Source of the DNA: Candidatus Poribacteria bacterium
GTDB lineage: Bacteria; Poribacteria; WGA-4E; JAJDTR01
Length of the DNA: 64,000 bases
Direction: 5' to 3'
Assembly (NCBI GenBank): GCA_965222225.1
Contig: CBDCTK010000002.1
Location: 5,056,850 to 5,120,849 of the forward strand
Shown: piece by piece, positions 1-64,000 of the stretch
How positions within the stretch are numbered: the stretch's first letter is position 1
How the letters are laid out: every line of letters begins with the position of its first letter
Position numbers and translations under genes: made by a program
Notes under the pieces: generated by a model
Databases searched by the model: none
What the model was told of the DNA's origin: nothing
Seen by the model: only the letters and a program-made list of their open reading frames with translations

Positions 1-42
1 GAATAACAAAAAAAGATGAGATGAAGGGAAAGGGCAAGAGAA

Positions 43-828
43 ATGCGTAACCGATACGGATACGGTGCATTTTGTACGTGGGAAAGGAATCACATCGGGG
101 CAGTTAGAGAAGCTTTGTATAGCATAGCAGATGCTATAGAACAACATCATAGGAAGCAGCATGGTGAAGTATGTATTCCTATAATCATGTTCAAAGATGA
201 ACTAATAAGACGGGCAATAATTCACGATGCTGACAAATTCGCCAACTTAGATATGTTTTCCGGATATGTAAATAGTTCGAAAAGATGGGAGGAATTAGGA
301 GGCCCCGATCTTAAATACGGTGCGAAGGAGTGGAAGCCCCGTAATGAAAGAGCAAACAGAGGTTTGAATACATCAAGAAGGCATTTGCATTCAAACGACC
401 ATCACCGCGAATACTTCAATGAAGAAACTGAAATGACAATTCTTCCATTGATAGAAATGGTATGTGATTGGTATGGTGTTTCGGCGCGTTATAACGATGG
501 AATCCCCGATATGGCGAAGTTTGAGGAAAGTTATGAAACGAATAAGTGCAACTTTCCTAATTGCTATCAAAGATTCGTAATTGACAAGGTTTATAGGTTT
601 TTGGCTAAGCGGGAATATGAAATTATAAATCGGATTAGCGAAGTCTGTAAATGCTATGACAAAGATGAATCTGATTTGCCAGCATCTTCCCCTGAATTAA
701 GTCATCTTGATTGCGACATTAAACAATTCCTAACTGCTAGAAAACAACTGTATGATAGCACGTTGGAAGCCTCGACTATGTTAGCAGCTAGAGTTCCAAA
801 GCAAATGGATTTCTCAAAGAGCGAATAG
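43..828 (+). CDS. DUF5662-like HD-type hydrolase
   Basis: Motifs IHDADKF, HLHSNDHHREY and LIEMVCDW match the DUF5662 pattern (HDxxK / NxHHxE / EMxCDW). Confidence 0.6.
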   Translation: MRNRYGYGAFCTWERNHIGAVREALYSIADAIEQHHRKQHGEVCIPIIMFKDELIRRAIIHDADKFANLDMFSGYVNSSKRWEELGGPDLKYGAKEWKPRNERANRGLNTSRRHLHSNDHHREYFNEETEMTILPLIEMVCDWYGVSARYNDGIPDMAKFEESYETNKCNFPNCYQRFVIDKVYRFLAKREYEIINRISEVCKCYDKDESDLPASSPELSHLDCDIKQFLTARKQLYDSTLEASTMLAARVPKQMDFSKSE

Positions 829-865
829 ATTCACTAGTGCAAGCTAAAGCTAATCAATCTAAGGC

Positions 866-1087
866 GTGGAGAACACTATGACTGAGAATGAGAGACGACA
901 CCTAATTGAGGGATACAAATCACTAACTCAGTACGGGTGTCAGATGTCTCAAGATCATATAAGTACCGATCGAGTAATGATCCCTCTATCACTTGCTCCG
1001 GCTTTGTGGGTATTAGCCCCACCGAACGGACCAATTGACGGCAAGTTAGCCGAAACATTGATATTGTTGGGGGCACCGTTTTTATAG
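866..1087 (+). CDS. small hypothetical protein
   Basis: 73-aa ORF; its stop overlaps the next start (TAGTG), consistent with an operon. Confidence 0.4.
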   Translation: MENTMTENERRHLIEGYKSLTQYGCQMSQDHISTDRVMIPLSLAPALWVLAPPNGPIDGKLAETLILLGAPFL

Positions 1088-1380
1088 TGTTTTGGATGTT
1101 GCGTAATTGGCGAAGTGGAAAACGATTACATGCAATATGGGACATATTACGTTTAATCGAGGTAAAACTTGGGTTCGAAACCTACCTCATATTAGACCGA
1201 TTTGTGGACGACTCGCTATTCATCAAGGGACGACCGAAGGGACAATCCAAGATAACGCCGCCGCGAGACTTTACATTGAAGAAATGGTTCGGATGGTCCG
1301 CATTAGCATTCTATGGCCTAGTGTTTGTATTTGACGTCATGGTTGACTTCTGGCGAGCATGGTTGTGTGTCAACTGCTGA
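1087..1380 (+). CDS. small hypothetical membrane protein
   Basis: 97 aa with C-terminal hydrophobic segment WSALAFYGLVFVFDVMV; coupled to the upstream ORF. Confidence 0.45.
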   Translation: MFWMLRNWRSGKRLHAIWDILRLIEVKLGFETYLILDRFVDDSLFIKGRPKGQSKITPPRDFTLKKWFGWSALAFYGLVFVFDVMVDFWRAWLCVNC

Positions 1381-1384
1381 AAAC

Positions 1385-1409
1385 GTCCGATAATTGCAGA
1401 TTATCGGAC
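1385..1409. terminator. perfect 10-bp stem-loop after the three-gene operon
   Basis: GTCCGATAAT-tgcag-ATTATCGGAC directly after the stop at 1380; no U-tract on + (gtttt follows on -). Confidence 0.35.
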
Positions 1410-1977
1410 AAAAAGAAGGCTCATCGGAGTCCATCTCCCCGATGAGCCTAAATTGAAATGCCAAATCCTTATGCCGAGCATGGCGTAAAAAGCCGATGAG
1501 GGCTTTTGGTCTGATTGTCTTCCATCGCGCCTTAGTCCGGTGAATAAGCGATAAAGCGAGATCCACGTTTACAACCGAATACTTTATTCATTTGAATCGG
1601 CGGTGCGCTCATGCCGAGTAGCTGGACGTGCATAGCCCCATGACCAACCGCGTGGACAGAAATTGAAGTCCAGCCGATTGACCACCATATAGCGACGCGG
1701 GATGTTGTGGTTAGGCTTTACTCGATGGACGATAGCGGGGAAGTGTGTTGCGACGTTAAGACCTTGGAATGCCGGAACTGGTTGGAATCGGAATGCGTTC
1801 GTTTGGCACAAAGGTACGTAAACGAGGAATTGAAAGGTTTCGCAAATTGATGTTTTGCGGAAAACCCCCCTCTATTTGCGAAAGAATTGCCTGAAATGGG
1901 AGTTGAAACGAGACAAATGAAGGTATTCTGTTTCAGAGTCAAATCACGGAATGTAGATGCCAGGCGATCTTAGGTCG

Positions 1978-2013
1978 GTTGCAGTCTATGCCCCGATGAA
2001 AAGGGGACTGAAA
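1978..2013 (+). repeat. 36-bp cassette-associated repeat, copy A
   Basis: GTTGCAGTCTATGCCCCGATGAAAAGGGGACTGAAA; near-identical copies at 2680 and 30346. Confidence 0.85.
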
Positions 2014-2119
2014 GTCGAGGCAGGAATGTCGATAAAGCCACCGAATCCACAATATTCGGCTGGTACGTGCGCGATATTACTAAGTTAGTATCTAAACCAC
2101 AGAAAAGGAAGGAGTTACC

Positions 2120-2662
2120 ATGAATAAAGGAATCAGACTCCAGAACGTGCTTCGACGCCTGCTCGTGGTAATACTCGGATTGCTCGTATGGGTTCTCGGA
2201 GTGGTTGTGGCGATCTGTGTTTTGATGCTCATTGGAAAGTATGCCTTCATGCCGATCTATACCGCAGTGAGCCAGCGCGTCACCCCACCGAATTATCAAG
2301 AAGAATGGTCTGGTCGGTGGACGGTAGGCATCAACAAACTCACAACATGGCACTTCCGCCGTGATGGGACATGGACAGTCTCACCTACGAACCCCTTCAT
2401 CATATCTGAAGAAGGCACGTATTCAGTCACCGACACCTCCTTCGTGCTTACCGCTGGCGTCGGCAGTTCGAATGTTGTTAGAGGAACTTGGAACACAATT
2501 GCGGACAAACTTGTCCTGTACATAGAGTCTACCTCGTCTTTCCCTTTTAATCGAGAAGCTCTTGTGTTCGACAAATATATTGAATCAATCGAAGAAAGAA
2601 AACAGCGGATAGGGCAGGAAGGCGGGGTAATGTCGCCGCCGCCGAAGCTAGGTTCTCAATGA
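2120..2662 (+). CDS. membrane-anchored hypothetical protein with beta-rich (lipocalin-like) soluble domain
   Basis: RBS AAGGAG; long N-terminal hydrophobic stretch; WSGRW / FRRDGTW / EGTYSV beta pattern. Confidence 0.7.
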   Translation: MNKGIRLQNVLRRLLVVILGLLVWVLGVVVAICVLMLIGKYAFMPIYTAVSQRVTPPNYQEEWSGRWTVGINKLTTWHFRRDGTWTVSPTNPFIISEEGTYSVTDTSFVLTAGVGSSNVVRGTWNTIADKLVLYIESTSSFPFNREALVFDKYIESIEERKQRIGQEGGVMSPPPKLGSQ

Positions 2663-2715
2663 AAAGCGGACTGAAATGCGTTGCAGTCTATGCCCCGATG
2701 AAAAGGGGACTAAAA
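2659..2715 (+). repeat. right half-site (2659-2676) followed by full 36-bp copy B (2680-2715)
   Basis: ATGAAAAGCGGACTGAAA overlaps the stop of the upstream gene; GTTGCAGTCTATGCCCCGATGAAAAGGGGACTAAAA follows. Confidence 0.85.
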
Positions 2716-2717
2716 GA

Positions 2718-2948
2718 ATGAAAGCCCCCACCCGCGAACGCATCAAAACCGGATTCAAGGTACTGGCAGTAGCCGTCGCCGTCTATGTCGTCATGGTCTG
2801 CGCCGGATACATCGCGCTGCTCAGAGCACCCATGCTCGCCGTCGCCAGCGTGTGGATTATATCCTTCATCACCGGATACATCGTTGAACATCAGAGTTGC
2901 ATTCACTGGCGCGATGAAAAGGGGACTGATCGGACGGTTGGTATATGA
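2718..2948 (+). CDS. small two-TM hypothetical protein
   Basis: ATG 2 nt after repeat B (MKAPTRERIKTGFKVLAVAVAVY...); two hydrophobic helices. Confidence 0.5.
   Translation: MKAPTRERIKTGFKVLAVAVAVYVVMVCAGYIALLRAPMLAVASVWIISFITGYIVEHQSCIHWRDEKGTDRTVGI
2911..2929 (+). repeat. right half-site of the 36-bp repeat
   Basis: GCGATGAAAAGGGGACTGA within the 3' end of the 2718-2948 ORF. Confidence 0.75.
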
Positions 2949-2968
2949 CGGTGCTTTAGCCCTAAAGT

Positions 2969-5900
2969 GTGTTTCGGCAAGAGGCAGTTTTCAAATCGAA
3001 AGGAGAAGTTTTTTTGAATGGGAAGATTTTTTCGACACCTATTGCGCTAGCACTCTGTACAGCCCTAATATGTGTTCCTATGGCATATGCCGAAGAGAAG
3101 GAAAAACAACGGGTTCAACTGAGAGCAGGAGCGGCCTTGCACCGAATCAAATCCTATTCAGAAACCCCTGTCCGTGCACGATGGCATCGGCACCGGGGGA
3201 CAGTCCGCAGTCTTTACAATTTGGCCCTGCCTGTCCCGATAGGAACACTAGAAACATCAATGCGTCAATGCCTTGACGACTACCGTGACCTTTTTGCGAT
3301 GACCGATCCGAGCATTGAACTGCGTGTCACGGATATCCAAAGCAGCTTAACGGGCAGACATGTTCGATTCCATCAATACTACAACGGTATCGAAGTTTAT
3401 GGTGCGACAATCTCCCTCCATACCAACCGTTCTGGGCAGATACGGGTCATCCACAGCAACTACTTCCCACAAATCAATATCAGTACAGTGGCATCGCTCA
3501 CCCCGGAACAGGCGATCGGCATTGCTATTGCCGATGCCCGTGCATTTGATTTGCGCAAGCCGTCGCTTGCCAGCTTGGTAATTTTCCCGAATCGTGATGT
3601 GGGACAGATAGGTGACTATGCCGATGTGTATCGCCTCGCTTACCGCGTAAATTTACATTCCCGTCAACCTCTGGCAAGTTGGGAGTATATCATTGATGCC
3701 AACGCGGGTGAACCGTTGCACCGACGGAACCTACTTAGGTCTGCTGACGGACGGGGGCGTGTTTTTAACCCGAATCCCGTGGTAGCCCTTAAAGATTTTA
3801 TGCTCGTGGATCAGGACGATTCTGCCGACGCAATACCAGAAGCAGCGTACACGGATGTGATTCTGTCTGAGTTGGACGGGAGTGGTTTTCTTGATGGACC
3901 TTACGTGAGTACAAAATTGACCGAAAATCGTGCCAACGAGCCGACGCTGGTGTTCAACTACTTCCGAGATGACCCCCGATTTGAGGAGGTGATGGTTTAT
4001 TATCACGTAGATACAGTCGGGCGTTATGTGAAAGGGCTCGGTTTCGATTTCGTGGACAATTGGCAGATTCCTGCGAATGTACATTTTGGTATGACAAGGG
4101 CTGGTTTCTACGACGATAGCGACGGCTCGATTAATTTCGGAGATGCCGGTGTCGATGTTGCCGAAGATGCCGAAGTGATTGTCCACGAATATGGCCACGC
4201 GATCCTTGATCGACAAGTTCCTGACATTAACAAAGGAGAAGGTGGTGCGATACATGAAGGGTTTAGTGATTTTCTCGCAGCCAGTTTTTTCAGCGCCGTA
4301 AGCGATGGTTTTAGTGACACGCTCGTTTTTGAATGGACTGGTTCAGAAGACCCTGAGGTTGCCACTCGTCCCGTAAATGGTAACAAACGCTATCCCGAAG
4401 ACATTGTAGGTGACCCACACGCCGATGGGGAGATTTGGTCGGCAGCACTATGGGAGATTTTTGAGGCGATTGGACGCGATGCGTCGGTCCGTTTGGTTGT
4501 CGAGAGCCATTTCTTCCTCTCGCCCGACGCGGAATTCGTCGATGGGGCATCGGCAATTCTTATGGCGGACCAAGAACTGAATGGCGGCGTAAATTTGGAC
4601 CTCATCTTGGGGATTATGGAGAACCGGGGATTCTTTACACGCCCCAAATTGGCACTTGATGCCTTTGAGGAGAACGATACAGCGGAGACCGCAGCCATGG
4701 TCAAACTCCCGTATGTCAACGAAGAACTGTCGGTCCATACAGCGGACAATGATGATTACTATAAATTCCGTTTAGATGAGACAATGCAGGTCGGGTTTGG
4801 ACTTGATTTTCAACCCATCTACGGGGAGTTGATGCTAACATTGACGGGCCCCAATAGTATCAAGCTTGTTACCTTTGAAACGAAGGATGTCACATCGCTT
4901 GAATTAGTGCCGGGCGATTATCTCGTTACGGTTTCTGGCATTAATGGTGCAACCAACGATTATAAACTAGCACTCATCATGGACAATCACGGCGATACGC
5001 CTGACACAGCGACACCTGTGTCGATCGGCGACACGATAGAGAGTTTCATTGACTTCAACGGAGATACGGATTTCTTCGTATTTGAAGGAGAGAATGGGCA
5101 GCGCATCGACATCACTGTTACGACTAAGAACTCCGACCTTGACTCTCTGCTCGTTATCTATGGCCCAGATGGCGATCTCTTTGCTAAAAGTGACGATGTC
5201 TTGCCGACCACCGGTCCGGAGCCTGAACTTAATCCGCGTGGTATTGATTCCCGTGTGAATGAAGAGTTACCAGCCGATGGAACGTACCTGCTCGCTGTCA
5301 GCAACATTGCACTTCCCAATCTTAATGTTCCCTTCGGCGGTCTGAACTACTCTTACACGCTGACAATCGGTGGGAAAACCGATGACCATGCAGCCTGCGG
5401 TAGTGGTGAGGAAACGCCGTTGACTTTCGATGAACCTGTAACAGGTGCCATTACTCTTACCGGCGATCCTGCATCTCGTGATCCTCATGACTCGGACGGT
5501 TTCCGCTTTGAAGCGTCAGAGGGCACTGTCATTGCCCTGCGCGTTGAGGTAGAAATGCCTAAACGAGAGGTAATATTCATGGTGACCCAACTTAGTCTTT
5601 TGGATGCGTCTGGGGAAACGTTGGTATCTATTCAGGGCACTCCCAATGGCTTAGAGGTGCGGATTGATGGATTTCTCATCCCTGCCGATGGTGTGTATTG
5701 TGTTGATGTTGCCGGTTTCATAGGAGGCGCGGTCGGTTCCACTTATACCTATGCGCTGACGTTATCCGAGGGCGAACTTCCCGAAGATGACCACGAGGGC
5801 TTAAGAGGGAATCCGACTCCGTTAACGGTGGGGGAACCTGTCGAGGGAGCCATCAGTTTTGCCGGAGATGCCGATGCGTTCCAGTTTACTGCTACAGCAG

Positions 5901-7015
5901 GACAGATCATTACGTTAAAGGTGGGCGGGCAACCCGCCAATCCGTTCTTCAATTTAATTTTGAGTCTGTATAATAGCGATTTGCAGCTTGTAGCAGAGAC
6001 TCCGCTCTTTGTACCAGGTTTTGATTCAATGCTAGAAGGGATTGAAATTCCTGTGGACGGACCTTACTATGCCGAAATTAGAGATACTGCCGGGGGACGT
6101 GGGGTGGATTTTATCTACACACTGACCCTAACAATCGAAGCAGGAGACGGTACGGGTAAATTTCCCCCTTATGATGTCAACCAAGATGGCAAGGTGGACA
6201 TATTTGATCTCGTGCTTGTCGGTCAACATTTCGGCGAAGAATTTATAAACGCCGCGCCAACCGCGGATTTTGGGCGATACCGCTCGGCATCGCCCGAAGC
6301 GGAGCTGAGTCTCCTCATGACCCCAAGTGTGACGGATACACGCCAATTGACCGTCTCAATCCACACCACAGCGGTTGACGACCTTTACGGTTACCATTTC
6401 TCGATCCAGTACGATCCGGCGTTATTAGAACTCCTTACTGCCTTTCCAAGCCCCGTTTTAGATGCTGCACTACACCAAAGTTACTGGCATGTCTCCCAGC
6501 AAGGGACACAACTGGAACTCACACAGACGCGCCAGGGAACGCTGGGAGGTGTGGCGATAGAGGGGGCACTAGCTACACTCGTTTTTCATGTTAAAAAGAC
6601 GGGCCCCCCAGCATCACAACTTCCTATCCAACTCGTTGACCTCCAACTGGCGGATTCGCTGACTAGAGCTATTCCGGTGAAAATGGTTGATGAGCAAGTT
6701 TCAATGACAGAGCTATTCCCTGAACAACCGATGCTGTTGCAAAATTATCCGAACCCGTTTAACCCAGAAACATGGATTCCGTATCAACTCTCTACTGATT
6801 CAGAGGTGATGATCTCAATTTACGATACAAACGGTGCGCGTGTCCGTCGGTTCAACCTCGGTTATCAGCACGTTGGGACATACACTACTCGCGGTAGGGC
6901 GGTCTACTGGGATGGGGAAGACATGTATGGTGAGCCGATTGCAAGCGGCTTATATTTCTATCAGATTCGGGCGGGGGATTATGCTCAAGTGCGACGGATG
7001 GTAATCCTTAAATAG
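2969..7015 (+). CDS. secreted M36/M4-family zinc metallopeptidase with FTP/PepSY propeptide, PPC repeats, dockerin-like repeat, cohesin-like domain and C-terminal FlgD-Ig/T9SS-like sorting domain
   Basis: Signal peptide; GRHVRFHQYYNGIEVYG (FTP); HEYGH and HEGFSD zinc ligands; repeated DDH...GAI...D.D.F.F PPC units; DVNQDGKVDIFDLVLVGQHFGE; LLQNYPNPFNPETWIPYQL. Confidence 0.9.
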   Translation: MFRQEAVFKSKGEVFLNGKIFSTPIALALCTALICVPMAYAEEKEKQRVQLRAGAALHRIKSYSETPVRARWHRHRGTVRSLYNLALPVPIGTLETSMRQCLDDYRDLFAMTDPSIELRVTDIQSSLTGRHVRFHQYYNGIEVYGATISLHTNRSGQIRVIHSNYFPQINISTVASLTPEQAIGIAIADARAFDLRKPSLASLVIFPNRDVGQIGDYADVYRLAYRVNLHSRQPLASWEYIIDANAGEPLHRRNLLRSADGRGRVFNPNPVVALKDFMLVDQDDSADAIPEAAYTDVILSELDGSGFLDGPYVSTKLTENRANEPTLVFNYFRDDPRFEEVMVYYHVDTVGRYVKGLGFDFVDNWQIPANVHFGMTRAGFYDDSDGSINFGDAGVDVAEDAEVIVHEYGHAILDRQVPDINKGEGGAIHEGFSDFLAASFFSAVSDGFSDTLVFEWTGSEDPEVATRPVNGNKRYPEDIVGDPHADGEIWSAALWEIFEAIGRDASVRLVVESHFFLSPDAEFVDGASAILMADQELNGGVNLDLILGIMENRGFFTRPKLALDAFEENDTAETAAMVKLPYVNEELSVHTADNDDYYKFRLDETMQVGFGLDFQPIYGELMLTLTGPNSIKLVTFETKDVTSLELVPGDYLVTVSGINGATNDYKLALIMDNHGDTPDTATPVSIGDTIESFIDFNGDTDFFVFEGENGQRIDITVTTKNSDLDSLLVIYGPDGDLFAKSDDVLPTTGPEPELNPRGIDSRVNEELPADGTYLLAVSNIALPNLNVPFGGLNYSYTLTIGGKTDDHAACGSGEETPLTFDEPVTGAITLTGDPASRDPHDSDGFRFEASEGTVIALRVEVEMPKREVIFMVTQLSLLDASGETLVSIQGTPNGLEVRIDGFLIPADGVYCVDVAGFIGGAVGSTYTYALTLSEGELPEDDHEGLRGNPTPLTVGEPVEGAISFAGDADAFQFTATAGQIITLKVGGQPANPFFNLILSLYNSDLQLVAETPLFVPGFDSMLEGIEIPVDGPYYAEIRDTAGGRGVDFIYTLTLTIEAGDGTGKFPPYDVNQDGKVDIFDLVLVGQHFGEEFINAAPTADFGRYRSASPEAELSLLMTPSVTDTRQLTVSIHTTAVDDLYGYHFSIQYDPALLELLTAFPSPVLDAALHQSYWHVSQQGTQLELTQTRQGTLGGVAIEGALATLVFHVKKTGPPASQLPIQLVDLQLADSLTRAIPVKMVDEQVSMTELFPEQPMLLQNYPNPFNPETWIPYQLSTDSEVMISIYDTNGARVRRFNLGYQHVGTYTTRGRAVYWDGEDMYGEPIASGLYFYQIRAGDYAQVRRMVILK

Positions 7016-7029
7016 TATCAAATACAGAA

Positions 7030-7980
7030 CTTACGCAGAGCAAATAGACATGGGCAGTAAAAAGCAGTAAAATACCGAACAAAGAGGCAAGTATGGCGAA
7101 ACCAACCCGACCTGTTTACTGTCGGTATCTGCTGAGCAACCCTATAAATTATACCATAACACATTCAGGTTCAAACTGAACGAGGATATGTTATCTTTGA
7201 TGATACGGTTTTGGACAACGCCACGCGCGGAACGTAGTTACCTGTGTTTATGTTAATCCAATCTTAGACCGGTTTTGGATAATAGACCATCGGATTTTCG
7301 ACTCCAGTGGGAGATGGGAAGACCAAGTTGAATCACGTCAAAGAGATGTTAGCTCTACTAGCGCACGAAAAACACCTCCTCTTTCAAGCGGTGTTGATGG
7401 ACAGTTGGTATGCTTCCAAGTCGGTGATGCTGCACATTGAGAAACTGCGAAAAGACTACTACTGTCCCCTGTAAACCAATCGTTTGGTTGATGATTAAAA
7501 CGGCACCAAACACTACTTACGGATTAGCGACTTAGCTTAGATCCTCACTGAACTTAATGAATGCAAAAGCATCAAAATCAAAGGGTTTCCTAGAGACCAC
7601 AAAGTGAAATTATTTCGGGTTGTGTCTTCTACCAGACGTACGGATTATGTCGTTACTAACAATCTTGATCATCAAATCAAGATGGAATCCCCTTGTCTCA
7701 AAACAACACTTCAGTTGCACAACAAGTGTGTAACTGGTGCTGGAGGATTGAGCAATTTCACCGGAAAGCCAAGCAACTAACAGGACTTCAGCCGTGTCAA
7801 TGCCGAAAGCGAAAACGAACTGTTCGCAACCATATCAGATGCGTATTGTTAACTTGGGTTCGACTCAAGGTTGTCGCTGACCAAACAGGGCAACCCATTT
7901 ATCAGGTTAAACGCGGGATGTTAAGGGAGTTTTTACGGCTACAGCTAAATCTCCTGCTACCAGAATGGAGTTTGCGTAAG
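7030..7980 (+). mobile_element. degraded IS701-family element
   Basis: Fragments GYVIFDDTVLD, AVLMDSWYASK, W.IEQFHRKAKQLTG..CQCRK..RNHI.C; ATG at 7093; 8-bp terminal inverted repeats CTTACGCA (7030-7037) / TGCGTAAG (7973-7980); many stops, frameshifts and deletions. Confidence 0.75.
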
Positions 7981-7984
7981 CCCT

Positions 7985-8250
7985 ATGGATGAAGAAACAC
8001 AAGAATTGACGGTTCAGTCAAATCAGCTCCGCGCATTTTGTGGCACGCTTTATCAGAAAGCAGGATTCTCCTCAGAACATACAATGGTGATGACAGAACT
8101 ACAGGTCGAAAGGGATACGGATTGGCGTTGATTATGAGCATCCTGGCGGGATCTCTCGTTGCCGGTCAATGGGGCGCATCGGGCGGGCGGTCCGTCCGAA
8201 CACTTTTTCATGGCGCGAAACGTTGCTAGAAAACTGGTGATTGAACTTTT
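7985..8250 (+). pseudogene. internally deleted Ldh_2 (malate/L-lactate/sulfolactate dehydrogenase) family remnant
   Basis: ATG 7985 reads MDEETQELTVQSNQLRAFCGTLYQKAGF (Ldh_2 N-terminus) and jumps into KGYGLALIMSILAG and EHFFMA (Ldh_2 C-terminal motifs) in other frames. Confidence 0.5.
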
Positions 8251-8352
8251 TGGAAGCGTGAAGAATCTAATTCGTAAGAAGGACTGATTGATTGTCGGTA
8301 TCCCATGTGCCTGTAGGTGCTCGGTTATCAATTGGATTCCGGAGGAGAAGAA

Positions 8353-9204
8353 ATGGAAAATCAGAATTTTGAGCTAACCGAACAACAGATGTGTTTCTTT
8401 CGTACTTTTGGCTATCTCAGTTTCCCCGGACTGATGACTGACCGAATCGAAGAGATTGAGTGCGAGTTCGAGGCTATTTGGACAGCGCACGGGGGCGGAC
8501 ATAACGGCAAACCGCACGATGGTAAGGCTCGTTCGTGTATCGTTCCGTTTATTGACCAAAGCGAGGTGCTGTGTTCTCTGTTGGACGACCCACGTATACT
8601 TGGCATTGCATCTTCAATCTTGGGCGATGACTTTAATTATACTGGTAGCGACGGCAACTTCTACGTAGGAGAGACCGGATGGCATTCCGATGGGGCGCGA
8701 AAGCCGGAAGATCCGATGCACATCAAAATCGCGTTTTACCTCGATCCTATAACTCGTGACACCGGAGCGCTGCGTGTCATTCCGGGTAGCCATCTCTTTG
8801 GTGATGGATATGCAGACACGTTAAGCGAGCAGATTAGGAACAGTCAAGATCTATGGGGATTACACGGGCGAAATATACCGGCGGCTGTCTTAGAGACGCA
8901 ACCCGGCGACCTTGTCTTATTCAATCATAACACAAAACACGCGGCGTTTAGCGGGGGCACCCGGCGACGCATGTTCACCATGAATTTGAGTCAGCGCTAT
9001 CCGGAGAATCGGTTGGACGACCTTCGTAAACAGATGGAGAATGCCGCCCGATTTTGGATTGATCGCAAATATGGGGAGAAAATGGTGCGCACAGCCGGTC
9101 CGGAACGTATGCGACATCTGGAGCAGAACATGGCGAACGATGGGCATTTGGCAGAACTTTCTCGTCAAGCACGGGAGCGTATGAGCGAGCCGTCACGCGG
9201 ATGA
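8353..9204 (+). CDS. phytanoyl-CoA dioxygenase (PhyH) family Fe(II)/2-oxoglutarate oxygenase
   Basis: F..FGYL; GWHSDG (HxD); GALRVIPGSH; PGDLVLFNHNTKH; RBS GGAGGAG before ATG 8353. Confidence 0.85.
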   Translation: MENQNFELTEQQMCFFRTFGYLSFPGLMTDRIEEIECEFEAIWTAHGGGHNGKPHDGKARSCIVPFIDQSEVLCSLLDDPRILGIASSILGDDFNYTGSDGNFYVGETGWHSDGARKPEDPMHIKIAFYLDPITRDTGALRVIPGSHLFGDGYADTLSEQIRNSQDLWGLHGRNIPAAVLETQPGDLVLFNHNTKHAAFSGGTRRRMFTMNLSQRYPENRLDDLRKQMENAARFWIDRKYGEKMVRTAGPERMRHLEQNMANDGHLAELSRQARERMSEPSRG

Positions 9205-9317
9205 TCGCCTCGGCTTATTCTGTAGGGAGATTACCGCCCACTATGATAATCAGGGAAATCCCCTAAATGAATTGGGAAACCCGTAGACGTGCATTGGACT
9301 CTAATGGAGGACTATTC

Positions 9318-9645
9318 GAGCCTGTCTGAAAAATGGTGGCAAAGCTATTTTCGATCGTTTTAGTGCCATGTATCTGTGGGATCCCTATCGCACGGGATTT
9401 TCTATCGCGCGCGCTATTCGCTTGCTTGATCGTTATCCACTCGTTTAATCCCCGCTGGAGCTTTGATTTTGTGGTGAATCCCAGTTACTATACACCTAGC
9501 GCTCCGCTGAGGCCTAGGCGTGCAGGGGTTCGGTGCTTCTATACATCTTTGAAGATTCCATGTGCCATTTGAGGATTACCAAGGGATTTCTACTGCGCTC
9601 ACTAGAAGATCCCTATCGTGGTCGCTATTCGCTTCCTTGATCTTT
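9318..9645. repeat. MITE-like left end plus REP cluster
   Basis: GAGCCTGTCTGAA matches the TIR of the 16711 MITE; contains GGGATTTTCTATCG..GCTATTCGCT..TTGATC units (9394, 9608) and a CTATACACC..CGCTCCGCTG unit (9488-9548). Confidence 0.55.
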
Positions 9646-9699
9646 CGCTTGATTCCTGAGAATCAGGTACGGCTGCCATGCTCTAGCACCTGTTTTGTA

Positions 9700-9728
9700 T
9701 TGACAAAACCGGATGGGGAAGCTATACT
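9700..9728 (+). promoter_or_regulatory. sigma70-type promoter of the amidohydrolase cluster
   Basis: TTGACA-17 nt-TATACT, about 60 nt upstream of ATG 9787. Confidence 0.7.
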
Positions 9729-9786
9729 AAATTTATTGAACGTAGATGAAATCTGATAAAGAAATTAGCGACTGAAAGGTAACTTC

Positions 9787-10872
9787 ATGGCAACGGCAAA
9801 TGGGAAGCCGGGCTTCATTCAGGCGGGTTGGCCTGTGATTGATTGTGACCTCCACAACCGATTACCGTCACTCGAAATGCTCTACCCGTACCTGCCAGAC
9901 TACTGGGTAGATCATTGCAGGGATTCGGGCTTCTATGGGCCTGATGCAAATGATTATCCGCTTGGCGCACCGACCTCAACGCGACCCGGAATTACGGAGC
10001 CTTCAGAAGACCGCCCCGCATCAGATTTGGCTCTCCTACGCGAACATGCCCTAGACGCCTGGGACGTAGATTGTGGCATACTTACCTGCGCATATCGCGT
10101 ACAGAGCGTACACAATGAAGACCTCGCAGCAGCGCTTGCCTCTGCGGTCAATGATTGGCAGATTGAACATTGGCTAAATCCTGAGCCGCGGCTCAAGGCT
10201 TCTCTGATTGTACCGAGCCAGAATCCGGAGCTGGCAGCGCGAGAAATCGATCGGTTGGGCAATCACCCGGGCTTTGTGCAGGTGATGCTGCCGGTGCGCT
10301 CGCAGGCGCCCTACGGCAACAGACGTTACCATCCTATTTATGCCGCCGCTTGTAGGCATGACCTTGTGGTCGGCATCCATTACGGCGGCGCACCCGGTTT
10401 GCCTCCAACCTCCGTTGGTTGGCCCTCAACCTATCTGGAAGAATATGTGGGCATGTCACAGGTGTTTCAAGCGCAGGTGCTCAGTTTGGTGTCGGAGGGA
10501 GCTTTTGACCAGTTCCCCGATTTGCGCGTGGCGTTGATTGAGGGAGGCTTCACATGGATGCCGTCGCTAATGTGGCGGTTTGACAAGGACTGGCGCGGCT
10601 TGCGACGGTTGACGCCGTGGGTCAAACGACTGCCATCCGAATATATCCGTGAACACATCCGCCTGACACTCCAGCCAATTGATTCGCCTCCAACCGCGGA
10701 ACAGTTGCTTCAGATTATCGGGCAGCTCGATTCGGAGGACCTATTGATGTTCTCGACAGACTACCCTCATTGGCACTTTGACGCTCCTGAAGAGGCCTTT
10801 CCGTCGAAGATACCCAAGACATTGGCTCGCAAGATTCTATCTGAAAATGCGAGGGAATTTTACCGGCTTTGA
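9787..10872 (+). CDS. amidohydrolase_2-fold protein (divergent paralog; AibH1-like candidate)
   Basis: IDCDLH, GIHYGG, LIEGG, FSTDYPHWHFD, ENAREFY. Confidence 0.85.
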   Translation: MATANGKPGFIQAGWPVIDCDLHNRLPSLEMLYPYLPDYWVDHCRDSGFYGPDANDYPLGAPTSTRPGITEPSEDRPASDLALLREHALDAWDVDCGILTCAYRVQSVHNEDLAAALASAVNDWQIEHWLNPEPRLKASLIVPSQNPELAAREIDRLGNHPGFVQVMLPVRSQAPYGNRRYHPIYAAACRHDLVVGIHYGGAPGLPPTSVGWPSTYLEEYVGMSQVFQAQVLSLVSEGAFDQFPDLRVALIEGGFTWMPSLMWRFDKDWRGLRRLTPWVKRLPSEYIREHIRLTLQPIDSPPTAEQLLQIIGQLDSEDLLMFSTDYPHWHFDAPEEAFPSKIPKTLARKILSENAREFYRL

Positions 10873-10983
10873 AAGCACTAAAGAGAAGTGACGCCGTTGC
10901 GGTTGTTAAGGTGAATCTGGTTAAGCATCTCAAATTAGGGTTTTTGTGGTTTGTTGATTTTTTTGCTGGGCAGGTATGTGGTT

Positions 10984-11729
10984 ATGAATCAGGAATTTGA
11001 AAAGAGTCCGAAACTTCAGAAGTGGCTGCATTGGATGGAGACGATTCGTAACGAGATTTCGGGGCTCCTTCGCGACGAAAGCATGTTTTTGGAAATCCAG
11101 GACATTATCCGTGAGAATCCACGGATGCGCAAACCTAATGTTTTCTATGGCTATCTTCGAAGGACATACCTTTCTCATGCACTAGCAGGATTACGTCGGC
11201 AAATCAAACCGCATAAAGATAGCATATCCTTAGTGGGACTGCTTGAGGAGTTTGCAAAGAACCCCGAAGAATTGTCTTTTAGGTATTATTGCTCCATCCT
11301 GTCTGAACCTGCTGCCGGCCAAGGGAGTCTATGACCAAAGAAGATTTCAAACAGTATGCAGACCCTAATGAACAGCATGTATGTCCAAAGATGATTGAGG
11401 CCGATTTGGGGAGTTTCAAATTTGCAATAGGAGTTGCTGAGGAGTATGTTGATAAACGTATTGCGCATTGGGATAAGAGCGAGCCAGAACTCGTACCAAC
11501 TTCCAGCGAAACCAGCCAGTGCTTTTATTTGCTCGAAATGGCGTACGTTAAATACCATCTACTGTTTTATGCGAAAAGGCTCGACACGTTGACGCCAATC
11601 TATCAACACAACTGGAAGGATATTTTCCTTGAACCGTGGATAAAAACTGGATTTGGGAGTGCAAAAGGACGCATTCATGTAGCTGAAGATTTTGACGCTG
11701 AATTACCTGAGTTCAGTGAGGACATATAA
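10984..11729 (+). pseudogene. split/frameshifted HEPN (AbiU2-like) gene
   Basis: Two ORFs (10984-11334, 11331-11729) with ATGA overlap; LRRQ..HKDSISLVGLL in part 1 and YVDKRIAH...KY..LF...PIYQHNWKDIF.EPW in part 2 look like halves of one AbiU2-type protein. Confidence 0.45.
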
Positions 11730-11750
11730 CGACTAACAACTGCTGAGAAA

Positions 11751-12842
11751 ATGGACACTGATGCCGTACAATTGAATACAACGCCAAAACGACGAAAGTT
11801 GCCAATCATCGATTGCGATGTACATAACACCCTAGCGTCAGATAAGGTGCTGTATCCCTATTTGTCAAAGCGGTGGCTTAGACATCACGAAATGCTGGAG
11901 ACGCCCGATAAAGTCGGGGGATATATTGCTCGCGGTATGCCGTACGGCGCCCGGAACGACGCATGGCCGCCCTCCGGGGAACGTCCGGGCTCCGACTTAA
12001 ACTTTCTTCGGGAACAGTTGCTAGACCTCTGGGATATTGAGGTCGGAATCCTGAATTGTCTTACCGCCGTGCCCGACATGCCCAATCTGGAGTACGCCGC
12101 AGCGTTCGCACGGGCGGTGAATGACTGGCAGATTGATAAGTGGCTGGAACCCGAACCGCGCCTGAGGGCGTCGATTACTGTTGTCTGCGATGATGGTGAA
12201 TTGGCGGCTGAGGAAATCAACCGACTAGGCGATAACCCCGGCTTTGTGCAGGTGTTGGTACTTGCGCGTACAATGGAGCCCTTGGGGCGCCGGAAATACT
12301 GGAAGATGTATGAGGCTGCGGGAGGTCACAATCTTCCGATTGGCATCCATTTCACCGGCGTTGGAGCGGGGCCAATCACTGCTGTCGGCAGTCCTTCACA
12401 CTACATCGAAGACCATACGGGGATGACGCAGGCGTTTCAGACGCAGGTCACGAGTTTGGTGTGCGAGGGCGTTTTCGAGCACTTCCCAACGCTCAAGATT
12501 GTTTTGATTGAAGCTGGCTTTGGTTGGTTGCCGCCACTGATGTGGCGACTTGACCGCGCCTGGAAGAAGTTGAGTGATGAAGTGCCATATTTAAGGCGGT
12601 TGCCATCGGAGTATATTCATGACCATTTCTGGATGACAACGCAGCCAGTGGAGGAACCGTCCAAACAGGAGTATTTTCAGCAGTTGATCGCTAACATCAA
12701 TGCAGATGAAAAACTGATGTTTGCTACTGACTACCCGCATTGGGATTTTGATTCACCGGAGTATGCCATTCCCAAGAACCTATCGCCGGATCTAAGATGG
12801 AAAATCATGGCGGAGAATGCTCGAAACTTCTATCGCTTTTGA
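11751..12842 (+). CDS. amidohydrolase_2-fold protein (AibH2/PtmU3-like candidate)
   Basis: IDCDVH, GIHFTG, LIEAG, FATDYPHWDFD. Confidence 0.85.
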   Translation: MDTDAVQLNTTPKRRKLPIIDCDVHNTLASDKVLYPYLSKRWLRHHEMLETPDKVGGYIARGMPYGARNDAWPPSGERPGSDLNFLREQLLDLWDIEVGILNCLTAVPDMPNLEYAAAFARAVNDWQIDKWLEPEPRLRASITVVCDDGELAAEEINRLGDNPGFVQVLVLARTMEPLGRRKYWKMYEAAGGHNLPIGIHFTGVGAGPITAVGSPSHYIEDHTGMTQAFQTQVTSLVCEGVFEHFPTLKIVLIEAGFGWLPPLMWRLDRAWKKLSDEVPYLRRLPSEYIHDHFWMTTQPVEEPSKQEYFQQLIANINADEKLMFATDYPHWDFDSPEYAIPKNLSPDLRWKIMAENARNFYRF

Positions 12843-12978
12843 TGACAATTATTTCCCATAATATCAGTACATCGCTCAACATGAATTGGCACACAGAGAC
12901 CAGATTAATGAGTTACTCGGCAGAAACTTTTCTCGTTTAAGTAGGTTGATTGAAGGTTGAACCAAGGAGGACAGAAAG

Positions 12979-14067
12979 ATGGCGGCAACTGAGACACACA
13001 CGAATCCATCGGCAACCCGACGGAAAATGCCCGTAATTGATTGTGACATTCACAATGCCGTACCTTCGCACAAGGCGCTGCACCCGTATATGTCAGAGCG
13101 TTGGCGAAGGCATCTTGAAATGGTGGGGACCCCCGCTCGAAATGGCTCTTATATCCCGCGTGGCGTGCCATACGCGGCTAGAAAGGATGCCTGGCCCCCT
13201 TCCGGCAAAGCGCCCGGTTCGGACCTGAAGTTCATGCAAGATCAGCTGCTTGACCACTGGAACATCGAATATGGGGTTCTAAACTGTTTAATCTTCCAAG
13301 ATATGCGCAGCGTGGAATTCAATGCCGCGCTGTCGCGCGCAGTTAACGACTGGCAAATCGAGGAATGGATCAAGCCCGACCCAAGGCTGAGAGCGTCAAT
13401 CTTGGTTCCGTTTGAAGATGGCGACCTGGCCGCGGATGAAATTGATCGGCTTGGAGCTCACCCGGGGTTTGTGCAAGTCCTACTCGTCGCTCGCACGATG
13501 GAACCCCTTGGAAGGCGCCGCTATTGGAAGATTTACGAGGCGGCGGTGCGACATGACCTTACGATTGGGATTCACTTCGGCGGCCTCGGTGTTGGTTCAA
13601 TCACCTCTGCAGGCAAACCTTCACACTACATTGAAGACCATGCGGGGATGTGCCAAGTGTTTCAGACGCAAGTGACCAGTTTAGTGTGCGAGGGGGTCTT
13701 CGAACACTTTCCTACGCTTAAGGTGGTGCTAATCGAAGGAGGATTTGCTTGGTTGCCACCACTGATGTGGCGGCTTGAGCGCTCTTGGAAAATGCTGAGG
13801 GAGGAAGTTCCGTATTTGAAACGCTCCCCGTCAGAATATATTCGTGAGCATTTCTGGCTAAGCACGCAGCCGATGGAAGAACCACCCAAGCAGGAATATT
13901 TTCAGCAGTTGCTTGAGCATATCAACGCCGATGAAAAATTGATGTTCGCAACAGACTATCCACACTGGGACTTTGATTCGCCGGGCCATGCGCTTCCCAA
14001 GAACCTAAACCCCAATTTGAGGCGGCGAATCATGGCTGAGAATGCTCGTGCCCTGTACCAATTCTAA
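12979..14067 (+). CDS. amidohydrolase_2-fold protein, close paralog of 11751-12842
   Basis: IDCDIH, GIHFGG, LIEGG, FATDYPHWDFD; long near-identical blocks shared with the preceding gene. Confidence 0.85.
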   Translation: MAATETHTNPSATRRKMPVIDCDIHNAVPSHKALHPYMSERWRRHLEMVGTPARNGSYIPRGVPYAARKDAWPPSGKAPGSDLKFMQDQLLDHWNIEYGVLNCLIFQDMRSVEFNAALSRAVNDWQIEEWIKPDPRLRASILVPFEDGDLAADEIDRLGAHPGFVQVLLVARTMEPLGRRRYWKIYEAAVRHDLTIGIHFGGLGVGSITSAGKPSHYIEDHAGMCQVFQTQVTSLVCEGVFEHFPTLKVVLIEGGFAWLPPLMWRLERSWKMLREEVPYLKRSPSEYIREHFWLSTQPMEEPPKQEYFQQLLEHINADEKLMFATDYPHWDFDSPGHALPKNLNPNLRRRIMAENARALYQF

Positions 14068-14189
14068 ATAAATCGATGCACCAGCCCTGAATGAAAAGTG
14101 TATATATGCCGATCTGGCACGTTGATTGTCGTTATCATGGCTGAGTCGCAAAATACTAAGCTCACTGGATTACACTAATAAACGCGCTT

Positions 14190-14642
14190 ATGGCAAAGCA
14201 TGTAGTTGCAACCGTTGACGAAATCCCGCCGGGTGAACGGAAGATTGTGGAGATTGACGGGAGAGTCGTCGGCGTTTTCAACATTGACGGCGAGTTTTAT
14301 GCACTTCGCAATAATTGTCCACATACCGGAGGGCCTCTCTGTGAGGGGCATCTCACTGGATTCCTGAAGTCTGACGTGCCGGGAGAATACGAATATGTTC
14401 GAAAAGGCGAAATCTTGCGGTGTCCTTGGCATGGCTGGGAATTTGATGTCAAAACGGGGCAATCCTGGTGGAGCCCGGCGAGAAGACGTGCGCGAAAATA
14501 CAAGGTCAGTGTTGAATCAGGACCGCCCCCTTGTAGCGAGGGTGCAGATAGTGAGGGTATAACACTTGAAAAGGGGCCATACGCGGCTGAAACCTATTCC
14601 GCCTCGGTTGACGAGAAGTATGTGGTGGTAGAGATCCCCTAA
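14190..14642 (+). CDS. Rieske [2Fe-2S] ferredoxin
   Basis: CPHTGGPL and CPWHGWEF ligand motifs; no catalytic domain. Confidence 0.9.
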   Translation: MAKHVVATVDEIPPGERKIVEIDGRVVGVFNIDGEFYALRNNCPHTGGPLCEGHLTGFLKSDVPGEYEYVRKGEILRCPWHGWEFDVKTGQSWWSPARRRARKYKVSVESGPPPCSEGADSEGITLEKGPYAAETYSASVDEKYVVVEIP

Positions 14643-14950
14643 ACAGCGGAGCGCACCATTATGCGCTCAGCGCAGTTTCGTTCGCTCTTTGATGGGGTGA
14701 TAGTCGAAAAGCCAACACCTACCCCAGCGGAAAGAGATTATCAGACAGGCACCGGAGCGCAATAATCGGCGCACGCTCCGATTGTTCGGTGTTGATGATT
14801 TGCTTTTCAGTGTTTCCTACTTGTCTATAGTCATTTACATTCATATTTACACATATTGCGGTATACAGGCAAGTGAACGGCTAGTCGGACGCGAGATGAA
14901 AAGAACGGAAATGTTCGATTTGACGACAGAAGATTGTTACAACAAACCCA

Positions 14951-15110
14951 CTGTAGGAGATCAAGCGAACGAATAGTGAGTGCGATAGAGATCTTCTCGA
15001 GGTCGCGACTTCTTATCGCGAGCAGAGCTCGCTCCTACAGGAGACGCACAATAAAGGGATTTCTATCGTCCTCGCTGTTCGCTCGGTTAATCTATTCGCT
15101 CCATTGATCG
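14951..15110. repeat. GTAG-type REP / REPIN-like composite
   Basis: CTGTAGGAG (14951) / CTCCTACAG (15032-15040) inverted ends; GTAGGAGCGAGCTCTGCTCGCGA palindrome on -; GGGATTTCTATCG family copies at 14959-14993 (-) and 15056 (+). Confidence 0.7.
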
Positions 15111-15371
15111 TTCGGTTGATCGCTACTACAAACCGCACAACGTATGTCCCGATTGTATAATTCTTAGTTGCAATGACTATAATTCGTAAAAAGAGATACC
15201 GATGTAGGAAGCAATACATATGTAGGAAATTACGATTGTCATTCCCTACGAGAGCCCCAATCATAAGGTTATCCCAGAGAATTGTCACTTCTGCTTTTTG
15301 CGCAGGTCTTGTTGTAAATGCAAGGGCAGATGTCGTCTTTATACCATTGAACAGTGAGTAGGTTAGAGTCT

Positions 15372-16460
15372 ATGAAAGCTGCCGTGTTGTATGATGTCCA
15401 CACACCTTTGAAAATTGAGGAGTTTGATGCGCCTGAGGTGACTCAAGGTATGGTCGGGGTAAGATTGTGCGCTAGCGGTGTGTGTCATTCCGATTGGCAT
15501 GTCGTCAAGGGTGATTGGCCATTTATCCAGCTTCCGGTTATTCTCGGTCACGAGGGAGCGGGCATCGTTGAAGAGGTCGGCAACGGCGTGACGGGTGTCG
15601 CTGAAGGAGACCATGTTATTCTGGCTTGGAAACGGAGCTGCGGCTACTGCGAAATGTGCCAAGAGGGTTTTTCAAATCTCTGCAGCGTTGATCCGGATAA
15701 TAGCCGCCGTCCACAGTTTAAAGGGCGCGACGAAACCGTGAGCAAGTTGGCGGGATTAGGCACGTTTAGCACTTACACTGTCGTGCCTCAGGATGTGGTT
15801 GTTCCCATAGCTAAAGATTGCCCTCTAGCACAGGCAGCATTGATTGGTTGCGGCGTTATGACGGGTGTCGGCGCTGTTATCAATACGGCTAAGGTACCAC
15901 CGGGAAAATCAGTAGCCATCTTCGGCTGCGGAGGAGTGGGATTAAATTGCATTCAAGGCGCTGTCTTGGCGAATGCGGAGCCAATCATCGCTGTCGACAT
16001 TCTCGACAACAAGCTGACGATGGCAAAAGAGTTTGGAGCGACCCACACCATAAATTCGTCCAGAGAAAATCCCGTTGAGCGTATCAAGGAAATCACAGGT
16101 GGTCCCGGTGCCCACTATGCGTTCGAGGCAATCGGTCTGACAGGCAAACCGTTCTTGCAGACAATTCAGTGTACTCGACGCCGTGGTGTAACCGTCTTTA
16201 TCGGACATGCCCCTGTGGACACTCCAGTTGAGATTGATGCGCGCATATTGATGTTTGAGAAGTCCGTGATTGGCTCCTACTACGGTACAGCACGCACCCA
16301 TGTGGACTTTAATCGGCTGCTTAGCTTGTACCGAGCAGGGAAACTCAAACTGGATGAACTGGTCACGCGAACCTATCCGCTGGAGGGGATTAACGACGCT
16401 TTTGATGCCCTCGAAAAGGGAGAGGTGGCACGGAGTGTGTTAGATTTGTCGCAGGCATAA
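15372..16460 (+). CDS. Zn-dependent alcohol dehydrogenase (class III-like)
   Basis: GVCHSD, GHEG, CGYCEMC...C, GCGVMTG, GCGGVG. Confidence 0.9.
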   Translation: MKAAVLYDVHTPLKIEEFDAPEVTQGMVGVRLCASGVCHSDWHVVKGDWPFIQLPVILGHEGAGIVEEVGNGVTGVAEGDHVILAWKRSCGYCEMCQEGFSNLCSVDPDNSRRPQFKGRDETVSKLAGLGTFSTYTVVPQDVVVPIAKDCPLAQAALIGCGVMTGVGAVINTAKVPPGKSVAIFGCGGVGLNCIQGAVLANAEPIIAVDILDNKLTMAKEFGATHTINSSRENPVERIKEITGGPGAHYAFEAIGLTGKPFLQTIQCTRRRGVTVFIGHAPVDTPVEIDARILMFEKSVIGSYYGTARTHVDFNRLLSLYRAGKLKLDELVTRTYPLEGINDAFDALEKGEVARSVLDLSQA

Positions 16461-16524
16461 GGTTAAACGTTAAGTTGAATCTATTGTAGAGCTTCAGATA
16501 AACGTAGTCAATAAATTCTCCGAA

Positions 16525-16568
16525 TGGCTTGAATCCGTGCACTATGTGGGTTCAAGCCGTTTTTCTTT
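16525..16568 (+). terminator. intrinsic terminator after the ADH gene
   Basis: GGCTTGAA(T)CC...GG(G)TTCAAGCC stem followed by GTTTTTCTTT. Confidence 0.6.
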
Positions 16569-16710
16569 GCGTCAGATTTCATCAATGCTTCCGTGGGAGC
16601 ATGCAAAGATTATCAGTCAATAAAAGGGTTAAAAACGCTGTCACCCCTGTGACATTGCCATATCCCTTGGTTAGTTTTCGAAGGTTTTCCGGCACATTGA
16701 GAACCTGTAA

Positions 16711-16956
16711 GAACCTGTTTGAATAATCGATAGGAAAGCCATTTTTGGTCATTTGTGGGAAGTTCTTCCATGTCTTAATTGTTGCCTGCTACGTACCTGT
16801 CGCCCCGCTGGGGCTTAGGTGCACGGGGTTTTGGCGTTTCTATACACCTTCATGGATCTCTATCGCAGTCGCTATTCGCTCCCTTGATCCCACTCTGGGG
16901 CTTTTAGAGGCTGGTGCGCAGTGCGCACCCTACAAATGTACTTTTCAAACAGGCTC
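16711..16956. mobile_element. 246-bp non-autonomous MITE (IS5/PIF-like)
   Basis: 13-bp TIRs GAACCTGTTTGAA / TTCAAACAGGCTC (12/13 match); TAA on both flanks (16708-16710, 16957-16959); no transposase. Confidence 0.65.
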
Positions 16957-16994
16957 TAAACCTATTTTGAATTGGTGCATTACGAAGGGTATTT

Positions 16995-18146
16995 ATGCGT
17001 TATTGGAACCGTGATTTTCGTCTGTTGGCTTGTGGTGTCTTTGGCGTAGGCGCATTTTTCGGAATCCTAAATCCACTCTTTAACAACTTCATCGTAGACC
17101 AGATTGGAATCCAGCCTCATGAATTGGGCTACATGGAATCGTTGCGAGAGGTGCCCGGATTTCTCAACGCTCTCTTCACCGCTATAATCATCTACCTGGC
17201 GCCGCCCATTGTTGGCGGTTTGGCTCTGATTGTGATGGGGATTGGCATGGCAGCCTATTCTCAAGTCAACAGTTTTTCCGGAATCGTTGTTTTATCGTTC
17301 GTATGGAGCATCGGATTTCATGCGTGGTTGCCGTTGCGGTCAGCCATGACGCTCGACTATTCAACCGGCGAAGAGAAAGGAAAATGGTTTGGGCAGTTGC
17401 GGAGTGTGGAAAGTTTTGCTACGTTGGCGATGATTGGATTGTGTTTGTTCGCAACAGATCTGTTTGAATTTGGAGGGTTCTTCCAGATAGGAGGTGATAT
17501 CGTTGCTGTCGGAGGCATCGCACTGCTTTTCGCGTCTCGGCGGTTACAGACCGAGCGCGAAAACAGATTTGTACTCCGAAAAAAGTATTGGCTTTACTAC
17601 CTGCTTTCCTTACTGGATGGAAGTCGGCGACAGATTTTTACGACGTTCGCAATTTTTGCACTCGTCAAGGTGTTCGGTACCGATCGAGGCGTCATTATCA
17701 AACTCGTTCTAATCAATCAAGTGGTCGTTCTGCTCTTCTCGCCCACAATCGGCAGACTGGTGGACAAGTTGGGTGAGCGAACCATATTGAGCATTAGCTA
17801 TGTGGGATTATTCTTCGTGTTCATCGGTTACGCAACACTTAGAAACGTTACGCATCTGTATGTGCTCTACTGCATCGATAATTTCCTGTTTGTTGGTCGG
17901 ATTGCTTTTATGACCTACTTGAATAAGATTACGCCGCCGCAAGATCTCAAGCCAACGCTCGCCATGGGCGTGACCATGAATCACGTCGCGGCGGTGAGTG
18001 TTCCGCTCATCGGAGGTCTGGCGTGGGAGTCATTTGGCTATCAAATTATCTTCATTGGCGGCGCCGTTTTTACTTTGATTTCGCTAATTTGTACGCAGTG
18101 GATGCGGGCAGGAGGAGGGCCTAGGAAGTTGGATCGGTCTAAGTAA
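16995..18146 (+). CDS. MFS transporter
   Basis: About 12 hydrophobic segments; GRLVDKLGER MFS motif A in the C-terminal half. Confidence 0.85.
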   Translation: MRYWNRDFRLLACGVFGVGAFFGILNPLFNNFIVDQIGIQPHELGYMESLREVPGFLNALFTAIIIYLAPPIVGGLALIVMGIGMAAYSQVNSFSGIVVLSFVWSIGFHAWLPLRSAMTLDYSTGEEKGKWFGQLRSVESFATLAMIGLCLFATDLFEFGGFFQIGGDIVAVGGIALLFASRRLQTERENRFVLRKKYWLYYLLSLLDGSRRQIFTTFAIFALVKVFGTDRGVIIKLVLINQVVVLLFSPTIGRLVDKLGERTILSISYVGLFFVFIGYATLRNVTHLYVLYCIDNFLFVGRIAFMTYLNKITPPQDLKPTLAMGVTMNHVAAVSVPLIGGLAWESFGYQIIFIGGAVFTLISLICTQWMRAGGGPRKLDRSK

Positions 18147-18164
18147 CCCAATCGGTTTGTTGTC

Positions 18165-19553
18165 TCAGAATCTCCACATGTAAACATCTCCCTGATCATC
18201 TCGCACATCTGTCCATACCACGCTGAGAACCCCGGATTCGGATCTTAGTACGAACGGCGGATACTGTTCTCCCGGAGCCGTGCAGATTGGTACGCCATCT
18301 GCCTTCCAAGCCACCTTTCCTCCCAGATAGAACTGCTGTGCGTAAATCGCATCGCTGCTCGCATCGCCATAGTCTTCGCGGTAGTCCAACCACGCAACCA
18401 AGAACTGATTGTCGACAGACGGCACGATGAACGGACTATCCTGATGACCGCCGGCAGTACAGATAGGTACGCCGTTGTCCTTCCACCGAACCGTCCCGAA
18501 GGCGCCGACGCGTTGCGCGTAGAGATCCGAGTAAACATCGCGTTCATCACTCCATACGGCGATGATCCCTCCGTTACCGTCGCCGGTAATTGACGCGTTT
18601 TTCTGAATTTCAGGCGCATTACAAATTCGGACGCCCTCGTCTGCCCAAAGTTTTTTGCCGTCTGGACCAATCCGTTGTGCGTACAGGTTGTCGTTGATGA
18701 AATTCTCGTAGATTTGCCATGCGACGATGAATCCGCCATCATAATCACTTATGACGAGGGGTATTCCTTGCATACCTTCCAGCGGCGAAACAACAACCGG
18801 GGCGTCCCAAACAGGAGATCCGTTCATATTAAGCCGAAACGCCATGATGTGCCACGACTCGTACCCTATTACATCCCACCAGATGAGATAGAATCCGTTC
18901 GCGCCATCAGCGAGGAGTATGGGATCGCTCTGAAGAGAGTCGGACGGGAAAACCGGAATTCCATTTGTTTTCCACATCGGTTGACCGCTCGAATCGAGTC
19001 GTTGAATGTACAAGTCTTGGTGTTCTGCACTCCGTCGCGCGTCCTCCCACACAAAGATTGCACCACCGGCGCCATCACTCAGTATCGCCTGTGTGGATTG
19101 ATCGGCGGTATCCGTGCAAACCGGCACGCCGTCTGTCTGCCACAGTACTTTTCCTGACAAATCAATTGCCTGGGCGTAGATATCCCAATTACTCCGGTCC
19201 CGTCGATCGTTCCAAACCGCAATCACTTGATCACGGGAGCGCACCATTCTTAGCCTGCGTTGATTCCACCCGGCAAGACAGATTGGAACCCCATCCGCTT
19301 CCCATATTAATCTGCCTGTTGCGTCTACCCGTTGCGCGTAGATATCCCAATCCGTTCCCGTGCGGTAATCCTCCCAAGCAACGATGGCACCTCCTCTTCC
19401 GTCGCTGACCGTGCGAGGCATGAATTGTCCGTCCGGCGCAGTGCTCACCGGAATCTCTACCGCGCTTGCGGTGTGAGAAATGCCAAATAGTAGCAATATA
19501 CACAGGAAGTGTGATTTGGGATAGTTGGGCAAGTTGATTGAAAGTGACTGCAT
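18165..19553 (-). CDS. secreted repeat protein (about 7 x 60-aa DG.GG.I..W.D.R / IYAQR.D..G...W repeats; probable beta-propeller)
   Basis: Signal-peptide-like N-terminus; repeats visible throughout the translation. Confidence 0.8.
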   Translation of the reverse strand: MQSLSINLPNYPKSHFLCILLLFGISHTASAVEIPVSTAPDGQFMPRTVSDGRGGAIVAWEDYRTGTDWDIYAQRVDATGRLIWEADGVPICLAGWNQRRLRMVRSRDQVIAVWNDRRDRSNWDIYAQAIDLSGKVLWQTDGVPVCTDTADQSTQAILSDGAGGAIFVWEDARRSAEHQDLYIQRLDSSGQPMWKTNGIPVFPSDSLQSDPILLADGANGFYLIWWDVIGYESWHIMAFRLNMNGSPVWDAPVVVSPLEGMQGIPLVISDYDGGFIVAWQIYENFINDNLYAQRIGPDGKKLWADEGVRICNAPEIQKNASITGDGNGGIIAVWSDERDVYSDLYAQRVGAFGTVRWKDNGVPICTAGGHQDSPFIVPSVDNQFLVAWLDYREDYGDASSDAIYAQQFYLGGKVAWKADGVPICTAPGEQYPPFVLRSESGVLSVVWTDVRDDQGDVYMWRF

Positions 19554-19627
19554 AAATGATAATTAGTGATTTCCCTTTTGATAACACTTCCCCTTCGACA
19601 TGATTTTAATATTGAACTGAGAGGTAT

Positions 19628-20116
19628 TCATAACAAATCTCGCGGATACCACACATGCTCTAGCTTACCCACGGTTGCCCCGTCTAATTCACTCCATTGG
19701 TCAATGGGCAACGAAAAACTAGCAAGCGCAGCCGTAGGCATCGCGCAACTCCGCCCCAGCCTCGCGGCGAGGTCTTCCATACCGGGATTGTGTCCTACCA
19801 CCATCACTCGCCAATAATCATCTGAAATATGGTTTAAGACTTCGATATATATTCCAGCGGGGGCGTGGTAGAATTGTGGAGTGAACCGTATTTCACCTGC
19901 GTAGCCACACGCTTTGGCAACCCTTTTCGCCGTACTTCTCGCACGTTTCGCAGTTGAGCTGACAATCAAGTCCGGGACTAACCCTTGTTGTAGGATAAGC
20001 CTACCGACACGGGGGACATCCTGTTTGCCGCGCTTGTTGAGCGGTCGGTCATGGTCTAGCCAACTTGCGTCCTTCCAGCTAGACTTGGCATGACGCAGAA
20101 TTAGCAATGTTTTCAT
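19628..20116 (-). CDS. sixA: SixA-type histidine phosphatase
   Basis: MKTLLILRHAKSSW, DHDRPL..RG, SSTAKRA, VGHNPG, MPTA; start refined to 20116. Confidence 0.85.
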   Translation of the reverse strand: MKTLLILRHAKSSWKDASWLDHDRPLNKRGKQDVPRVGRLILQQGLVPDLIVSSTAKRARSTAKRVAKACGYAGEIRFTPQFYHAPAGIYIEVLNHISDDYWRVMVVGHNPGMEDLAARLGRSCAMPTAALASFSLPIDQWSELDGATVGKLEHVWYPRDLL

Positions 20117-20169
20117 CCGATTCCCTTCTTTGAACGACTTGAGAATTGACGGTATTCCGGCTTTAAATC

Positions 20170-23100
20170 TTACGACAACTCTTTTAGCAGTATTTCCGCT
20201 TCCTTCAAATCCGTGGCATCGAATCCCTCTGTGAACCAACTATAAACATGGGCGAGAATTTCGCTAGCTTCTGAGGTTTTTACCTTGTGCTGATGCAATC
20301 TGCCTAGACTGACTGCTGCTCGTAACTCCAGGATTTTTGCTTCCTGCCGATGCGCGACCTGGATTGCCCGCCGAAAACAGTCTTCAGCATCGGTTTCGGG
20401 GCTGCCGTCCATCAACAGCAGTTCTCCTTTGAGCCGGTATAATTCCGCTTCGTATAGACGCTCGTCGTTTTGGGCAACGGTATCTAATGCTGCATCCAAC
20501 GTCTTCAAACCTTCCGCAATTTGCCCTGCCCTTGCATACGCCTGCGCCAAGACACCAAGATAGAACGGAAGGAATATCGCCGCACCCGTCGAACGCCATG
20601 CGTCCAATCCGCCGCATATCTCCTCAATTCCTTCCGTAAACTGTCCGTGCTTGGACAATGCCCATCCCCGCAAGATTACCCCTGCGGCACGCCACATTGG
20701 GAATCCGTGCTCCGTTGAAAGCGAGATTAATTTCTCTGCCTGTGCTTGGGCTGAGTCCGCCTCACGATGGCACTGATAGTGTAGGAAGGTTGCGAAGAAT
20801 AGCGTAACCACTTGGCTGAAAGCATGCGGCAGCTCCTCAGAGATTATCTGAGCTTCCGCACTATAACGCAACGCGCGTTCCGGATATCCCAAGAACCAAA
20901 GGGTTGTAGCCGCATAACATAGACAGGTCATTCCCGGCTCTGCCATGTAGTGAAGGAAAGCATGTGATCGATGATACTGTGGCTGGTACTGGGCAATCCC
21001 TTCTTCAAGGTAAGCGTGCGCCATGGCAAGTTCCCCAAGATAGAATAACGTCGCTCCCATTGCCCGATGTGCTTCAAGCATCAGCGCCACGTCCTGTTGC
21101 TGTCTAGCAAGTGCAATACAGCGTTCACCTAGTTCGCGCGCTGAGTCCAATTCCGCGCGCACCAAATAACTCAGCCAAAGTCCAAACAGCAACGGAAATC
21201 TTAGCAATTTCAGTTCTTCGGACGTGGTTTCGCCGATGCGCTCGGCGAGTTCTTGGGCTCTAATGTAGATTGCCGCTACCTCTGGTGCGCCATACCCTTT
21301 CGTAGCAACCATAGCAGGCCCTAGTGTGATTTGCAATACGAATTCTTGGTGCATTCGCTCTGGGGTTTCAGGCAGTGCCTTAATCAGCTCTAGCCCCTTA
21401 ATTAGGTGATTTATCCCTTCCAAGTTTGCCGACCTCTCAATTGCGCGCTGTCCCGCTTGTTGCCAGTAAGAAATCGCTTGTTCGCTTTTGGCTTCCGTGA
21501 AGTGGTGTGCCAATAATTCGGGCTGTGTTTCAGCGAATTCGGGGAACTGTTCAACCAACGTTGTGGCGATTTGAAGATGATGCCACTCCCTTTTATCCTT
21601 AAGCAAGGACTGATAGGCAGTTTCTTGAATTAGGGCGTGTCTAAATCTATATGTTACCCCGATTTGAGAAGCACCGGCTCGATCAAGAAGCTGTGCTTCC
21701 AGCAGCCGAGTTATTTCGCGTTGCAGTAGGGGTTCGCTTTGCCGCGAGATTGCCTTTAGCAGTTCATAATCTACTTCGCGTCCAAGCGTAGCTGCCAGTT
21801 GCGCAATCTCTTTCGCCGTGCCCAAGCGATCCAACCGTGCCATTAGTGAGTCGTGCAATGTGGCAGGGATGGCAAGTTGTGGCAACGAACGCGTCAACTC
21901 ATAGTGGCCGTCAACCTCTTTCATCCAAGCTGACTCTAGCACCATTTTGGTCAACTCTTGAGCGAAAAGCGGAATTCCGTCAGTCTTTGACACGATTTGC
22001 TCAGTGACGGACGCAGGCAATTCCTTTCCATCTGCAACCTCAACAACCATATCTGTCACCTGCCGCTGGGTAAGTCGATTTAGCGAAATCGACGTAAGGT
22101 GCGGTGGAACGACCCACTCCGGGGTGAAGAGCGAACGATACGCCAACAATATAAAAACGCGGGAAGATGCGGCTCTCTCGATCAATAGAGAGATTAGTTC
22201 TAGGGTAGATGGATCAACCCAATGTAAATCTTCAACCAAAAATAGTACCGGGCGCTGGGCTGCCTTCTTCAATATAACCCTGAGTAACCCCTCCAAGGTT
22301 TTCTGCCTTTGTTGCTCCGGAGGCAGATCGGATGGCGTATAGCTATCGCCGAGTTGTAAGGAGAAAAGACGGGCGAAGAGCGGTACCATTTCATCAAGAG
22401 GCAGGCTGTATTTCGCCAAGAAATGCTCCAACTTACCTAAGTTTACCTTCGCGGAGTTCGCACGATCGAACTGCAATTCCTCTCTTTGAAAGAGTTCAAC
22501 AATCGGATAAAATGGACTGTTTTGGTAATAGGATGTACAAAAACATTCCATCAGCGTTGCGTCTGAGCGGCTCACAACATGTTGCTTCAACTCCTGAACC
22601 ACACGAGATTTGCCTATTCCCGGTTCACCAGTTAAGGTAACCGCTTGTCCCTCCCCGGACGCCGCCTGTGCCCAACGTTCGATTAGAAGTTCAATCTCCT
22701 GCTCTCGGCCAACAATCGGGGCTAGTCCGGCATCGACCGTCATACGAGGGCGCCCCGTTAAGAGCGTTTCACCCAGAACTTGATACAGACGCATTGACTC
22801 GGAAATGCCTCTTAGTGACTGAACGCCCAGATCTCGGCATCCAAAGGAATCGAGCACCAATCGGTGTGTGGTAGGTCCTATTACTACGGTATTCGGCTCG
22901 GCAATCTCTTGCATTCGTGCCGCGACGTTCGGCATTTGCCCAACGACCGCCATTGATTCCAATTCGCCGCCCTTGCTCATGTCGCCAGCAACGACCATGC
23001 CGGTGTGAATGCTTAAGCGAACGTCAAGCGTGACCTCCATTGTTTGTTGAATACGTGTTTCAAGCTTTTCAATCGCATCTACGATTTCAAGCGCGGCGTG

Positions 23101-23460
23101 TACTGCACGGTGAGCGGCATCTTCGTGCGCAACCGGATATCCGAAATAGATTAGAAGTCCATCTCCAAAATACCGCGCGATGTGCCCCTCAAAATGGCGC
23201 ACCGCCCTTGCGCAAACTGCCTGATACTGCTGCAGTAGTCCACGAAGCTCTTCGGGATCCAATCGTTCCGCGAGTATGGTCGAACCTACAAGATCGCAGA
23301 AGAGCACGGTCAATTGACGCCGTTCTGCGTCAATCTCTTTCGATTGTTCATCGGTCTGGTTGAGTTCAAAAGCGCTCGTCGGTGAAGCTAGAGACGAACC
23401 GCATTGTCCGCAGAACTTGAACTGTGCGGGATTCTCAAATCTGCAATTGGCGCATATCAT
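20170..23460 (-). CDS. zinc-ribbon + class III adenylate/guanylate cyclase + AAA (STAND) ATPase + TPR protein
   Basis: CANC...CGQC; ERRQLTVLFCDLVGST; YFGDGLL; GEPGIGKS Walker A; LVEDLHW Walker B; C-terminal TPR helices. Confidence 0.9.
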   Translation of the reverse strand: MICANCRFENPAQFKFCGQCGSSLASPTSAFELNQTDEQSKEIDAERRQLTVLFCDLVGSTILAERLDPEELRGLLQQYQAVCARAVRHFEGHIARYFGDGLLIYFGYPVAHEDAAHRAVHAALEIVDAIEKLETRIQQTMEVTLDVRLSIHTGMVVAGDMSKGGELESMAVVGQMPNVAARMQEIAEPNTVVIGPTTHRLVLDSFGCRDLGVQSLRGISESMRLYQVLGETLLTGRPRMTVDAGLAPIVGREQEIELLIERWAQAASGEGQAVTLTGEPGIGKSRVVQELKQHVVSRSDATLMECFCTSYYQNSPFYPIVELFQREELQFDRANSAKVNLGKLEHFLAKYSLPLDEMVPLFARLFSLQLGDSYTPSDLPPEQQRQKTLEGLLRVILKKAAQRPVLFLVEDLHWVDPSTLELISLLIERAASSRVFILLAYRSLFTPEWVVPPHLTSISLNRLTQRQVTDMVVEVADGKELPASVTEQIVSKTDGIPLFAQELTKMVLESAWMKEVDGHYELTRSLPQLAIPATLHDSLMARLDRLGTAKEIAQLAATLGREVDYELLKAISRQSEPLLQREITRLLEAQLLDRAGASQIGVTYRFRHALIQETAYQSLLKDKREWHHLQIATTLVEQFPEFAETQPELLAHHFTEAKSEQAISYWQQAGQRAIERSANLEGINHLIKGLELIKALPETPERMHQEFVLQITLGPAMVATKGYGAPEVAAIYIRAQELAERIGETTSEELKLLRFPLLFGLWLSYLVRAELDSARELGERCIALARQQQDVALMLEAHRAMGATLFYLGELAMAHAYLEEGIAQYQPQYHRSHAFLHYMAEPGMTCLCYAATTLWFLGYPERALRYSAEAQIISEELPHAFSQVVTLFFATFLHYQCHREADSAQAQAEKLISLSTEHGFPMWRAAGVILRGWALSKHGQFTEGIEEICGGLDAWRSTGAAIFLPFYLGVLAQAYARAGQIAEGLKTLDAALDTVAQNDERLYEAELYRLKGELLLMDGSPETDAEDCFRRAIQVAHRQEAKILELRAAVSLGRLHQHKVKTSEASEILAHVYSWFTEGFDATDLKEAEILLKELS

Positions 23461-23586
23461 AAGTAGAATGTCGGGCTTATTTTCCAGTAAGTTTGATGGG
23501 AACAAAGACATAAACGGAGGACAGCATTATGCACCACCTTCATAGTGAACTCAGCATGCACTTGGCAGCACCGAGTTATTTCGCGC

Positions 23587-25228
23587 TCAAAATGTCTGAG
23601 GCCTAAGAATCTTTCCATTGATGTGCGTCCACTTACCCTCATCAACATGATACACTGCAACCTCGTTTTCAAAATCGTCATAGAATCGCACGTAAATGCC
23701 ATTGGCAGAATTACTCCAGTTGGCTTGATTAGCGAAATCCTTGACTGAAAAACCATCCGCAGGGCGCAGAATATACCACGTCTTCGATTCATCGTCCCAA
23801 TCGTATCCCTCAGTTTTAAGTAATTCTTTGACTGCTGTCGTGGGTCTAGAGCCATGTCCGTATTGGTTGCCTACCCGGATGAGAATTTTCGAGGCGCACG
23901 CCGGAGGGGGATAATCCGACCATTTTAGCTTGGAGAGTTCCATGTTTTCTTCCAAATCCTCAAGAAATGGCGAAGGGTTGCCGCCCTTAGTCAAAATATA
24001 CAGTTCCTCGACAGCGCGGGTCAACGCTACATAAAAAAGACGGCGTTCTTCATCAATAATGAGACGTTCACTGTCTCCAAAAACGCGATTAAAAAACCAA
24101 TTGGGGTGCACTAACGGATAGCGTCTAATGTTTGCATCAAGCACGATTACTGCATCCTTCTGAAGTCCTTTGAATTTATGAACCGTCGAGATTTTGACTT
24201 TTTTCGCATGATCACTGGACAGCCTACTGCATAACACTGCAAGAAAGCGATCGAGTCCGCGTTTACCTGACAACATTCCCCAGTTTTCATAATTAATGCT
24301 CCAAGGCTCACTATTTATTCGGCTGAGTAGGACGACATTCTTGCCATCGTCTATAATTTTTCTCACCAGACACAATAAAGCATGGGTAGAGTAGTCTCCG
24401 AGGTTTGGGTAATTTTCATGGAGAATTCGAGCTAAAGGAAAAGTGTCAAGATCGGCAATCACAACTTTTCCCTTAACCGTTTTGTGGGCCAGAGCAGACT
24501 TACCCCGGCCTTGCATCAATGCGTTCCCGACATCCACAACCTCCCCAACCGATCGGTAATTTCTAATCACATGAAGTTTGCGAGAATTCTGAAACGCCTG
24601 GCAGAAATTCTTGAAAAAGTGGAGATCAGAACCAGCAAAGCTGTTTATTGCTTGCCAGTCGTCACCAACGCAGAAAAAGCGTGCATGCGTATTCTTCTCA
24701 CGAATTGCTTTTGTCAGCCGATAAAAGAGTTCCGAGAAATCTTGATATTCATCAATGAACACATATCGAACATGCTTCAGGTTACAAGTGCGAGGTCGGT
24801 GTGGAGCTATCTTTTCCTTATAGTGAAATTCCGTTTCCCCATTCTTAATGATTTCCACAGCTCGCTGCACCAGCCCATCAAAATCTTCTTCTTCTGGTCG
24901 TTGTAAACCGTAGGCATCAAAACGTTCCAAATACGATCTGTAGAAATCTTGAACAAGATTCAAGAAATGCTCCTCGACATCGTTGATACAATTGTGGTCC
25001 TGTATTTTTTTTGAAAGTTCCGTTAAGGTTAGAGAGAGTTTTCGGCATCGTTGTATAAATCCTCTAACAACCTCTGTAAAGTCGACTATAGCGCCGCCTT
25101 TTATCTGATGCCATATCTGATTATCGCTGAGTCGAACGCACGAGATTCCCAGAGCTTCAAGGTCCTGCTTCAACAAAGCACAAAAATCGTCCTCTCCTCT
25201 TCTTACATCATGTGGAGAATAATCAAGG
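23587..25228 (-). pseudogene. 5'-truncated UvrD/HelD-like SF1 helicase
   Basis: FIDEYQD, VGDDWQAINSFAGSD, NYRS, STVHKFKG, ERRLFYVALTRA present; Walker A absent; the frame stays open up to the IS1595 end at 25229. Confidence 0.75.
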
Positions 25229-25361
25229 GGACTTAGTAGTTAACTGCTTTTTGGTCGATTTGCTTGCTTTTCTCTTCTTAATGTACAATCATTTTAGACA
25301 GTGTTCGGAATCTTGATTCACACTAAAATACATCTCTATAAGAGAGAAATGGAGGCATATC

Positions 25362-25484
25362 ATGTTGACCAAGCGTTTGTACATGCTCGCGGGAGCATTG
25401 CGGGTTATCTGCGGGATTTTAATTTCCAACACTATGGGATTTTCAGCACACCATGATGTTGTCGTTGACAGAATATACCGATAG
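25362..25484 (+). CDS. possible 40-aa passenger ORF inside IS1595
   Basis: RBS GGAGG; MLTKRLYMLAGALRVICGILISNTMGFSAHHDVVVDRIYR*, signal-peptide-like. Confidence 0.25.
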   Translation: MLTKRLYMLAGALRVICGILISNTMGFSAHHDVVVDRIYR

Positions 25485-25502
25485 CCAAACAATTCATGTG
25501 GC

Positions 25503-26357
25503 TCAGGTGAAGCATTCATCAAAAAATCTTATGAAAATCTCATCATCTTTTCTGCGATTATATTTCCAGCAAGACTCCATGATATACAGTGGCAGCCACT
25601 TCTTGCTGTAGTGATGATGCGTTCCGTAGAATGACCTCTTGACACAAGCCCAAAACGACTCGATGGTGTTGGTGTGAGTTACGCCGTCCTCAGAAACATA
25701 TCTCTCTTGGTGATGGATAACATGTCTTTCGATATCTTCGTCCAGACTATTGTAAGAGCGAAATTCATCAGTCATAAGAATAGACTCATCGGGTGAGACA
25801 TTGCTAAGGATGAATTCTCTGATATTTTCACCAGATAGAACCTTCATGAATTTAGCAACCACCCGACCGCCTCTCTCGACTACGCCGATGACGGGAGATT
25901 TATTTGTGCCTCTACCTCTCTTAGATTTTGCTCTGGGTTTGCCGCCGACATAGGTTTCGTCCGCTTCAACTATCCCTTTCAGCAATTCATCACTATCACT
26001 CATTTTCTCACGGAGGCGCATTGCCATATACCAAGCGGACTTTTGATTCATGTCCAAGTCACGAGCAAGCTGACAACTCGATATGCTTTTCTTGGCATTG
26101 GAAAGAATTGAGATAGCCAAAAACCATTTCTGGAGAGGTATCTTGGTACCATGGAAGATGGTTCCTGCTGTAGCCGAAAAGCTAGATTCACAATCGTAGC
26201 AATTCCAACCAGTAGTAATGTCGTTTTTGTTCTTGCGTCCAACTTTTTCACTGCCACAGTGGATACAGCAAACACCGTCCTTCCAACGTTTTTCCTCTAT
26301 AAATCTGAGACAAGATTCTTGATTTGGAAACTCTTTCATAAGATTCAAAATGTCCAT
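25503..26357 (-). CDS. IS1595-family transposase (intact)
   Basis: CIHC/CYDC zinc ribbon; GTIFHGTKIPLQKWF; VEADETYVGG, LMTDE, HTNTIESFW, KYNRR. Confidence 0.9.
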   Translation of the reverse strand: MDILNLMKEFPNQESCLRFIEEKRWKDGVCCIHCGSEKVGRKNKNDITTGWNCYDCESSFSATAGTIFHGTKIPLQKWFLAISILSNAKKSISSCQLARDLDMNQKSAWYMAMRLREKMSDSDELLKGIVEADETYVGGKPRAKSKRGRGTNKSPVIGVVERGGRVVAKFMKVLSGENIREFILSNVSPDESILMTDEFRSYNSLDEDIERHVIHHQERYVSEDGVTHTNTIESFWACVKRSFYGTHHHYSKKWLPLYIMESCWKYNRRKDDEIFIRFFDECFT

Positions 26358-26467
26358 AGCAAACTCCTACGAGAAGAATAGTCACTATGGACATCTACGT
26401 GTGACGAAAAGATTTACGACAGGGTACCAAGTTTTATGTTTGTCGTCAGTCTAAAAGCTACAAGCTA

Positions 26468-26989
26468 CTAATTCCGTGCAAGTTTAATCACGACACCGGC
26501 TAACTTGAGGCTCGGTAGGGCTATGATTCGCCGGGCAATCTCCAAAGTTTCGAGTGACGTCTTCGGTCGTTTTTTATTTCCATTATCATCGATTTCCATG
26601 AGAATTAACGTTTGCAAACCCATCCGCTCGGAAAGTCGGGAAATTTCATTGACGGCAGCTAGTGAATCTGCGGCCAAATGAACCTCAAGATGCTTCGCTA
26701 GATTTAGCATGCTTTCTAACTCTCTGACGTTAAGAACACTGCGTGGGATAAGAATGTCAGTGAAACCCGCATCGGCAAATCCCTGACCCTCGCTCAGCGT
26801 CCGGCAGGAGATTCCGCAAGCCCTGACCACTATCTGTTTGCAAGCAATCATCGGTATTTTGTGGCAGCCGACATCAACCCGCAGATTAACCTGATGTGCG
26901 CGACAGTAATCCGCCATACGTTCTATATTGGCGTTTAAGACGGGCTGCTCAATTAGTAGTGCAGGGGTTTCAAGTTCGCCAATCCGCAT
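26468..26989 (-). pseudogene. 3'-truncated DSD1/D-threonine-aldolase-like alanine racemase-fold gene
   Basis: ELETPALLI...NIERMADYC, paralogous to 36289-37398; the ORF ends inside the IS1595 TIR. Confidence 0.7.
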
Positions 26990-27055
26990 AATTCTCGCAA
27001 TGTTCCTGGATCTAAGCTGTTGCGCGGGGGCTACCTTCGTTATGTGAAATTTCTA

Positions 27056-27084
27056 TTGCAGGTGTAAGCGTATTGTGATAAAAT
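27056..27084 (+). promoter_or_regulatory. sigma70-type promoter of gspG-like gene
   Basis: TTGCAG-17 nt-TAAAAT with upstream TG; implies the true start is downstream of ATG 27083. Confidence 0.5.
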
Positions 27085-27115
27085 GGCGCCAAATATAGAT
27101 GGCGGAGGCATCCCT

Positions 27116-27568
27116 TTGAAAGAGATGACGCATCGACAATCCGGTCTGACATCCACACAGATACTCATTGTTCTCGTTGTAATCGGCATCGTGGCGGCGG
27201 TAATTCTAGCCCCCAGATTGCTGGGTCAAGCTGGCAAGGCGCAACAAGCCCAGGCCGTCGAAGAGATCGAAAAAATCGGCATCGCGCTTGACCGCTACGC
27301 TAAAGATAACGGGGATTACCCATCAACAGAGCAGGGGTTGGCTGCACTTTGGGAGAAACCTGAAGAACCACCTCTTCCCATTGATTGGAAGGGTCCCTAC
27401 CTACAAATCCCAATCACAAAAGACCCGTGGGGAAACGAGTACGTTTACATTCGACCAGGTATTCATGACAGATACGGATATGATTTGATTTCATTTGGCA
27501 GTGACGGGCGAGAAGGCGGGACTGGTGATGCCGAAGAGATTGTAAGTTGGATTCGCCCGGACGAATAG
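27116..27568 (+). CDS. gspG: type II secretion major pseudopilin GspG-like
   Basis: YP.TEQGL.AL...P....W.GPYL...DPWG..Y.Y..PG...YDL.SFG.DG..GG.G T2SSG domain; RBS GGAGG at 27104. Confidence 0.8.
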   Translation: MKEMTHRQSGLTSTQILIVLVVIGIVAAVILAPRLLGQAGKAQQAQAVEEIEKIGIALDRYAKDNGDYPSTEQGLAALWEKPEEPPLPIDWKGPYLQIPITKDPWGNEYVYIRPGIHDRYGYDLISFGSDGREGGTGDAEEIVSWIRPDE

Positions 27569-27638
27569 GGTTGCATTCGAAAGCCAAAACCTTGGCAATT
27601 CGGCTGACGTACCTCGCAGAACACTTGCGGATGAGAAT

Positions 27639-28358
27639 TTAATGAGGGCGTGCGGCGGCGAGTGCCGATTGTAGATCAAGATCTCCGGTATATAACGCTC
27701 TGCCAATTATCGCCCCGCTTGCGCCGATAGATTTGAGGGTTTTTAGGTCCTCGCCTGATGTAATTCCCCCCGAAGCAACAACATCGATCTCGACTGCCTC
27801 CACAACCGCCCGCGTAGCCTCCATATTGGGCCCCTTAAGCATACCGTCACTCTTGATGTCCGTGTAGATAATCGTGAGGACGCCCAGATTCTGCATTTCT
27901 TTGGCGAACTCAATCGCCGGTTTGTGCGAGACTTTAAGCCAACCCTCCGTTGCCACCAATTCATCTTTGGCATCGATTCCTACAGCAATTTGCGCACCGT
28001 ATTTGCGACACGCACGCTCCACCAACACCGGGTTCTTGAGGGCTGCCGTGCCTAGAATGGCTCGCGAAACGCCGAGATTCACAACCAGATCCAACCGTTC
28101 GAGCGTCCGGATTCCTCCGCCCAGTTGTACGGGAATCTGAATTGCCTCAACGATTTCTCTGACTATTTGCAGATTTGCTGACGTACCGTGAAATGCGCCA
28201 TCAAGATCGACGAGATGGAGATACTCCGCGCCTTCCGCCTCCCAGCGTTTCGCCATTTCTATCGGCTGATCCGAAAAGATTGTTTCCTCTTCTGCGCGAC
28301 CCTGAACGAGATTGACGCATTTTCCATTCCGTAAATCGATTGCGGGCAAAATGAGCAT
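27639..28358 (-). CDS. hisA: phosphoribosylformimino-5-aminoimidazole carboxamide ribotide isomerase
   Basis: LPAIDLRNGKCV.L.QG, LHLVDLDGA, QLGGGIR, IYTDI..DG.L.G, ASGG. Confidence 0.95.
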   Translation of the reverse strand: MLILPAIDLRNGKCVNLVQGRAEEETIFSDQPIEMAKRWEAEGAEYLHLVDLDGAFHGTSANLQIVREIVEAIQIPVQLGGGIRTLERLDLVVNLGVSRAILGTAALKNPVLVERACRKYGAQIAVGIDAKDELVATEGWLKVSHKPAIEFAKEMQNLGVLTIIYTDIKSDGMLKGPNMEATRAVVEAVEIDVVASGGITSGEDLKTLKSIGASGAIIGRALYTGDLDLQSALAAARPH

Positions 28359-28490
28359 GATTGGTGACTTCGCTTTCCTCAATTCGGCTTGACATGCAAC
28401 CTGCTGGTCGCTAAAATATATCAAACTTACCTGCTTATTACAATAAATAAACTACGAAAATCCCGTGGCAACGAGGAGGAAGGGACATAA

Positions 28491-28850
28491 ATGCCCACGT
28501 ACGATTATCAGTGTCGTGATTGTGGAATAAAGTTCGAGTTATTTCAAAGCATGACCGAGGACCCGATTCAGGAATGCCCTCACTGTCATGGCAAGGTCAA
28601 GCGGTTGATTGGCGCCGGGGCAGGGTTGATTTTTAAAGGATCGGGTTTCTACAGCACGGACTATCGAGGCGATGGCTACAAGGAAGCGGAGAAAAAGGAC
28701 AAAGCGCCTTCTTCGGGTGAAGGAGGCAAGAGTGACGAGAAGAAAAAGGGAGGAGACAAAAAGTCTGGCGGGGACGCGAAATCGGACAGCGGGAAAAGTT
28801 CAAAAAGTAGTGAATCCAAAAGCAGTTCAGCGGCTAGCAGTGATTCGTAA
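28491..28850 (+). CDS. FmdB-family zinc-ribbon regulatory protein with low-complexity tail
   Basis: MPTYDYQCRDCG..FE...CPHC...FKGSGFYSTDY. Confidence 0.85.
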   Translation: MPTYDYQCRDCGIKFELFQSMTEDPIQECPHCHGKVKRLIGAGAGLIFKGSGFYSTDYRGDGYKEAEKKDKAPSSGEGGKSDEKKKGGDKKSGGDAKSDSGKSSKSSESKSSSAASSDS

Positions 28851-28981
28851 TCAGGATGAGCAATCGGCGTCGACTTTGGAAAGAATGTGTTAAAGCGTCG
28901 CCGCCATGAATCATGTATGCCTTACGCGCCCGATAGTATTGATTCACGAACATAGCCAAACGTATTTAGGGGAGATTCATA

Positions 28982-29728
28982 TTGAGAACGGCTAATCCTG
29001 CCCTTAACGAAAATACATTCACGAGAGTTGAACGCACGTATGCGGATTCCGATGTAATGTCGATTCAGGGTACGGTAAACAAGATAGGAATCTTGCTTGT
29101 GCTGACGATAGCCACTGCAACTTGGACGTGGACATTCGCAGGAGGGGAATCCCAAGCAGTGTACCCGTTGTTAACCTTCGGTGGAATCGGTGGTTTGATT
29201 GTCGCCATCGTTACCGTGTTTAAACAGACGTGGTCCCCTGTCACCGCGCCAATTTACTGTTTGCTAAAAGGGCTCGTTCTCGGTGGCATTTCGGCAATCT
29301 TCGAAGCGATGTTCCCTGGAATCGTCTTTCAAGCGGTGTGTTTAACCTTCGGCACACTCTTTTGTCTGCTCATTGCGTACAGAACCGGACTCATCAAAGC
29401 GACCGAGAATTTCAAACTAGGCGTGGCTGCCGCGACCGGCGCGATTATGCTTGTTTATGCGGTGACATTCCTTCTTGGTCTCTTCGGCATCGGTCAACTG
29501 GATTTTATCCACGGTTCCGGGCTGATTGGTATCGGTTTTAGTCTGTTCGTCGTTGTCATCGCGGCGCTGAATCTCGTGCTAGACTTCGATTTCATTGAAA
29601 ACGGCGCGGCACGCGGTGCACCGAAATATATGGAGTGGTACGCAGCCTTCGGCTTGATGGTCACTCTGATCTGGCTGTATATTGAGATTTTGCGGCTGTT
29701 GGCGAAACTCGCGGCAAATCGGGATTAA
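28982..29728 (+). CDS. Bax inhibitor-1/YccA-like membrane protein
   Basis: MRTANP; about 7 TM; LVLDFDFIE.G...GAPKYMEWYAAFGL.VTL.WLY.EILRLL. Confidence 0.85.
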   Translation: MRTANPALNENTFTRVERTYADSDVMSIQGTVNKIGILLVLTIATATWTWTFAGGESQAVYPLLTFGGIGGLIVAIVTVFKQTWSPVTAPIYCLLKGLVLGGISAIFEAMFPGIVFQAVCLTFGTLFCLLIAYRTGLIKATENFKLGVAAATGAIMLVYAVTFLLGLFGIGQLDFIHGSGLIGIGFSLFVVVIAALNLVLDFDFIENGAARGAPKYMEWYAAFGLMVTLIWLYIEILRLLAKLAANRD

Positions 29729-29937
29729 GAGTGGGGAGGTGTTACAATTACGACTTGTGCTAGTTGATATAGGCTATGCGAAAACGAAGTCTTTGATTTC
29801 GATGAACTGATAGAGCGTTGGGATGACTGGAAGCGTTACAGACATCCCAGTTTTTTATCGATATTTCCTCTCCCTAATATATAGCACGATTGGAATTTTC
29901 CATCTTACAAAAAAAAGACTGAGCATGCCCACTCATT

Positions 29938-29973
29938 GTTGTAGTCTATGACGCGATAAAAAACAGACTAAAA
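29938..29973 (+). repeat. 36-bp repeat copy D (degenerate)
   Basis: GTTGTAGTCTATGACGCGATAAAAAACAGACTAAAA. Confidence 0.7.
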
Positions 29974-29994
29974 ATTGGAATAAGGGTAAACATA

Positions 29995-30282
29995 ATGGAA
30001 AATACGACAGTAATGCTTGTGGCGATTCTAGTAGCGGTTTGGGGGTTGATAATTGGCATCATTGCTCATTAGTGGTATATCACCAAGGCTTTGAACTCAG
30101 AGGCATTGAACTCAAAGATAAACCGAGATGACTTGAAACGCCTAAGAGATGATTTCAACCGCTTGAGAAATGACATGAGTGTTCGCCAGTTGCTGTTTCA
30201 GCATGTGAGTGACCACGAGAAGCACGCCAACGCTGGCCAGGTGCGCAAGCATGGACGACGAACTAATGATAGAAAAGGGTGA
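29995..30282 (+). pseudogene. TM + coiled-coil small protein interrupted by TAG (30070-30072)
   Basis: MENTTVMLVAILVAVWGLIIGIIAH*WYITKALNSEALNSKINRDDLKRLRDDFNRLRND... in one frame. Confidence 0.5.
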
Positions 30283-30345
30283 GATGTACCGATGGAGCAT
30301 TGTGGGGTAAAAGTTAGTCGCATAGGGTTCTATTTCAACGGGGCG

Positions 30346-30381
30346 GTTGCAGTCTATGACGCGATGAAAAGCGGACTGAAA
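30346..30381 (+). repeat. 36-bp repeat copy E
   Basis: GTTGCAGTCTATGACGCGATGAAAAGCGGACTGAAA, 13 nt before ATG 30395. Confidence 0.85.
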
Positions 30382-30394
30382 AAAAGGATCCGAT

Positions 30395-31009
30395 ATGTCG
30401 TTCAAATCGATGTTGAATGAAATTGGACAGGAGTTGCCAGCACTAAATCTGACTGGAGTACTCGTTGTTTTCGGCATTGGTTTTTCAAGGTTAATCTATA
30501 AATTAGTGAGATTAGCGGAACATAAATGCTTCGCGAAACGTTTTCTCGCAAAATATACTCAAATGCTAAATGATGAGCAGACCGCCGCCGAATCGTATGA
30601 ATGGTTACTTGACCATCTATCCCAGATAAAAAGGGAAATGAGAGCACACGGAGATAGTAACTATGCTCACATAAGTCACATCATATCAACTTTACATGAT
30701 CGCCCTCCGGTACTCGCTCCCAATTTGGATGATGTTTGCGTAGATTTAAGGAAATATATCGGTACACTTTCTTATTCGATCCGAATACAGTGCAAACATG
30801 TTTGGCGTTTTCCTTTGTGGCCAATTGTATTGCCAATGCAAGTCGTAGAGCTGGTTGTGGTTGATATAATACTGCGATTTAGCAAAACCGCTGACTTTAA
30901 TTCGCACAGTAGCCATCCCGTGATCTGGACAATCAAGATAATATTTGCCGTGTATACCTTTATCGCTGGCTGGGATGCAGTCGTGAAAAAAATTAAAGAG
31001 ATTTTCTGA
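30395..31009 (+). CDS. hypothetical membrane protein
   Basis: 204 aa with an N-terminal TM and two C-terminal hydrophobic segments. Confidence 0.6.
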   Translation: MSFKSMLNEIGQELPALNLTGVLVVFGIGFSRLIYKLVRLAEHKCFAKRFLAKYTQMLNDEQTAAESYEWLLDHLSQIKREMRAHGDSNYAHISHIISTLHDRPPVLAPNLDDVCVDLRKYIGTLSYSIRIQCKHVWRFPLWPIVLPMQVVELVVVDIILRFSKTADFNSHSSHPVIWTIKIIFAVYTFIAGWDAVVKKIKEIF

Positions 31010-31043
31010 GTTGTAAACCTGTCGTTTCTTGTCGTTTACACTG

Positions 31044-31073
31044 GTTATAGTCTATGTCTTGATGAAAAGGGGG
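31044..31073 (+). repeat. 36-bp repeat copy F (partial)
   Basis: GTTATAGTCTATGTCTTGATGAAAAGGGGG. Confidence 0.65.
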
Positions 31074-31333
31074 CGTCGGTGCCATCATTCTACCTGCCAA
31101 GTTGTACGAACCCGCCATTTTGGATAAACCTCGTTGGCCAATTAGTGACCAAAAGACTCCTCCGTTTGTCTAGTCGTTGGTTATTCACTTGTTCGTTGAA
31201 ACACAAAACACATCTCAATGGGCAATGAACAGGTGAATAACCACACTTTGTATTCCGCAGAAATGTGTGGATACCTACCCGAACAGTTAAGCAGAACAAC
31301 TCACCGAACTCTACCCTGAATAAGGAGACCTCT

Positions 31334-32254
31334 ATGACCGATTTTATCGATTTTCACGACATCTTCCATGAAATACAAGAAAAATCCAAGGATGGAAACT
31401 ACATTTACCGCGGGGAACCTAATTGCACAGAATCAGATAAACACGGCGGAAAAGTATCGTCTCGTCTGTGGCGTGAATGTGTGAAACATAACATTCGTGA
31501 TGTCGAAGACTTCCAGAAAACAAGAATTGAATACGCAAAAAGACATACAACGTCCGACGCACAGGAGTGGGCGATACTTACTGAAATTCAACACTACGGT
31601 GGTGATACAAACCTTATCGACTTTACGACAAGTTGCTTCGTCGCTCTCTTCTTTGCGTGCAATGGTCATTTCGACAAAGATGGGCGTGTAATCGTACAAA
31701 ACCTGAATGAACACCAATCCCGTATTATGCGACCTAGTGGCCCAGTTAATCGTGTTCATGCCCAAAAAAGTATTTTCATGCGTCACGAAAAGGGTTATTT
31801 TGAACCCAAGGAAAGTGAACTAATCAAAATCCCGTCAAAGTTCAAAGAAGAATTGCTAACACACCTAGACAGATATCATGACATATCTGTCGTAACTATC
31901 TATAACGACCTTTATGGTTACATCCAATACCAACACTACCATGGTACTGCCGAAGAGCATTTTTCTAAGGGTATAGGCTGTGAACAAAGCAATGAGTTGG
32001 TAAGAGCTATGGAACATTATGACCGGGCCATTCAATTAAATCGCAATTTCGCGGGGGCATATTTCCGTCGCGGACAACTTCACTACAACAAAACTGCACC
32101 CGAAGACCGCGCGAGAGCTGTTGACGACTTTCGGAGAGCTGTGGAGATAGTGTCCGATTATTATCATGATTTACCGCCAGATATCCAAAAAATAATATTT
32201 CCTCCGCTTCCTAATTTATCCATACTAGGACAATCCACTAACCAAACACTGTAA
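31334..32254 (+). CDS. FRG domain protein with C-terminal TPR
   Basis: YIYRGE, QHYGG.TNLIDFT....VALFFAC, RVHAQKSIF; AMEHYDRAIQLNRNFAGAYFRRG TPR; RBS AAGGAG. Confidence 0.8.
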   Translation: MTDFIDFHDIFHEIQEKSKDGNYIYRGEPNCTESDKHGGKVSSRLWRECVKHNIRDVEDFQKTRIEYAKRHTTSDAQEWAILTEIQHYGGDTNLIDFTTSCFVALFFACNGHFDKDGRVIVQNLNEHQSRIMRPSGPVNRVHAQKSIFMRHEKGYFEPKESELIKIPSKFKEELLTHLDRYHDISVVTIYNDLYGYIQYQHYHGTAEEHFSKGIGCEQSNELVRAMEHYDRAIQLNRNFAGAYFRRGQLHYNKTAPEDRARAVDDFRRAVEIVSDYYHDLPPDIQKIIFPPLPNLSILGQSTNQTL

Positions 32255-32324
32255 ACTCAACGCTGAAGCGATGTGACGGCTTACCCCGCCCGTTACAATC
32301 CACATATGCCTACGAAAGGCCTCC

Positions 32325-33755
32325 ATGATCGAGAATGATGCATTAGAAAACCCTGTTTTTGAATACTACTGGCTCACACATGCAAATGCAGACGCGGTAT
32401 TTGAACGGTTAAAAAAGCAAAGATCGCATTGCTCCAAACTCGTTAGTAGTAAAGGCGAAATAGTTGAAAAGACATTAGTAGAGCGCCATGAAGCTTTAAT
32501 AAACCTAGGTTTGGCATTGTATTACAGGCTTTCAAGCGAAACCGCACTCAGCCTTTATAGGAACAGCGATACGACGATAAAGCGTGCGTTATTAGCTGGC
32601 CCCTCCGTCCGAGAAATCGGCTTTCCCAATTTCTGGTTGGACGATGTCCTAGAGGAAATATTATCTTCTTTCGATGAAAATGTTGAATTCGTGAAATCGT
32701 TGTTTTCAAATGAATTCATTCCCTATGAAAAAATATTCAAGTTATACGAAAAACAAAGACCTTTTGACGAATTATCGGAAAAACAGTGGCTATGGGCCAT
32801 AGATTTTACTACGCAAAATCCTCGCATGGATGGGTTGTGTTATCTCCACGAAGTATTCGACGGTTCTTCACCCTATAGTTCTTTCCTCGAATTCGGGTTG
32901 CGTTATGATGTATGGTGCTCCGCTTGGAATCTATTCGCCTCTGTACCGGTAAACTATTATTCTGCATACGTTCTTGCAGGTCTGGGCAAAATTCTAACTC
33001 CATGCGGCAAGAAGTGGTTTCCAGGGCCTGGCAATATAGATGTGCGGCAGACAATAAAACGATGGGAAAAATCTGAAGACGAGGATGAATTGGACTGGTA
33101 CCGCCAATGTCGAACGGCTTTAGGTCGATTATTGGAGGAAGATGAGTTAAAAGACAGCGATGATGTTGCTTTGAGGCAAGCGTACTATAATCAACTTGAC
33201 TGGCATCTCTTAAAACCCGATGACGTAAAGCACGCCTTTGAAAGAGATAAGGAGAATTTTCTTGATGTCGCTATAGAAAACGACCTATTTTATGTAAATG
33301 AAGAGATTAGGACAGCATTGCGACATTGGTGTTGGCAGTATGGTCGTGATGCTAGTCGCTCATCAAAGGAGCATTGCCAGAGGTTCGACACGCGTGAGAC
33401 ATGGTTAAAACGAAAGCATCCCGAATGGTTTACCGAGTATGGAGACAATCCCCCCTTTGACCAAGTTGGCGATTTACGCTTACGAGCTGAAAAACGTCTT
33501 GTGTTCCTTCAAAAAGAGATTAAAGCACTCAGAAACATAGTAATCGGAATAGAGTCCGAATTCAAAGATAGTGAAGATGATGACAATTGGACGTTAGGAG
33601 ATCAGAGACAACCGCTGCTCAATAGAATAAAATTTGAGATATTGCACTCAAATAAACAAATGATGTCACACATTATGTCTAAGTTGTATTCAATCCTTGG
33701 CTGGATAGTTGTTACGCTTATTGTGGGTGCCATAGTAATCTTGAGTGTCGATTAG
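32325..33755 (+). CDS. hypothetical protein with C-terminal TM anchor
   Basis: 476-aa open frame with RBS AAAGG; ends in ILGWIVVTLIVGAIVILSVD. Confidence 0.65.
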   Translation: MIENDALENPVFEYYWLTHANADAVFERLKKQRSHCSKLVSSKGEIVEKTLVERHEALINLGLALYYRLSSETALSLYRNSDTTIKRALLAGPSVREIGFPNFWLDDVLEEILSSFDENVEFVKSLFSNEFIPYEKIFKLYEKQRPFDELSEKQWLWAIDFTTQNPRMDGLCYLHEVFDGSSPYSSFLEFGLRYDVWCSAWNLFASVPVNYYSAYVLAGLGKILTPCGKKWFPGPGNIDVRQTIKRWEKSEDEDELDWYRQCRTALGRLLEEDELKDSDDVALRQAYYNQLDWHLLKPDDVKHAFERDKENFLDVAIENDLFYVNEEIRTALRHWCWQYGRDASRSSKEHCQRFDTRETWLKRKHPEWFTEYGDNPPFDQVGDLRLRAEKRLVFLQKEIKALRNIVIGIESEFKDSEDDDNWTLGDQRQPLLNRIKFEILHSNKQMMSHIMSKLYSILGWIVVTLIVGAIVILSVD

Positions 33756-34056
33756 AATAACCCCTACTTCACATGAAAAGGTGTTTGCAAGAACTTCAAA
33801 CAAAAACTCGGCTACACTGACTTTGGCGCCGCCATCATGCTCATCGGGATGCTCGCCGCCAACCTGACCTCAATTACCGCCCTAAACAATGGCCATTTTG
33901 ATTCAATCACCCGTACAAGATAAAAGTCTTGGGTCTTGAGGGTGCTACCGATATTGAGGGAGGGATGATCGATTTGAACACTGCATTGGTAAAGAAACGA
34001 TTATTCATGCGTGAACCCACTCCACCCTTCCTTCTCATCCACAACAATTAAAGGAG

Positions 34057-35286
34057 TTGGCTACAATATTTTACAAGTGTAAAAAGTCTAAGCTAACGCT
34101 TAATTCACATTATGTGGTATCTGTACAACTTTTCGAATCAAACAGTACTATAGTAGACATCTTTCCAAAATGGAATTATGTAGTTACAGTAATCTTGGAG
34201 ATTAGAATAACTACACTGTTTGGCAACTTGTCGAGGAGTGCCTTAAGTTAACAATCGCGGCAATCACATTCCATGTTTTCCCATAGTTGCGATGTTTGCC
34301 TCGATAGATGTCTTTGGTGATGCGAAAAATCTTACACCATCTGACGATATGCTCAATACCAACCCTTTGTGTTGCCAACCGTCGGTTGAATTGCTTTGCC
34401 TCCTGAGTCAAGGCCCACTCCGACATTTCTTGATGGGCGTCGAACTATTGGCATACAGTTTGGCTATGCCCTGATAACCACTGTCAGCCAACTTCTTAGT
34501 TTCGGGGGAAATCGCCAGACGGCTTTCCTTCAGAATTCTGTAATCGTGAACACTCCCTTTGCGGCAGATAACCGATAATATTTCTAACATCGCCAAACAC
34601 GCAATCAATTGAACTTTTATGGTGTGCCGTTTTTTTACCGCTGTAGTAGACACGCTGTCCTTTTGTTGGACGTTCAATGGGTCGCTCGGTGACATCAATG
34701 ATGATTGTTTGGAGATTGCTCTCTAATAAGTGCTTTCGATTCTTCATCGAAAGCACTTTAACTAACACATCAAGTATCTGATGATAGATTTTATTTGCAT
34801 AAGACTCACTGATACCAAACTCCAAGCCTAATCTGGCAAAGGTTGGATAGTGGTGCAAATAGGTGAATGTCAGGTGAATGTCAATAGAAGGCGATCGGTC
34901 AATGCCACCTCCGATTTCTTTCCTCGTTTCTTCATCGGCCGTTCTTCTCGAACATTTTCGAGGTGAGTAGCCACACGCTCCAAAATTAGGTTGAAACCTG
35001 TCTTGTCAACACCAACCGCCCGCAGAAATTGCTCATCTGACAACTTTACTGCTTTTTCAAATTGACTCATGGGTATCCTTTCTACAATAGAAGATGTTGA
35101 AAGGATATAACGTGAAATCAAGCCAAATAGGTACTTATTTTGGAAAGATGTCTAGTAGCGAATTTATCTAAAGAAACTGAAACCCATGCCGTGACGGAGA
35201 GGTTCCCAAGTCTTGCAGCAGCGCAAGAAGCCTATGATGAAATCGGTGATTGGCTAGCGTGGGTTAAACAATTCAAAAGTTCATAA
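34057..35286 (+). pseudogene. 75-aa ORF split by the IS5 element
   Basis: Removing 34155-35153 and one AGT copy restores one frame MATIFY...NSTIVANLSKETETHAV...WVKQFKSS*. Confidence 0.45.
34155..35153 (-). mobile_element. IS5-family (ISL2/IS702-like, DDE_Tnp_4) element, transposase inactivated
   Basis: Perfect 17-bp TIRs AGACATCTTTCCAAAAT; 3-bp TSD AGT; transposase from ATG 35070 to 34211 in four ORF pieces (IIIDVTE, YYSGKK/KRHT, LADSGYQG, R..IEH). Confidence 0.9.
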
Positions 35287-35488
35287 TGGCACTACGTCCC
35301 TACCCCGAATCCGCGTTAATCGTGTGCGGCGCATCCAGCGTCGTCAGAAGTCAGTCGACTGTTGACTGAATCATTACAATCCTCACAACAGTCTTGAAAA
35401 TAGCATTCTTTATCGTAGACATCTTGGCTCAACTCGAACGGTGAAACGATGCCTATTTGCGTGTCTAACCGTAAGGCCGTAAGGGTTG

Positions 35489-36214
35489 TCACAGTATTTC
35501 GTTCTGACACTCGTTCAGAATTTCGTTCGCTATCAATAGCGACTCAAATGTCCCCGCATCAGTCCACTTACCCGATAAGATGTCGTATTCCAGCTCGGAG
35601 CGCTTGATATATTCGTTGAGGACATCGGAGATTTCAAATTCCCCGCGATCGGATGGCTTCTGCTGTCGAATGAGGTCGAAAACCTTTTCATCGTACATGT
35701 AGTAGCCAATCACGGCATAATTGCTTTTAGGGTTACCCGGCTTTTCTTCGACTGAGATTATTTTCTCTTCGTCCAATGCGGCAATCCCGAATTCCGTCGG
35801 TTTGCTCACCTCTTTCAGTAGAGCTCGCGCTCCCGTTTCCTGCCTCCGAAAGCTGTCAACATACGGCTTAATTGACCTGACAGCAATGTTATCCCCAAGG
35901 ACAACAACAATCCTCTCTCCCTTCGCGAAATCTTCGGCGAGCAAAAGCGCGTGCGCTATGCCTTGCGCTTCCTCTTGAACCTTGTAGGTGAAGTCCACGC
36001 CGAAGGATTTTCCGCTTCCAAGCAGATTGACAACGTCTCCCATGTGCTCTGTGCTGGTTACCACAAGAATCTCCGTGACGCCAGCCGACACCAACTGCTT
36101 TATTGGATTAAATATCATCGGCTCCCTTCCAACGGGAAGCAGATGTTTGTTCGTGACTTTTGTCAACGGGTAGAGGCGCGTTCCCTTACCGCCCGCTAGG
36201 ATAACACCTTTCAA
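35489..36214 (-). CDS. sugar-phosphate nucleotidyltransferase (RmlA/SpsI-like, short form)
   Basis: MKGVILAGGKGTRLYPLT...NKHLLPV; Q.EAQGIAHA; LGDN; WTDAGT.ESL. Confidence 0.9.
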   Translation of the reverse strand: MKGVILAGGKGTRLYPLTKVTNKHLLPVGREPMIFNPIKQLVSAGVTEILVVTSTEHMGDVVNLLGSGKSFGVDFTYKVQEEAQGIAHALLLAEDFAKGERIVVVLGDNIAVRSIKPYVDSFRRQETGARALLKEVSKPTEFGIAALDEEKIISVEEKPGNPKSNYAVIGYYMYDEKVFDLIRQQKPSDRGEFEISDVLNEYIKRSELEYDILSGKWTDAGTFESLLIANEILNECQNEIL

Positions 36215-36288
36215 AATGGACGAATTTCCTCCGTATGGATTGAGTTCCTAACACAGTTTTTTAATTGCTTCCAGTTGCATTGGAAGAT

Positions 36289-37398
36289 TTATTGCGATTT
36301 TCCCCTTGCAGCGATTTCCCAAACCGATTCGACTATACCGTTTCGGACGCCGTAGTAACGGTCATGGAGGTTGACTGTGGTACAGCAGTGACTCGGCAAG
36401 ATTTCAACCTTATCCCCGGGCTTGAGGTCAACGCTTGGTTCGGCGTCCATTGTGCCATGTTCCTCTGACAAACCACGCATCTCTAGTCCTTCAGCGAGTG
36501 GTTGAGGTATCCCAAACTCTTTTGTTAGCACCTTCATCCCCGAATCGACTATGACCCGCGTAGGCTCCGGGCGGCTTACGACAGTCGTTAACAATGTCAG
36601 TGAACATGGAAACCGTTCTCCTACCCCTTCAACATTGTGGTACGTGCTATCCATGAACACATAAGATCCTGCCTGTATCTCCGTCATTTCAGGGTAAGAT
36701 CCGGTAATTGCGTGTGTACCCGTTCCGCCGCCGCTCATGATTCCCACGGCAATTCCGTTATCTTCAAGGAAATGCTTGGTGTCAATCAGGAGCTCAACAG
36801 CTTTTCCGGTCTCGATTTTCCGTTCGATCAGGTCCGGCCTAGCAACCGTGTGTCCTTCATACCCCATCAATCCCTCAAACTTGAGCCCTTTCGATTTTAG
36901 AATGTGCTGTGCGAGAGTCAATGTCGGCTCTCCGGGCATGGCACCGCAGCGCCCCATTCCAGTGCTGACCTCAATCAATACGCGGAGCGTCACGCCTTTC
37001 GCTTCCGCGGCGGCGGAAAGTTGATCGACGTTATCCGCGTCATCAACGGCAACCATAATTTCCGAGTTCTTGGCAAGGTTGATCAATCGAGCAATTTTCT
37101 GACTTCCGACCACTTGGTTGGCGATGAGCACATCGCGGATTCCAGCGTGTACCATGGCTTCAGCCTCGCCAAGTTTGGCGCAGGTAATGCCGATTGCTCC
37201 GGCTTCAAGCTGCTTGTTTGCGATGATTGGGGTTTTGTGCGTTTTTGCGTGCGGGCGCAGTTCTGCGTTGACAGTCTTGAAAAAGTCCGCCATCGTCCGG
37301 ATATTGGCTTCGAAAACATCCAAATCAATGAGCAAGGCGGGTGTGTCGATTTCTTCCTTGGGAATACCTATGAAAACATCAGGGTGTGCCTCGGACAT
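36289..37398 (-). CDS. DSD1-family PLP-dependent enzyme (D-threonine aldolase / D-serine dehydratase-like)
   Basis: IDTPALLID, LRPHAKTHK, GLMGYEGH, GGGTGT, EIQAGSYVFMD, SEEHG, PSHCCTTVNLH. Confidence 0.9.
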   Translation of the reverse strand: MSEAHPDVFIGIPKEEIDTPALLIDLDVFEANIRTMADFFKTVNAELRPHAKTHKTPIIANKQLEAGAIGITCAKLGEAEAMVHAGIRDVLIANQVVGSQKIARLINLAKNSEIMVAVDDADNVDQLSAAAEAKGVTLRVLIEVSTGMGRCGAMPGEPTLTLAQHILKSKGLKFEGLMGYEGHTVARPDLIERKIETGKAVELLIDTKHFLEDNGIAVGIMSGGGTGTHAITGSYPEMTEIQAGSYVFMDSTYHNVEGVGERFPCSLTLLTTVVSRPEPTRVIVDSGMKVLTKEFGIPQPLAEGLEMRGLSEEHGTMDAEPSVDLKPGDKVEILPSHCCTTVNLHDRYYGVRNGIVESVWEIAARGKSQ

Positions 37399-37447
37399 TA
37401 CGTTACCTCCTTGGGATTAATGACCATTGATAATCTTCCTTCAAGTC

Positions 37448-38395
37448 CTAAAGCTGTTTGACCGGATTAGAGAGCGTGCCCAGTCCGCCGATTTCAATCT
37501 GTACAATATCACCGGGGGCAAGCGGCAAGTCATTCGGAACGATGATGCCGGTCCCTGTGGATACAACCGTTCCAATCGGAACAGGATTATCTCGGCAAAG
37601 GAATTCGGTAAGCTCTTCGAACTTCCAGTTAATTTGGGAAGTGTTGACCTCGCCTTCATACAACGGCTTGTCGTTCCGCAGGACTGTACATCTTACATCA
37701 AGATTGTACGGGTCATCAATCTCGGATGCGGTGACAAACATTGGACCGAGAGCACAGCACCCGTAAAAAACCTTCGATTGTGGCAAGTAAAGCGGATTCT
37801 CGCGTTCCAAATCCCATGCGGAGACATCGTTGCATATCGTGTATCCTGCTATCTCGCCATCGGAGCCGAGGACATAAGCCAATTCCGGTTCTGTCGCGGT
37901 CAACTCAGAGTCGCTCCGGATACAAATGAAGCCATTCGGACCGGTGCAACGAGGCACGGTTCCTTTGAAAAAAATCTCGGGGCGATTTGCATTGTAAACA
38001 CGGCTATAGATATCCTGTTCGCTGTCTTCATCGCGCATATCCGCGCTCCGCTTGTACGTAACGCCACAGCCCCAAACCTCGGGCGTGTCAAGAGGCAGAA
38101 GAAGATGCGGTTTATTCGGATCCGGCGGAATATTAAGATCTTCAAATATAAATCTATCGCTTCTGGGTTCTGCCGACCTGCCCGGACGTGAAGGAATCCG
38201 GAGCGGCGGATTCACGACGCGCTCCTGAATATCCGCCAGCAGAACTCCTATGCTAACACCTTCGCTGTAGGCTAACTCCAAGATTTCGAGGACGCCCGGA
38301 GATTCGTCGCTGGTAACGTCAATAACCTCATCCTCGCGCGTAACAATGCCGACGCGCTTTCCCATATTGGGTAGATGAAATTGAATAAGTTTCAT
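37448..38395 (-). CDS. fumarylacetoacetate-hydrolase-family protein (2-keto-3-deoxy-pentonate dehydratase-like)
   Basis: EVWGCGVTYKRS, RPEIFFK, EPEL, ICNDVSA.DLE.ENPLYLPQSK, STGTG. Confidence 0.85.
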   Translation of the reverse strand: MKLIQFHLPNMGKRVGIVTREDEVIDVTSDESPGVLEILELAYSEGVSIGVLLADIQERVVNPPLRIPSRPGRSAEPRSDRFIFEDLNIPPDPNKPHLLLPLDTPEVWGCGVTYKRSADMRDEDSEQDIYSRVYNANRPEIFFKGTVPRCTGPNGFICIRSDSELTATEPELAYVLGSDGEIAGYTICNDVSAWDLERENPLYLPQSKVFYGCCALGPMFVTASEIDDPYNLDVRCTVLRNDKPLYEGEVNTSQINWKFEELTEFLCRDNPVPIGTVVSTGTGIIVPNDLPLAPGDIVQIEIGGLGTLSNPVKQL

Positions 38396-38896
38396 AATTT
38401 TCTCCAGTTTTTATTTTCTCAAACTTTTAAGAATGGCTGTACGAGAGTATGTATTTCAAGATTTGGCTGCGTTACGTACGTGTTACGGATACGGCATGAT
38501 AGATACGTAGAAGGAAATCGCCCTGTTCCCGCTGATGATGATGACCTAAAAACTGCTTGTTGCCCAAGCCACGGCTAACCTTCCGGTAGAGGATTGCGGT
38601 TTTGCACGCATTGAATTTCCAGTGGTAGATACGTCCTCATTACGGGTTGATTATGTGAACCGAGTCCTGTGTCCAAAGTCCGCACACTTGGGTATATGAT
38701 ATTTCTGCGAGTTTGTGGTGTCAAGCAAAATGTGAGGAGGAGGCGAAACGTCCCCTTCCTCAATGGGGCTGTTCGAGAGCGGCTCAAGTTCGGTGGATGA
38801 TGGCAATTCGCAACCTTCTGAAACTCTTTAGGCACACTCAATCGTTAAATGATAGGGAATCTGTTTTTGTCGCTTAGTAGTGTTGAAATTCAATGC

Positions 38897-38926
38897 TTGA
38901 CGGGTGTTTAAATAGGGCACTATAAT
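38897..38926 (+). promoter_or_regulatory. sigma70-type promoter upstream of htrA
   Basis: TTGACG-18 nt-TATAAT, about 255 nt before ATG 39181. Confidence 0.55.
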
Positions 38927-39180
38927 GGGATTCCTGAAACCTAATCGTGTTTTGTTGGGTGATTTGAACACCAAGGTGAGTTGAGAATCGTACCGGGTAG
39001 AATATTGAAATAAGAGGTCTTTAAACTTTGCCCCTAGCAAATTGCGCAAGCACGCTTCCCAAATCTCGCATCTCCTCACCTCTTAAAACGGACCATCATT
39101 GCAGTAGCCGCATAAGTTCAAATCTATTTGCAATTGCCCCCAAATACTTCCTATTTAGCCACCAATTGTAGAGGAAGACC

Positions 39181-40590
39181 ATGATGAAGAAAAGCGCCAC
39201 TATGTGCTCAGTATTCACTCTACTCACTCTAAGTATCCTCGTGTCGACCTGTAACACGTCGGTTCAGTCTACGAGTCCGAGCCGCTCTCTAACAGCTCGG
39301 ACGGATATCCAACTCTTGGAGTCCATTCAAAACGCGTTTGCCAATATCTACGATCAAAGTAAACTGGCTGTTGTTAGTGTTTCGGCAAGGAACGTGAGGC
39401 GAAAAGCCGGTCATGGCTTGGAGGGAGTCCAGCATTTTCCCGAACTGGGGGGAGCGGGGATTATCTTTCGTTCGGACGGCTACATCGTAACAAACGACCA
39501 CGTCGTGAATGGTGCGGAGACGATACGTGTTCGTCCGTTCAATCGTCGATGGTACGATGCCGAGCTGATCGGAGAAGATGCAAGCACAGATATTGCTGTG
39601 CTGAAGATTGACGTAGGAGAAGAGTTGCCAAAACTTTCCTTCGCCGACTCCGATGAGGTTCGAGTCGGGCAGTTTGCCATTGCCATTGGTAACCCCTTCA
39701 GTCTTGACTACACTATTACAACCGGAATCGTGAGTGGAATAGGACGCGCTTTGCCACTGGGAGATAACATAATTCGCTATCAAGATTTCATTCAGACGGA
39801 TGCATGGCTTAGTAAGGGGAACAGCGGAGGTCCCCTGTTGAATATTTACGGCGAAGTTATCGGGTTAAACTCGGTCATCCGCAAAACGGACGACGCGATT
39901 GCTACTGACGTAGTCAAAGCGGGTGCCAGTTTTGCTATCCCTATCAATTTGGTCAAGAGGATTTGTGAGCAGCTAGTTAACAACCGAAAGGTCACACGTG
40001 GTTGGCTCGGGATACGCATGAGAAAAGTGCAGGACGGGATTCGTGTTGGGGGAGTAGTGCCATCCTCGCCAGCCCAACGCGGCGGACTACAGCGGGGTGA
40101 CATTATCACAAGATATAAGGGAAAAGAAGTGAACGACCTCCGCCAACTCCAGTTCCAGATAGCGGAATCGCTAGTGGGTGAGAAAGCCAAGATTACGGTT
40201 CTCCGGCACGGTCAGAAGAAAACGCTTGAGGTTGCAATTGGAGAAATTCCACCGCGGCTTGTGGAAAGATGGGTTGCCCCAACGTCAGAATCGTGGAAAA
40301 TCCTAGGCATTGTTACCCGAGAATTGGGGGCAAGCGATTTTGAAAATTACACTTTTCTTAAACCTGGTGACCAAGGCGTCATGGTTAAAGCCATCAAATC
40401 GGGTGCACCGGCGGAGAACGCCGGGATTTTGCGCGGCACCTTAATTGTTGCGATTAACGGCAAGGAAGTTGAGAGCGTGGAGCAATTCGACGAACTGCTG
40501 CACTCGGCGCTGAATGAACCCGAGATTATCCTTGAAATCACGCATGGCGAGGGTAAGAAGGTTATCAGTGTCAAACCCATCCAAGAGTGA
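39181..40590 (+). CDS. htrA: HtrA/DegP-like serine protease with two PDZ domains
   Basis: TNDHVV, DIAVLKI and GNSGGPL triad; RGWLGI PDZ1; second PDZ. Confidence 0.9.
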   Translation: MMKKSATMCSVFTLLTLSILVSTCNTSVQSTSPSRSLTARTDIQLLESIQNAFANIYDQSKLAVVSVSARNVRRKAGHGLEGVQHFPELGGAGIIFRSDGYIVTNDHVVNGAETIRVRPFNRRWYDAELIGEDASTDIAVLKIDVGEELPKLSFADSDEVRVGQFAIAIGNPFSLDYTITTGIVSGIGRALPLGDNIIRYQDFIQTDAWLSKGNSGGPLLNIYGEVIGLNSVIRKTDDAIATDVVKAGASFAIPINLVKRICEQLVNNRKVTRGWLGIRMRKVQDGIRVGGVVPSSPAQRGGLQRGDIITRYKGKEVNDLRQLQFQIAESLVGEKAKITVLRHGQKKTLEVAIGEIPPRLVERWVAPTSESWKILGIVTRELGASDFENYTFLKPGDQGVMVKAIKSGAPAENAGILRGTLIVAINGKEVESVEQFDELLHSALNEPEIILEITHGEGKKVISVKPIQE

Positions 40591-40693
40591 GCAAGTGGCG
40601 CATTAATCTGTTCATCTCTACAATCTCCATGCGGTACATAATTGTGGCGTAACGCCTCTGGTTTCTTGGATATCCTAGCACAATCTAAATGTC

Positions 40694-42673
40694 ATGAATG
40701 AACGCCTGTCAAATTTGAATCACATTTTTGGACCGGAGGGATTCATCGCTCAAGGTCTTACTGGGTATGAGTTCCGTCCTCAACAACTCGAAATGGCGAA
40801 CGCCGTCGCTGATGCGTTTCAGGCGAATGAACACCTCATTGTAGAGGCAGGAACCGGGGTAGGCAAGACCTTTGCGTACCTTATACCCGCGATAGACCTT
40901 GCACTCAGCACGGGCGAAACGGTTGTTATCTCAACAAACACCATCAGTTTGCAGGAGCAACTAATAAGAAAAGACATCCCTTTTCTTCAAAAAGTCCTGC
41001 CTTATTCTTTTTCTGCCGTGCTCGCCAAGGGCCGTAGTAACTACCTTTCGCGCCGCCGACTTAACAGTTTGCTAACTTATGAGAGAGGGTTGTTTGATAC
41101 AAAGGAAGAAGTCGCAGAACTAGCGGGGATTGTTGAATGGGTGGCAAGCACCGACGATGGGAGCAGAGCCGATCTCGAAAAGCAACCAAGGCCCGACATC
41201 TGGGATCAGGTTGTATCAGACCGCGACAACTGTTTGAGATCGAAATGTCCGACATATAACTCGTGCTTTTATTTCAAGGCGCGAAGACAGATGCAGGAAG
41301 CAAACCTGCTTGTCGTGAATCATCACTTGCTGTTCAGCGATCTAGCGATTCGGCAATCTGCTGACGTACAGTCCGCGGTTCTGCCAGACTATCAGTATCT
41401 GATACTTGACGAGGCACACCACCTTGAAGCCATTGCGGGCAAGCACGCAACCGTTGAACTTACCAATTCCCGAGTTAAACGGTTCTTGGACTCACTTGAT
41501 AAACCGAACGGTAAGAGTGGACTTTCTGTCCGTTATACTGCGTCGCATCTGAAAGAGCCTGTTGAAGACGCGCGTAATCAAGCAAATAAACTTTTCGCTG
41601 CGATTACCGATTGGTTGGAAACGCAAGGAAGCCAGAAGTGGGGAGGAAGCATCGCACAACGAATTGACTGTGAGAACTTCGTTGAAAACGTGCTGGATGC
41701 GCCTCTTGCAACCCTTCGGACGGAGTTAAAACAGTTGAGGGAAACGGCGCAGACGGATGACGATGAAGAGGAGATTGCCTCACACCTGCGCCGATGCAGT
41801 CAACTTCGTGAAGATCTGGACCTCATGATTAACCATAGCGATCCGGATTCTGTGTATTGGATTGAAACGGTGAACCGGGGGCGATTCTCCCGTATGACCT
41901 TAAATGCGACGCCGGTGAATGTAAGCGAGACGGTGAATGAGTATCTGTTCGGCAACATGAACAGCGTAATCCTGACGAGCGCTACGTTGGCAACGAATCA
42001 GAATTTTGACTTTTTCAAGAAACGTCTTGGTCTGTCGGAGTGTCGCGAATTGATTGCCGGATCGCCGTTCGACTACGGAAAACAGGTTGAGATCCATATT
42101 CCCTCGAAGATGCCGGATCCGCGAAGATCTATGGAGTTTACTCAATCCATTATCGCCCAAGTTAAACGCTACCTCAAGATGACACACGGAAAGGCGTTTG
42201 TGTTATTCACAAGCTACCGGATGATGGATGAGGTCTACGAAGTTGTATCGGATTATCTGAATGGGCTAGGTATCGTCTCGTTTAAGCAGGGCGGAGAACT
42301 CTCGCGAAGCCAAATGTTGGAGGCTTTCAAGCTGGACACAGACTCAGTTTTATTCGGGACTTCAAGTTTTTGGGAGGGAGTAGATGTTCAGGGTGAATCG
42401 CTCAGCAATGTGATAATTACAAAACTACCGTTTGAAGTCCCAACACACCCCGTGATGGAAGCGAAGATTAAGCAGGTTGAGGAGCAGGGTGGCAATTCTT
42501 TCATGGAATTTAGCTTGCCCGAAGCAATTCTCAGACTCAAACAAGGATTTGGTCGTCTCATCAGAACCAAGACTGATACGGGGATGGTTGTTATTCTTGA
42601 TCCGCGCGTGACAACCAAGCTCTACGGCAAACAATTCTTGAATTCCTTGCCACCATGCACAATCATCAGATGA
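40694..42673 (+). CDS. dinG: DinG/YoaA-family ATP-dependent DNA helicase
   Basis: R.QQ, EAGTGVGKT, DEAHH, TSATL, FWEGVDV.G, KLPF, KQGFGRLIR. Confidence 0.9.
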   Translation: MNERLSNLNHIFGPEGFIAQGLTGYEFRPQQLEMANAVADAFQANEHLIVEAGTGVGKTFAYLIPAIDLALSTGETVVISTNTISLQEQLIRKDIPFLQKVLPYSFSAVLAKGRSNYLSRRRLNSLLTYERGLFDTKEEVAELAGIVEWVASTDDGSRADLEKQPRPDIWDQVVSDRDNCLRSKCPTYNSCFYFKARRQMQEANLLVVNHHLLFSDLAIRQSADVQSAVLPDYQYLILDEAHHLEAIAGKHATVELTNSRVKRFLDSLDKPNGKSGLSVRYTASHLKEPVEDARNQANKLFAAITDWLETQGSQKWGGSIAQRIDCENFVENVLDAPLATLRTELKQLRETAQTDDDEEEIASHLRRCSQLREDLDLMINHSDPDSVYWIETVNRGRFSRMTLNATPVNVSETVNEYLFGNMNSVILTSATLATNQNFDFFKKRLGLSECRELIAGSPFDYGKQVEIHIPSKMPDPRRSMEFTQSIIAQVKRYLKMTHGKAFVLFTSYRMMDEVYEVVSDYLNGLGIVSFKQGGELSRSQMLEAFKLDTDSVLFGTSSFWEGVDVQGESLSNVIITKLPFEVPTHPVMEAKIKQVEEQGGNSFMEFSLPEAILRLKQGFGRLIRTKTDTGMVVILDPRVTTKLYGKQFLNSLPPCTIIR

Positions 42674-42734
42674 AGTTTGCGAACACCCGAGAGTATAACA
42701 ATAATTGTTCTCAATCTCCTAAATCTTGCGGAGA

Positions 42735-43502
42735 TTAATACTTGATTGGTGTAGGCTGAGCGTGACGAATTGATTCGCTATGCGTGAAAGGAAAGTTAAA
42801 TTCGATTGTTTGAAACCGTTTCGTCGTGTTTGGCGGCGGCGCTTTTTCAATTGGTAGCATCACGGTCATCTCTCTAGCGTTGAGTTTGGTCTGATAGAAC
42901 GGCAGGAATCCTTCTATACTTTCCCCTGCCGGTATCCCGTCATCCAATCGTCCAATCTGTTTTTCGAGAAGAATCCTTCGTGCGACTGCCAATCCGTTTT
43001 TGACAGGGATGCCCGCGACACGACTCATAAGTCCGAATCGTTCCACCAAGTCGTCATAATCCAACGCGCCATACCAATTTTCTCCCTGATCCTCAATCTT
43101 ACATTTTCTGACATCAAATAGGATTTTCTGAGGTCGGTTATTCGTAATCTTAACGTAGAAAACGTCCGTTTTCTCACCCTGGTGGAGCGCCTCGGATGCG
43201 TAAAATGGGGATACGGTGTTTCCACGGTGATACTTGCGGTTCAAGGCGTGGTGACGCCAGTAGCAGATTGCAACTTCGATATCATCCTTCGTCATGATGA
43301 GTACCGGTGACTTTGCCGTGATTTCAAATTGTTCCGGATTGCTCTCGTCTAGTACGGTGTTTTCATCAAGTCTATCGGACGGTTGAATCGGCGGCAGGGT
43401 TTTCAGTGGTATGCCACTTGCGCAACCCATAGTCAATAACAGTAATATGAATAATCCAGCGAAACTCGGCCAGACAAAGCTGTTTAGTCCCTTCATTGGC
43501 AT
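42735..43502 (-). CDS. hypothetical lipoprotein
   Basis: Hydrophobic signal followed by lipobox-like TMGC. Confidence 0.65.
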   Translation of the reverse strand: MPMKGLNSFVWPSFAGLFILLLLTMGCASGIPLKTLPPIQPSDRLDENTVLDESNPEQFEITAKSPVLIMTKDDIEVAICYWRHHALNRKYHRGNTVSPFYASEALHQGEKTDVFYVKITNNRPQKILFDVRKCKIEDQGENWYGALDYDDLVERFGLMSRVAGIPVKNGLAVARRILLEKQIGRLDDGIPAGESIEGFLPFYQTKLNAREMTVMLPIEKAPPPNTTKRFQTIEFNFPFTHSESIRHAQPTPIKY

Positions 43503-43745
43503 GTTGCCTCCTTGTTTGTTGATTTCATGTATGACCTATCGTACTAGCGTCAAGAAATCTGAATCGCTAGTATAGCAAAACCCCACTTTTTATTCCACAA
43601 AATTCTTAGACCGTGCTAGGACACTCAAAAAGGGCGTGGCGACTACCGACCTGCTATGACAAGTGGTATTACATTGGGAAATCCGCTTGCATATTTAGTC
43701 CGACGCGTATTCCCGATTATGGGGATACCGCGTTATAATCTGTCC

Positions 43746-43925
43746 TCAACGCTTCTCAAGAAGGCGTCCGATGAAGAAGATAAGAATCCCTACCACCAAT
43801 GATCCCATCTCGACTCCCATTGACTTGCCCTCGCTCAAACCGTAGGGGTTGACGCATCCTAAATACAGCCCGGCTCCAAGAAGAACTATCCCCATGAGTT
43901 CTAAAACCTTGCCGACAAAAAACAC
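43746..43925 (-). CDS. 59-aa two-TM small protein (missed by the ORF track)
   Basis: RBS GAGGA, GTG start; MFFVGKVLELMGIVLLGAGLYLGCVNPYGLSEGKSMGVEMGSLVVGILIFFIGRLLEKR*. Confidence 0.6.
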   Translation of the reverse strand: MFFVGKVLELMGIVLLGAGLYLGCVNPYGLSEGKSMGVEMGSLVVGILIFFIGRLLEKR

Positions 43926-43942
43926 AAAGCGTCTTCCTCAAA

Positions 43943-44665
43943 TCAATAATAGAAACTCTTGATACGTCCCCACTGAAGGACCTTCTGGTTCAAATTTGGT
44001 TTTAATTTGGCGGTAAATACGAGATCCGGTAAAGACAGATTGTCATCGGTATACCCCGGCGGGCCCCAGCTAATCCGGTGTTCCAGACGCCCATTATCTA
44101 CGTCGTTATAGTAAATCCAAAATCCAACCGTATTTCCTTTTTCTGCGATATCCCCTAGGTTAAACATCAATTCGCAGGATCGCCCATCGTCTCCCCAAGC
44201 AACTGCTCTAAGAGGCGGTACAAAAGATTGGTGTTCGTCCTCGCCCACAGGTAAATCGTAACGGTACAACTCGCTCTTATGCCCGCTATGGTCGGGATCA
44301 AGATAAACCACTAGATGGTCTTTTTCGGAAAGTTTGGCGCCATGATTCTCCACATGGTCGTCGCTCAATTGAACAGCAATATAAAGGAAACCGCTCCGCC
44401 ACACCCCGGCAAACCAGCCCGTGAAGTCACTTGATTCTTGCCATTGCTGGTCGTAAACGACTTCTTGGTCCATTTTTCCGGGTATTCCGGTCTCATGCCA
44501 AGGCGTGTCGTTGAGAACACCGTCAATCACCGGAGAAACTTCTACCAACTCTGCGTTATATCGGAAATTCAAGCCACTTTCCGGATTTATGATATGGGCA
44601 AAGCTGGCAGAGGCGGCAACTAGCAGAATTATAACGGAAGTAGAAATCAAGTTTCCCAGTTTCAT
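43943..44665 (-). CDS. secreted CBM9/DOMON-like sugar-binding protein with 'WGRIK' C-terminal motif
   Basis: RBS GGAGGAGG; signal peptide; PVIDGVLND..W, LYIAVQLSDD, VYLDPD, IYYNDVD; ends KVLQWGRIKSFYY. Confidence 0.7.
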   Translation of the reverse strand: MKLGNLISTSVIILLVAASASFAHIINPESGLNFRYNAELVEVSPVIDGVLNDTPWHETGIPGKMDQEVVYDQQWQESSDFTGWFAGVWRSGFLYIAVQLSDDHVENHGAKLSEKDHLVVYLDPDHSGHKSELYRYDLPVGEDEHQSFVPPLRAVAWGDDGRSCELMFNLGDIAEKGNTVGFWIYYNDVDNGRLEHRISWGPPGYTDDNLSLPDLVFTAKLKPNLNQKVLQWGRIKSFYY

Positions 44666-44888
44666 GCCTCCTCCTTCCCCTTTCTTAAAAGGTTTTCTCA
44701 AAAGAAGAACAATTCCAATTGCCAACCCCAATATTTCTGTAGTATACTGTGAGGGCTGCGGAGTGTCAAGTGAAAACTGTGCGAGCGCCAACCGGGAGAA
44801 TTCACAGATTTCGAAATACACTGTTTAAGTGCCACGCCAACTAACATAACATAGTGTGACATAGGCGACAGATAGGCAGAATTTCCCT

Positions 44889-44917
44889 TTGATATTTGGC
44901 AACACATTTGTTATACT
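44889..44917 (+). promoter_or_regulatory. promoter of the ftsH operon
   Basis: TTGATA-17 nt-TATACT with extended TG. Confidence 0.55.
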
Positions 44918-45092
44918 TTTCTTCCTGAACCGGTGCTAGTTCCGACTTCTTTTCGACGGTTACTTCCACTAAAACTAGAGATATTAGAGCTAATCGGTTC
45001 ATAACGTCGTTAATCCGCTTGAAGTGGCATAGCCGTACGGTTGGTATGGGTGTGGTAATTCTTACATTTTTGAAACAGAGGGGCAGGTAGGA

Positions 45093-47018
45093 GTGAATAA
45101 GAACGCAAAAAGTACCTTGGTTTGGGTGGTGATGGCGTCAATCTTTGTTCTAGCGCTGTCCCAAGTAATCATCCGCAAAGATCGAGTCCATGAACTTAAG
45201 ACATCGAATTTCTACCAACTGGTGGAGGATCGTAGGCAATCGGCAGAAGAAAGCGGAAGATTAGGCCCAAAGGATGACGGCTTGTTTCAAGATGAGGTTA
45301 TCATCAAGAAGGAGTGGATTCAGGGTACGTTTCGCGACCCGCGGTTCGTTCAAGACGAGTTGCTAAAATTGGGTGAGATGGTCGAGATTGAGGATTGGCA
45401 GGGACAGTTTAAAACGAGTCGAGATCAGTTTTCCGAATTTCCGCTTCAGGAAAAACTCATGGCTGCGCAAGTCCCCTTTAATGTTGATCAGGCATCAAGT
45501 GTTCCTCAATGGTTGCTCATCTTTGGAACAACCGTGCTGCCAATCCTGTTGTTTGTTGGTATCATGATTTTTTTCATGAGGCAAGTGCAGGGCACCGGCA
45601 ATCGGGCGTTATCATTCGGAAAGAGCCGTGCGCGACTCCATTCCGAAGACCAAGCCAAGATTACCTTTGCCGATGTTGCGGGAGTTGATGAGGCGAAAGA
45701 AGCGCTTCAAGAAGTGATTGAATTTCTCAGGGACCCCAAGAAATTTCAACGCCTCGGCGGTCGCATTCCCAAAGGCGTTCTTCTCATGGGACCACCGGGC
45801 ACCGGCAAGACGATGTTGGCGCGCGCAGTGGCGGGCGAGGCAAACGTACCTTTTTATAGCATCAGCGGATCAGATTTTGTTGAGATGTTTGTTGGTGTTG
45901 GAGCATCTCGCGTTCGAGACCTATTTGAAACGGGCAAGAAGAATGCGCCCTGCATTATATTCATTGATGAACTTGACGCTGTTGGACGACATCGTGGCGC
46001 GGGAATTGGCGGAGGGCACGACGAGCGGGAACAGACGTTAAACCAGCTCCTTGTTGAAATGCAAGGCTTCGATACCCAGGAAGGCGTCATACTTATTGCC
46101 GCAACGAATCGCCCGGATGTCTTGGATCCAGCCTTGCTGAGACCGGGACGGTTCGATCGCCAGATTGTCGTGGATTTGCCTGATGTGGGCGGACGAGAGT
46201 CTATCCTTAAAGTCCATACCAAAGACCCCTACAAACTTGCCGAAGATGTGGACTTGAACGTACTCGCAAAGGCAACCCCCGGTTTTTCCGGTGCAGATAT
46301 TGAAAACATGGCAAATGAGGCTGCGTTGTTCGCGGCGAAGCTGGACAAAGATCACATTGATATGGACTGCTTTGATGATGCCAAAGATCGGGTAATGATG
46401 GGACCCGAGCGGCGGAGTTTGGTTGTCAGCGAGGAGGAAAGACGGGTTGTCGCCTACCATGAAGCCGGACACGCGTTGATGCTGCATTTTGTGCCTGAGA
46501 GCGATCCCAACTATAAGTGTACGATTGTTCCCCGCGGACGTGCGCTCGGAGTCACGGCAAAGTTGCCTCTGGAAGAACGTCATAATTTGAGCAAGAAACA
46601 TATCCTTACCCATATTCTATTCGCGCTTGGTGGGCGCGTCGCTGAGGAATTAATCTTTGGTGAACAAACAACCGGCGCGCAAAACGATTTCGAGCAGGCA
46701 ACGGCGATGGCACGCCGAATGGTTACCCAATGGGGAATGAGCGAGATGGGACCATTGACTTTCGGACGCCGCGATGAACAGATTTTTCTCGGCAAAGAAC
46801 TAGCTCATCATAAAGATTATAGCGAAAAAACGGCGATTGAAATTGATCAGGCGGTACACCGGATTATTATGGAATGTTATGAGAAAGCCAGACATCTTCT
46901 TGAGACCAATCTTGATGGGCTAAAATCGCTTGCCGATGCACTGCTTGACAGGGAAACACTTGTCGGGAAAGAAATTGAAGACATCCTCGGACCGAGGCCG
47001 CCTGTTCCCATAACTTGA
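45093..47018 (+). CDS. ftsH: ATP-dependent zinc metalloprotease FtsH
   Basis: Two TM; GPPGTGKT; FIDELDAVG; RPGRFDR; HEAGH. Confidence 0.97.
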
Positions 47019-47842
47019 TGAACTGCCGTGGGAAACAACTCAGTTTCGGACCGCGTACCCTCATCATGGGCATCTTGAATGTGACGCCCGATTCATTTTC
47101 CGATGGTGGAAGCTATCTTGATGTCGCCGCGGCGATCAGCCATGCCAAGGAGATGGTAGAGGACGGAGCAGATATCATTGACATTGGCGGCGAATCTTCT
47201 CGGCCGGGGGCGTCACCCGCTTCGACGGAGGAAGAATTGGCGAGAGTTCTGCCTGTGGTTGAGGGACTTGTTGATGAAATCTCTGTGCATGTATCAATCG
47301 ACACGTGCAAATCGGATGTTGCTCGCCGGTCGCTTGAAGCTGGGGCTCATATCGTCAATGACATTACGGCGCTCCAAGGAGATGCCGAGATGGCGAAGGT
47401 TGTTGTAGAGATGAATGCCGGGGTAATCCTGATGCACATGAGTGGAACCCCCCGGACGATGCAACACTCGCCGGTCTACAATGATGTCGTGTCAGAAGTC
47501 TCTTCTTGGCTTCAGCGTCGCATTGAGGAAGCGGAAACAGGAGGCATTCCCCCCGATCGCATTGTTATAGACCCCGGCATTGGATTTGGCAAAACTGTTG
47601 ACCATAACTTGGAGATTTTGCGCAGGCTTGACGAATTTCGTCACTTGAACAAGCCTATACTTATCGGTACGTCTAGAAAGTCCTTTATTGGAAAAATCCT
47701 TGACCTCCCGGTAAACAATCGAATAGAAGGAACCGCTGCTACTATAACGTGGGCAATCGCTCACGGAGCGGACATGGTCCGTGTCCACGATGTGAAGACA
47801 ATGCGTCGAGTTGCGCGAATGACAGATGCACTTTACCGCTAG
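47015..47842 (+). CDS. folP: dihydropteroate synthase
   Basis: [43 protein letters not shown]; canonical ftsH-folP order. Confidence 0.97.
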
Positions 47843-47908
47843 ATTAACCTTTCCCGCCTAAACATCACCAATCCCGAGATTAATTTCTATTGAGAATGCC
47901 TCCAATCA

Positions 47909-49045
47909 ATGCCAATTCGCTGGAGAAATCTATCTGAAATGAAAATTTTACAAGTCGCATATTGCGCCTTAATCTTTGCCACCCTAACGCATTTGGTTTC
48001 AGCCCAGCAGGCCGAGGTTACTGCCCCTGCAACCGTGGATATCTTTCTCAAGCAACTGGCACGCGCCGAACATCAGGGAATGGAAGGCAGTTTTGTCGGA
48101 TCGAATATAGGGGCACATGCGCTGAACGGTAATCCTGCAGGACTCAGCCTCATTCACGACGGTCGCTTTGCTCTTTACACCGCTCGATTTCCCCGAACTA
48201 TTGCCGTGGTGTCCCATCTGAATGAAACAGAGCGGTATGAAGATTATAGCGAATATGACCTCTATGGGTCGGGAGTTGAGCTCCTGAATTACGCCGTACC
48301 GATAGGATCCTTCGGCATAATCGGTGTCGATTTTGCCCGTGGACACGACGGACAGTTTAGTCGTGTTGATTATCTTGGGAAAGCGACTAACAATTTTCCC
48401 CAAAGCGACTGGGCGCTTGGTGTTGGATACAGCAGGGAACTTTTTGCCGGTCTAGCGGTTGGTGTGGACGCCAAATGGCTGCGTTCCAAAATTCAGTTGC
48501 CCGAGAACGAAGAACATGCTGGACACGGTTACGCTTACAATCTCGGACTGAGCCAAAAAATTGGCGAACACCTTCGAATTGACGCCGTAGTCAGAAATCT
48601 CAGTAACGGGTTGTCGTTTTCGGACGGTTCTATCCCCAATCAAATTGAACAAGATGTTCTTGTCGGAGGCGTCTACCACCAGCGCCATAAAGAATTGGAT
48701 CTGAAGTTCAGCCTTGATGTGAATCCTCCTTTCAAAAATGGTGTGCGAGCAAGCCTTGGTGGGGAAATCTGGTATCTCGGATGGATTGGTTGTAGAATTG
48801 GTTATTTTCGGCACACGGAGCACAGATGGCATCCGGTTCAGATTATTCGTACCGAAACGCTTCAAATGGAAGAAAGAATCTGGAAAACCGAGGGACCAAC
48901 ATTTGGTATCGGTTATAATCTAGGGCGGTTTCGCATAAGTGGGACATATACGCCTCAAGCAAAACCAACCGAAAAGGAAGGCGAGAGAATCCGTGTAGAT
49001 CAAGGAGGGGTTGTCTACTATTTTTCGGTTGGACAAGGCTCTTGA
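47909..49045 (+). CDS. PorV/PorQ-like (UPF0164) outer-membrane beta-barrel protein
   Basis: Signal peptide; NPAGL motif; alternating beta-strands; aromatic-rich final strand. Confidence 0.6.
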   Translation: MPIRWRNLSEMKILQVAYCALIFATLTHLVSAQQAEVTAPATVDIFLKQLARAEHQGMEGSFVGSNIGAHALNGNPAGLSLIHDGRFALYTARFPRTIAVVSHLNETERYEDYSEYDLYGSGVELLNYAVPIGSFGIIGVDFARGHDGQFSRVDYLGKATNNFPQSDWALGVGYSRELFAGLAVGVDAKWLRSKIQLPENEEHAGHGYAYNLGLSQKIGEHLRIDAVVRNLSNGLSFSDGSIPNQIEQDVLVGGVYHQRHKELDLKFSLDVNPPFKNGVRASLGGEIWYLGWIGCRIGYFRHTEHRWHPVQIIRTETLQMEERIWKTEGPTFGIGYNLGRFRISGTYTPQAKPTEKEGERIRVDQGGVVYYFSVGQGS

Positions 49046-49146
49046 TGAAGGATATATCAGGCTTTGTGGAGGAAAGACCAGAATATTGGAAGATAAATTA
49101 GCGAGGTCGGCGACTGAGTAGCTTTGGAGAACCTCCTTAACGATGT

Positions 49147-49761
49147 ATGTCCGATCAATACAAGACGGTTGTTGGCATTGCTGAGTCAAAACTCGAAGTC
49201 AAAAAATCCCGATTCATCGGTTTGGCAACAGCGCTCCAAAGCCAAGACGCCATAAGGGAATTCCTGAACCTCGTCCGGCAAAAATATCCGAATGCCTCAC
49301 ACACCTGTTATGCCTATAAATTTGCAACAGGGAGCGAGGTTAGGGAATATGCGACCGACGTGGGGGAACCCACTCACTCGGCAGGCCCTCCAATACTATC
49401 AGCCATCAAAGCCGCCGAGTTGTCAAATGTAATGTGTGTAATCGTACGTTATTATGGCGGGATTAATCTGGGGGTGGGAGGACTCATCCGCGCTTATGGA
49501 GGTTGCGCTCGGAGTTGCTTGGCGAATGCCAAGATTGAAACACGAATCCTATACCAGACGCTGCGGCTACACGTGTTTCACGATCAAATTGGACCGGTTC
49601 TAAACCTGTGTCGTCGACTCAGGGGAAATGTCTTGAATGTTGAATATGATGAGAATGCTATTGTTTATTTACAGATCCGCCAACGGGAATTGGACACATT
49701 GAAAGCGAATCTTCAGCGAATGGCTGCAACAATTGAGGTAAGCAGTATTGCCACAACCTGA
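49147..49761 (+). CDS. yigZ: YigZ/IMPACT family protein
   Basis: KKSRFIG, ASHTCYAY, D.GEP..SAG.PIL, VRYYGGI.LG.GGLIRAY. Confidence 0.9.
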   Translation: MSDQYKTVVGIAESKLEVKKSRFIGLATALQSQDAIREFLNLVRQKYPNASHTCYAYKFATGSEVREYATDVGEPTHSAGPPILSAIKAAELSNVMCVIVRYYGGINLGVGGLIRAYGGCARSCLANAKIETRILYQTLRLHVFHDQIGPVLNLCRRLRGNVLNVEYDENAIVYLQIRQRELDTLKANLQRMAATIEVSSIATT

Positions 49762-49770
49762 AATGTAGAC

Positions 49771-50226
49771 ATGAGTAGACTCTGGAGGCTAACCTTGAAC
49801 GAGGTCAAATACACAACTACACATGAATGGATTGAAGTTACAGATAATGAAGGAGTTGCTGGAATCACTGAACGTGCGCAACTCATTTACGGGGATATCA
49901 TTTTCGTAGATTTACCACCCGTTAACGAGGACTTTGAGCAAGACGATGTAATCGGTAGAGTCGAAGTTGTAGACGGCGATTCGTTCCCCATCCATGCGCC
50001 AATTACGGGCGAAATCAGAGCCGTCAACACTGTCCTTGAAGATGCCCCGGATGTCATCAACCGTTCTCCGGAGGGCGATGGCTGGATTTGTAAAATGAGC
50101 GTTGAGAGTTCAAAAGAACTGGATGTGTTGATGGATGCGAAAGAGTACGACACCTATGAAGAGGAAGAACCCGATGAAGATGTGCTGAGCGAGACTGACT
50201 TTTACGACCTCAAGGATGATTATTGA
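49771..50226 (+). CDS. glycine cleavage H-protein-like protein lacking the lipoyl lysine
   Basis: KYT..HEW, GIT..AQ...GDI.FVDLP, APITGE...VN, N.SP.GDGWI; the ES-V-K motif reads EVVD. Confidence 0.8.
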   Translation: MSRLWRLTLNEVKYTTTHEWIEVTDNEGVAGITERAQLIYGDIIFVDLPPVNEDFEQDDVIGRVEVVDGDSFPIHAPITGEIRAVNTVLEDAPDVINRSPEGDGWICKMSVESSKELDVLMDAKEYDTYEEEEPDEDVLSETDFYDLKDDY

Positions 50227-50390
50227 GAACGATTTCTTTATCAATTAGCCGGAAGAGGCTTGTGCCCATTTGACGATAGCAACAATCTTCAATCATCAAA
50301 TCACTGATTTCCATCCCTTTCTTTTCGTTGCACATCCGATCCGAGCCGAGGTGCAGATGCTTCTATAACCCGAAATTAAATACGATTGTC

Positions 50391-51338
50391 CTACCCCAAT
50401 CTCGGCATGTTTCCGGTTGAGGTGATGAAGATTTTACGAACCATCGTATGTTTGCGCGCTGGCACAACGTTCTCAATACAATATCCTAAATCAGCAAGTT
50501 CGCGGTTCAGGTCTCGGGTGTGAATCAAACCTGCTCTGGGGGCAAGTTGACGAATTCGCCCCAGAATTTCTCTGTCTACCGTCATGTCCTTGGCAAGTCC
50601 GATTCCGTAGGGGAAATCTGTGATCGCCACGTCATATCGCCCGCTTATCAGACGAGCGTCGCCGAGGTGAACCTCCGCGCTCAAACCGAAATGCTTCAGA
50701 TTCTTTCGCGTTGCTCCCACCATGCGTACGTTGATGTCATAGCCGACAGCATTTATCCCCATCTGTGCAGCTTCCAGTATAATCGTACCCGTGCCGCAAC
50801 ACGGATCAAGGAGGCGGTCACCGGGTGAGGCGGTTAGATTGACAATCGCTCTAGCGAGCCTGGAAGGCAAGGAACTTGAGGTCACGTGTGGACGCTTGTT
50901 GTGGGCAATCCATCGTCCATCCGATTCCGAAAGTAACTTCCCAAACCAGATTTTCTCGTCCGTTACAACGGTCAAAAATGTGACTCGCGGCATGTCCAGA
51001 TGAGGTCTCCCGCCAATTTCCGCACCTACCTTGTGTGCAATCTGGAGGCTATTCACCTCTAATTTGTGCGGCAACTTAACGACGGACACTCGAAAATCAT
51101 CAGCGTATAGGCTCGCTGTTCTTATCTTCGTACAAATTTCCGAAATGCTTCCACCTTCGAACAGAAGTTCCGAACAACTCCTCACGTATGCGCCGCGGCT
51201 GACATCAGTGCATTTCGACGAAATGGCAAGCCCGTGCAGATTTGGAGCAGATTCAGTCAGGGCGAGGCATTCCGCGTTGATTATCTCGGCGTCTACGCCG
51301 GGAATAGCTGTCAAATAGAAATACCGCTTCAAGGACAT
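50391..51338 (-). CDS. Trm11/UPF0020-like RNA methyltransferase
   Basis: SSLPSRLARAIVNL, LLDPCCGTGTI, GYDIN, ITDFPYG. Confidence 0.75.
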   Translation of the reverse strand: MSLKRYFYLTAIPGVDAEIINAECLALTESAPNLHGLAISSKCTDVSRGAYVRSCSELLFEGGSISEICTKIRTASLYADDFRVSVVKLPHKLEVNSLQIAHKVGAEIGGRPHLDMPRVTFLTVVTDEKIWFGKLLSESDGRWIAHNKRPHVTSSSLPSRLARAIVNLTASPGDRLLDPCCGTGTIILEAAQMGINAVGYDINVRMVGATRKNLKHFGLSAEVHLGDARLISGRYDVAITDFPYGIGLAKDMTVDREILGRIRQLAPRAGLIHTRDLNRELADLGYCIENVVPARKHTMVRKIFITSTGNMPRLG

Positions 51339-51584
51339 TATCTAGATTCCTATTGATGGGGCGAGGAGGAAGATGGTATCATACCTTCCTAGATTCACCA
51401 CGGTGCAATTTTTAGTGTATCGTCATCCAACCCGAGTTGCTGTCTATCCGTTCACAATCAGAATCTGATGGGCAAGCCGCCTTTCATTGCAAGTCATACA
51501 TATATTGGATTCTATGACACGGAATCTAAGAAAGCCAATCAACCTGGTGATTAACACCGCCTAAGGTAGTAACAGGAGTTTCAA

Positions 51585-52427
51585 ATGTCAGAAACACAAC
51601 AGATACGAATCGGTCATAGTCCCGATTCCGATGATGCTTTTATGTTTTATGCGCTTGCCAAGGGGCTTATCCCGACAAATGGCATTGACGTGGTTCATGT
51701 CGTTGAGGACATTGAGAGCTTAAACCGCCGCGCGCTAAATGCGGAGCTTGAGGTCACGGCGATTTCAGCCCATGCCTACGCTTATGTGGCAGACAATTAT
51801 GCCCTCACACCGTGCGGCGCAAGCATCGGGGACAGGTATGGCCCTCTGGTTGTTTCTAGGGAGCCGATGAATCGTGAGGAACTAGCCGGCAAGAAGATAG
51901 CGATTCCCGGAAAGTTGACGACCGCCTTCCTCACACTGAGTCTCTACCAACCCGATTTTCAACCGGAGACAGTGCGTTTCGATCAGATTTTAACCCATGT
52001 CGAGGAAGGAAAAGCCGACGCCGGGTTGATTATCCATGAAGGGCAGCTAACATACGCACGTATGGGGCTACACAAAGTGATGGATCTTGGGAAATGGTGG
52101 CATGAAGAAACGAGATTGCCGCTCCCGCTTGGTGCTAACGCCATTCGACGCGACCTAGGAGACGATAAGATTCGGCAAATTACGACGTTGCTCAAAAAGA
52201 GCATTCAGTATTCTCTCGATCACCGTAAAAAGGGGCTTGAGTACGCCATGACCTACGCGCGGGACATGGAGACTGATCTCGCCGACAAATTTGTGGGGAT
52301 GTACGTGAACGAGTATACCCTTGATTACGGTGAAACAGGTAGAGCCGGGGTTCGTGAATTGCTTCGTCGCGGATATGAATCTGGAGTGATTCCTCATCCA
52401 GTTGAGGTTGAGTTCGTTGAAATCTGA
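51585..52427 (+). CDS. mqnD: 1,4-dihydroxy-6-naphthoate synthase (futalosine menaquinone pathway)
   Basis: GHSPDSDDAFMFYAL, DIESLN, G.SIG..YGP, IIHEGQLTY, LPLPLG. Confidence 0.9.
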   Translation: MSETQQIRIGHSPDSDDAFMFYALAKGLIPTNGIDVVHVVEDIESLNRRALNAELEVTAISAHAYAYVADNYALTPCGASIGDRYGPLVVSREPMNREELAGKKIAIPGKLTTAFLTLSLYQPDFQPETVRFDQILTHVEEGKADAGLIIHEGQLTYARMGLHKVMDLGKWWHEETRLPLPLGANAIRRDLGDDKIRQITTLLKKSIQYSLDHRKKGLEYAMTYARDMETDLADKFVGMYVNEYTLDYGETGRAGVRELLRRGYESGVIPHPVEVEFVEI

Positions 52428-52439
52428 TCTCGTGATTCG

Positions 52440-52554
52440 GTCGGGAATGCCGTAGGTGGGCATTCCGATGCCCGACAGTAGGAATTGAATTAAGGCTATC
52501 GCCTTGGGATTTCTATCACATTCGACATTCGCTCAGTTAATCGATAGAAATCCC
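52440..52554. repeat. GTAG-type REP plus GGGATTTCTATC inverted-repeat unit between convergent mqnD and queC
   Basis: GTCGGG...GTAGGTGGGCATTCCGATGCCCGAC; perfect 12-bp IR GGGATTTCTATC (52506) / GATAGAAATCCC (52543-52554). Confidence 0.7.
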
Positions 52555-52606
52555 TCCGTGATGATTAAACGCCCGTTTCCCCTCTTCGGTCCTTTCGTGC
52601 CTATCC

Positions 52607-53305
52607 TCACTGGCCACTGCTTTGGTACTCTGTCGGATCGGAGATGCCTGCCTCAATGAATCCCTTCTTCCTCAGGAGACAGCTATCACAAGTGCCGCAA
52701 GCTCTACCTAGATCGTCCGGATCGTAACAACTAAGAGTCAGCCCGTAATCAACGCCGAGTTCCGCACCCTTTTTGATGATTTCCGCCTTGGTCATTAAGA
52801 TGAGCGGGGTCAGAATCTTGAGTTGCGTTTTTCCCTCCACGCCCGCCTTTGTCGCGAAATCCGCCATTCGCTGATATGCCTCAATATATTCGGGCCTGCA
52901 GTCCGGATAGCCGCTATAATCAAGCGCGTTGACGCCGATAAAGATTGTGTCCGCCTCCAACGTCTCCGCCCAAGCAAGCGCAAAGGATAGAAAGATTGTA
53001 TTCCGAGCCGGAACATACGTAACCGGTATACCTGTTCCCATCTCCTCTTGCGAACGGTCTCGCGGAACTTCTATATCATCGGTCAACGCGGAGCCACCGA
53101 ACGATCGCAAATCAATGTCAACGACGGTATGTTTCTTCACACCCATGCTTGCGGCAATCTGTTTTGCTCTCTCAAACTCAAGTGCATGACGTTGGCCATA
53201 TCGAAAACTCATTGCATACACTTCATATCCCTGCGATTTGGCGATTGCAAGCGTGGTCGTTGAATCAATGCCTCCGCTCAAGAGGACAATAGCCTTCTTT
53301 TCCAA
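52607..53305 (-). CDS. queC: 7-cyano-7-deazaguanine synthase
   Basis: [36 protein letters not shown]...CG.CDSC..R; TTG start after GAGGAGG. Confidence 0.95.
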
Positions 53306-53491
53306 TCTGAATTCCTCCTCTTCTCTATGCACCTTGACGTTATGCCAATTACCCTGCATTAGTCTATCCACAAACCAAAGCCAATGTCAACCATTCAAGT
53401 ACAGTGTCGTCAACCGGGGATTGCTCCTACTGACCACTGACCACTACTTCCCACTTCCATCTTTCCATCCTCATGTGTTATCATATTGGGA

Positions 53492-53865
53492 GCTTGAGTT
53501 GGGTAGATGATCGCGTTTCGAGAAATCGGGATGAGGAAAGTCCGGACTCCGTAGGGCGGGATGCTGGGTAACACCCAGGAGCGGCGACGCTATGGAAAGT
53601 GCAACAGAAAGCAGACTACAACGCATCGCGCGTTGTACAGGTGAAACGGTGTGGTAAAAGCGCACCAGTCCCGGTGGAGACACCGGGAGCTTGGCAAACC
53701 CCATCCGGAGCAAGGCTAAATAGGAGGACATTGCAGGCGCGCCCGCCTCGTCCTCGGGTAAAGCCGCTTGAGGTCGGTGGCGACACCGATCCCAGATGAA
53801 TGACCATCACCCTGATGAGCGAAAGCGAATCGGGGAACAGAATCCGGCTTATTCCCAGCTCAAGC
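53492..53865 (+). ncRNA. rnpB: RNase P RNA, class A
   Basis: GAGGAAAGTCCGGACT, GGAAAGTGCAACAGAAA, GGTGAAACGG, GGCAAACCCC, ACAGAATCCGGCTTA; P1 GCTTGAGTTGGG/CCCAGCTCAAGC; extended -10 TGtTATCAT upstream. Confidence 0.97.
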
Positions 53866-53964
53866 GCCCTTCTAATTAAAGTTGAACAATCTCCGAATCA
53901 CGATGGTCGGGAATTGGAATTCCCTTCTACATGCGACATTTTGACGCAAAACTTAGGATATAAC

Positions 53965-55684
53965 ATGAAGAAAATAATCGTTATAGTAATAACAGTCGGT
54001 TTATTACTCTTGTTTTTGGCGGGAAACTATTCTCACGCCGCAGATGGCGACCTCAACGGCGATGGCGTCGTGAATATCCTGGATCTGGTGATTATCGCTT
54101 CACACTTCGGCGAGAGAATTGACGCAACACAGATGCCGTCCCCGGATGTCAACGGTGACGGCACCGTGAACATCCTAGACTTGGTATACGTTGCCAACCT
54201 AATCGGGAGTTCAGACCCTGCTGCGGTTACAAGCCTCATCTTTGGGCGTGGGGGTGACTCACTCACGCTCGACCCCGCACTGGTGCTTGACGGGGAATCG
54301 GCAAAAGTTTGTGATATGCTCTATGATACGCGTATCCAGTATCGGCTTGATACAACCGATATTTCGCCCGGTTTAGCCGAAGCATGGGAGAGTTCCGCCG
54401 ATGGATTGACGTGGACATTTCACCTACGCCAAGGTGTCCAATTTCACGACGGCACACCGTTAGACGCGGATGCGGTTGTCTTCTCACTCACGCGTCCAAA
54501 GGTGGTGTTGCGTGATTTTCACGCTGAATTCCTCAACCAGATCATCGCACTAGATACCTTTACGGTGCAAGTTCAGCTTAAAACCTCTTATGCCCCCTTT
54601 ATTAGCACGTTGACGGGGACATCGTTTTCTATCGTGAGTCCGGCAGCAGTTCAACACTTTGGCGATCGTTTTGGAGACGGTAACGCGGTCGGCACTGGAC
54701 CCTTCAAGTTTGTGCAATGGAATAAGGGCGACCAAATCGTGCTTGAGGCAAACGATACACATTGGGCAGGACGACCGCCACTTGATAGGTTTGTCTCCGT
54801 TCTATTCCGGATAACTCCGTAAGGCTCATGGAGCTTCAGGGGGGTAACATTCACGCGATGGAATTCCCGAACCCTGAAGAGATACCGCTGATTGAAGGCG
54901 ATCCGCAGCTTGAACTTATCAAGCAATCCAGTTTGAATATCGGATACTTGGCGATGAACTTCCACAAACCTCCTTTTGACAACCTCAAAGTAAGGCTTGC
55001 GATAAACCACGCCATAAACAAGACCGAGATTATCGATCGCTTGTATCAAGGTACAGGCATCCCGGCTAAAAATCCGATACCGCCCGCACTCTGGAGTTAC
55101 GACGATACTATTGAGGATTACGAATACAATCCGGAACTAGCGAAGCAACTTCTCGCGGAGGCAGGCTATCCCGACGGGTTTGAGACAACGCTATGGGCGT
55201 TGCCGGTTCCGCGTCCTTACATTCCAAACGGCATGGCGCTGGCGGAAGCGCTCCAAGCTGACCTCCGCAAAAGGTTGGGGTTGAGACAACAATAGTAACT
55301 TACGACTGGGGCACGTATCTGGAGAAAACAGAAAACGGCGGGCATGATATGGCGATGCTAGGATGGATTGCCGACGAGGGCGACCCCGACAACTTTTTCT
55401 ACTATCTTCTGAGCAAGACCTACGCTGAGCAACCCGCATTTAATATCGCCTTTTATCGAAGCGATGAGATGCAGGATGTTCTAGAGCGAGCCAGAACGAG
55501 CACTGATCGGGCGGAACGAACCGAACTTTACCGGCAAGCGCAGGCGATATTCCACAGAGATGCGCCGTGGGTGCCGTTGGCACATGCCCAACGATTATTG
55601 GTTATTGACAAGCGGGTGAAGAATCTCAGGCTTTCGCCGGTAGGGTGGAAATACCTTCGCAACCTATCCCTGGAATCCCCATAG
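53965..55684 (+). pseudogene. dockerin-like + family-5 (DppA-like) solute-binding protein, two frameshifts
   Basis: Signal peptide; two DxNGDG.VNILDLV repeats; SBP_bac_5 motifs (W.F.LR.GV.FHDG, GTGPF, VR.AINHAIN); frames break near 54796 and 55270. Confidence 0.8.
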
Positions 55685-55708
55685 GTGCCCAATTCTGGAT
55701 ACCGCGCT

Positions 55709-55743
55709 GTAGGAGGGCATACCGATACCCGACATCCTCCTAC
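55709..55743. repeat. GTAG-type REP
   Basis: GTAGGAGGGCATACCGATACCCGACATCCTCCTAC; related copies at 52452 and 57441. Confidence 0.65.
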
Positions 55744-57396
55744 CTAATAGAACCGCCACTTCTCATCGTCATAGTAGAACATCAAGATAGGTTTGAGCAG
55801 CTTGTTAAGCTTGGTCTCGACTTCGGCGACATCCTTCGCAAATTGGAACATTGCACCAACGAAATCGTCAGTGAGAAAGTTCGTCTCAACCGTCAGGCGA
55901 ATGGCTTCGACATCACAAGGCATTTTGGAAGCAAGATTGAACCCCCAATTCCCCATTGATGGTACCTCTGCGTGATAAGCGTAGGTATGCCACCCCGCCT
56001 CTTCTATCGACTGATGAATGCACCAGAACGCTCGACGTGCGAAGAACGGTGATGTGCTCTGGGTCACCATCGTACCGCCAGAGTTGAGTATGTCGCCGAC
56101 CAGCTTATAAAATGCGACGCTGTAAAGTTTCGATAAGCCCTCGTCGTTTGGATCTGGCAAATCAATGATAACCACATCAAATGTCTGATTTGCGCGTTCG
56201 CGTTCGACGAATATGTAGGCGTCTTCATTGACTATCGTAACTTTCGGATGCGAGAGCGAGCCGCCATTAAGCGCCACAATTGCATTGTGGCTGCTGCAAA
56301 CTTCTGTAATCTCGGGGTCAATATCCACCACGAGGATGCGCTGCACCTCCGCGTATTTAAGTACCTCCCGCGTTGCCAAACCATCACCACCGCCGAGGAT
56401 TAACACGTTCTCGCGGTTGTTGGCGAGCGTCATTGCAGGGTGAACAAGGGCCTCGTGGTATCGGAACTCGTCAACCGAGCTGAATTGTAGCTGCATATCA
56501 ATGTAAAGTCTGACATCCCCACCCCGGTTAATGACCTTTATCTGACGGGAATCGGCAGTTGGCGGTTCCGACAGGATTTCTGTTGACGCGCTTCGCTCTG
56601 TCACGACAATCTTCTGATATTTTGATTGTTTCGAAAAAAGAATACGATGATGGTAGAGATTACTTTCTAGCCAAACACCGATGGGGCCACCGTAAGCAGA
56701 AGCAACCGCAAGACAACCGCCAGCAAACACAACGGTTACCACCACGCCGGCTCTCTTTTCAATATCAGTCCAGTAATGAAGGAGCACAAGTCCGGCGACA
56801 AGAACATTGACCAATCCGATGATGAAAGCGGTTTGGATTAAACCGGTGTACTTCAATAGTAGGAGTGGAAAGGCGATAGAGCCGATTAACGCTCCAACAT
56901 AATCAAAAGCAAGCACGTTGGCAAGCGTGACCCGCAAGGACTCGTATTGGGCGACAATTCGCGTCAGAATCGGGATTTCCAAGCCTACAAGCGTCCCGAT
57001 TGCCATAATAAGCGTGAACATCACCGCAAGATACCCTACCGTAGACTCAACGATGATGTAGGCGCTGAAGAGAATTACGGACGACACCCCGCCCAGTACG
57101 CCGATGATTGTCTCAATCAGGATGAATCGGTTTACGAGATAACGATCGACGAATTTTGACAGGAAAGAGCCCAATCCCATTGAACTCATGAATAGTCCAA
57201 TGGTAATCGAAAATTGGTAGACGCTGTTGCCAAGAAGGTACGACGATACGGCGGCGATAATGATTTCATAGATTATCGCGCATATTGAAATGAGGGAAAC
57301 GGCGAGAAGTAGTACCAGGATAGCCCGTCTACTACTTGCATTGATGGTATTGGCAGGTACTTCCGAATTATCAGGGTTGTCTGTCTGCGTGGTCAT
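55744..57396 (-). CDS. speE: membrane-anchored polyamine aminopropyltransferase (spermidine synthase)
   Basis: N-terminal multi-TM domain; YHEALVHP, LILGGGDGL, VDIDP, IDLPDP. Confidence 0.9.
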   Translation of the reverse strand: MTTQTDNPDNSEVPANTINASSRRAILVLLLAVSLISICAIIYEIIIAAVSSYLLGNSVYQFSITIGLFMSSMGLGSFLSKFVDRYLVNRFILIETIIGVLGGVSSVILFSAYIIVESTVGYLAVMFTLIMAIGTLVGLEIPILTRIVAQYESLRVTLANVLAFDYVGALIGSIAFPLLLLKYTGLIQTAFIIGLVNVLVAGLVLLHYWTDIEKRAGVVVTVVFAGGCLAVASAYGGPIGVWLESNLYHHRILFSKQSKYQKIVVTERSASTEILSEPPTADSRQIKVINRGGDVRLYIDMQLQFSSVDEFRYHEALVHPAMTLANNRENVLILGGGDGLATREVLKYAEVQRILVVDIDPEITEVCSSHNAIVALNGGSLSHPKVTIVNEDAYIFVERERANQTFDVVIIDLPDPNDEGLSKLYSVAFYKLVGDILNSGGTMVTQSTSPFFARRAFWCIHQSIEEAGWHTYAYHAEVPSMGNWGFNLASKMPCDVEAIRLTVETNFLTDDFVGAMFQFAKDVAEVETKLNKLLKPILMFYYDDEKWRFY

Positions 57397-57440
57397 AAAG
57401 ATCGGATATTGAACCTCTTTGGTTTCTAACAGGTCGCGTG

Positions 57441-57593
57441 GTAGGAGGGAACTCCGATTTCCGACGGTAGCGATTCGGTGCTCGTTCCTACAGATAATCA
57501 AAGAAAGCGGAAAAAGGCTATCGGAATCTCTATGGGATTTCTATCGCGCTCCTTATTATTCAGTCGCTTGATCGATTCGGAAATCGCTCCTAC
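57441..57593. repeat. REP composite between DUF2617 and speE
   Basis: GTAGGAGGG...CCGAC, CCTACAG, GGGATTTCTATCG...TTGATC (57534), GCTCCTAC. Confidence 0.6.
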
Positions 57594-57601
57594 TTTCACC
57601 C

Positions 57602-58168
57602 CTATCGAATTCCGTCCTTTCCGGCGATCTCAATCGTCGATTGTGTAACCACTACGGCAGGCGCCTCAACATAGGAATGAAAAGTCTTCAACTCAAGCCC
57701 AGTTTCATCGGCCTTCAGCACATCAATCACCGTGATAGGTGTTTCCGCCATATCTTCTCGCGTTGGAAAACAGTGGCGCAATCGGAACAGTATGCTCTCA
57801 TTGGGTGGCGTCGGTTCATTTAGTAGAAAATCCCCCCCTGGAGCGTCCAACAGTTGTAGTTCTACGCGATAATTGAATTCGTCGGCGACCCGAAAATGGT
57901 AACAATGGTCCCCAAAAGCACGAATAAGCTTAACTCTGCCATCCGAAGGGAGTACGTTAGAGCCGCCGGAGATGACCTCTGCCATGGACCCCTGTTCCGT
58001 TTCCACGTTGACAACATGACTGCTGCCGATAATCCAGAAATCGGCTCGGTATGAGACTTGCTCAATGGACCGCTGTTCAAAGATGCGAAATAAATTTGGC
58101 TCTAGTCGCCGCTCGTAGAGACCGAAACGTAGATTCGCAATGTCTTGTCCGACATAGACGCTTTGCAA
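57602..58168 (-). CDS. DUF2617 family protein
   Basis: IIGSSHVV, TFHSY....V.TQS; upstream of speE, as is typical for this family. Confidence 0.65.
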   Translation of the reverse strand: MQSVYVGQDIANLRFGLYERRLEPNLFRIFEQRSIEQVSYRADFWIIGSSHVVNVETEQGSMAEVISGGSNVLPSDGRVKLIRAFGDHCYHFRVADEFNYRVELQLLDAPGGDFLLNEPTPPNESILFRLRHCFPTREDMAETPITVIDVLKADETGLELKTFHSYVEAPAVVVTQSTIEIAGKDGIR

Positions 58169-58409
58169 TCGTATCCACTCCCAGTAGTGCTGTCTTCAGC
58201 CCTTGTCCTATTGCCGCGGATTGTATAAATCAACCGCCTTACTTACCTTCTCGGAAGTTGGGATACATAAATTAAACGTTAACAAAATGTGAAAAACGTC
58301 AATTTTTCTCCGAACAATTTCCGCACTCATTTGCCAAAGGAAGCAGTTACGACAGAACATTGTGAAACACTATCGTTTAACTTAATCCATAAGGAAAGGA
58401 ATAAAAAAA

Positions 58410-58964
58410 TTGAAAACCAGAACTGTAGTCACCATCTGCATCGCTCTTCTCACCGTAGGCATCATGGCATCAACCGCGTTTTCGCGCGGCGGTCCCTCGC
58501 ATGGAAAAGACAAGAAGGGATTTCACCTCAAATCCAAAATGATGAAAATGCTCTCCGAAGAGCAGGGCCAACAATTGAAGTCACTGAAGGTTGATCACGC
58601 GAAACAAATTCTGCCGCTAAAAGCGGAAATGCAGGTCAAGCGTTTGGAACTTAACCAACTTTGGAGTGCGGACGAACTTGATGAAGGCGCAATCCTCGCC
58701 AAGTCTGATGAAATACTGGCAATAGGAACAAAGATTCGTCAAGCCGCGACTCGCCACAAACTTGAGACTGCTAAACTACTAACGAAAGAACAGCGTGAAG
58801 CGTTGATGAAAGCTCGCCACTTTGGCGATGGTTACAAGAAAAAAGGGCACGGATTTCGAGGTAGACGGCATCACAGAGATTCGGACGAGGAACGCGAAAT
58901 GCGTCACCGTGACCGACACGAACGTCGGAACCATAAAAACGCAGAAGATTCGGATGATGAATAA
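58410..58964 (+). CDS. Spy/CpxP-like periplasmic protein with His/Arg/Asp-rich tail
   Basis: Signal peptide; LSEEQ and LTKEQR LTxxQ motifs; helical heptads. Confidence 0.75.
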   Translation: MKTRTVVTICIALLTVGIMASTAFSRGGPSHGKDKKGFHLKSKMMKMLSEEQGQQLKSLKVDHAKQILPLKAEMQVKRLELNQLWSADELDEGAILAKSDEILAIGTKIRQAATRHKLETAKLLTKEQREALMKARHFGDGYKKKGHGFRGRRHHRDSDEEREMRHRDRHERRNHKNAEDSDDE

Positions 58965-59024
58965 ACTCGGTTGCATAGGGCGATGGAAACATCAACGCCT
59001 AACCGCTACTCCAAATCAAATAAG

Positions 59025-59060
59025 ACCCCCGTACATGTTGGATGTACGGGGGTTTTTTGT
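59025..59060 (+). terminator. intrinsic terminator
   Basis: ACCCCCGTACAT-gttgg-ATGTACGGGGGT followed by TTTTTGT. Confidence 0.85.
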
Positions 59061-59109
59061 TCTAGCATCAGCTCCATTGAACCGGCATGTCGAGATCTCT
59101 TGATACGCA

Positions 59110-59418
59110 CTACAGAATGACACCATCCGCTAACGAGGTGCCGTTATTAATTTCACTTCTCATGTTCCCCATCCCGGAAGCGTCATCGTCCAAACCCGTA
59201 AGCCTTACAGCGCCAATCCCCAGAAATACCAGATTACGCTCCGACTCTCGAATAGCCCAGCCGTGATCGTGCCAGTGCACGCCATCTTCCGAGGTCGCCA
59301 CGCCGAACCCTTCGCCGGCGCTGCGCTCCGTAATTAGATAGTAAAGATAATAGGTTCCCTCATGATAGTATGCCCATGTGTCCCAATGTGCCTTTACGTT
59401 GTCAGATTTGAAAATCAT
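59110..59418 (-). pseudogene. N-terminal fragment of a GH32/GH43-like beta-propeller hydrolase
   Basis: WDTW.Y...GTYYLYY...ATSEDGVHW first blade only; similarity is lost afterwards. Confidence 0.55.
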
Positions 59419-59479
59419 CCGCTAGAGCCAGCTCTCCGTTGTCCGACTACATTTCAAATGTGTGGCGAATCACTACATC

Positions 59480-60271
59480 CTAATCAACAAAGCGCGCCGA
59501 AATGTATCCCACTCGATCAAAAGTCGCCCGATAGCAAGACCTCGCCTCGGGTGATACCACGGTGTGCGGCGTACCCGGTATGACAAACTCTCCGGCGGAT
59601 AAGCCTATGTCGAACTCGGCAAGTTTATTCACCAAATTAACGACCGAATGGATGGGATTGCCGAGTACCGCGGCTGTGGCGGCGGTAGCAATGACTTCCC
59701 CATCTTTCTCCACCACTACACCGATTTGCCGGAAGTCGATGCCGTCAATAGGCGTGAATTGTCCACCCAAAATTACTTTGCAAGCGCCGCAGCTATCCGC
59801 GATCAGATCCTGAGCCGCTTTGGGTTTCTCCACCCCGCGGGTGTCCGCAATTTCAAATGCAGGCATCACTCCCGCGATAGAAGCCATAACACTTGCCGGC
59901 GTGGCGCCCGGTCCTTTAAGGTCTTTTTTGAGAACGAAGGCGGTTTCACCTTCTAACATTGGCTTGCATAAGCCGCTAAGCGAAATCGGTTCACCCTCCA
60001 ACACCAGCATTGAGGCAAAGAGATTCCCATAAACCGGGCTGTCCGTATTGAACATTATCTGCATAGCCTTTGCTGATAGGCCTATCTTTCGACCTATGAC
60101 GGTGTCGTCGTTACTGATTCGGGTATCAAACGTCTTCTTATGAACGGCATAGGCTTCTGCGATGGTTATGTCGGGATACTGATCGACCACGTTGGTTATT
60201 GGCGTGGCTGTCTCTTGAGCATTCATGAGCGCCTGAGATAACTCTGTTATCTGACTCTCGGTAAGGGGCAT
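59480..60271 (-). CDS. 2-keto-4-pentenoate hydratase-like (MhpD/FAA hydrolase family)
   Basis: GRKIGLSAKAMQ, LEGE.AFVL..DL, PAFEIAD, DLIAD, LGNP. Confidence 0.8.
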   Translation of the reverse strand: MPLTESQITELSQALMNAQETATPITNVVDQYPDITIAEAYAVHKKTFDTRISNDDTVIGRKIGLSAKAMQIMFNTDSPVYGNLFASMLVLEGEPISLSGLCKPMLEGETAFVLKKDLKGPGATPASVMASIAGVMPAFEIADTRGVEKPKAAQDLIADSCGACKVILGGQFTPIDGIDFRQIGVVVEKDGEVIATAATAAVLGNPIHSVVNLVNKLAEFDIGLSAGEFVIPGTPHTVVSPEARSCYRATFDRVGYISARFVD

Positions 60272-60616
60272 AAAATAAATCTCCTTTTCTTCTATGGTGA
60301 TTCTCAAATTAACACAACACTGCGAAGTTTGAGTCCAAAGTCAGGTCGTATGACATCACGTTGTGGAGTATAAGTGCTGTAAGGGATGGCGGGTTATGGA
60401 TACCACGGCAGGAGTCGAAACCAATATTGAAACCCAATAACTTTTCTGCGCGTGGTCATGCTTTCGTATCCAATAGATGAAATCTCCACCACGGGGCTAT
60501 GTTAGCACACGTGGGTTTCCATTACAATGTTTTATCGCTAGGCTGAGCTGTGGACTACCGCCGTGCTTCATAGTTTAGCCTTTTTCGATTCCTCGATCTA
60601 CCTTACGTTCGCCGTA

Positions 60617-61603
60617 TCACATTTCACGCATCTCTATTCGCTTTCCGGTACGCGCGGCTTCGGTCACGCCGTCAATAATCCGCATATTCCGCTGTGAATT
60701 ATCCATTGTCACAAGCGGGGTCGCTCCAGTGTCCAACGATTCGCATAGATTCAGCATCTGCGCCGCATACGGATTCACTCCCGTAAGGTTCACGGCTTCT
60801 CCATTCAACATGAAATTGCAAGTTCCGTCGCCATTGCTCCATGCACGCGGGGCGAGAATCGTTCCTTTCGTGCCGACTACCTCATAGGACTCTCGATTGC
60901 TCCAATCGAAACTACAATCGAATTGACCGGAGATACCGTTGCCAAAATCCAATGTTCCAATCATCGTTTCCCAGGCGTTGCTTACGGGTTCAAACCTTCC
61001 GCACCCCCAAACGGTCTTTGGTTCGGCGTCAATGAAGTAACGAATAACATCGACACAATAACAGCCTAAAACTCGCGCTGCACCTCCGCCAAGATCGCCG
61101 TGAAAGCGCCAGTTCGTCCGATCTGTCATCGCTGTCGAAAAAGCTGATCGTGCATACCGTACTTCGCCAACCGCCCCATCCAGAATGTGGTGCTTGACCG
61201 CAAGCGTCACTGGGTGATGCCGATACATCAACCCTTCCGTCAGTACGACACCTGCCTTCTCCGTGACTTGAATCATCAGCTCGGAATCATTGGCGTACAT
61301 GGCAATCGGTGCTTCACACAGTATTCCTTGAACGCCGTTGCGTATCCCCTCCAATATTATTTCCAGATGAGCCTTGGGGGTGGTCGCAATCACCAATACG
61401 TCCGGTTGCTGCCTTTCAAGCATGGTTCTCACGTCTTTGTAGGTATGCTTGACATCGAACGTGTCGGCGAAACTTGTGAGAGATTCGAGCTTTATATCGC
61501 AAGCGGCAACCAGATTGATTTCGGGAAGACTTTTCCAAGCACTGGCGTGCACTTTGGAGATTCCGCCACACCCGACCATTGCGACGCGGTATGGTGAATT
61601 CAT
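60617..61603 (-). CDS. Gfo/Idh/MocA family oxidoreductase
   Basis: VAMVGCGGIS Rossmann motif; LCEAP.A (EKP variant); YRHHP; GGGA...LGCYC. Confidence 0.85.
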   Translation of the reverse strand: MNSPYRVAMVGCGGISKVHASAWKSLPEINLVAACDIKLESLTSFADTFDVKHTYKDVRTMLERQQPDVLVIATTPKAHLEIILEGIRNGVQGILCEAPIAMYANDSELMIQVTEKAGVVLTEGLMYRHHPVTLAVKHHILDGAVGEVRYARSAFSTAMTDRTNWRFHGDLGGGAARVLGCYCVDVIRYFIDAEPKTVWGCGRFEPVSNAWETMIGTLDFGNGISGQFDCSFDWSNRESYEVVGTKGTILAPRAWSNGDGTCNFMLNGEAVNLTGVNPYAAQMLNLCESLDTGATPLVTMDNSQRNMRIIDGVTEAARTGKRIEMREM

Positions 61604-61676
61604 GGTTAGCACTCTATGCGTGAGAAGACAAAAACAGGCATGGAAGACCCTGCGGACATTGGACGTGGCTGGCGAT

Positions 61677-61693
61677 GGTGGGCAGTGCCCACC
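61677..61693. repeat. REP palindrome
   Basis: GGTGGGCAGTGCCCACC; covariant copy GGTGCGCAGTGCGCACC at 16913-16929. Confidence 0.55.
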
Positions 61694-61895
61694 CCACAAG
61701 AAATTTGAGGTGAGGAATGAATCTGGGCAGGAGGACAAGGACAGAACGCTTCAAGACTGAGTGCTTGGTGTGAAGAAAATTGACGCTCTAATCGTTGGAT
61801 GCGATATCTGAATCCTGATTGACTACAAAACTCTTCCGTAGAACGAATAGCGTTTAGTTATTTTGCCCGGCCTAACTGCCGGATCAGGGTATCGA

Positions 61896-62081
61896 TCAGG
61901 TTGAGCCGGTATCGCATGCGGCTGACTTCTCGGTTCCGAGGGACGCAAATGGGGCAAAGACTTTTGCCGTGTCGAATGAATCACACTCCGGGCAGGCAAG
62001 TTCATCACCTGTTTCATTGATGCTTTGTAGGACTTCAAACTTCGACTCGCACGTTTTGCATTGGTACTCATAAAGTGGCAT
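61896..62081 (-). CDS. FmdB-family zinc-ribbon protein
   Basis: MPLYEYQCKTC..KFE...CPEC.S. Confidence 0.8.
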   Translation of the reverse strand: MPLYEYQCKTCESKFEVLQSINETGDELACPECDSFDTAKVFAPFASLGTEKSAACDTGST

Positions 62082-62119
62082 TGTGTTCTTCCTCCACGGT
62101 TTTTACAATTCGGTGTATT

Positions 62120-62353
62120 TTATGCGTCTTGAATCTGAAAGAGCGGCGGCTTTATCCACGTGCCCTTGCATTTCGGACATCGCTGACACTGGGATGGCAC
62201 AATAATCAATCGCTCTTGAGGCCGAACGGATTTCTCGATGTGCGGAATGTCTTCGAGAATCTCCTTGATATGCACCTTCAAGAAAATTGAGAGATCTTGC
62301 AACGAGAGCGCTTCGCCCTTAAGGATTTCTATAATTTCCTGGCGTCTGGTCAC
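62120..62353 (-). CDS. HTH + zinc-ribbon transcription regulator (COG3357/PF0610-like)
   Basis: MTRRQEII..L, E...DI.HI.KS, P..C...CPKCK..WI..P.F. Confidence 0.65.
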   Translation of the reverse strand: MTRRQEIIEILKGEALSLQDLSIFLKVHIKEILEDIPHIEKSVRPQERLIIVPSQCQRCPKCKGTWIKPPLFQIQDA

Positions 62354-62356
62354 GCG

Positions 62357-64000
62357 TTAACCTTCTCCCAGCACGCCGTTTCTCCGCTCGTGCTCACCGG
62401 TACGTCTGCCGCCTACCTTTTCCGCAATCGGATGAATAATCACCTTCACTTTCGTACCCTTGGCTGGAATCAGGTCGCCGTTGACACGGTAGGTTCGATC
62501 ATCCGTGCCGCCCGAATGCGTATGATTGAAAATTGAGTCCGGATCTCGGTAAACGGCGATGATGTTGTGATGTACTTGCGGCGTAAACTGCGTGTTGTTA
62601 ATGAGGCGTCCACCGGTGAAAACCCAGTTCGTTCGTTGCATTGTGCGACCTTCCATCGCGTTCCATATCAAATCCTCGGCTCGCCGCCGTACAACTTTCC
62701 CGCCTTGCTGCCACTCCACCCAAATTTCCGCTCGGTCGCCTCGTGGAGTGTGCGGATCGCCTTCTACGGTAAGGTTCAATCCCGGATTCATTCCGAGTTC
62801 AGCCCCCAACGCGAGGAATATGTGAATCGGTTCAGAATCAAGCATCAGAACGCTCTCGTGGGTCTTGCCAAGTTTACCGCAGGCAAAAAACTCAATAATG
62901 GTATCGCCGTTAATGATGTTGATTTCGCCTGTTAACGTAACTTCGCGCTTGTTCACGTCGTAAACCACATCCCCGATTTGGAAAAGTCCTTCGCCAATTT
63001 CACGAGGCGGTGCTAGGGCTGGATCCGTCGCGCTAGTCGATTTGGAATAGATAGTCAACTCCTGTGAATCGGCGTTGTTCTCCCTATTAAGGTCCTCAAT
63101 TTGATTGTCGGGATCGACCACGGCGTATATTTGGCGTGCTCCTTCAGTCTGCGGTGCCCAATTTATGGATACGGTAGTCTCCCGGAGTTTCGGCGAGAAG
63201 ATTGCCTCTTGAACCGCGATTTTCTCGCCGTCAACCTCCGGCGCATTGTCGTAGAAGTGAAGGCGAACAATCCCGTCAAAAGGCGCGCCCGTGTTGGTCA
63301 AAGTCAGGCTGATCCGTGTTGGTTCACCGACACGAGGCGAAGGCGGAGAAAATCGAAGGCTGCGCGGAGCAACGCCCAGATTTGGGCGAGTCGCTTTCGG
63401 CAATTGGTGACTCAAAAACATCAACGCGAAACAAGTTGCGGAAGAGTCGCCGCCATCGTCCGTCCATCGTCCGTCCTGCTCCTGTCGAGCGACGAGCATA
63501 TTCGAGATTTCCTGATACCAACTGTGACCTGCCAGTGTTGTTAGCTCCGGTGGGATGTCGGCGAAACGTTGAAGAGAGAGAAGATAGTAGTAGAGCCACA
63601 GATTTGATCCGGGGTTACGAGTAACTGACCAATGTTTCTTTATCCAGTCTAGCCCCTTCCTAATTTGGGCATCCTCGGTAGACACCTCGCAGGCGCGAAG
63701 TACCCAAAGCCCCGTTGCAGTCATGCTGCCATAGACACCGGTTGCCCATGGCGAGCCGTCGTCAACAAGATTGTAGAGCCAACCGCCGGTGTCCGTCTGA
63801 TTCCGGCGAATCCATTTTTCGGCGCGGTCCCAGGTCTCTTGGGGAACATCCAATCCCCACTGCTTTGCCGCGTAAAGCGCATAGATCGCCATATTTGTGT
63901 GCGCGCCGTCAGCCGTGTATCCGTACCCCCAACCGCCATCGTCCCTCAGATCTTCAAAGCCGCTACCCTTCAATGGAAGTTGAGTCGCCACAAGTTTGTT
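62357..64000 (-). CDS. 5'-partial prenyltransferase/squalene-cyclase-like repeat + CARDB + YdjY-like fusion protein
   Basis: Q..TGGW.Y, GSMTATGL, YYYLLSLQR, Q..DG.W, TCFALMFL; TLTNTG...VVDPDNQIEDLNRENN; FFAC..GKTHES, WVFTG; frame open to the window edge. Confidence 0.7.
   Translation of the reverse strand, partial: NKLVATQLPLKGSGFEDLRDDGGWGYGYTADGAHTNMAIYALYAAKQWGLDVPQETWDRAEKWIRRNQTDTGGWLYNLVDDGSPWATGVYGSMTATGLWVLRACEVSTEDAQIRKGLDWIKKHWSVTRNPGSNLWLYYYLLSLQRFADIPPELTTLAGHSWYQEISNMLVARQEQDGRWTDDGGDSSATCFALMFLSHQLPKATRPNLGVAPRSLRFSPPSPRVGEPTRISLTLTNTGAPFDGIVRLHFYDNAPEVDGEKIAVQEAIFSPKLRETTVSINWAPQTEGARQIYAVVDPDNQIEDLNRENNADSQELTIYSKSTSATDPALAPPREIGEGLFQIGDVVYDVNKREVTLTGEINIINGDTIIEFFACGKLGKTHESVLMLDSEPIHIFLALGAELGMNPGLNLTVEGDPHTPRGDRAEIWVEWQQGGKVVRRRAEDLIWNAMEGRTMQRTNWVFTGGRLINNTQFTPQVHHNIIAVYRDPDSIFNHTHSGGTDDRTYRVNGDLIPAKGTKVKVIIHPIAEKVGGRRTGEHERRNGVLGEG

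Follow-up and report, generated by a model that had tools for sequence, protein, structure and literature searches.

What is the short, foldable repeat that brackets small membrane-protein genes in this stretch of Candidatus Poribacteria DNA, and why do whole genes lie between its copies? We addressed this question for the complete 64-kb stretch (the window), which carries the repeat at two loci (1838-2932 and 29938-31080), and for related loci in other genomes of this sponge symbiont. A sequence-only reading had described a 36-bp hairpin repeat and had taken it for a non-canonical cassette recombination site. The best overall explanation, and one we consider very probable, is a CRISPR array that carries genes as spacers, for which we further infer transcription from the leader and cutting by Cas6.

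A CRISPR direct repeat with a covarying hairpin

The full repeat unit is 37 nt long (GTTGCAGTCTATGCCCCGATGAAAAGGGGACTGAAAG, 1978-2014) instead of 36 bp, and the coordinates and order given in the sequence-only reading were otherwise borne out. The same unit recurs with 1 mismatch at 2680-2716 and with 4 mismatches in a copy at 30346; based on shuffles, 0 matches to it are expected in the window. Its 17-nt right half, GATGAAAAG(G/C)GGACTGA, was found at 1995, 2658, 2697, 2913 and 30363. Allowing up to 3 mismatches yielded 6 matches to the right half in the window vs 0.17 expected, the sixth of which (30625) is probably a chance match. A covariance-model search of the window returned six significant copies (1978, 2680, 30346, 2896, 2641 and 29938), all on the + strand and none on the - strand, with a further copy at 31044 giving a weak score (E = 5.3). 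The terminal repeat of a MITE or IS element was ruled out as an identity for the unit since all copies are direct. A separate, true MITE is located at 14959-15092, and the large ORFs of the window include a single transposase, that of an IS1595 (25503-26357). The window thus contains near-identical direct repeats of one orientation within the 23-55 bp size range by which CRISPR repeats are recognized. Start-to-start spacings are 702 and 216 bp at the first locus and 408 and 698 bp at the second. Regular spacing with unique spacers of 30-40 bp is absent, and the number of ordinary spacers in the window is 0.

Other Poribacteria genomes show the unit to be the direct repeat of a Cas6-dependent class 1 (type I) CRISPR-Cas system. 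In the Poribacteria MAG OZ246960.1 (L002), six copies of the identical 37-mer follow a homologous leader at intervals of 72-73 bp, and the same hairpin and 3' handle are found in arrays of 18-52 copies in many Poribacteria genomes. One of these arrays (L014) is adjoined by Cas1, Cas4 and the C-terminus of Cas3, while a further locus (L060) holds Cas6 (PF10040; 312 aa) and Cas3-HD. Both full copies, 1978 and 2680, match the Rfam families CRISPR-DR32/DR10, the closest among curated repeat families, over their full length and on the + strand, all below the gathering threshold (RF01342: 30.8 and 27 bits, threshold 48; RF01323: 23.5 and 20.2 bits, threshold 39). No cas genes are present in the 64-kb window; their presence in the genome from which it derives is suggested by the spacer turnover between strains described below.

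The fold proposed in the sequence-only reading is indeed the minimum-free-energy structure of the window repeat, but it held only in part when we compared 40 related repeats. Conservation and covariation are confined to the inner CCCC/GGGG stem, whose helix is 88.8% paired and whose observed covariation was reached by 0 shuffles. At stem pair 16-27, for example, 21 of the 40 distinct repeats have C-G, 16 have G-C and 3 are unpaired. The outer AGTC/ACT stem is not conserved, pairs 7-31 and 8-30 being mostly unpaired. The conserved module therefore consists of a 4-bp stem, an 8-nt loop and an 8-nt tail, and since the stem covaries, it acts as RNA. In the first copy of the window (1978-2014, + strand), which is the exact 37-mer of the L002 array and scores 57.6 bits with the covariance model of the window search, the stem is formed by 1991-1994/2003-2006, the loop reads GATGAAAA and the predicted 8-nt handle is ACTGAAAG (2007-2014). 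In other genomes, solitary copies have lost the left 13 nt but keep hairpin and handle in perfect form, as if the RNA module were under selection.

The first repeat is immediately preceded by a CRISPR leader (1838-1977, + strand) that ends in GATCTTAGGTCG. It shows about 90% identity with the leader of L002, where the array is regular, has the motifs TTTCGCAAAT...TGCGGAAAA...ATTTGCGAAAGAA in common with the leaders of L023 and L118, and exhibits a GGTCG leader-repeat junction that is also found in most other aligned Poribacteria arrays. Ten strain variants of the locus (L119-L128) carry 1-8 repeats with strain-specific spacers of 29-43 nt from the leader to the first embedded gene, and the ordinary spacers between leader and gene number 0-5. 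New spacers sit directly 3' of the leader and leader-distal spacers are common to two strains, which fits addition at the leader end. Judged by these spacers, the array is live, and 1838-2932 of the window represents the leader and the old, leader-distal end of a strain-variable array. Cas6-processed type I arrays are similar in having a 37-nt repeat with a covarying 4-bp hairpin and an 8-nt tail ending in GAAAG, as well as a leader, leader-end spacers of 29-43 nt and a degenerate terminal repeat. Cas1, cas4, cas3 and cas6 genes likewise accompany the sister Poribacteria arrays. Unlike in such arrays, whole sense genes (61-619 aa) occupy spacer positions in the window and in five other Poribacteria genomes, and the window copy has neither an ordinary spacer nor cas genes within 64 kb.

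Genes in spacer positions

The unusual feature of these arrays is the presence of sense-oriented genes for small membrane proteins in spacer positions. At the first locus, the first spacer position is filled by an ORF (gene 1, 2120-2662, + strand) with the Shine-Dalgarno sequence AAGGAAGGAG, coding for a 180-aa protein whose N-terminus forms a membrane anchor (residues 5-42 contain the hydrophobic segments). The exact protein was found on 13 contigs, in all of which the last full repeat precedes the gene, and a homologue is present in L001; the homologue search otherwise returned the same locus alone, including a noisy long-read copy. A broken repeat of a second stem type (GCGG), known from other Poribacteria arrays, follows at 2641-2677 (+ strand, 31.5 bits). 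It retains only the loop, 3' stem and handle (2658-2677), folds no better than shuffles and was found in 10 of the 10 strain variants. The TGA stop codon of gene 1 (2660-2662) lies inside the loop of this copy, confirming the overlap with a half-site that had been noticed earlier.

After 2 nt (2678-2679), an intact repeat with 1 mismatch and the handle ACTAAAAG (2680-2716, + strand) retains its hairpin in a centroid fold that includes the flanks. It ends 1 nt upstream of the start codon of gene 2 (2718-2948, + strand), a strain-variable unit coding for 76 aa with two membrane helices. The element closing this unit had been interpreted as a bare right half-site. We found it to be a degenerate full repeat within the C-terminus of gene 2 (2896-2932, + strand, handle ACTGATCG, 42.6 bits), which is translated as the tail of the protein and has lost its hairpin, no hairpin being present in its fold. 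The fixed downstream flank is formed by the gene for a secreted M36 (fungalysin-type) peptidase with a T9SS sorting tail (3014-7015, + strand). Its start is probably TTG 3014 and not the GTG 2969 given by the ORF finder. In the strain variants, the peptidase contains the Pfam domains FTP, Peptidase_M36, PPC and Por_Secre_tail.

The second locus has the layout of the first, minus the leader. A degenerate repeat (29938-29974, + strand, E = 0.003), identified by the covariance model although this copy was outside its training set, sits 21 nt before a hydrophobic ORF of 25 codons (29996-30073). Next, a repeat with a type-1 left half and a compensated CGC/GCG stem (30346-30382, + strand, 52.9 bits) forms the hairpin in both the minimum-free-energy and the centroid fold and lies 12 nt before ATG 30395. 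The ORF starting there (30395-31009, + strand) codes for a 204-aa membrane protein with hydrophobic segments at residues 16-34 and 140-158 and a homologue at 6551-6976 of L001. On its other side is a repeat remnant (31044-31080, + strand), accepted based on position and orientation, which has kept the left half and GATGAAAAGGGG and has lost the handle. Read-depth comparison places this locus within a strain-variable island; look-ups of the exact proteins for strain variants returned no match on record.

Solitary repeats with an intact hairpin and a position in a variable island would also be expected of a viral or plasmid-borne repeat mimic that sequesters Cas6 or further Cas proteins, following the RNA anti-CRISPR concept (Nature 2023, PMC10651486). 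We regard this reading as close to refuted and assign it a minimal probability. A search of 2.9 million viral contigs returned 0 exact matches to the 23-mer comprising hairpin and handle and no relative of gene 1, neither locus is adjoined by phage or plasmid genes, the neighbours being chromosomal, and the first locus is itself part of the chromosome, with an array that possesses a leader and takes up spacers.

Repeat-bracketed genes were also found in five other genomes (L086, L118, L100, L020 and L002). In L086, a 619-aa LRR protein and a 61-aa membrane protein are encoded at distances of just 9-40 nt from the repeats, with ordinary repeat-spacer units on both sides. In total, about 12 gene-bearing intervals are known, all co-oriented with the repeats and none (0) antisense. 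With regard to this count, called genes in L119-L128 are all on one strand, so that gene islands may contribute to the co-orientation. Most of the downstream proteins have a signal peptide, lipobox or membrane helix. The three embedded proteins of the window belong to no Pfam, NCBIfam or PADLOC family, and those of other genomes include LRR/GHL15 and bPH_2 proteins as well as uncharacterized ones. MITEs and IS elements, including an IS3-type fragment, collect in arrays of the phylum as well. In a limited literature search, we found no description of CRISPR arrays with protein genes between their repeats.

Such a collection could be passive debris, i.e. the decaying end or junction of arrays in which genes, MITEs and IS elements have been trapped and whose repeats play no role in expression or mobility. 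We consider this possible but somewhat doubtful. It would account for distal copies that are degenerate and have lost their fold, for arrays interrupted by MITEs and the IS3-type fragment, for embedded genes that are functionally unrelated (LRR/GHL15, bPH_2 and others) and for genes whose flanking repeats differ in subtype, being type 1 upstream and degenerate and type-2-like downstream. It is less easily reconciled with the co-orientation of about 12 of 12 gene-bearing intervals with the array, with the L086 genes, which lie midway through a working array and close to intact repeats, or with the perfect hairpin and handle of solitary copies. Further, decay is not evenly distributed: the copies directly upstream of genes (1978, 2680 and 30346) are intact or compensated while the downstream copies have decayed.

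Two candidate routes exist by which genes may have entered arrays. The first is recombination between copies of the repeat, in which excised circles composed of repeat and gene may also be re-inserted, and the second is aberrant integration of long inserts by Cas1-Cas2. Flanking repeats of two subtypes are not predicted by simple repeat duplication through Cas1-Cas2. They could arise if the genes are located at junctions of decayed neighbouring arrays.

Gain or loss of a gene unit at the repeat core

Between the fixed flanks provided by gene 1, which is invariant across variants, and the M36 peptidase gene, gene content differs between strains, as the cassette proposal had led one to expect. 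Gene 2 is present in 7 of the 10 strain variants and absent from 3. In those 3, its place is taken by GTTGCAGTCTATGCCCCGATGAAAAGGGGACTGATCG, an exact hybrid of the two repeats that flank the gene elsewhere. The halves of the hybrid join within the GATGAAAAGGGGACT core common to both repeats, and its 3' end is identical to that of the 2896-2932 repeat. Direct repeats thus make a gene unit removable, as shown for gene 2. Recombination and slippage between direct repeats explain its presence or absence equally well, and slippage would be enough for the loss even if the repeats were debris. A paralogue of gene 2 with the same repeat layout occupies a second place in one strain (L123, 288-533), with a dN/dS of about 0.47 over 62 codons. 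An apparent variant lacking both genes (joint 2015->2895, run X5) was rejected: the contigs represent the array of another species whose repeat resembles the 2896 copy.

The proposal of a non-canonical cassette site was mistaken about the identity of the site, which is a CRISPR repeat, and partly right about its behaviour in that the gene 2 unit is gained or lost at the repeat core. Two accompanying statements were confirmed. No integrase is encoded by the 30 large ORFs of the window that were scanned, and RYYYAAC/GTTRRRY pairing is lacking, given that GTTGCAG does not conform to GTTRRRY and the other end has no inverse core. We also searched for tyrosine or serine recombinases and HUH enzymes and found none in the window or beside the related loci examined.

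An integron-like system in the strict sense, in which an unlinked recombinase joins circular cassettes in the GATGAAAA core of an attC-like folded site, nevertheless has several observations in its favour. The gene 2 junction falls into the shared core, and each of the two flanking copies combines an 'array' half with a 'unit' half. The paralogous gene 2 unit retains its 3' repeat just as cassettes retain attC, and a MITE enters the same loop position in other genomes. Moreover, the genes are small, diverse, co-oriented and apparently promoterless, with one upstream promoter region. As in integrons, a foldable repeat bounds each co-oriented gene and units that are present or absent are joined in the core. 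We still judge this reading improbable. The site is a bona fide CRISPR repeat, near-identical 37-mers stand in place of variable attC sites with R and L boxes, the attC core motifs are missing and there is no IntI or other recombinase in the window. Recombination between direct repeats yields the same product and suffices, and neither a circular form nor a sign of single-strand recombination was observed.

Proposed expression and processing of the embedded genes

For a CRISPR array carrying genes as spacers, the following expression scheme can be outlined. Transcription from the leader promoter would run through the embedded genes, and Cas6 would bind each intact hairpin and cut at its 3' base, after G2006, G2708 and G30374. 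The downstream RNA would then carry ACUGAAAG, ACUAAAAG or ACUGAAAA while the upstream RNA would retain the Cas6-bound hairpin, splitting the precursor into single mRNAs with protected ends. The degenerate copies at 2641, 2896, 29938 and 31044 would be expected to stay uncut. In case of gene 2, the cut would remove the sole SD-like GGGG and leave a 9-nt leader. This is the only gene for which the alternative raised by the sequence-only reading, a hairpin hiding the ribosome-binding site, fits (GGGG 2705-2708, 9 nt before ATG 2718). The idea does not extend to the other genes, as the distance from repeat to start varies from 1 to about 180 nt elsewhere.

Metatranscriptome assemblies from two studies include the gene 1 unit; they consist of assembled contigs and may contain DNA. 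Contigs from RNA runs break at the repeats as those from DNA runs do, for assembly reasons, and are silent on processing. Scanning 1400-3200 returned no terminator-like site on the + strand from the leader to the M36 gene and a promoter scan gave 0 promoter-like sites, both types of scan being uninformative.

In its most far-reaching form, the proposal would be that Poribacteria arrays double as an integron-like platform for capturing and expressing genes, the repeat serving both as the recombination site through which units enter and leave and as the Cas6 signal that splits one leader-driven transcript into end-protected mRNAs for secreted and membrane proteins. We consider this unlikely, but worth stating in view of its implications. 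If the genes are expressed via the array, Cas6 and the leader would gain a non-immune job in mRNA maturation and as a drive for accessory genes, and CRISPR repeats would be handles for gene shuffling between strains. The arrays would further represent a natural counterpart of synthetic Cas6-insulated operons and a bridge between CRISPR arrays and integrons. In one such synthetic design, that of Qi et al. in 2012, hairpins are reportedly placed between genes so that a nuclease cuts polycistronic RNA into defined mRNAs. Operons insulated by Cas6/Csy4 share the repeat-gene-repeat-gene layout and a hairpin just upstream of the ribosome-binding site; they are engineered, whereas processing at the Poribacteria locus is putative. 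No natural counterpart was found in a limited literature search. Since it predicts RNA ends at single-nucleotide precision (2007, 2709 and 30375), the scheme lends itself to direct testing. Should the arrays turn out to be debris, array-finding software would still miss or split them, and a CRISPR repeat would remain easy to mistake for a new recombination site on first-pass reading.

A different function for RNA derived from these solitary or degenerate repeats would be that of guides directing the Cas complex to repress nearby promoters, as in crRNA-like regulators or CRISPR-guarded toxins, where membrane toxins are freed upon inhibition of CRISPR-Cas. Solitary-repeat regulators of this kind have been described as crlRNA, CreR and CreTA (bioRxiv 10.1101/2024.12.27.630466, 10.1101/2024.01.05.574328). 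They resemble the Poribacteria loci in their irregularly spaced, partly degenerate repeats near candidate toxin-like membrane proteins, and small membrane proteins are typical toxin candidates. Mini-arrays following the crlRNA design (bioRxiv 10.1101/2024.12.27.630466) indeed exist in L060 and L097, where a repeat-like unit, a 39-44-nt spacer-like stretch with the shared motif gaatcaatcatYtccca and a second, repeat-like hairpin lie directly upstream of cas6-cas3 or of an HD protein. For the window, we give this explanation little credence. Unlike in crlRNA, CreR and CreTA, the repeats are not followed by a spacer-like segment of crRNA size, complementarity to a nearby promoter was not found and cas genes are not adjacent. 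A second hairpin at crRNA distance is missing, the gaps being 179-626 nt or, at 2678-2679, only 2 nt. Seven post-repeat segments produced no seed-type match in the whole window beyond chance (18 nt, every 6th position ignored, up to 3 mismatches). In addition, the array has a full leader and has gained ordinary spacers in other strains.

A further parallel to the proposed processing of genes as spacers comes from type II-C arrays, in which the terminal repeat gives rise to an extraneous crRNA as an unwanted by-product (PMC12080349). There, as proposed for Poribacteria, the last repeat makes the downstream sequence the body of a repeat-derived RNA. The type II-C arrays differ in having no genes between repeats, whereas in Poribacteria the downstream sequence would be an mRNA.

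Repeat unit, leader and hairpin

Reading of the sequence from 1500 to 3500 confirmed the order of sites and genes reported for locus 1 by the sequence-only reading. On the + strand, the 37-nt unit GTTGCAGTCTATGCCCCGATGAAAAGGGGACTGAAAG (repeat A, 1978-2014) precedes gene 1 (2120-2662), a 180-codon ORF for a membrane-anchored protein whose TGA stop lies inside a right-half copy of the unit (2658-2677). A second full unit with one mismatch (repeat B, 2680-2716) follows two bases past this copy, and gene 2 (2718-2948), a 76-codon ORF for a protein with two membrane helices, starts 1 nt past repeat B and is translated through a degenerate full copy (2896-2932) that forms its C-terminal tail. Locus 2 shows a matching arrangement on the same strand, with a degenerate copy at 29938 followed by a 25-codon hydrophobic ORF, a copy at 30346-30382 located 12 nt before a 204-codon ORF (30395-31009), and a repeat remnant 3' of this ORF at 31044. 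The 37-mer gave two matches in the window at up to three mismatches (none in 100 shuffles) and its 17-nt right half six (0.17 expected), while a covariance model search returned six significant copies in the window, all on the + strand. A weak repeat-like stretch within the 204-aa gene (GATAAAAAGGGAAATGA, 30608-30644, 3 of 17 mismatches) was missed by the covariance model and is probably due to chance.

When one genome per species was scanned, the exact 37-mer turned up only in Candidatus Poribacteria MAG OZ246960.1. There, at locus L002, it is repeated six times with a spacing of 72-73 bp and the sequence upstream is ca. 90% identical to window 1838-1977, which identifies L002 as a CRISPR array and window 1838-1977 as a CRISPR leader. 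A looser scan showed that many Poribacteria genomes contain such arrays, with as many as 52 copies. One such array (L014) is adjoined by Cas1, Cas4 and the C-terminal part of a Cas3, and locus L060 encodes Cas6 (PF10040) together with a Cas3 carrying an HD domain at its C terminus; judged by sequence, the system behind the related arrays is a Cas6-dependent type I system. The Rfam families CRISPR-DR32 and DR10 match both full window copies over their full length and on the right strand at sub-threshold scores. We consider the identity of repeat, leader and array as CRISPR established, and the element is thus of a known kind. The earlier proposal of an integron-like recombination site did not hold, as this is a CRISPR repeat with its leader, attC features are absent and no integrase was found among the 30 large ORFs scanned in the window; a dedicated integron-like recombinase system is likewise not supported. 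Viral mimicry of the repeat is nearly excluded.

Between species, the repeat differs in its left 13 nt and retains the module CCCC-GATGAAAA-GGGG-ACTGAAAG, with two compensating stem forms (CCCC/GGGG and CCGC/GCGG). In a set of 40 distinct repeats, 21 have C-G and 16 have G-C at pair 16-27 and the inner helix is 88.8% paired, demonstrating constraint at the RNA level; the outer stem drawn in the sequence-only reading is unconserved in the same set and was abandoned. In Cas6-type systems, the 8-nt tail past the hairpin is the 5' handle left by Cas6. The window species carries two repeat subtypes, GTTGCAGTCTATG-CCCC…GGGG and GTTGCACTCACTG-ACGC…GCGG (types 1 and 2), and its gene units have a type 1 repeat upstream and a type-2-like copy downstream. 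Gene-adjacent copies are often mosaics of both (2641-2677, 2896-2932, 30346-30382; L123 134-170), the copy at 30346 combining a type-1 left half with a type-2 stem. Separately, a solitary, perfectly folding hairpin with handle of the CCGC/GCGG type lies between nuoA and nuoB at L093 (2424-2460, - strand), 12 nt before the nuoB start, placing a CRISPR repeat module within a housekeeping operon.

Genes in spacer positions

For the Poribacteria loci examined, we catalogued all stretches of 120-3500 bp that separate neighbouring repeat copies of the same orientation. Seven contained a MITE and no gene, and about 12 were gene-bearing, with sense orientation in all. The clearest case is L086, where two intact repeats of a regular array are separated by the gene of a secreted 619-aa LRR/GHL15 protein, the gene starting 40 nt past one repeat and stopping 9 nt before the next. 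The gene of a 61-aa membrane protein is next in line (16 nt past its repeat, 31 nt before the following one), and ordinary repeat-spacer units flank both genes on either side. A bPH_2 membrane protein (L118), a 367-aa protein (L100) and two lipoproteins (L020) are also bracketed by repeats, and at L002 two genes separate the last repeat from a half repeat. These cases make plain that the genes are tightly bracketed and in sense orientation. Where a repeat is solitary or terminal, the protein encoded just past it mostly has an N-terminal signal peptide, lipobox or membrane helix; the embedded proteins gave no match to known defence families and the cargo is functionally mixed. In the literature, which was incompletely covered, we found no description of whole sense-oriented genes in spacer positions, here present in six genomes and polymorphic among strains. 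Any novelty lies in this arrangement and not in the element itself, and its interest hinges on the RNA-processing step proposed below.

The main rival explanation, which we regard as rather doubtful, is that the genes are passive debris. MITEs and IS fragments also occur inside Poribacteria arrays and the repeats flanking genes are of mixed subtype, as debris would allow, yet the sense orientation in 12 of 12 cases and the snug fit of the L086 genes would be left unexplained. The MITE itself is ca. 130 bp long with 30-35-nt inverted ends (GATCAAGCGAnCGnATAGnGAGnGCGATAG); the window contains a complete copy (14959-15092) and solo end-like units at 9397-9431, 9608-9642, 16855-16889 and 52508-52542. 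In other Poribacteria genomes (L047 760-1215, L105 2176-3720, L107, L013 7140-7207, L067 3180-3244, L117 160) it sits inside CRISPR repeats, always directly after GATGAAAAG(G/C), suggestive of a preference for the repeat loop as target. Insertion truncates the repeat to the left of the MITE and produces a half repeat, CCCGATGAAAAGGGGACTGAAAG, to its right; it accounts for several solitary half-sites in other genomes, not for the one at 2658.

A crRNA-like regulator or guarded toxin at the window loci is unlikely. Mini-arrays of this type do occur in the phylum upstream of cas genes, namely at L060 (3723-3845, - strand), directly upstream of cas6-cas3, and at L097 (ca. 6330-6454, - strand), directly upstream of the gene of a 915-aa HD-domain protein; the window loci have no spacer-sized segment, promoter match or cas neighbours. 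Each mini-array consists of two repeat-like hairpins, the first with a handle, separated by a 39-44-nt spacer-like stretch with gaatcaatcatYtccca in common, and has the appearance of a cas-operon autoregulator of crRNA-like type. L060 also has a WYL regulator gene upstream.

Strain variation at both loci

Thirteen public contigs encode the exact gene 1 protein; the surroundings were read at ten places, L119-L128. All ten have the order leader, repeats, gene 1, broken repeat, GC, repeat B and M36/T9SS peptidase gene (window 3014-7015, + strand). Between leader and gene 1, strains carry one to eight repeats with differing spacers of 29-43 nt; two strains have two leader-distal spacers in common and one of these carries a further spacer next to the leader. 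These differences and the leader-end addition indicate that the locus 1 leader takes up spacers. The window strain has no ordinary spacers at locus 1, and genes 1 and 2 occupy the position expected for the oldest spacers. Long-read contigs of 0.1-1.9 Mb among the assemblies rule out repeat-induced misassembly as the source of this layout.

Gene content between fixed flanks varies in the case of gene 2, absent from three of the ten variants (L120, L124 and L125, from two samples); gene 1 is present in all ten. Variants without gene 2 instead carry GTTGCAGTCTATGCCCCGATGAAAAGGGGACTGATCG, a hybrid that passes from the left part of repeat B to the right end of the degenerate copy (2896) within their shared 16-nt core. 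Gene 2 has thus evidently been lost or gained at the repeat core. Recombination or slippage between the flanking copies would be expected to yield this hybrid, which may equally, read backwards, be the empty site for insertion of a repeat-plus-gene circle. L123 contains, at a second site, a gene 2 paralogue (288-533; dN/dS ca. 0.47 over 62 codons) of matching layout, with a repeat upstream and a degenerate repeat translated through at its 3' end.

Upstream of the array, L119 (2074-3316) and likewise L120, L122, L124 and L125 differ from the window in gene set, the order being a HicA toxin gene, a full repeat standing alone behind a truncated leader start, genes for 147-aa and 94-aa proteins and the full leader; modularity and strain variation thus extend to the pre-array region. 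Immediately ahead of the leader, at window 1707-1850, is a small conserved ORF or element (…SMDDSGEVCCDVKTLECRNWLESECVRLAQ…) that recurs beside repeat-bearing modules at L001 (ca. 3340-3420) and L123 (ca. 1020-1150), the L123 copy terminating in the repeat-like CTCGATGAAAAGCGGGCCGTAAG.

Locus 2 sits in an island (ca. 29750-31300) missing from most strains of two other samples, with a read depth of 2-6 compared with 58-98 in the flanks (sequencing runs X3 and X4); the flank neighbour is a BaxI-like gene. Contigs of other strains depart from the window at 29749/29750 and about 31300, and an FRG-domain/TPR protein gene (31334-32254) comes after the island.

Proposed expression and processing by Cas6

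Transcription from the leader promoter is proposed to run through the embedded genes, since a terminator scan found no + strand terminator-like site up to 3200 and metatranscriptome assemblies from two studies contain the gene 1 unit; these RNA runs are assembled contigs, which break at repeats in DNA and RNA runs alike. Cas6 would cut after G2006, G2708 and G30374, so that the resulting mRNAs would start with the 8-nt handle and the upstream neighbour RNA would end in a Cas6-bound hairpin. In uncut gene 2 RNA, the SD-like GGGG is predicted to be hidden in the stem; cutting would remove it and leave a 9-nt leader. Degenerate copies should be inert to Cas6 because their fold is lost in RNA fold predictions.

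The window further contains an IS1595-family transposase gene (25503-26357, - strand), three tandem paralogous Amidohydro_2 genes (repeat families D1/D2; 9787-14067, + strand) and a bacterial class A RNase P RNA (53495-53866, + strand, 301.8 bits).

Follow-up and report, generated by a model that had tools for sequence, protein, structure and literature searches.

Whether three genes labelled 'amidohydrolase', accompanied by a gene for a Rieske ferredoxin, encode hydrolases or an oxygenase is the question raised by a locus of a Candidatus Poribacteria sponge symbiont, which we analysed within a 64,000-nucleotide stretch of its DNA (hereafter the window). On the homology and motifs observed, on the clades into which the proteins fall, and on synteny and transcription, from which we infer metals, complex, electron path and chemistry, the cluster probably (about 0.72) encodes the oxygenase and ferredoxin parts of an AibH1H2G-type multicomponent monooxygenase. 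The family, amidohydrolase-related dinuclear oxygenases (AROs), and the 'Rieske-neighbour' logic were already published in 2021–2026; the cluster adds an uncharacterised member to the family. The features are as follows.

8353..9204 (alternative start 8317), +, PhyH-family Fe(II)/2-oxoglutarate dioxygenase (PF05721, E 6e-14; the 8353 start is from the gene caller)
9700..9728, +, sigma-70-type promoter-like site, TTGACA-17 nt-TATACT (11/12 consensus matches; top-scoring within 9100-17100)
9787..10872, +, P1, predicted AibH1-type helper (alpha') subunit, 361 aa (PF04909, clade, motif, structure model)
10984..11729, +, split HEPN_AbiU2-like gene with a DUF2281/VapB-like tail (ORFs 10984-11334, 116 aa, and 11331-11729, 132 aa)
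11751..12842, +, P2, predicted AibH2-type catalytic (alpha) subunit, 363 aa (PF04909, AibH2 match, full ligand set)
12979..14067, +, P3, predicted second AibH2-type catalytic subunit, 362 aa (PF04909; paralogue of P2)
14190..14642, +, stand-alone Rieske [2Fe-2S] ferredoxin, 150 aa (PF00355, E 3e-17)
14661..14762, +, 34-codon remnant of a second MDR dehydrogenase gene (tblastn)
15372..16460 (alternative start 15354), +, zinc MDR alcohol dehydrogenase (PF08240 and PF00107)
16522-16562, strong terminator-like hairpin after the MDR alcohol dehydrogenase gene
16995..18146, +, MFS transporter (PF07690, E 1.6e-25)

Re-checked coordinates, domains and translations thus confirm what the first-pass annotation had listed, namely the promoter, the three PF04909 genes with their motifs and the Rieske gene, with PhyH upstream and a dehydrogenase and transporter downstream. 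The promoter-like site is a consensus match only; across the related loci L001-L007 its -35 hexamer is invariant and its -10 hexamer reads TATGCT or TATACT. The PhyH gene, also found upstream of P1 in L001-L005 and L007 (85–89% identity), is a conserved neighbour within the window's lineage.

An oxygenase or a hydrolase

P1, P2 and P3 all match PF04909 (E 1e-41 to 1e-43). As this is their sole Pfam match, no NCBIfam model names them and the source databases label all three 'amidohydrolase', they could be read as ordinary non-redox enzymes (LigW/ACMSD-type decarboxylases, hydratases or lactonases) next to an unrelated Rieske gene. This explanation is very improbable, however, and is already disfavoured. 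In the PDB ranking, the three proteins match AibH1, AibH2 and SfbO at E 1e-70 to 1e-89, as opposed to ~1e-10 to 1e-17 for LigW/ACMSD-type decarboxylases, that is, 55 to 80 orders of magnitude poorer, and by these scores they do not cluster with the latter. The fold comparison separates them likewise, with E 1e-32 and TM 0.85–0.91 for oxygenases, and E 1e-15 and TM 0.63–0.70 for decarboxylases. Furthermore, AROs are defined by an N-terminal D-x-H plus D-x-P-H-x-D (PMC13154177), motifs that none of the hydrolases and decarboxylases characterised with this fold contains (PMC13154177); D-x-H is present in P1, P2 and P3, and D-x-P-H-x-D in P2 and P3. LigW, ACMSD and gamma-resorcylate decarboxylases share the TIM-barrel amidohydrolase_2 fold, but bind one metal or none, carry another N-terminal motif and lack the D-x-P-H-x-D/E loop. 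Lastly, the Rieske gene lies 3' of the alpha subunit gene in dozens of unrelated genomes, and does so in most related loci across multiple phyla.

PDB ranking, ARO motifs, phylogeny, fold and the adjacent Rieske gene therefore agree with the earlier proposal of oxygenase subunits of the AibH1H2/PtmU3 kind, and we regard the oxygenase assignment as a strong prediction. Within that kind, PtmU3 and DitZ (high-potential diiron AROs; PDB 6OMP, 8UYR) have the same fold and dinuclear ligand framework, but their similarity to the cluster proteins is distant (E 1e-9 to 1e-14, ~20% identity), their gamma1 is hydrophilic, PtmU3 has a Glu bound directly to site 2, and as a rule they have no Rieske partner.

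Predicted helper and catalytic subunits

The translations of P2 (DCDVH, GIH, IEAG and DYPHWD, the last at 12729-12746) and P3 (DCDIH, GIH, IEGG and DYPHWD, at 13954-13971) contain a full dinuclear ligand set, D23, H25, H200, E254, D327, H330 and D332 in P2, and D23, H25, H199, E253, D326, H329 and D331 in P3. The top PDB match of P2 is AibH2 (1.5e-89), whose cofactor residues are D25, H27, H211, E265, D337, H340 and D342 (PMC10401708, PMC12141560); all seven are identical in P2 and P3, and are 100% conserved in a 56-sequence alpha clade, including the Asp at the III position (56/56). Taken as a whole, the alpha clade is weakly supported (bootstrap 31) in the neighbour-joining (NJ) tree, which was built from 127 sequences. 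The residues around the site are V, N, W and F at gamma1, gamma2, gamma4 and gamma5 of P2, and I, N, W and F in P3. Since the Mn-class rule is a hydrophobic gamma1, a hydrophilic gamma2 and an aromatic gamma4, both satisfy the published signature, and their cofactor should be of the low-potential Mn/Fe kind. Gamma5 is the ferredoxin-interface residue in AROs.

The two genes had been described as recently duplicated. The duplication is instead old: the P2 and P3 proteins share 68% identity and their genes 70%, and P3 is sister to every Poribacteria P2 orthologue in the sample (bootstrap 100 for the joint clade). Only L001-L004, L006 and L007 yielded orthologues of P3 (90–93% identity). The first-pass annotation's further idea of possibly two substrate specificities is not supported either; at the five positions lining the anion pocket of SfbO, P2 and P3 are the same.

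P1 (DCDLH, GIH, IEGG and DYPHWH, the last at 10759-10776) has the ligand-type residues D21, H23, H198, E252, D325 and H328, with His330 where catalytic AROs carry Asp or Glu; AibH1 reads DYPHKH, with His at the same position. AibH1, which has no acidic residue there, is mononuclear (PMC7782822). In the NJ tree P1 and AibH1 fall in a 55-member alpha' clade (bootstrap 95), in which this position is never acidic (0/55). Lys267 of P1 corresponds to AibH1 K282, which contacts AibH2 D342; it is Lys in 55/55 alpha' sequences and variable in the alpha clade. Four more clade-discriminating columns agree, and the P1 model (pLDDT 83) has its top TM-scores, 0.88/0.91, against AibH1 chains. The composition foreseen by the first-pass annotation, one divergent subunit plus two, thus holds, with P1 in the helper clade and P2 and P3 in the catalytic one.

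P1 might, alternatively, be an enzyme itself, either a D-x-P-H-x-His oxygenase that uses His330 to bind or place the second metal, or a mononuclear enzyme that catalyses another reaction, so that its adjacency to P2 and P3 would reflect a shared pathway. We consider this unlikely, although several facts speak for it. P1 retains all six ligand residues together with an aromatic gamma4 (Trp) and gamma5 (Phe, the ferredoxin-docking position), so that, judged by sequence, it may have a second metal site; it is kept at 79–95% identity among about 80 Poribacteria species; its PDB score is higher for the homomeric oxygenase SfbO (8.6e-89) than for AibH1 (1.3e-70); at 28 loci it is solitary, and its neighbours are unrelated at the one examined; and the role of AibH1 is itself still termed elusive in the literature. 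On the other hand, AibH1, with the same His, is mononuclear in crystals, and the interface Lys is invariant. In the alpha' clade, moreover, the GIH histidine is missing in 15/55 members and the III position varies among H, Q, N, C and W, from which we deduce a relaxed constraint on the metal site. The alpha' gene is also almost always immediately 5' of the alpha gene across phyla, and the two co-diverge, with mirror-tree distances correlating at r = 0.856 over 42 adjacent pairs (largest permuted r 0.384).

Recurrence and integrity of the module

The order alpha'-alpha-Rieske occurs in Chloroflexota, Actinomycetota, Alphaproteobacteria, Gemmatimonadota, Acidobacteriota, Dormibacterota and Poribacteria. 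Obligate pairing is nevertheless not mirrored in linkage: among 68 informative Poribacteria loci, 28 have P1 with neither an alpha subunit nor a Rieske gene within 10 kb, and in another 33 P1 is accompanied by an alpha subunit without a Rieske gene. In two complete genomes, P2 orthologues stand alone, megabases away from P1.

Such solitary orthologues would fit P2 and P3 acting without P1, as SfbO-like homotetramers or a P2/P3 heteromer, P1 being a leftover neighbour. Homomeric AROs are known (SfbO, 8SM7, 8SM8 and 8SM9), Powell et al. note that an AibH1-like partner is not always required, and P1 and P2 are here split by a foreign gene. We nonetheless hold this arrangement to be improbable. 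Thus, P2 and P3 belong to the AibH2 clade, nearly always with an alpha' gene 5', whereas homomeric AROs are a separate group; AibH2 without AibH1 is inactive in vivo; and P1 is intact and represented in metatranscriptome contigs, which may include DNA.

The foreign gene lies in a gap of 878 bp that separates P1 from P2 and that the first-pass annotation had overlooked; the three genes are thus not contiguous. The gap contains two low-GC ORFs (10984-11334 and 11331-11729; GC 0.42–0.45 against 0.52–0.55 in the neighbours) that overlap by 4 nt. The gene is unbroken in the relatives L081, L002, L003 and L031 (251–303 aa), its PF18734 matches are sub-threshold (E 5e-4 to 0.18), and between loci its body diverges while the flanks are identical. 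It has 443 homologues, of which the single named one and all genome loci carrying the gene are from Poribacteria. Judged by sequence, the two ORFs are halves of one frameshifted HEPN_AbiU2-like gene, foreign to the oxygenase.

Metatranscriptome contigs from three studies cover every cluster gene, although, being assembled contigs, they may include DNA. One of 2341 nt extends over 12393-14733, across P2, P3 and the Rieske gene. Because a foreign gene lies between P1 and P2 and contig depth falls over it, a single operon is not proven.

Predicted reaction and comparison with known systems

For the AibH1H2G-type monooxygenase that we prefer, P2 and P3 would be alternative catalytic subunits, each with a dinuclear metal cofactor in the TIM barrel. 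Site 1 would be formed by the Asp and His of D-x-H, the GIH His and a bridging Glu from IE(G/A)G, and site 2 by two residues of D-Y-P-H, its bridging Asp and its His, the next Asp holding a metal-bound water. P1, without the acidic residue and with one structural metal predicted, would assemble with a catalytic subunit into an (alpha alpha')2 tetramer in which its invariant Lys touches the metal-site loop of the partner. The Rieske ferredoxin may dock at an exposed aromatic beside that loop (Phe333 in P2, Phe332 in P3) and pass on two electrons for each turnover, drawn from an NAD(P)H reductase whose gene would lie elsewhere; O2 activation would then lead to C-H hydroxylation of a small polar substrate. 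The MFS transporter probably brings the substrate in, and the MDR dehydrogenase probably oxidises the resulting alcohol, or the released aldehyde if the reaction is a dealkylation. As the first-pass annotation had noted, no ferredoxin reductase domain is found among the Pfam hits of the 64-kb window (~1-38.4 kb and 41.6-62.4 kb covered, 62357-63991 outside the scan).

The closest characterised system is AibH1H2/AibG/AibF, the 2-aminoisobutyrate monooxygenase of Rhodococcus wratislaviensis (PDB 6M1W, 8FUL-8FUO; PMC7782822, PMC10401708). Shared with it are both PF04909 subunit kinds (helper D-Y-P-H-x-His and catalytic D-Y-P-H-x-Asp), the helper-catalytic-Rieske gene order, identical cofactor ligands and a dehydrogenase and permease nearby, in addition to the AibH2 match of P2 and the AibH1-clade position of P1. 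Unlike aib, the cluster has two catalytic paralogues rather than one, no AibF-type reductase nearby and the HEPN-like insert between helper and catalytic genes; P1 shares 49% identity with P2, compared with 28% between AibH1 and AibH2; and the host is an uncultivated sponge symbiont. The absence of aibC, aibE, aibA and the LysR regulator makes it very unlikely that Aib could be established as the substrate.

SfbO/SfbR of Litorilinea aerophila and the 'TruffO' proteins (PDB 8SM6-8SM9; PMC10811679, PMC13154177) share the low-potential, Mn-capable class (hydrophobic gamma1, hydrophilic gamma2, Trp gamma4), a Rieske ferredoxin encoded alongside, gamma5 being aromatic where it is predicted to dock, and, for SfbO, the highest PDB score of P1. 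SfbO, however, forms a homotetramer and lacks a helper subunit; where it has the sulfonate-binding Arg232/Arg235, P2 and P3 carry His/Met and P1 carries Tyr/Met; and the SfbO/TruffO proteins fall outside both clades in the NJ tree.

Regarding the accessory genes, the Rieske protein (C43-P-H45 ... C78-P-W-H81), whose closest solved structures are dioxygenase Rieske ferredoxins, e.g., BphF, is the AibG/SfbR counterpart. The remnant downstream of it shares 62% identity (tblastn) with residues 1-34 of a dehydrogenase in L002; this second MDR gene (ADH_N and ADH_zinc_N) is unbroken in L002, L003 and L007, and in some relatives lies intact directly 3' of the Rieske gene. The MDR alcohol dehydrogenase at 15372..16460, probably a separate transcription unit, is kept in L002-L004, L006 and L007 (91–93% identity). 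To call it class III-like was too specific, given that class I and class III enzymes in the PDB score alike and its top NCBIfam model, TIGR03989 (the NDMA-dependent ADH subfamily), scores 355 bits, below the cut-off of 440. The MFS transporter, probably the substrate importer, is kept in L002-L004 and L006, and orthologues with 52–55% identity adjoin ARO and Rieske pairs in Latescibacterota and Gemmatimonadota (loci L144 and L149).

Layout and transcription of the cluster

Three PF04909 proteins, the candidate helper subunit P1 (alpha') and the candidate catalytic subunits P2 and P3 (alpha), are encoded together with a Rieske protein in the following arrangement.

Features of the cluster (positions in the window; strand; description)
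8353-9204; +; PhyH-family dioxygenase
9700-9728; +; promoter-like site TTGACA-17-TATACT, 11 of 12 consensus matches
9787-10872; +; P1 (PF04909)
10984-11334 and 11331-11729; +; two overlapping low-GC ORFs
11751-12842; +; P2 (PF04909)
12979-14067; +; P3 (PF04909)
14190-14642; +; Rieske protein, 150 aa
15372-16460; +; zinc MDR alcohol dehydrogenase
16995-18146; +; MFS transporter
9401-9431, 9612-9642, 14959-14989 (-), 15058-15092 and 16859-16889; copies of the spacer repeat

The cluster and its promoter-like site were found as the first-pass annotation had described them, with every motif that it listed. The site lies at the end of the 582-bp spacer between the PhyH gene and P1, and its -35 hexamer is kept in the seven closest related loci. 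The three amidohydrolase-fold genes are all present but not contiguous, because an 878-bp gap parts P1 from P2. The Rieske gene begins 122 bp 3' of P3, is followed by a weak terminator-like hairpin (14662-14674), and is separated by 711 bp from the dehydrogenase gene, which has a strong terminator-like hairpin on its 3' side (16522-16562). The dehydrogenase, taken earlier for a class III-like enzyme, is not specifically of class III. A second MDR dehydrogenase gene is intact directly 3' of the Rieske gene in three close relatives of the window (L002, L003 and L007); the window retains the first 34 codons of this zinc dehydrogenase (14661-14762, +; 62% identity). Just upstream of the cluster, 2969-7015 (+) encodes a secreted 1348-aa protein with FTP and peptidase M36 (fungalysin) domains, PPC repeats and a C-terminal FlgD_ig/T9SS-like sorting tail.

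All cluster genes are present in metatranscriptome assemblies from three studies. Since one RNA-derived contig of 2341 nt (12393-14733) reaches from the 3' half of P2 through P3 and the Rieske gene, the data support co-transcription of these three genes, as contig evidence in which DNA carry-over is possible. In all three studies the match of the RNA contigs ends at 9758, and the transcription start is not readable from them. Upstream of this point the contigs carry about 31 letters that resemble 16927-16957, ahead of the MFS gene (CCCTACAAATGTACTTTTCAAACAGGCTC); the break reflects either a leader that differs between strains or a joint that the repeat induced in the assembly.

A 31-35-nt repeat (TCTATCG..CGCTATTCGCT..CTTGATC) occurs five times in the spacers that precede P1, the dehydrogenase gene and the MFS gene, with no further copy in the 64 kb and 0 expected by chance. 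A shared operator of the three units was considered and rejected, as the repeat is absent from the same spacers in the related loci L003, L006 and L007. The metatranscriptome contigs reach very high depth at the repeat and show many assembly joints there, so it is probably a multi-copy, species-specific element of the REP or MITE kind.

Between P1 and P2 lies an HEPN_AbiU2-like gene (10984-11729, +), frameshifted into ORFs of 116 and 132 aa and unbroken in relatives at 247-303 aa (e.g., 11198-11953 in the sister strain L081 and 11493-12311 in L002). In many Poribacteria the gene directly follows P1 or directly precedes P2, and for this frequent placement an accessory protein of the oxygenase was considered. 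Such a role is judged unlikely, given the gene's low GC, its frameshifts, its tandem copies (seen in L001), its hypervariability (the body is ~80% identical between strains with identical flanks) and its affinities to AbiU2, through consistent but sub-threshold HEPN_AbiU2 matches, and to DUF2281, through a DUF2281/VapB-like tail. Among its 443 homologues, the sole named one is from Poribacteria, as are all genome loci in which the gene occurs; PADLOC returned no match for it. Our reading is that the insert may be a fast-evolving defence- or toxin-antitoxin-like gene standing outside the oxygenase. Contig depth is lower over it, and because one contig skips 11047-11734, the insert is polymorphic in nature. 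An insertion sequence (DDE_Tnp_1, 15537-16289) separates the Rieske and dehydrogenase genes in L081, and the window itself holds an IS1595-family transposase (25503-26357, -). The region around the cluster is structurally fluid from strain to strain.

Oxygenase features of P2 and P3

One of the main questions was whether these proteins are oxygenases, as first proposed, or hydrolases or decarboxylases of the same fold. The ranking of PDB sequences, the ranking of folds and the motifs agree on amidohydrolase-related dinuclear oxygenases (AROs). First, P1, P2 and P3 match PF04909, the TIM-barrel amidohydrolase_2 family of AROs, with E-values of 9e-41, 1e-42 and 9e-42, respectively. Searched against PDB sequences, P1 retrieved SfbO of Litorilinea aerophila, a homotetrameric ARO (8SM6, 8.6e-89), three structurally characterised candidate AROs (8SM7-9, 1e-72 to 1e-88), and, at about 1e-70, AibH1 and AibH2, the helper and catalytic subunits of the Rhodococcus wratislaviensis system; the best match of P2 was AibH2 (1.5e-89). 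PtmU3, LigW, ACMSD and the resorcylate decarboxylases matched P1 and P2 at about 1e-9 to 1e-17. The clustering with LigW and ACMSD that had been named as counter-evidence was thus not seen: the AROs score 1e-70 to 1e-89, the decarboxylases about 1e-10 to 1e-17. Second, the AlphaFold model of P1 (pLDDT 83, pTM 0.86) is closest to the AibH1 chains (TM 0.88/0.91), with SfbO at 0.85/0.87 and ARO structures overall at 0.85-0.91, whereas the decarboxylases reach 0.63-0.70, with a fold E-value of 1e-15 versus 1e-32 for AROs. Third, AROs have been defined by a D-x-H motif at the N-terminal end and, with about 200 or more residues before it, a D-x-P-H-x-[D/E] motif at the C-terminal end; neither is seen in any hydrolase or decarboxylase of this fold that has been characterised (Liu et al., PMC13154177). 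The D-x-H of beta-strand 1, which belongs to site 1, is D21-L-H23 in P1, D23-V-H25 in P2 and D23-I-H25 in P3; the C-terminal motif reads DYPHWD in P2 (residues 327-332) and P3 (326-331). The assignment as LigW/ACMSD-type decarboxylases was rejected on these three lines together.

The remaining site 1 ligands, the beta-5 His and the bridging beta-6 Glu, are H198/E252 in P1, H200/E254 in P2 and H199/E253 in P3, which align with H211/E265 of AibH2, and in the alignment all seven AibH2 cofactor residues are identical in P2 and P3. P2 and P3 are probably catalytic AROs, for which a redox-active dinuclear cofactor (Fe2 or Mn/Fe) and O2-dependent oxidation of a substrate are predicted. By their sequences, both pass the motif filter of the surveys that, between 2021 and 2026, described the ARO family, its link with Rieske proteins and the motifs that define it (PMC7782822, PMC10401708, PMC10811679, PMC13154177).

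The low-potential, Mn-using ARO class is marked by a hydrophobic gamma1, a hydrophilic gamma2 and an aromatic gamma4 (PMC13154177, Table 1). These positions are V, N and W in P2 and I, N and W in P3, where gamma2 was placed by alignment to Thr108 of SfbO, itself inferred from the paper's description, so that the mapping is inferential; by the published rule, P2 and P3 would fall in this class. At gamma5, the proposed docking residue for the Rieske ferredoxin (PMC13154177), both carry Phe. Unlike SfbO, in which Arg232 and Arg235 bind the sulfonate, P2 and P3 have His/Met at these positions, which leaves an SfbO-like sulfonate substrate unsupported. The position of SfbO Asn67 is Arg/Lys in P2/P3 and in most of the alpha clade, which might hint at an anionic substrate. 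P2 and P3 are identical at five mapped pocket positions.

The Rieske protein adjoining P3 matches the arrangement of an AibH1H2G-type system, where AibG is the Rieske component. Unlike in that system, a dedicated ferredoxin:NAD+ reductase of the AibF type is missing: domain scans of genes across the 64-kb window gave no FNR-type, Fer2-reductase or Pyr_redox match, in line with the earlier remark that it holds no reductase.

Homology, motifs, clades, synteny and transcription of the cluster are matters of observation. Its metals, complex and chemistry are here modelled on AibH1H2 and SfbO. An unlinked reductase and then the Rieske ferredoxin would carry electrons from NAD(P)H to a Mn/Fe site in P2 or P3, either of which would sit in a tetramer with P1; O2 would be activated at this site, and a small polar substrate would be hydroxylated at a C-H bond. 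The MFS protein would probably import the substrate, and the dehydrogenase would probably oxidise the hydroxylated product. MFS orthologues (52-55% identity) adjoin ARO-Rieske pairs in other sponge-associated phyla. At ~20 kb from the cluster, 36289-37398 (-) encodes a D-serine dehydratase-like protein (Ala_racemase_N and D-ser_dehydrat); it is mentioned only for the D-serine analogue that the Aib pathway yields, with no linkage to the cluster implied.

Hydroxylation of unactivated C-H bonds with a Mn-containing cofactor has been shown for very few enzyme families, AROs among them, and the substrate is known for only a handful of AROs. That a PF04909 protein with an adjacent Rieske protein is an oxygenase is an idea already published, and would interest the specialist rather than surprise. 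Within the searchable literature, we found no publication tying Poribacteria to these genes. With this cluster, an uncultivated phylum of sponge symbionts contributes a conserved and expressed example; for the symbiosis, it would point to oxidative breakdown of a small polar metabolite.

P1 and the helper clade

P1 was not filed as a catalytic ARO because its C-terminal motif, DYPHWH, carries His330 in place of the acidic residue. None of 80 Poribacteria orthologues is acidic at this position, nor is any of the 119 sequences with a clear motif among the 120 closest database relatives of P1 (one scanned as DAPHDS); the residue there is mostly His, and next Gln. The same pattern is known from AibH1, a mononuclear, non-catalytic subunit that retains the loop His and lacks the acidic residue (Hibi et al., PMC7782822), with DYPHKH in the HMMER alignment where P1 has DYPHWH. 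P1 is thus AibH1-like, with its site 1 ligands retained and the acidic site 2 residue missing.

The tree agrees with the proposal of one divergent and two further subunits. It was built by neighbour joining from 127 sequences, non-redundant at about 88% identity, over 360 columns with Kimura-corrected distances and 100 bootstraps (PDB sequences were transcribed from HMMER alignments). P1 falls with AibH1 in a helper clade of 55 sequences, all non-acidic (bootstrap 95), and P2 and P3 with AibH2 in a catalytic clade of 56 sequences, all with Asp (bootstrap only 31); homomeric AROs lie outside both. P2 and P3, 68% identical, had been regarded as recently duplicated. Within a joint clade of bootstrap 100, P3 branches outside all P2 orthologues, and at this identity the duplication must therefore be old.

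AibH1 K282 is reported to hydrogen-bond AibH2 D342 at the dimer interface (PMC12141560). By alignment it corresponds to Lys267 of P1, and the position is Lys in 55/55 helper-clade sequences and variable in the catalytic clade. AibH1 Y287 is not conserved in the helper clade, being Leu in 48/55. (K282 and Y287 as given in PMC12141560 do not fit the numbering of Hibi et al.; they fit that of the 6M2I chain, with an offset of 12.) The His of the GIH motif is missing from 15 of the 55, a loss that would fit a metal site no longer catalytic. Across 42 adjacent pairs, helper and catalytic pairwise distances correlate with r = 0.856 (maximum 0.384 in 999 permutations), and this co-divergence would lend indirect support to the predicted (alpha alpha')2 pairing.

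Distribution of the helper-catalytic-Rieske triad

P1 orthologues with 79-95% identity occur in about 80 Poribacteria assemblies, and 68 loci had enough downstream sequence for counting. A helper gene with two catalytic genes and a Rieske gene was found in six of these, all from the window's lineage, of which the self-contained cluster is a trait. In 33 of the 68, the helper is accompanied by one catalytic gene (at -3 to 9,230 bp) and no Rieske gene, and in 28 (L009-L030 and others) neither a catalytic nor a Rieske gene lies within 10 kb; one locus carries a Gln-type second triad. Two complete genomes have their P2 orthologue megabases away from P1; there the Rieske gene belongs to a separate triad of the Gln type. 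Loci with an unlinked P2 or a Gln-type triad are L084 and L086, L087 and L098.

The P2 query returned at least 80 loci, in most of which a helper-type gene immediately precedes a catalytic-type gene, with a Rieske gene after the latter. Among the matches listed, triad-type loci came from Chloroflexota, Actinomycetota (Pseudonocardia, Kribbella), Alphaproteobacteria (Bradyrhizobium, Acetobacteraceae), Gemmatimonadota, Acidobacteriota, Dormibacterota, Verrucomicrobiota and Poribacteria, which suggests that in many phyla the AibH2 branch commonly takes the form of this triad. In the literature surveyed, the helper is regarded as particular to AibH1H2, and the 2026 motif definition would not count helpers at all. 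Transporters lie near these loci, in agreement with the reported co-occurrence with Rieske proteins (90%) and permeases (40%) (Powell et al.). In Bradyrhizobium and Kribbella, the two cultured examples checked, no reductase was seen next to the triad.

New here, and modest in both cases, are two catalytic paralogues beside one helper, a natural test of the role of an AibH1-type subunit, and the evidence for a widespread, co-evolving helper clade. A larger reading, to which we would give some three chances in ten and which is thus speculative, is that P1 might serve as a shared scaffold for two alternative catalytic subunits, or for several in trans (P2, P3 and others), one Rieske protein feeding hydroxylases of differing specificity; more broadly, the AibH1-like D-x-P-H-x-His/Gln clade, outside the published ARO filter, might be a widespread co-evolving partner of a whole branch of Mn/Fe oxygenases, kept in Poribacteria even where it is linked to no catalytic gene.

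Several oxygenases do stand by a single Rieske gene elsewhere. L100 carries two helper-catalytic pairs in tandem with one Rieske gene, and L107-L113 carry a helper-catalytic pair and an SfbO-like ARO with one Rieske gene.

L141 is also among the loci with several oxygenases on one Rieske gene. In sponge-associated Caldilineaceae, the SfbO-like ARO beside the helper-catalytic pair has the motif DFPHFD.

What the first reader, a model, noticed from the sequence alone, without database searches (positions are those of the whole stretch)
29938..33755. Same repeat heads successive accessory genes in a second island, with compensatory stem changes
Seen: copies D (29938), E (30346) and F (31044) each precede a different unrelated gene (TM/coiled-coil, membrane protein, FRG-TPR), 28 kb from locus 1 and in the same orientation as the genes. 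The inner stem covaries: CCCC/GGGG in A and B, CGC/GCG in E, TCTT/GGGG (G-T wobbles) in F. The GATGAAAA loop and 5' GTT(G/A)(C/T)AGTCTATG are conserved. A degenerate right half (AAAAAAGACTGA, about 29911) lies just before D, as in locus 1. Inference: selection acts on the top-strand structure, and the island was built by repeated capture at these sites.
Basis: partly seen in the sequence, partly recalled or inferred. Interest (0 to 1): 0.75.

Follow-up and report, generated by a model that had tools for sequence, protein, structure and literature searches.

The report
Stray CRISPR repeats between accessory genes
The repeat that heads the genes of this small island is the genome's own 37-base CRISPR repeat, left as single and partly decayed copies between accessory and defence-type genes, which makes the region look like an integron although no integron machinery was found.

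Summary
A covariance model finds exactly six copies in 64 kb: A–C at 1978–2932 and D–F at 29938–31080. All lie on the strand of the genes.

The element is a CRISPR repeat, not an attC-like site. In ten strain variants and a Candidatus Poribacteria genome, the same 37-mer follows the same leader (window 1840–1977). There it forms arrays of 1–7 repeats with unique spacers of about 36 nt that differ at the leader end.

The "stem" is the crRNA hairpin (4 bp, 8-nt loop, as in Rfam CRISPR-DR32). Only one pair truly covaries (C16:G27 ↔ G16:C27). D, F and C no longer fold.

Locus 2 (29750–35493) is one 5.7-kb block that is present or absent as a whole; an empty site joins 29749 to 35494. It holds two broken cassettes and ends in an IS.

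Cassette exchange at repeats does happen elsewhere. One cassette is missing in four strains, leaving a B/C hybrid repeat, and homology blocks begin inside repeats. Homologous genes also occur without the repeat.

Best reading: these are relic CRISPR repeats that serve as portable homology in a variable island. A Cas6-processing role is possible but untested. No cas gene or integrase was seen.

The parts
1840..1977 (+). CRISPR leader of locus 1
   Evidence: About 90-100% identical to the sequence that precedes real arrays in L003 and L007-L014.
1978..2014 (+). Repeat A: the canonical 37-nt CRISPR repeat, and the only repeat left of this strain's array
   Evidence: Identical to the array repeats of L003 and L007-L016. 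Covariance model score 58.5 bits.
2015..2050 (+). Oldest ('anchor') spacer, shared by all strains
   Evidence: The same sequence follows the last array repeat in every strain variant, while the leader-side spacers differ.
2120..2662 (+). 180-aa gene lying inside the array region. Its stop codon falls in a 3' half repeat.
   Evidence: Found in 13 contigs, always after the array. No Pfam hit.
2658..2677 (+). 3' half repeat (AATGAAAAGCGGACTGAAAT), 2 nt before B
2680..2716 (+). Repeat B
   Evidence: One mismatch to the canonical repeat. In L028 the same variant is the last repeat of a real array.
2718..2948 (+). 76-aa gene for a protein with two transmembrane helices. It starts 1 nt after B and reads through C.
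   Evidence: Absent, with a B/C hybrid repeat left behind, in L007, L011, L012 and L015.
2896..2932 (+). Repeat C: a hybrid (v2-like 5' half, v1 3' half) with a broken stem
29750..35493 (.). Locus 2 island: one 5.7-kb present/absent block between the Bax-inhibitor gene and the nucleotidyltransferase gene
   Evidence: Contigs join 29749 directly to sequence matching 35494-35523. In DNA runs X3 and X5 the island's depth is well below that of its flanks.
29903..29922 (+). Degenerate 3' half repeat, 15 nt before D
   Evidence: The only AAAANNNGACTGA in the window outside the known copies.
29938..29974 (+). Repeat D, decayed: loop GATAAAAA and 3' stem lost
   Evidence: 46.1 bits. No hairpin in the fold, z = -0.78.
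29995..30282 (+). Transmembrane plus coiled-coil ORF, broken by an in-frame TAG at 30070
30346..30382 (+). Repeat E: intact hairpin of the CGC/GCG variant
   Evidence: 58.8 bits. Folds at -8.7 kcal/mol.
30395..31009 (+). Gene E: 204-aa membrane protein from a small family (11 clusters)
31044..31080 (+). Repeat F: 5' half and loop kept, stem reduced to G-U wobbles, 3' handle lost
   Evidence: 34.7 bits. Fold z = 0.08.
31334..32254 (+). FRG-TPR gene, a candidate defence gene
   Evidence: Pfam FRG and TPR. PADLOC PDC-S15, E = 7e-20.
32325..33755 (+). 476-aa gene of unknown function with a C-terminal transmembrane helix; no repeat in front of it
33772..33923 (+). Possible last repeat remnant (ATGAAAAGG), followed by a fragment without a start codon
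   Evidence: The fragment (33789-33920) is 58% identical over 45 aa (E = 2e-13) to the gene that follows a leader-plus-repeat in L001.
34154..35156 (-). IS5-like insertion sequence (two-ORF transposase) at the right end of the island
   Evidence: HTH_Tnp_4 hit. Multi-copy depth, with loose ends at 34154 and 35154-35158.

Best explanation
**What it is.** D, E and F (and B and C in locus 1) are single copies of this bacterium's own 37-nt CRISPR repeat. The host is most likely a sponge-symbiont Poribacteria.

**The hairpin.** The conserved 4-bp stem with the GAUGAAAA loop, followed by the 8-nt ACUGAAAG tail, has the shape of a Cas6-type crRNA processing hairpin. Its one compensatory change separates two repeat subfamilies that arose in real arrays.

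**How the single copies arose (inferred).** In these genomes CRISPR arrays sit in variable accessory/defence islands and break up. Deletions leave half repeats and repeats without spacers. DNA carrying a repeat recombines with another repeat (Campbell-type or unequal homologous exchange over the 15-37 shared bases). Genes therefore end up flanked by repeats and can be lost again, leaving a hybrid repeat.

**Locus 2.** It is a piece of such a repeat-punctuated gene row that moved, or was lost, as one 5.7-kb block together with an IS element. It is now decaying: D and F no longer fold and two of its cassettes are broken. E is intact and the island RNA is present, so E could still be cut by Cas6. 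That step is inferred, not shown.
For: **It is a CRISPR repeat**
- The same 37-mer forms a 6-repeat array with spacers of about 36 nt behind a conserved leader in a Candidatus Poribacteria genome.
- In ten strain variants, the leader of window 1840-1977 is followed by 1-7 perfect repeats. Their spacers differ at the leader end and share the oldest spacer.
- Rfam CRISPR-DR32 and DR10 align over all 37 positions with the same hairpin, though below the gathering score.

**The arrays are fragmenting**
- L028 arrays contain partial repeats and spacers of 2-16 nt.

**Exchange happens at repeats**
- The B-C cassette is absent in 4 strains, which carry a B/C hybrid repeat instead.
- A copy of that cassette, 89% identical and bounded inside repeats, lies behind a second array.
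- Homology between gene E and its L017 homologue starts at about 30358, inside the repeat, and ends at the stop codon.

**Locus 2 moves as a block and is decaying**
- There is an empty site 29749|35494, and island depth is far below flank depth.
- D, F and C do not fold.
- The D cassette has an in-frame stop, and the last cassette lacks a start codon.

**Transcription**
- The island and locus 1 are covered by metatranscriptome contigs.
Against: - No cas gene was found in the window or within 5-10 kb of the gene used to fetch each of the 25 related loci, so neither the CRISPR-Cas type nor the presence of Cas6 is shown.
- All 90-plus copies lie on the gene strand, and many sit 1-22 nt before a start codon.
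- The 3' part of the repeat plus the 5' UTR of gene E is 87% identical to a homologue whose protein is only 51% identical. Pure decay does not predict this; it hints at an RNA-level role.
- Whether the B-C difference is an insertion or a deletion cannot be told.
- No spacer matched IMG/VR.
Confidence: 0.6

Rival explanations
1. **RNA-processing sites.** The single repeats are kept because Cas6 cuts the long island transcript at each of them. This would release one mRNA per gene, with a defined 5' end (the 8-nt handle plus a short UTR), or would tie expression of these genes to CRISPR-Cas activity.
For: - Every copy is on the gene strand.
- Start codons lie 1-22 nt after the repeat for B, D, E and several cassettes in other loci.
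- No terminator-like site separates the cassettes on the + strand.
- One RNA contig spans 29750-34178.
- The 3' part of the repeat and the UTR of gene E are more conserved than the gene itself.
- The small transmembrane gene sits between terminal repeats in all strains.
Against: - D, F and C cannot form the hairpin, and half repeats cannot either.
- Homologues of gene E and of the 129-aa gene exist without the repeat.
- Two repeat-headed cassettes are pseudogenes.
- No RNA end data are available. Contig ends at repeat positions 10 and 30 are assembly artefacts of k = 31.
- No Cas6 gene was seen.
Confidence: 0.22
2. **Integron-like capture.** The repeat folds as single-stranded DNA and is the attachment site of a site-specific recombinase that inserts promoterless cassettes one after another.
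For: - The cassette layout, co-orientation and short distance to the start codon fit.
- The transmembrane cassette looks like a circular permutation of 'gene plus one repeat'.
- Cassette families recur at different chromosomal spots.
Against: - No tyrosine recombinase or other integrase was found in 64 kb or in 25 loci.
- The site lacks the attC order RYYYAAC...GTTRRRY; GTTGCAG sits at the 5' end and does not fit GTTRRRY.
- The site is a CRISPR repeat with spacers and a leader.
- Ends of partial copies scatter over positions 13-26 rather than one crossover point, and similar partial copies arise inside arrays.
- Locus 2 moved as a block.
Confidence: 0.07
3. **Anti-CRISPR decoys.** The copies are solitary repeat units of an integrated mobile element. 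They would act as RNA anti-CRISPRs (Racr) transcribed together with small anti-defence genes.
For: - Solitary repeats on the same transcript as a small gene are described for RacrIC1-AcrIC5. Such repeats were also proposed to let elements integrate into arrays (PMC10651486).
- Locus 2 is a mobile block with an IS.
Against: - No phage or plasmid genes are in the island.
- The genes are membrane and defence-type proteins (FRG/PDC-S15), not typical small soluble Acr proteins.
- Locus 1 copies lie in the host's own array behind its leader.
- D and F are decayed.
- No hit in IMG/VR.
Confidence: 0.06
4. **Cas1-Cas2 integration of gene-length DNA.** The adaptation machinery (or a reverse-transcriptase-linked Cas1) inserted gene-sized DNA as giant spacers.
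For: The B-gene-C layout is repeat-insert-repeat.
Against: - B and C differ at 7 positions and C is a hybrid of two subfamilies.
- Most cassettes are flanked by a half repeat on one side.
- All inserts are in one orientation.
- No cas1 gene was seen.
Confidence: 0.03

Closest known systems
CRISPR arrays of Cas6-processed systems (37-nt repeats with a small 3'-proximal hairpin, e.g. Rfam CRISPR-DR32/DR10; 'array fragmentation' as described for Anabaena, bioRxiv 10.1101/2020.04.14.041012)
   Same: The length, the hairpin position (4 bp, 8-nt loop) and the purine-rich 8-nt 3' tail all match. A leader is present. In sister strains spacers turn over at the leader end. Arrays are scattered and lie far from cas genes.
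   Different: In the window, no two repeats are separated by a normal spacer. The intervals are 179-2,700 nt and hold genes. Half repeats and hybrid repeats are common. No cas gene is in sight.
Solitary repeat units / RNA anti-CRISPRs (Racr) of phages and plasmids (PMC10651486)
   Same: A single CRISPR repeat lies in an intergenic position, on the same strand and apparently the same transcript as a downstream small gene. Integration into arrays through repeat homology was proposed for such units.
   Different: Here the repeats are chromosomal and lie beside the host's own leader and array. They come several in a row, are partly decayed, and are followed by membrane and defence-type genes.
Integron cassette arrays (attI/attC, IntI)
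   Same: The genes form a co-oriented row. Each gene is bordered by a structured repeat. Single cassettes are present or absent, and the cassette border lies inside the repeat.
   Different: There is no IntI, no attC core sites and no fixed crossover point. The repeat belongs to a CRISPR array.
CRISPR repeat-like regulatory RNAs (crlRNA, CreA/CreTA; bioRxiv 10.1101/2023.03.03.530964)
   Same: Repeat-derived elements lie outside regular arrays.
   Different: Those elements are mini-arrays: two repeat-like units around a spacer-like guide, next to cas genes. Nothing of that layout is present here.

Membership tests
CRISPR repeat | Occurs as a regularly spaced array with unique spacers | tested here: met
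   Met in relatives. L003 has 6 repeats with a period of about 73 nt. L007-L016 and L026-L028 have 1-10 repeats. In the window itself only single copies remain.
CRISPR repeat | Conserved leader, with spacer gain or loss polarised to the leader end | tested here: met
   The leader (1840-1977) is conserved in 10 loci. Strain-specific spacers lie next to the leader, and the oldest spacer is shared.
CRISPR repeat | Similarity to a curated CRISPR-DR family | tested here: inconclusive
   CRISPR-DR32 scores 27 bits (gathering score 48) and DR10 scores 23.5 bits (gathering score 39). The alignments are full length with the same hairpin.
CRISPR repeat | cas genes in the same genome or locus | tested here: not met
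   No cas domain was found in the window ORFs scanned or in the gene tables of 22 loci. The rest of the 5.6-Mb genome could not be read.
Integron attC site | R''(RYYYAAC)...R'(GTTRRRY) core sites in that order, within an imperfect long palindrome | tested here: not met
   GTTGCAG is at the 5' end and does not fit GTTRRRY. There is no RYYYAAC partner, and the stem is only 4 bp.
Integron attC site | Adjacent intI integrase with attI and Pc | tested here: not met
   No integrase domain in any ORF scanned.
Solitary repeat unit / Racr | A truly solitary repeat on a phage, plasmid or prophage | tested here: inconclusive
   The island is mobile as a block and has an IS, but no phage or plasmid genes. 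Other copies lie within 400-700 nt.
Solitary repeat unit / Racr | Expressed as a small RNA that binds Cas proteins and inhibits interference | not testable with these tools
   Only assembled RNA contigs were available.
REP/BIME elements with RAYT transposase | Many copies dispersed through intergenic regions genome-wide, with a RAYT gene | tested here: not met
   There are six copies in 64 kb, confined to two islands. A strict pattern hits only 2 loci in the related 5.6-Mb genome. No Y1 transposase was found.

The most novel reading that the evidence does not exclude
In Poribacteria the CRISPR array may double as a gene-cassette platform. Under this reading, the leader promoter drives promoterless accessory and defence genes placed between repeats. 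Cas6 cuts the long RNA at each repeat into single mRNAs. Recombination at the repeats (host recombination or the adaptation machinery) inserts, removes and moves cassettes between arrays. That would be an integron-like system built from CRISPR parts.
Probability: 0.15. Interest if true: 0.85.

Novelty: new variant of a known kind. Interest (0 to 1): 0.5.

Why it matters
The finding replaces a supposed new recombination site with a known element, a CRISPR repeat. It also shows an arrangement I did not find described in the papers I searched. In one lineage of sponge symbionts, rows of co-oriented accessory and defence-type genes are punctuated by single, half and hybrid CRISPR repeats. A small membrane-protein gene sits between the terminal repeats of the array in every strain.

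If the repeats only provide homology, this shows how CRISPR arrays can seed variable gene islands and how arrays fall apart. If Cas6 processes these transcripts, it would be a natural case of CRISPR machinery organising the expression of other genes.

Either way, annotation pipelines that look only for regular arrays will miss these copies. They may also call spurious genes across them.

Tried and rejected
- **Metagenome and IMG/VR scans with the repeat pattern.** Only chance hits (L004-L006) or none.
- **Protospacer search.** Two spacers searched in IMG/VR gave no match.
- **Exact-protein look-ups for locus 2.** Gene E, the FRG-TPR protein, the Bax inhibitor and the FmdB-like protein are not on record. 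Strain variants of locus 2 could therefore be seen only through run contigs.
- **A fixed breakpoint in the loop.** Half copies begin or end between positions 13 and 26. This looked site-specific at first. However, only central breakpoints are detectable as 'halves', and similar partial repeats occur inside real arrays. I rejected it as evidence for a site-specific cut.
- **Outer helix CAGU/ACUG.** It is predicted by folding but broken in the v2 subfamily and in the T8C variant that forms active arrays. I do not treat it as conserved.
- **RNA contig ends at repeat positions 10 and 30.** These are explained by k = 31 assembly at a 37-nt repeat and are not processing sites.
- **Rfam at gathering threshold.** It gives only RNase P in the window.
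- **Literature.** No paper describing genes between CRISPR repeats in Poribacteria was found.


Full report
**1. The observation**

The window holds a 37-nt element with consensus GTTGCAGTCTATGCCCCGATGAAAAGGGGACTGAAAG. There are six copies, all on the + strand.

| Copy | Coordinates |
|---|---|
| A | 1978-2014 |
| B | 2680-2716 |
| C | 2896-2932 |
| D | 29938-29974 |
| E | 30346-30382 |
| F | 31044-31080 |

I built a covariance model from 20 distinct copies and ran it with filters off. It finds these six and nothing else above 12 bits. The core pattern gives 6 matches against 0.72 expected.

There are also two 3' half copies. One is at 2658-2677, 2 nt before B. The other is at about 29903-29922, 15 nt before D. 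The second is the only AAAANNNGACTGA in the window outside the known copies.

Each of D, E and F is followed by a gene on the same strand:
- D is followed by a transmembrane plus coiled-coil ORF that carries an in-frame TAG.
- E is followed, 12 nt on, by a 204-aa membrane protein.
- F is followed, 253 nt on, by an FRG-TPR protein.

**2. What the element is**

A scan of one genome per species found the same 37-mer as a six-repeat array with spacers of about 36 nt in a Candidatus Poribacteria chromosome (L003). About 130 nt upstream of that array matches window 1840-1977.

A look-up of the 180-aa protein of window 2120-2662 returned ten strain variants of locus 1 from long-read metagenome assemblies. 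In them the same leader is followed by 1-7 perfect repeats. Spacers next to the leader differ between strains. The spacer farthest from the leader (window 2015-2050) is shared by all. This pattern fits an array that gains spacers at the leader end.

The window strain keeps a single repeat (A). Rfam's CRISPR-DR32 and DR10 align over all 37 positions with the same 4-bp stem and 8-nt loop, although below their gathering scores.

The element is therefore a CRISPR repeat. The + strand is the transcribed strand. The last 8 nt (ACUGAAAG) are where a Cas6-type enzyme would leave the crRNA 5' handle; that follows from general knowledge of such repeats and was not tested here.

I found no cas gene in the window or in any fetched locus.

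**3. The stem changes**

On 20 distinct copies, one pair really swaps. Position 16:27 is C:G in 8 copies and G:C in 7, with two wobble forms and three broken forms. The swap separates two subfamilies:
- v1 with CCCC/GGGG.
- v2 and E-type with CGC/GCG.

Contig ends hint at an array of the E-type.

The whole-structure score exceeds most shuffles, but not all (26 of 500 reach it). The predicted outer helix is not kept. It is broken in v2 and in the T8C variant, which forms long arrays in L028.

The canonical repeat and E fold well (-9.9 and -8.7 kcal/mol). D, F and C do not fold better than shuffled sequence. The structure is thus a property of the CRISPR repeat family, and the locus 2 copies D and F are losing it.

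**4. Locus 1 and its relatives**

Downstream of the array, every strain has the same row: the 180-aa gene, the half repeat, B, a 76-90-aa gene for a two-helix membrane protein that starts 1 nt after B and reads through C, then C, then a large M36 peptidase gene.

In L007, L011, L012 and L015 the B-C interval is missing. A single hybrid repeat remains, made of the 5' part of B and the 3' end of C.

An 89% identical copy of that cassette, again bounded inside repeats, lies behind a second leader-plus-array 4-6 kb upstream. In L028 the cassette follows the last repeat of a genuine array directly.

The region between the two arrays is a mosaic of small genes (DUF5662, HicA and unknowns). It is punctuated by full, variant, half and hybrid repeats.

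L028 arrays themselves contain partial repeats and spacers of only 2-16 nt. Half repeats therefore arise by deletions inside arrays.

**5. Locus 2**

Metatranscriptome and metagenome contigs from several samples carry the island at about 99% identity. Other contigs run from the Bax-inhibitor side up to 29749 and then continue with sequence that matches window 35494-35523, at the end of the nucleotidyltransferase gene.

In DNA runs X3 and X5 the depth of 29822-34150 and of 35154-35558 is 4-9. The flanks are at 20-42.

So 29750-35493 is one present/absent block. Its borders are not at repeats. Its left end is a gene fragment that continues differently in other contigs. Its right part is a multi-copy IS5-like element.

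Two cassettes inside the block are broken: the D cassette and a fragment without a start codon at 33789-33920. That fragment is 58% identical to a gene which in L001 follows a leader-plus-repeat. The FRG-TPR protein matches the candidate defence family PDC-S15.

**6. Do genes and repeats travel together?**

Gene E belongs to a small family of 11 clusters.
- In L017 (51% protein identity), DNA homology with the window starts at about 30358, inside the repeat, and stops at the stop codon. The stretch from the 3' part of the repeat into the first codons is 87% identical, against about 65% for the gene.
- In L001, L019 and L022 the homologue has no repeat upstream. It has another conserved element there instead ('motif 2'), and a repeat or half repeat 60-125 nt after its stop.

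These homologues sit in islands with AAA_15/21, ThsB-TIR, GmrSD, helicase-MZB and DUF5662 genes.

All copies found by the model in 13 further loci are on the gene strand.

**7. Reading**

Shown:
- The identity of the element as a CRISPR repeat.
- Fragmentation of the arrays.
- Loss or gain of one cassette, with a hybrid repeat left behind.
- Cassette borders that lie inside repeats.
- The block nature of locus 2, and its decay.

Inferred:
- The exchanges use the repeats as short portable homology.
- Cas6 recognises the intact copies.

The strict co-orientation, the short distance to start codons and the conserved repeat-UTR of gene E keep an RNA-processing role alive. No RNA end data were available, and contig ends at repeat positions 10 and 30 are assembly artefacts.

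An integron-type mechanism is unlikely. There is no integrase, no attC core, no fixed crossover and no serial build-up at this site.

A Racr-like role is possible in principle (PMC10651486), but the gene content and the decay speak against it.

**8. Novelty**

The element is known. The arrangement is, as far as my searches show, not described. That arrangement is rows of genes punctuated by single CRISPR repeats across a bacterial lineage, plus a small membrane-protein gene between terminal repeats in every strain. I rate it a new variant of a known kind, of moderate interest.

Noticed in passing
window 1490-1580; L001 7036-7149 (-); L007 6812-6925; L017 7216-7329 and 8997-9110; L019 5783-5896; L022 5890-6003 and 6792-6905: A second conserved element of about 90 nt ('motif 2') heads cassette genes in place of the CRISPR repeat. 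It reads ...GGTTGCCAAT.CCCGGCAAC.GCCCTTGTCGCTCCTTGAAGCGGAG..AAGCGATAAAGCGA....TTTACAA and always lies on the gene strand. RNAalifold predicts two hairpins, and 5 of its 14 predicted pairs show both-sided changes. It has no Rfam match.
   Followed up: partly
window 9397-9431, 9608-9642, 15058-15092, 16855-16889, 52508-52542: A 35-nt intergenic repeat family (GATCCCTATCGTGGTCGCTATTCGCTTCCTTGATC) lies between metabolic genes. It may be related to motif 2 in reverse orientation.
   Followed up: no
L028 3086-3673 and 4752-4999: Real arrays of the T8C repeat variant contain partial repeats, a repeat with its loop deleted, and spacers of only 2-16 nt. Gene callers placed ORFs across them.
   Followed up: partly
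L007 8222-8934 (also L009, L011, L012): A perfect single CRISPR repeat sits between a HicA toxin gene and the next gene (147 aa). The repeat ends 21 nt before that gene's start codon.
   Followed up: no
window 31259-31312: Contigs of all four metatranscriptome runs X13-X16 skip these 54 nt, in the 5' UTR of the FRG-TPR gene. The four DNA runs laid (from other samples) keep them. A strain deletion and RNA processing cannot be told apart.
   Followed up: no
window 20170-26357 (-): Defence-island-like neighbours: a 1113-aa nucleotide cyclase + AAA_16 + TPR protein with PycC-like hits, a UvrD/GajB-like helicase, and an IS1595 transposase.
   Followed up: no
window 9787-14067: Three paralogous amidohydrolase genes of about 360 aa in a row, 60-70% alike at the DNA level. 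Strains differ in what lies between them.
   Followed up: no
window 53495-53866 (+): Bacterial RNase P RNA class A, 301.8 bits.
   Followed up: no
L026 5001-5204: The small transmembrane gene has an in-frame 63-nt deletion between two GGATACATCG direct repeats.
   Followed up: no

Follow-up and report, generated by a model that had tools for sequence, protein, structure and literature searches.

All characterised families of H-type acceptor proteins (GcvH, GcvH-L and LbpA) are reported to keep their lysine (PMC12440151; bioRxiv 10.64898/2026.10.01.755906). GcvH-L is described as still a lipoic acid carrier (PMC12440151). Likewise, the LbpA proteins of the sHdr sulfur-oxidation system are reported to keep a lipoylated Lys and to have basic interaction surfaces (bioRxiv 10.64898/2026.10.01.755906). 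Simiate, also known as ABITRAM (FAM206A), is a eukaryotic protein described as derived from GcvH; it is reported to be restricted to eukaryotes and absent from bacteria, and near its C-terminus hydrophobic and acidic residues form a conserved cluster (PMC3859600). A literature search for Lys-less bacterial GcvH paralogs found no paper describing a lysine-less bacterial H family.

The gene considered here lies within a 64,000 nt stretch of a Poribacteria genome (the whole of which is referred to as the window) and belongs to such a family. Proteins of this family are labelled ‘glycine cleavage system protein H’ by NCBI and JGI. For the lysine-less family this name is wrong.

Gene structure and fold

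An earlier note on this DNA described the gene as the open frame 49771–50226 on the forward strand, starting at ATG 49771. The translation stands as noted, the start does not: given the ribosome-binding site and the length and start of the orthologues (Table 1), TTG 49795 is most likely the start of the gene, and the ATG of the longer frame is probably not used. A terminator and promoter scan of the gene gave no terminator-like site directly 3′ of it and no signal exceeding shuffled expectation. The predicted protein has no signal peptide.

Table 1. Features of the lysine-less H-like gene and its surroundings, in window coordinates
Feature	Position	Strand	Basis
ftsH, first gene of the conserved string; 4 nt overlap with folP	45093..47018	+	domain match, synteny
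folP (dihydropteroate synthase)	47015..47842	+	domain match, same string
PorV/PorQ-like outer-membrane protein, signal peptide	47909..49045	+	NF033709 66.9 bits, below cutoff 90
yigZ / IMPACT-family gene, 33 nt upstream of the H-like gene	49147..49761	+	PF01205 + DUF1949
GGAGG ribosome-binding site, 8 nt 5′ of the TTG start	49782..49786	+	read off sequence
Lysine-less H-fold protein CDS, 143 aa + stop	49795..50226	+	PF01597 100 bits; orthologues 143 aa, start at same TTG
Hairpin codons E57-V-V-D60-G61-D-S-F64, in place of canonical E-S-V-K-A-A-S	49963..49986	+	alignment, AF2
Acidic C-terminal tail, residues 118–143, conserved motif Y-x-x-Y-E-E-E ... E-T-D-F-Y ... D-D-Y	50146..50223	+	family alignment
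Convergent TIGR01177-like (RMKL-type) methyltransferase; bounds the string, not co-transcribed	50391..51338	−	

H-protein motifs had been reported throughout the protein, and the profile matches agree. PF01597 (GCV_H) is matched at 100.4 bits against a cutoff of 22.2, over residues 13–132 and nearly the full model. The two models of true GcvH are approached from below, with 104.8 against a cutoff of 115.85 for TIGR00527 (equivalog) and 114.4 against 117 for NF002270 (subfamily). The scores of 45.1 for TIGR03077 (not_gcvH; cutoff 144.05) and 30.6 for NF045810 (GcvH_rel_desulf; cutoff 150) place the window protein outside both of these families.

An AF2 model of the protein has a mean pLDDT of 84, and Foldseek superposes it on the GcvH of T. 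maritima (PDB 1zko) with a TMt of 0.92 and an rmsd of 0.9 Å. The strands of the hairpin are predicted at residues 52–58 and 63–67 with pLDDT of about 90, and the acidic tail is modelled at low confidence (pLDDT 43–66) as partly helical. The complete H fold is confidently predicted to be kept in the lysine-less protein. A search of the ESM Atlas for structural look-alikes outside PF01597 returned no usable match.

The hairpin without a lipoyl-Lys

In HMMER alignments to PDB 1zko and 2ka7, the segment V-E-V-V-D-G-D-S-F-P-I-H-A-P of the window protein is set against I-E-S-V-K-A-(gap)-A-A-D-V-Y-A-P. The Lys column is occupied by Asp and the turn is one residue longer, which confirms the substitution and the single-residue insertion read from the sequence earlier. 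The family alignment comprises 138 members: relatives found by search, deep-branching members taken from genomes, and members from an exhaustive profile search. At the Lys column these have D (90), T (39), S (3), E (3), A (2) or N (1), and Lys in none; the residue that follows, G61, is Gly in all 138. Conservation of the Asp variant in orthologs, which the earlier note had raised as a check, therefore holds for the absence of Lys and fails for Asp itself. Since not one of the 138 members has Lys at this column, the loss is, on the alignment, not a read error.

Elsewhere on the hairpin, Phe64 is kept in 120 of the 138 members, while column 63, the Ser of D-G-D-S-F in the window protein, is variable (T 44, N 44, S 25, A 9, others). 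A large subfamily reads E-T-E-T-G-G-N at the turn. No Lys column is conserved family-wide anywhere in the protein, the best being K5 (89 %) and K100 (63 %), and the family has no conserved Lys, Cys or Ser position in the hairpin or close to it. Cys99 is limited to one order and is missing in deep lineages. With no conserved Lys, a Cys confined to one order and an unconserved Ser, no other residue is a plausible site of attachment. Nor is the position of the lost Lys itself a modification site, because it varies among D, T, S, E, A and N. The lysine-less protein cannot be lipoylated at the canonical site.

Family signature and acidic tail

Comparison with 56 canonical sequences separates the residues that the family shares with GcvH from those of its own. 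Shared with canonical GcvH are H10-E11-W12, G23-I24, E57, P69, G72-E73, N78, N89, P92, G96-W97 and Y118. Specific to the family are E14 (R/K in canonical sequences), E26-R27 (canonical D, then Y/H/F), E46-x-E48-Q49, G61 with the insertion (canonical Ala after the Lys), E93 (canonical Tyr), D95, Y121-E-E, and the tail residues E133 and F136. The window protein has the full signature, E-[VT]-x-[DT]-G-x-x-[FY], R27, E46-x-E48-Q49, P-E93-G-D95-G-W and an acidic tail ending in Y/F. With the family profile (A1) it reaches 250 bits, against about 100 for canonical GcvH.

The added acidic tail noticed at the outset is present, with 12 D/E and one K/R among the final 23 residues of the window protein. 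The tail is about 26 residues long; across the family its median D/E content is 54 %, and 114 of 138 members end in Y or F. Acidity by itself is not new, since canonical GcvH is also strongly acidic, with a pI of 4.05 for both proteins.

Distribution, selection and origin

A word-indexed search found 214 relatives, and Lys is missing at the site in all of the 120 that were listed. Profile A1 was then run over 176 genomes of the phylum Poribacteria, with E ≤ 1e-35 taken as the paralog level: 170 genomes have a match, about 163 of them at the paralog level. Scores at this level are 190–255 bits in the main order, and most of these genomes show a second match, the canonical gcvH, at about 100 bits. 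In deep members from another class (G001–G003) and from other families (G005, G011, G014, G016, G017 and G061), the x-Gly turn is likewise Lys-less and the acidic tail is present. Additionally, 1.84 billion cluster representatives were searched with the profile; about eight clusters at 50 % identity were recognised as family among the best 150 listed, and all eight nest within the poribacterial clade. The E-x-x-[DT]-G turn together with the acidic tail may thus serve as a phylum-specific marker, as far as these searches reach.

In a quick maximum-likelihood tree (IQ-TREE), from which three other Lys-less GCV_H proteins (P0123, P0128 and P0269) were left out, the lysine-less proteins form one clade with SH-aLRT 100 and a long stem, and the canonical GcvH of Poribacteria groups elsewhere, among ordinary bacterial GcvH. 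The clade is as old as the phylum and vertically inherited; being separate and long-stemmed, it did not arise by recent duplication of the resident gcvH.

In 91 pairwise comparisons the median dN/dS is 0.076 (core 0.07, tail 0.20), values that indicate strong purifying selection on the gene. Nearly all listed profile matches have open frames, and one carries an internal TAA. The gene has been lost cleanly in two genera, g11 (G058–G060) and g13 (G064–G066). The three g11 genomes still have folP, the porV-like gene and yigZ, and in G065 and G066 porV-like and yigZ are followed, after a short gap, by the convergent methyltransferase. Clean loss with the rest of the string kept indicates that the gene is dispensable in some backgrounds.

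One genome, G017, has two further and more distant H-like ORFs, L036 (G017:C521) and L037 (G017:C143), with stop-to-stop frames of 254 and 169 aa. They score 41 and 28 bits against the family profile and are unlike both the canonical and the Lys-less forms; one is without the hairpin Lys.

Glycine cleavage and lipoate genes

The separate canonical gcvH that the earlier note suggested looking for is present in the genome of the window, in a gcvT-gcvH-gcvP operon around 4.45 Mb of G000:C2, and its H protein reads I-E-S-V-K-A-A. The same genome has LipA, one LplA/LipB-type gene and four E2 genes. Together with the absence of a conserved Lys, Cys or Ser in or near the hairpin and the strong purifying selection, this operon bears out the proposal of a repurposed non-carrier paralog.

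Other Poribacteria keep the lysine-less gene under different circumstances. In G001 (97 % complete) and G003 (91 % complete) GCV_T was not detected and the sole H-fold gene is the Lys-less one. It is likewise the only H-fold gene in G005 (95 % complete), where GCV_T, canonical GcvH, LipA, the E2 catalytic domain and the LplA/LipB domain were not detected. Canonical GcvH, the E2 catalytic domain and the LplA/LipB domain were also not detected in G016 (95 % complete) and G014 (89 % complete), nor was LipA in the former. These absences were scored in metagenome-assembled genomes that are 89–97 % complete, so that each single absence is weak; an assembly gap is an unlikely cause for the joint absence of several unlinked genes in three genomes. 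Retention of the lysine-less gene where glycine cleavage and lipoate genes are undetected implies a function independent of both glycine cleavage and lipoate. The genomes G005, G014 and G016 span two families, and lipoate use may be entirely absent from these lineages, in contrast to the genome of the window with its four E2 genes.

There is a practical consequence for annotation. Where the only H-fold gene is Lys-less and no T protein is found, as in G001, G003 and G005, metabolic reconstructions of Poribacteria, including those of sponge symbionts, would wrongly credit the organism with part of the glycine cleavage system.

Genomic neighbourhood

As had been noted, no gcvT, gcvP or lipoate gene adjoins the lysine-less gene in the window and yigZ lies directly upstream; across 16 loci sampled from the phylum, no gcv or lip gene was found next to it. 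In 15 of these 16 loci the H-like gene ends a co-directional string of ftsH, folP, a porV-like gene and, in most, yigZ. The phylum-wide order can be written ftsH-folP-(cdaA-x-acpS)-porV-like-(yigZ)-gcvH-like. The PorV-like gene is the most constant upstream neighbour, adjoining in 15 of 16 loci, and yigZ adjoins the H-like gene in many lineages. In some genomes cdaA (diadenylate cyclase), a small ORF and acpS are found between folP and the porV-like gene (L049:4995-6574 in G001, L043:11799-12194, L047:5750-6142). This block is missing from the string in the window, and since only 66 nt separate folP from the porV-like gene there, it has been moved or lost in this genome.

The string looks like a housekeeping and envelope operon, an arrangement that supports co-expression and names no partner. 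It may reflect only the co-expression of housekeeping genes, since the neighbour is an outer-membrane protein and the H-like protein is without a signal peptide. Among longer proteins there were no fused forms hinting at a partner, and literature searches on YigZ function and on Poribacteria with glycine cleavage found nothing specific.

Two neighbours were considered as partners. YigZ was rejected as an obligate partner: PF01205 is absent genome-wide from four genomes with the H-like gene, namely G032 (a single contig), G014, G016 and G011, and yigZ is also present in genera that have lost the H-like gene. Co-loss with the PorV-like gene was not seen either, as genera g11 and g13 lack the H-like gene and keep the PorV-like one.

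Several observations concern the neighbouring genes themselves. In genus g7 (G032) a class I SAM methyltransferase gene (L041:8766-9428) takes the place of yigZ between the porV-like and H-like genes. The yigZ of G067 is matched as two pieces (L047 7796-8095 and 8128-8442) and may be a frameshifted or split gene. In the genome of the window, a 2140-aa ORF at G000:C2:1863868-1864179 has a marginal match to SprA_N (28.3 bits against a cutoff of 27). The PorV-like gene and the SprA_N match together hint at a type IX-like secretion apparatus in Poribacteria.

Possible functions

That the gene is a decaying, functionless remnant of a duplicated gcvH, or a sequencing artefact, would fit its loss in two genera with the neighbours undisturbed. 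The low dN/dS, the open frames of nearly all listed matches, and retention across the phylum with a family-specific conserved signature and tail speak against this reading; the conservation data effectively refute it, and its probability is close to nil. A carrier loaded with another prosthetic group, or at another residue, is also very improbable. The idea, for example of phosphopantetheine on the Ser of D-G-D-S-F, was prompted by the acpS gene that lies between folP and the porV-like gene in several relatives, and the G-D-S-F of the hairpin here faintly recalls the D-S-L motif of ACP. Yet that Ser is unconserved, on which ground its modification by phosphopantetheine was rejected. In addition, the Lys column is occupied by varying residues, deep lineages lack Cys99, no Lys is family-wide, and acpS is not in the string of this window.

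As a decoy, inhibitor or regulator acting on glycine cleavage or on the lipoylation enzymes, the protein would dock on GcvP, GcvT, LipA or LplA as an apo-H protein does and never be loaded. The intact H fold and the retention of canonical surface and fold residues (HEW, GI, E57, P69, G72, N78, N89 and GW) are what such a protein would need, and the genome of the window encodes each class of possible target. Even so, the independence from glycine cleavage and lipoate argued above weighs against this as a general role, and with it against the link to GcvP, GcvT, LipA and LplA that the earlier note implied: the family is kept where GcvT, canonical GcvH, LipA, LplA/LipB and E2 are undetected. The gene also never adjoins gcv or lip genes in the 16 loci, and residues near the arm differ (R27 for Y/H/F, E93 for Y), which leaves the decoy reading decidedly improbable. 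A sensor that binds a small molecule or metal, through the old lipoamide cleft or the acidic E-x-x-D-G-D loop, is likewise considered distinctly unlikely. Thr9 and Glu11, which we take to correspond to the Ser and Glu flanking the His of canonical S-H-E-W and, after the pea H protein, to be cleft residues, are kept, Phe64 on the hairpin is conserved, and the protein offers many carboxylates. Against binding at the loop, the acidic residues of the turn are unconserved, as the E-T-E-T-G-G-N subfamily illustrates, and the neighbourhood holds no ligand-related genes.

The reading regarded as probable on balance is that of a functional, cofactor-free derivative of the H protein, a ‘pseudo-carrier’, which would act as an H-fold protein-binding module and whose partner would be none of GcvP/T, LipA, LplA/LipB or E2. 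In place of the swinging-arm lysine the protein has an invariably Gly-containing x-Gly turn, longer by one residue; it has also gained acidic residues peculiar to the family (E14, E26/R27, E46-x-E48-Q49, E93 and D95) and a flexible acidic tail of about 26 residues, mostly ending in Tyr or Phe. The product may be a stoichiometric protein-binding module of the adaptor or holdase type, the acidic surface and tail of which would bind a basic partner common to all Poribacteria. That partner need not be YigZ; the first candidates would be products or clients of the co-transcribed envelope and housekeeping genes. A more specific version, drawn by analogy with the docking tails of SSB and of the tubulin/EB1 type, is speculative and rather unlikely as it stands: the H fold would have a second, cofactor-free and lipoate-independent function across the phylum, as an adaptor with a Tyr/Phe-tipped acidic tail that holds or recruits a basic client linked to the FtsH/PorV-like string.

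The family offers a clean natural case of a swinging-arm carrier protein turned to another use and strongly selected over the whole history of a phylum, also in genomes in which lipoate-related genes went undetected. With it, a carrier-independent function of the H fold becomes directly testable.

Comparison with known H-type proteins

Canonical GcvH (PF01597, TIGR00527; PDB 1zko, 3a7l) has the same fold as the lysine-less family (TMt about 0.9, 32–40 % identity), a similar core length and acidity, and the shared motifs HEW, GI(T), E57, (A/S)P, G-E, N, N, P..GW and Y118. Unlike GcvH, the lysine-less proteins have no lipoyl-Lys, a Gly turn longer by one residue and a conserved acidic tail; they fall below both NCBIfam GcvH cutoffs and form a separate clade, and their genes are not linked to gcvT/gcvP and are kept in genomes without them. 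The curated models TIGR03077 (not_gcvH) and NF045810 (GcvH_rel_desulf) resemble the family in that they, too, describe H-like proteins distinct from true GcvH.

In P0123, P0128 and P0269, as in the family described here, the H domain serves as a structural module that has no Lys; these proteins differ in having tandem or triple domains, other hairpins and no acidic tail. In P0123 (1391 aa), three Lys-less GCV_H domains are fused to FAD_binding_4/FAD-oxidase_C, a 4Fe-4S dicluster and two CCG domains, as in a GlcD/HdrD-like redox protein. This architecture suggests that the H fold may be reused as a structural module in redox enzymes.

The GcvH-L of the SirTM/macrodomain/LplA2 operon (PDB 5a35; PMC4518038) is another H-type paralog encoded away from the gcv operon, and its role likewise has nothing to do with glycine cleavage. 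It differs in belonging to a dedicated modification operon, whereas the lysine-less family has neither the Lys nor such neighbours: no sirtuin, macrodomain or ligase domain was found in the 10 ORFs neighbouring the lysine-less gene. The structural match of the lysine-less model to 5a35 is weaker (E 5.8e-7, 22 % identity). The LbpA proteins are likewise H-fold paralogs that serve another pathway than glycine cleavage. The lysine-less family differs from them in being acidic and without Lys, and no hdr genes are found in the region of the window.

The closest conceptual precedent, likened here by description, is ABITRAM/Simiate, which is derived from an H protein and has a role outside glycine cleavage. 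It is reported to be absent from bacteria (PMC3859600), and common descent with the lysine-less family is not evidenced beyond GcvH itself. If the more specific adaptor reading is correct, the poribacterial protein would be a bacterial counterpart of this eukaryotic, GcvH-derived protein and would give a handle on the carrier-independent ‘moonlighting’ roles of H proteins.
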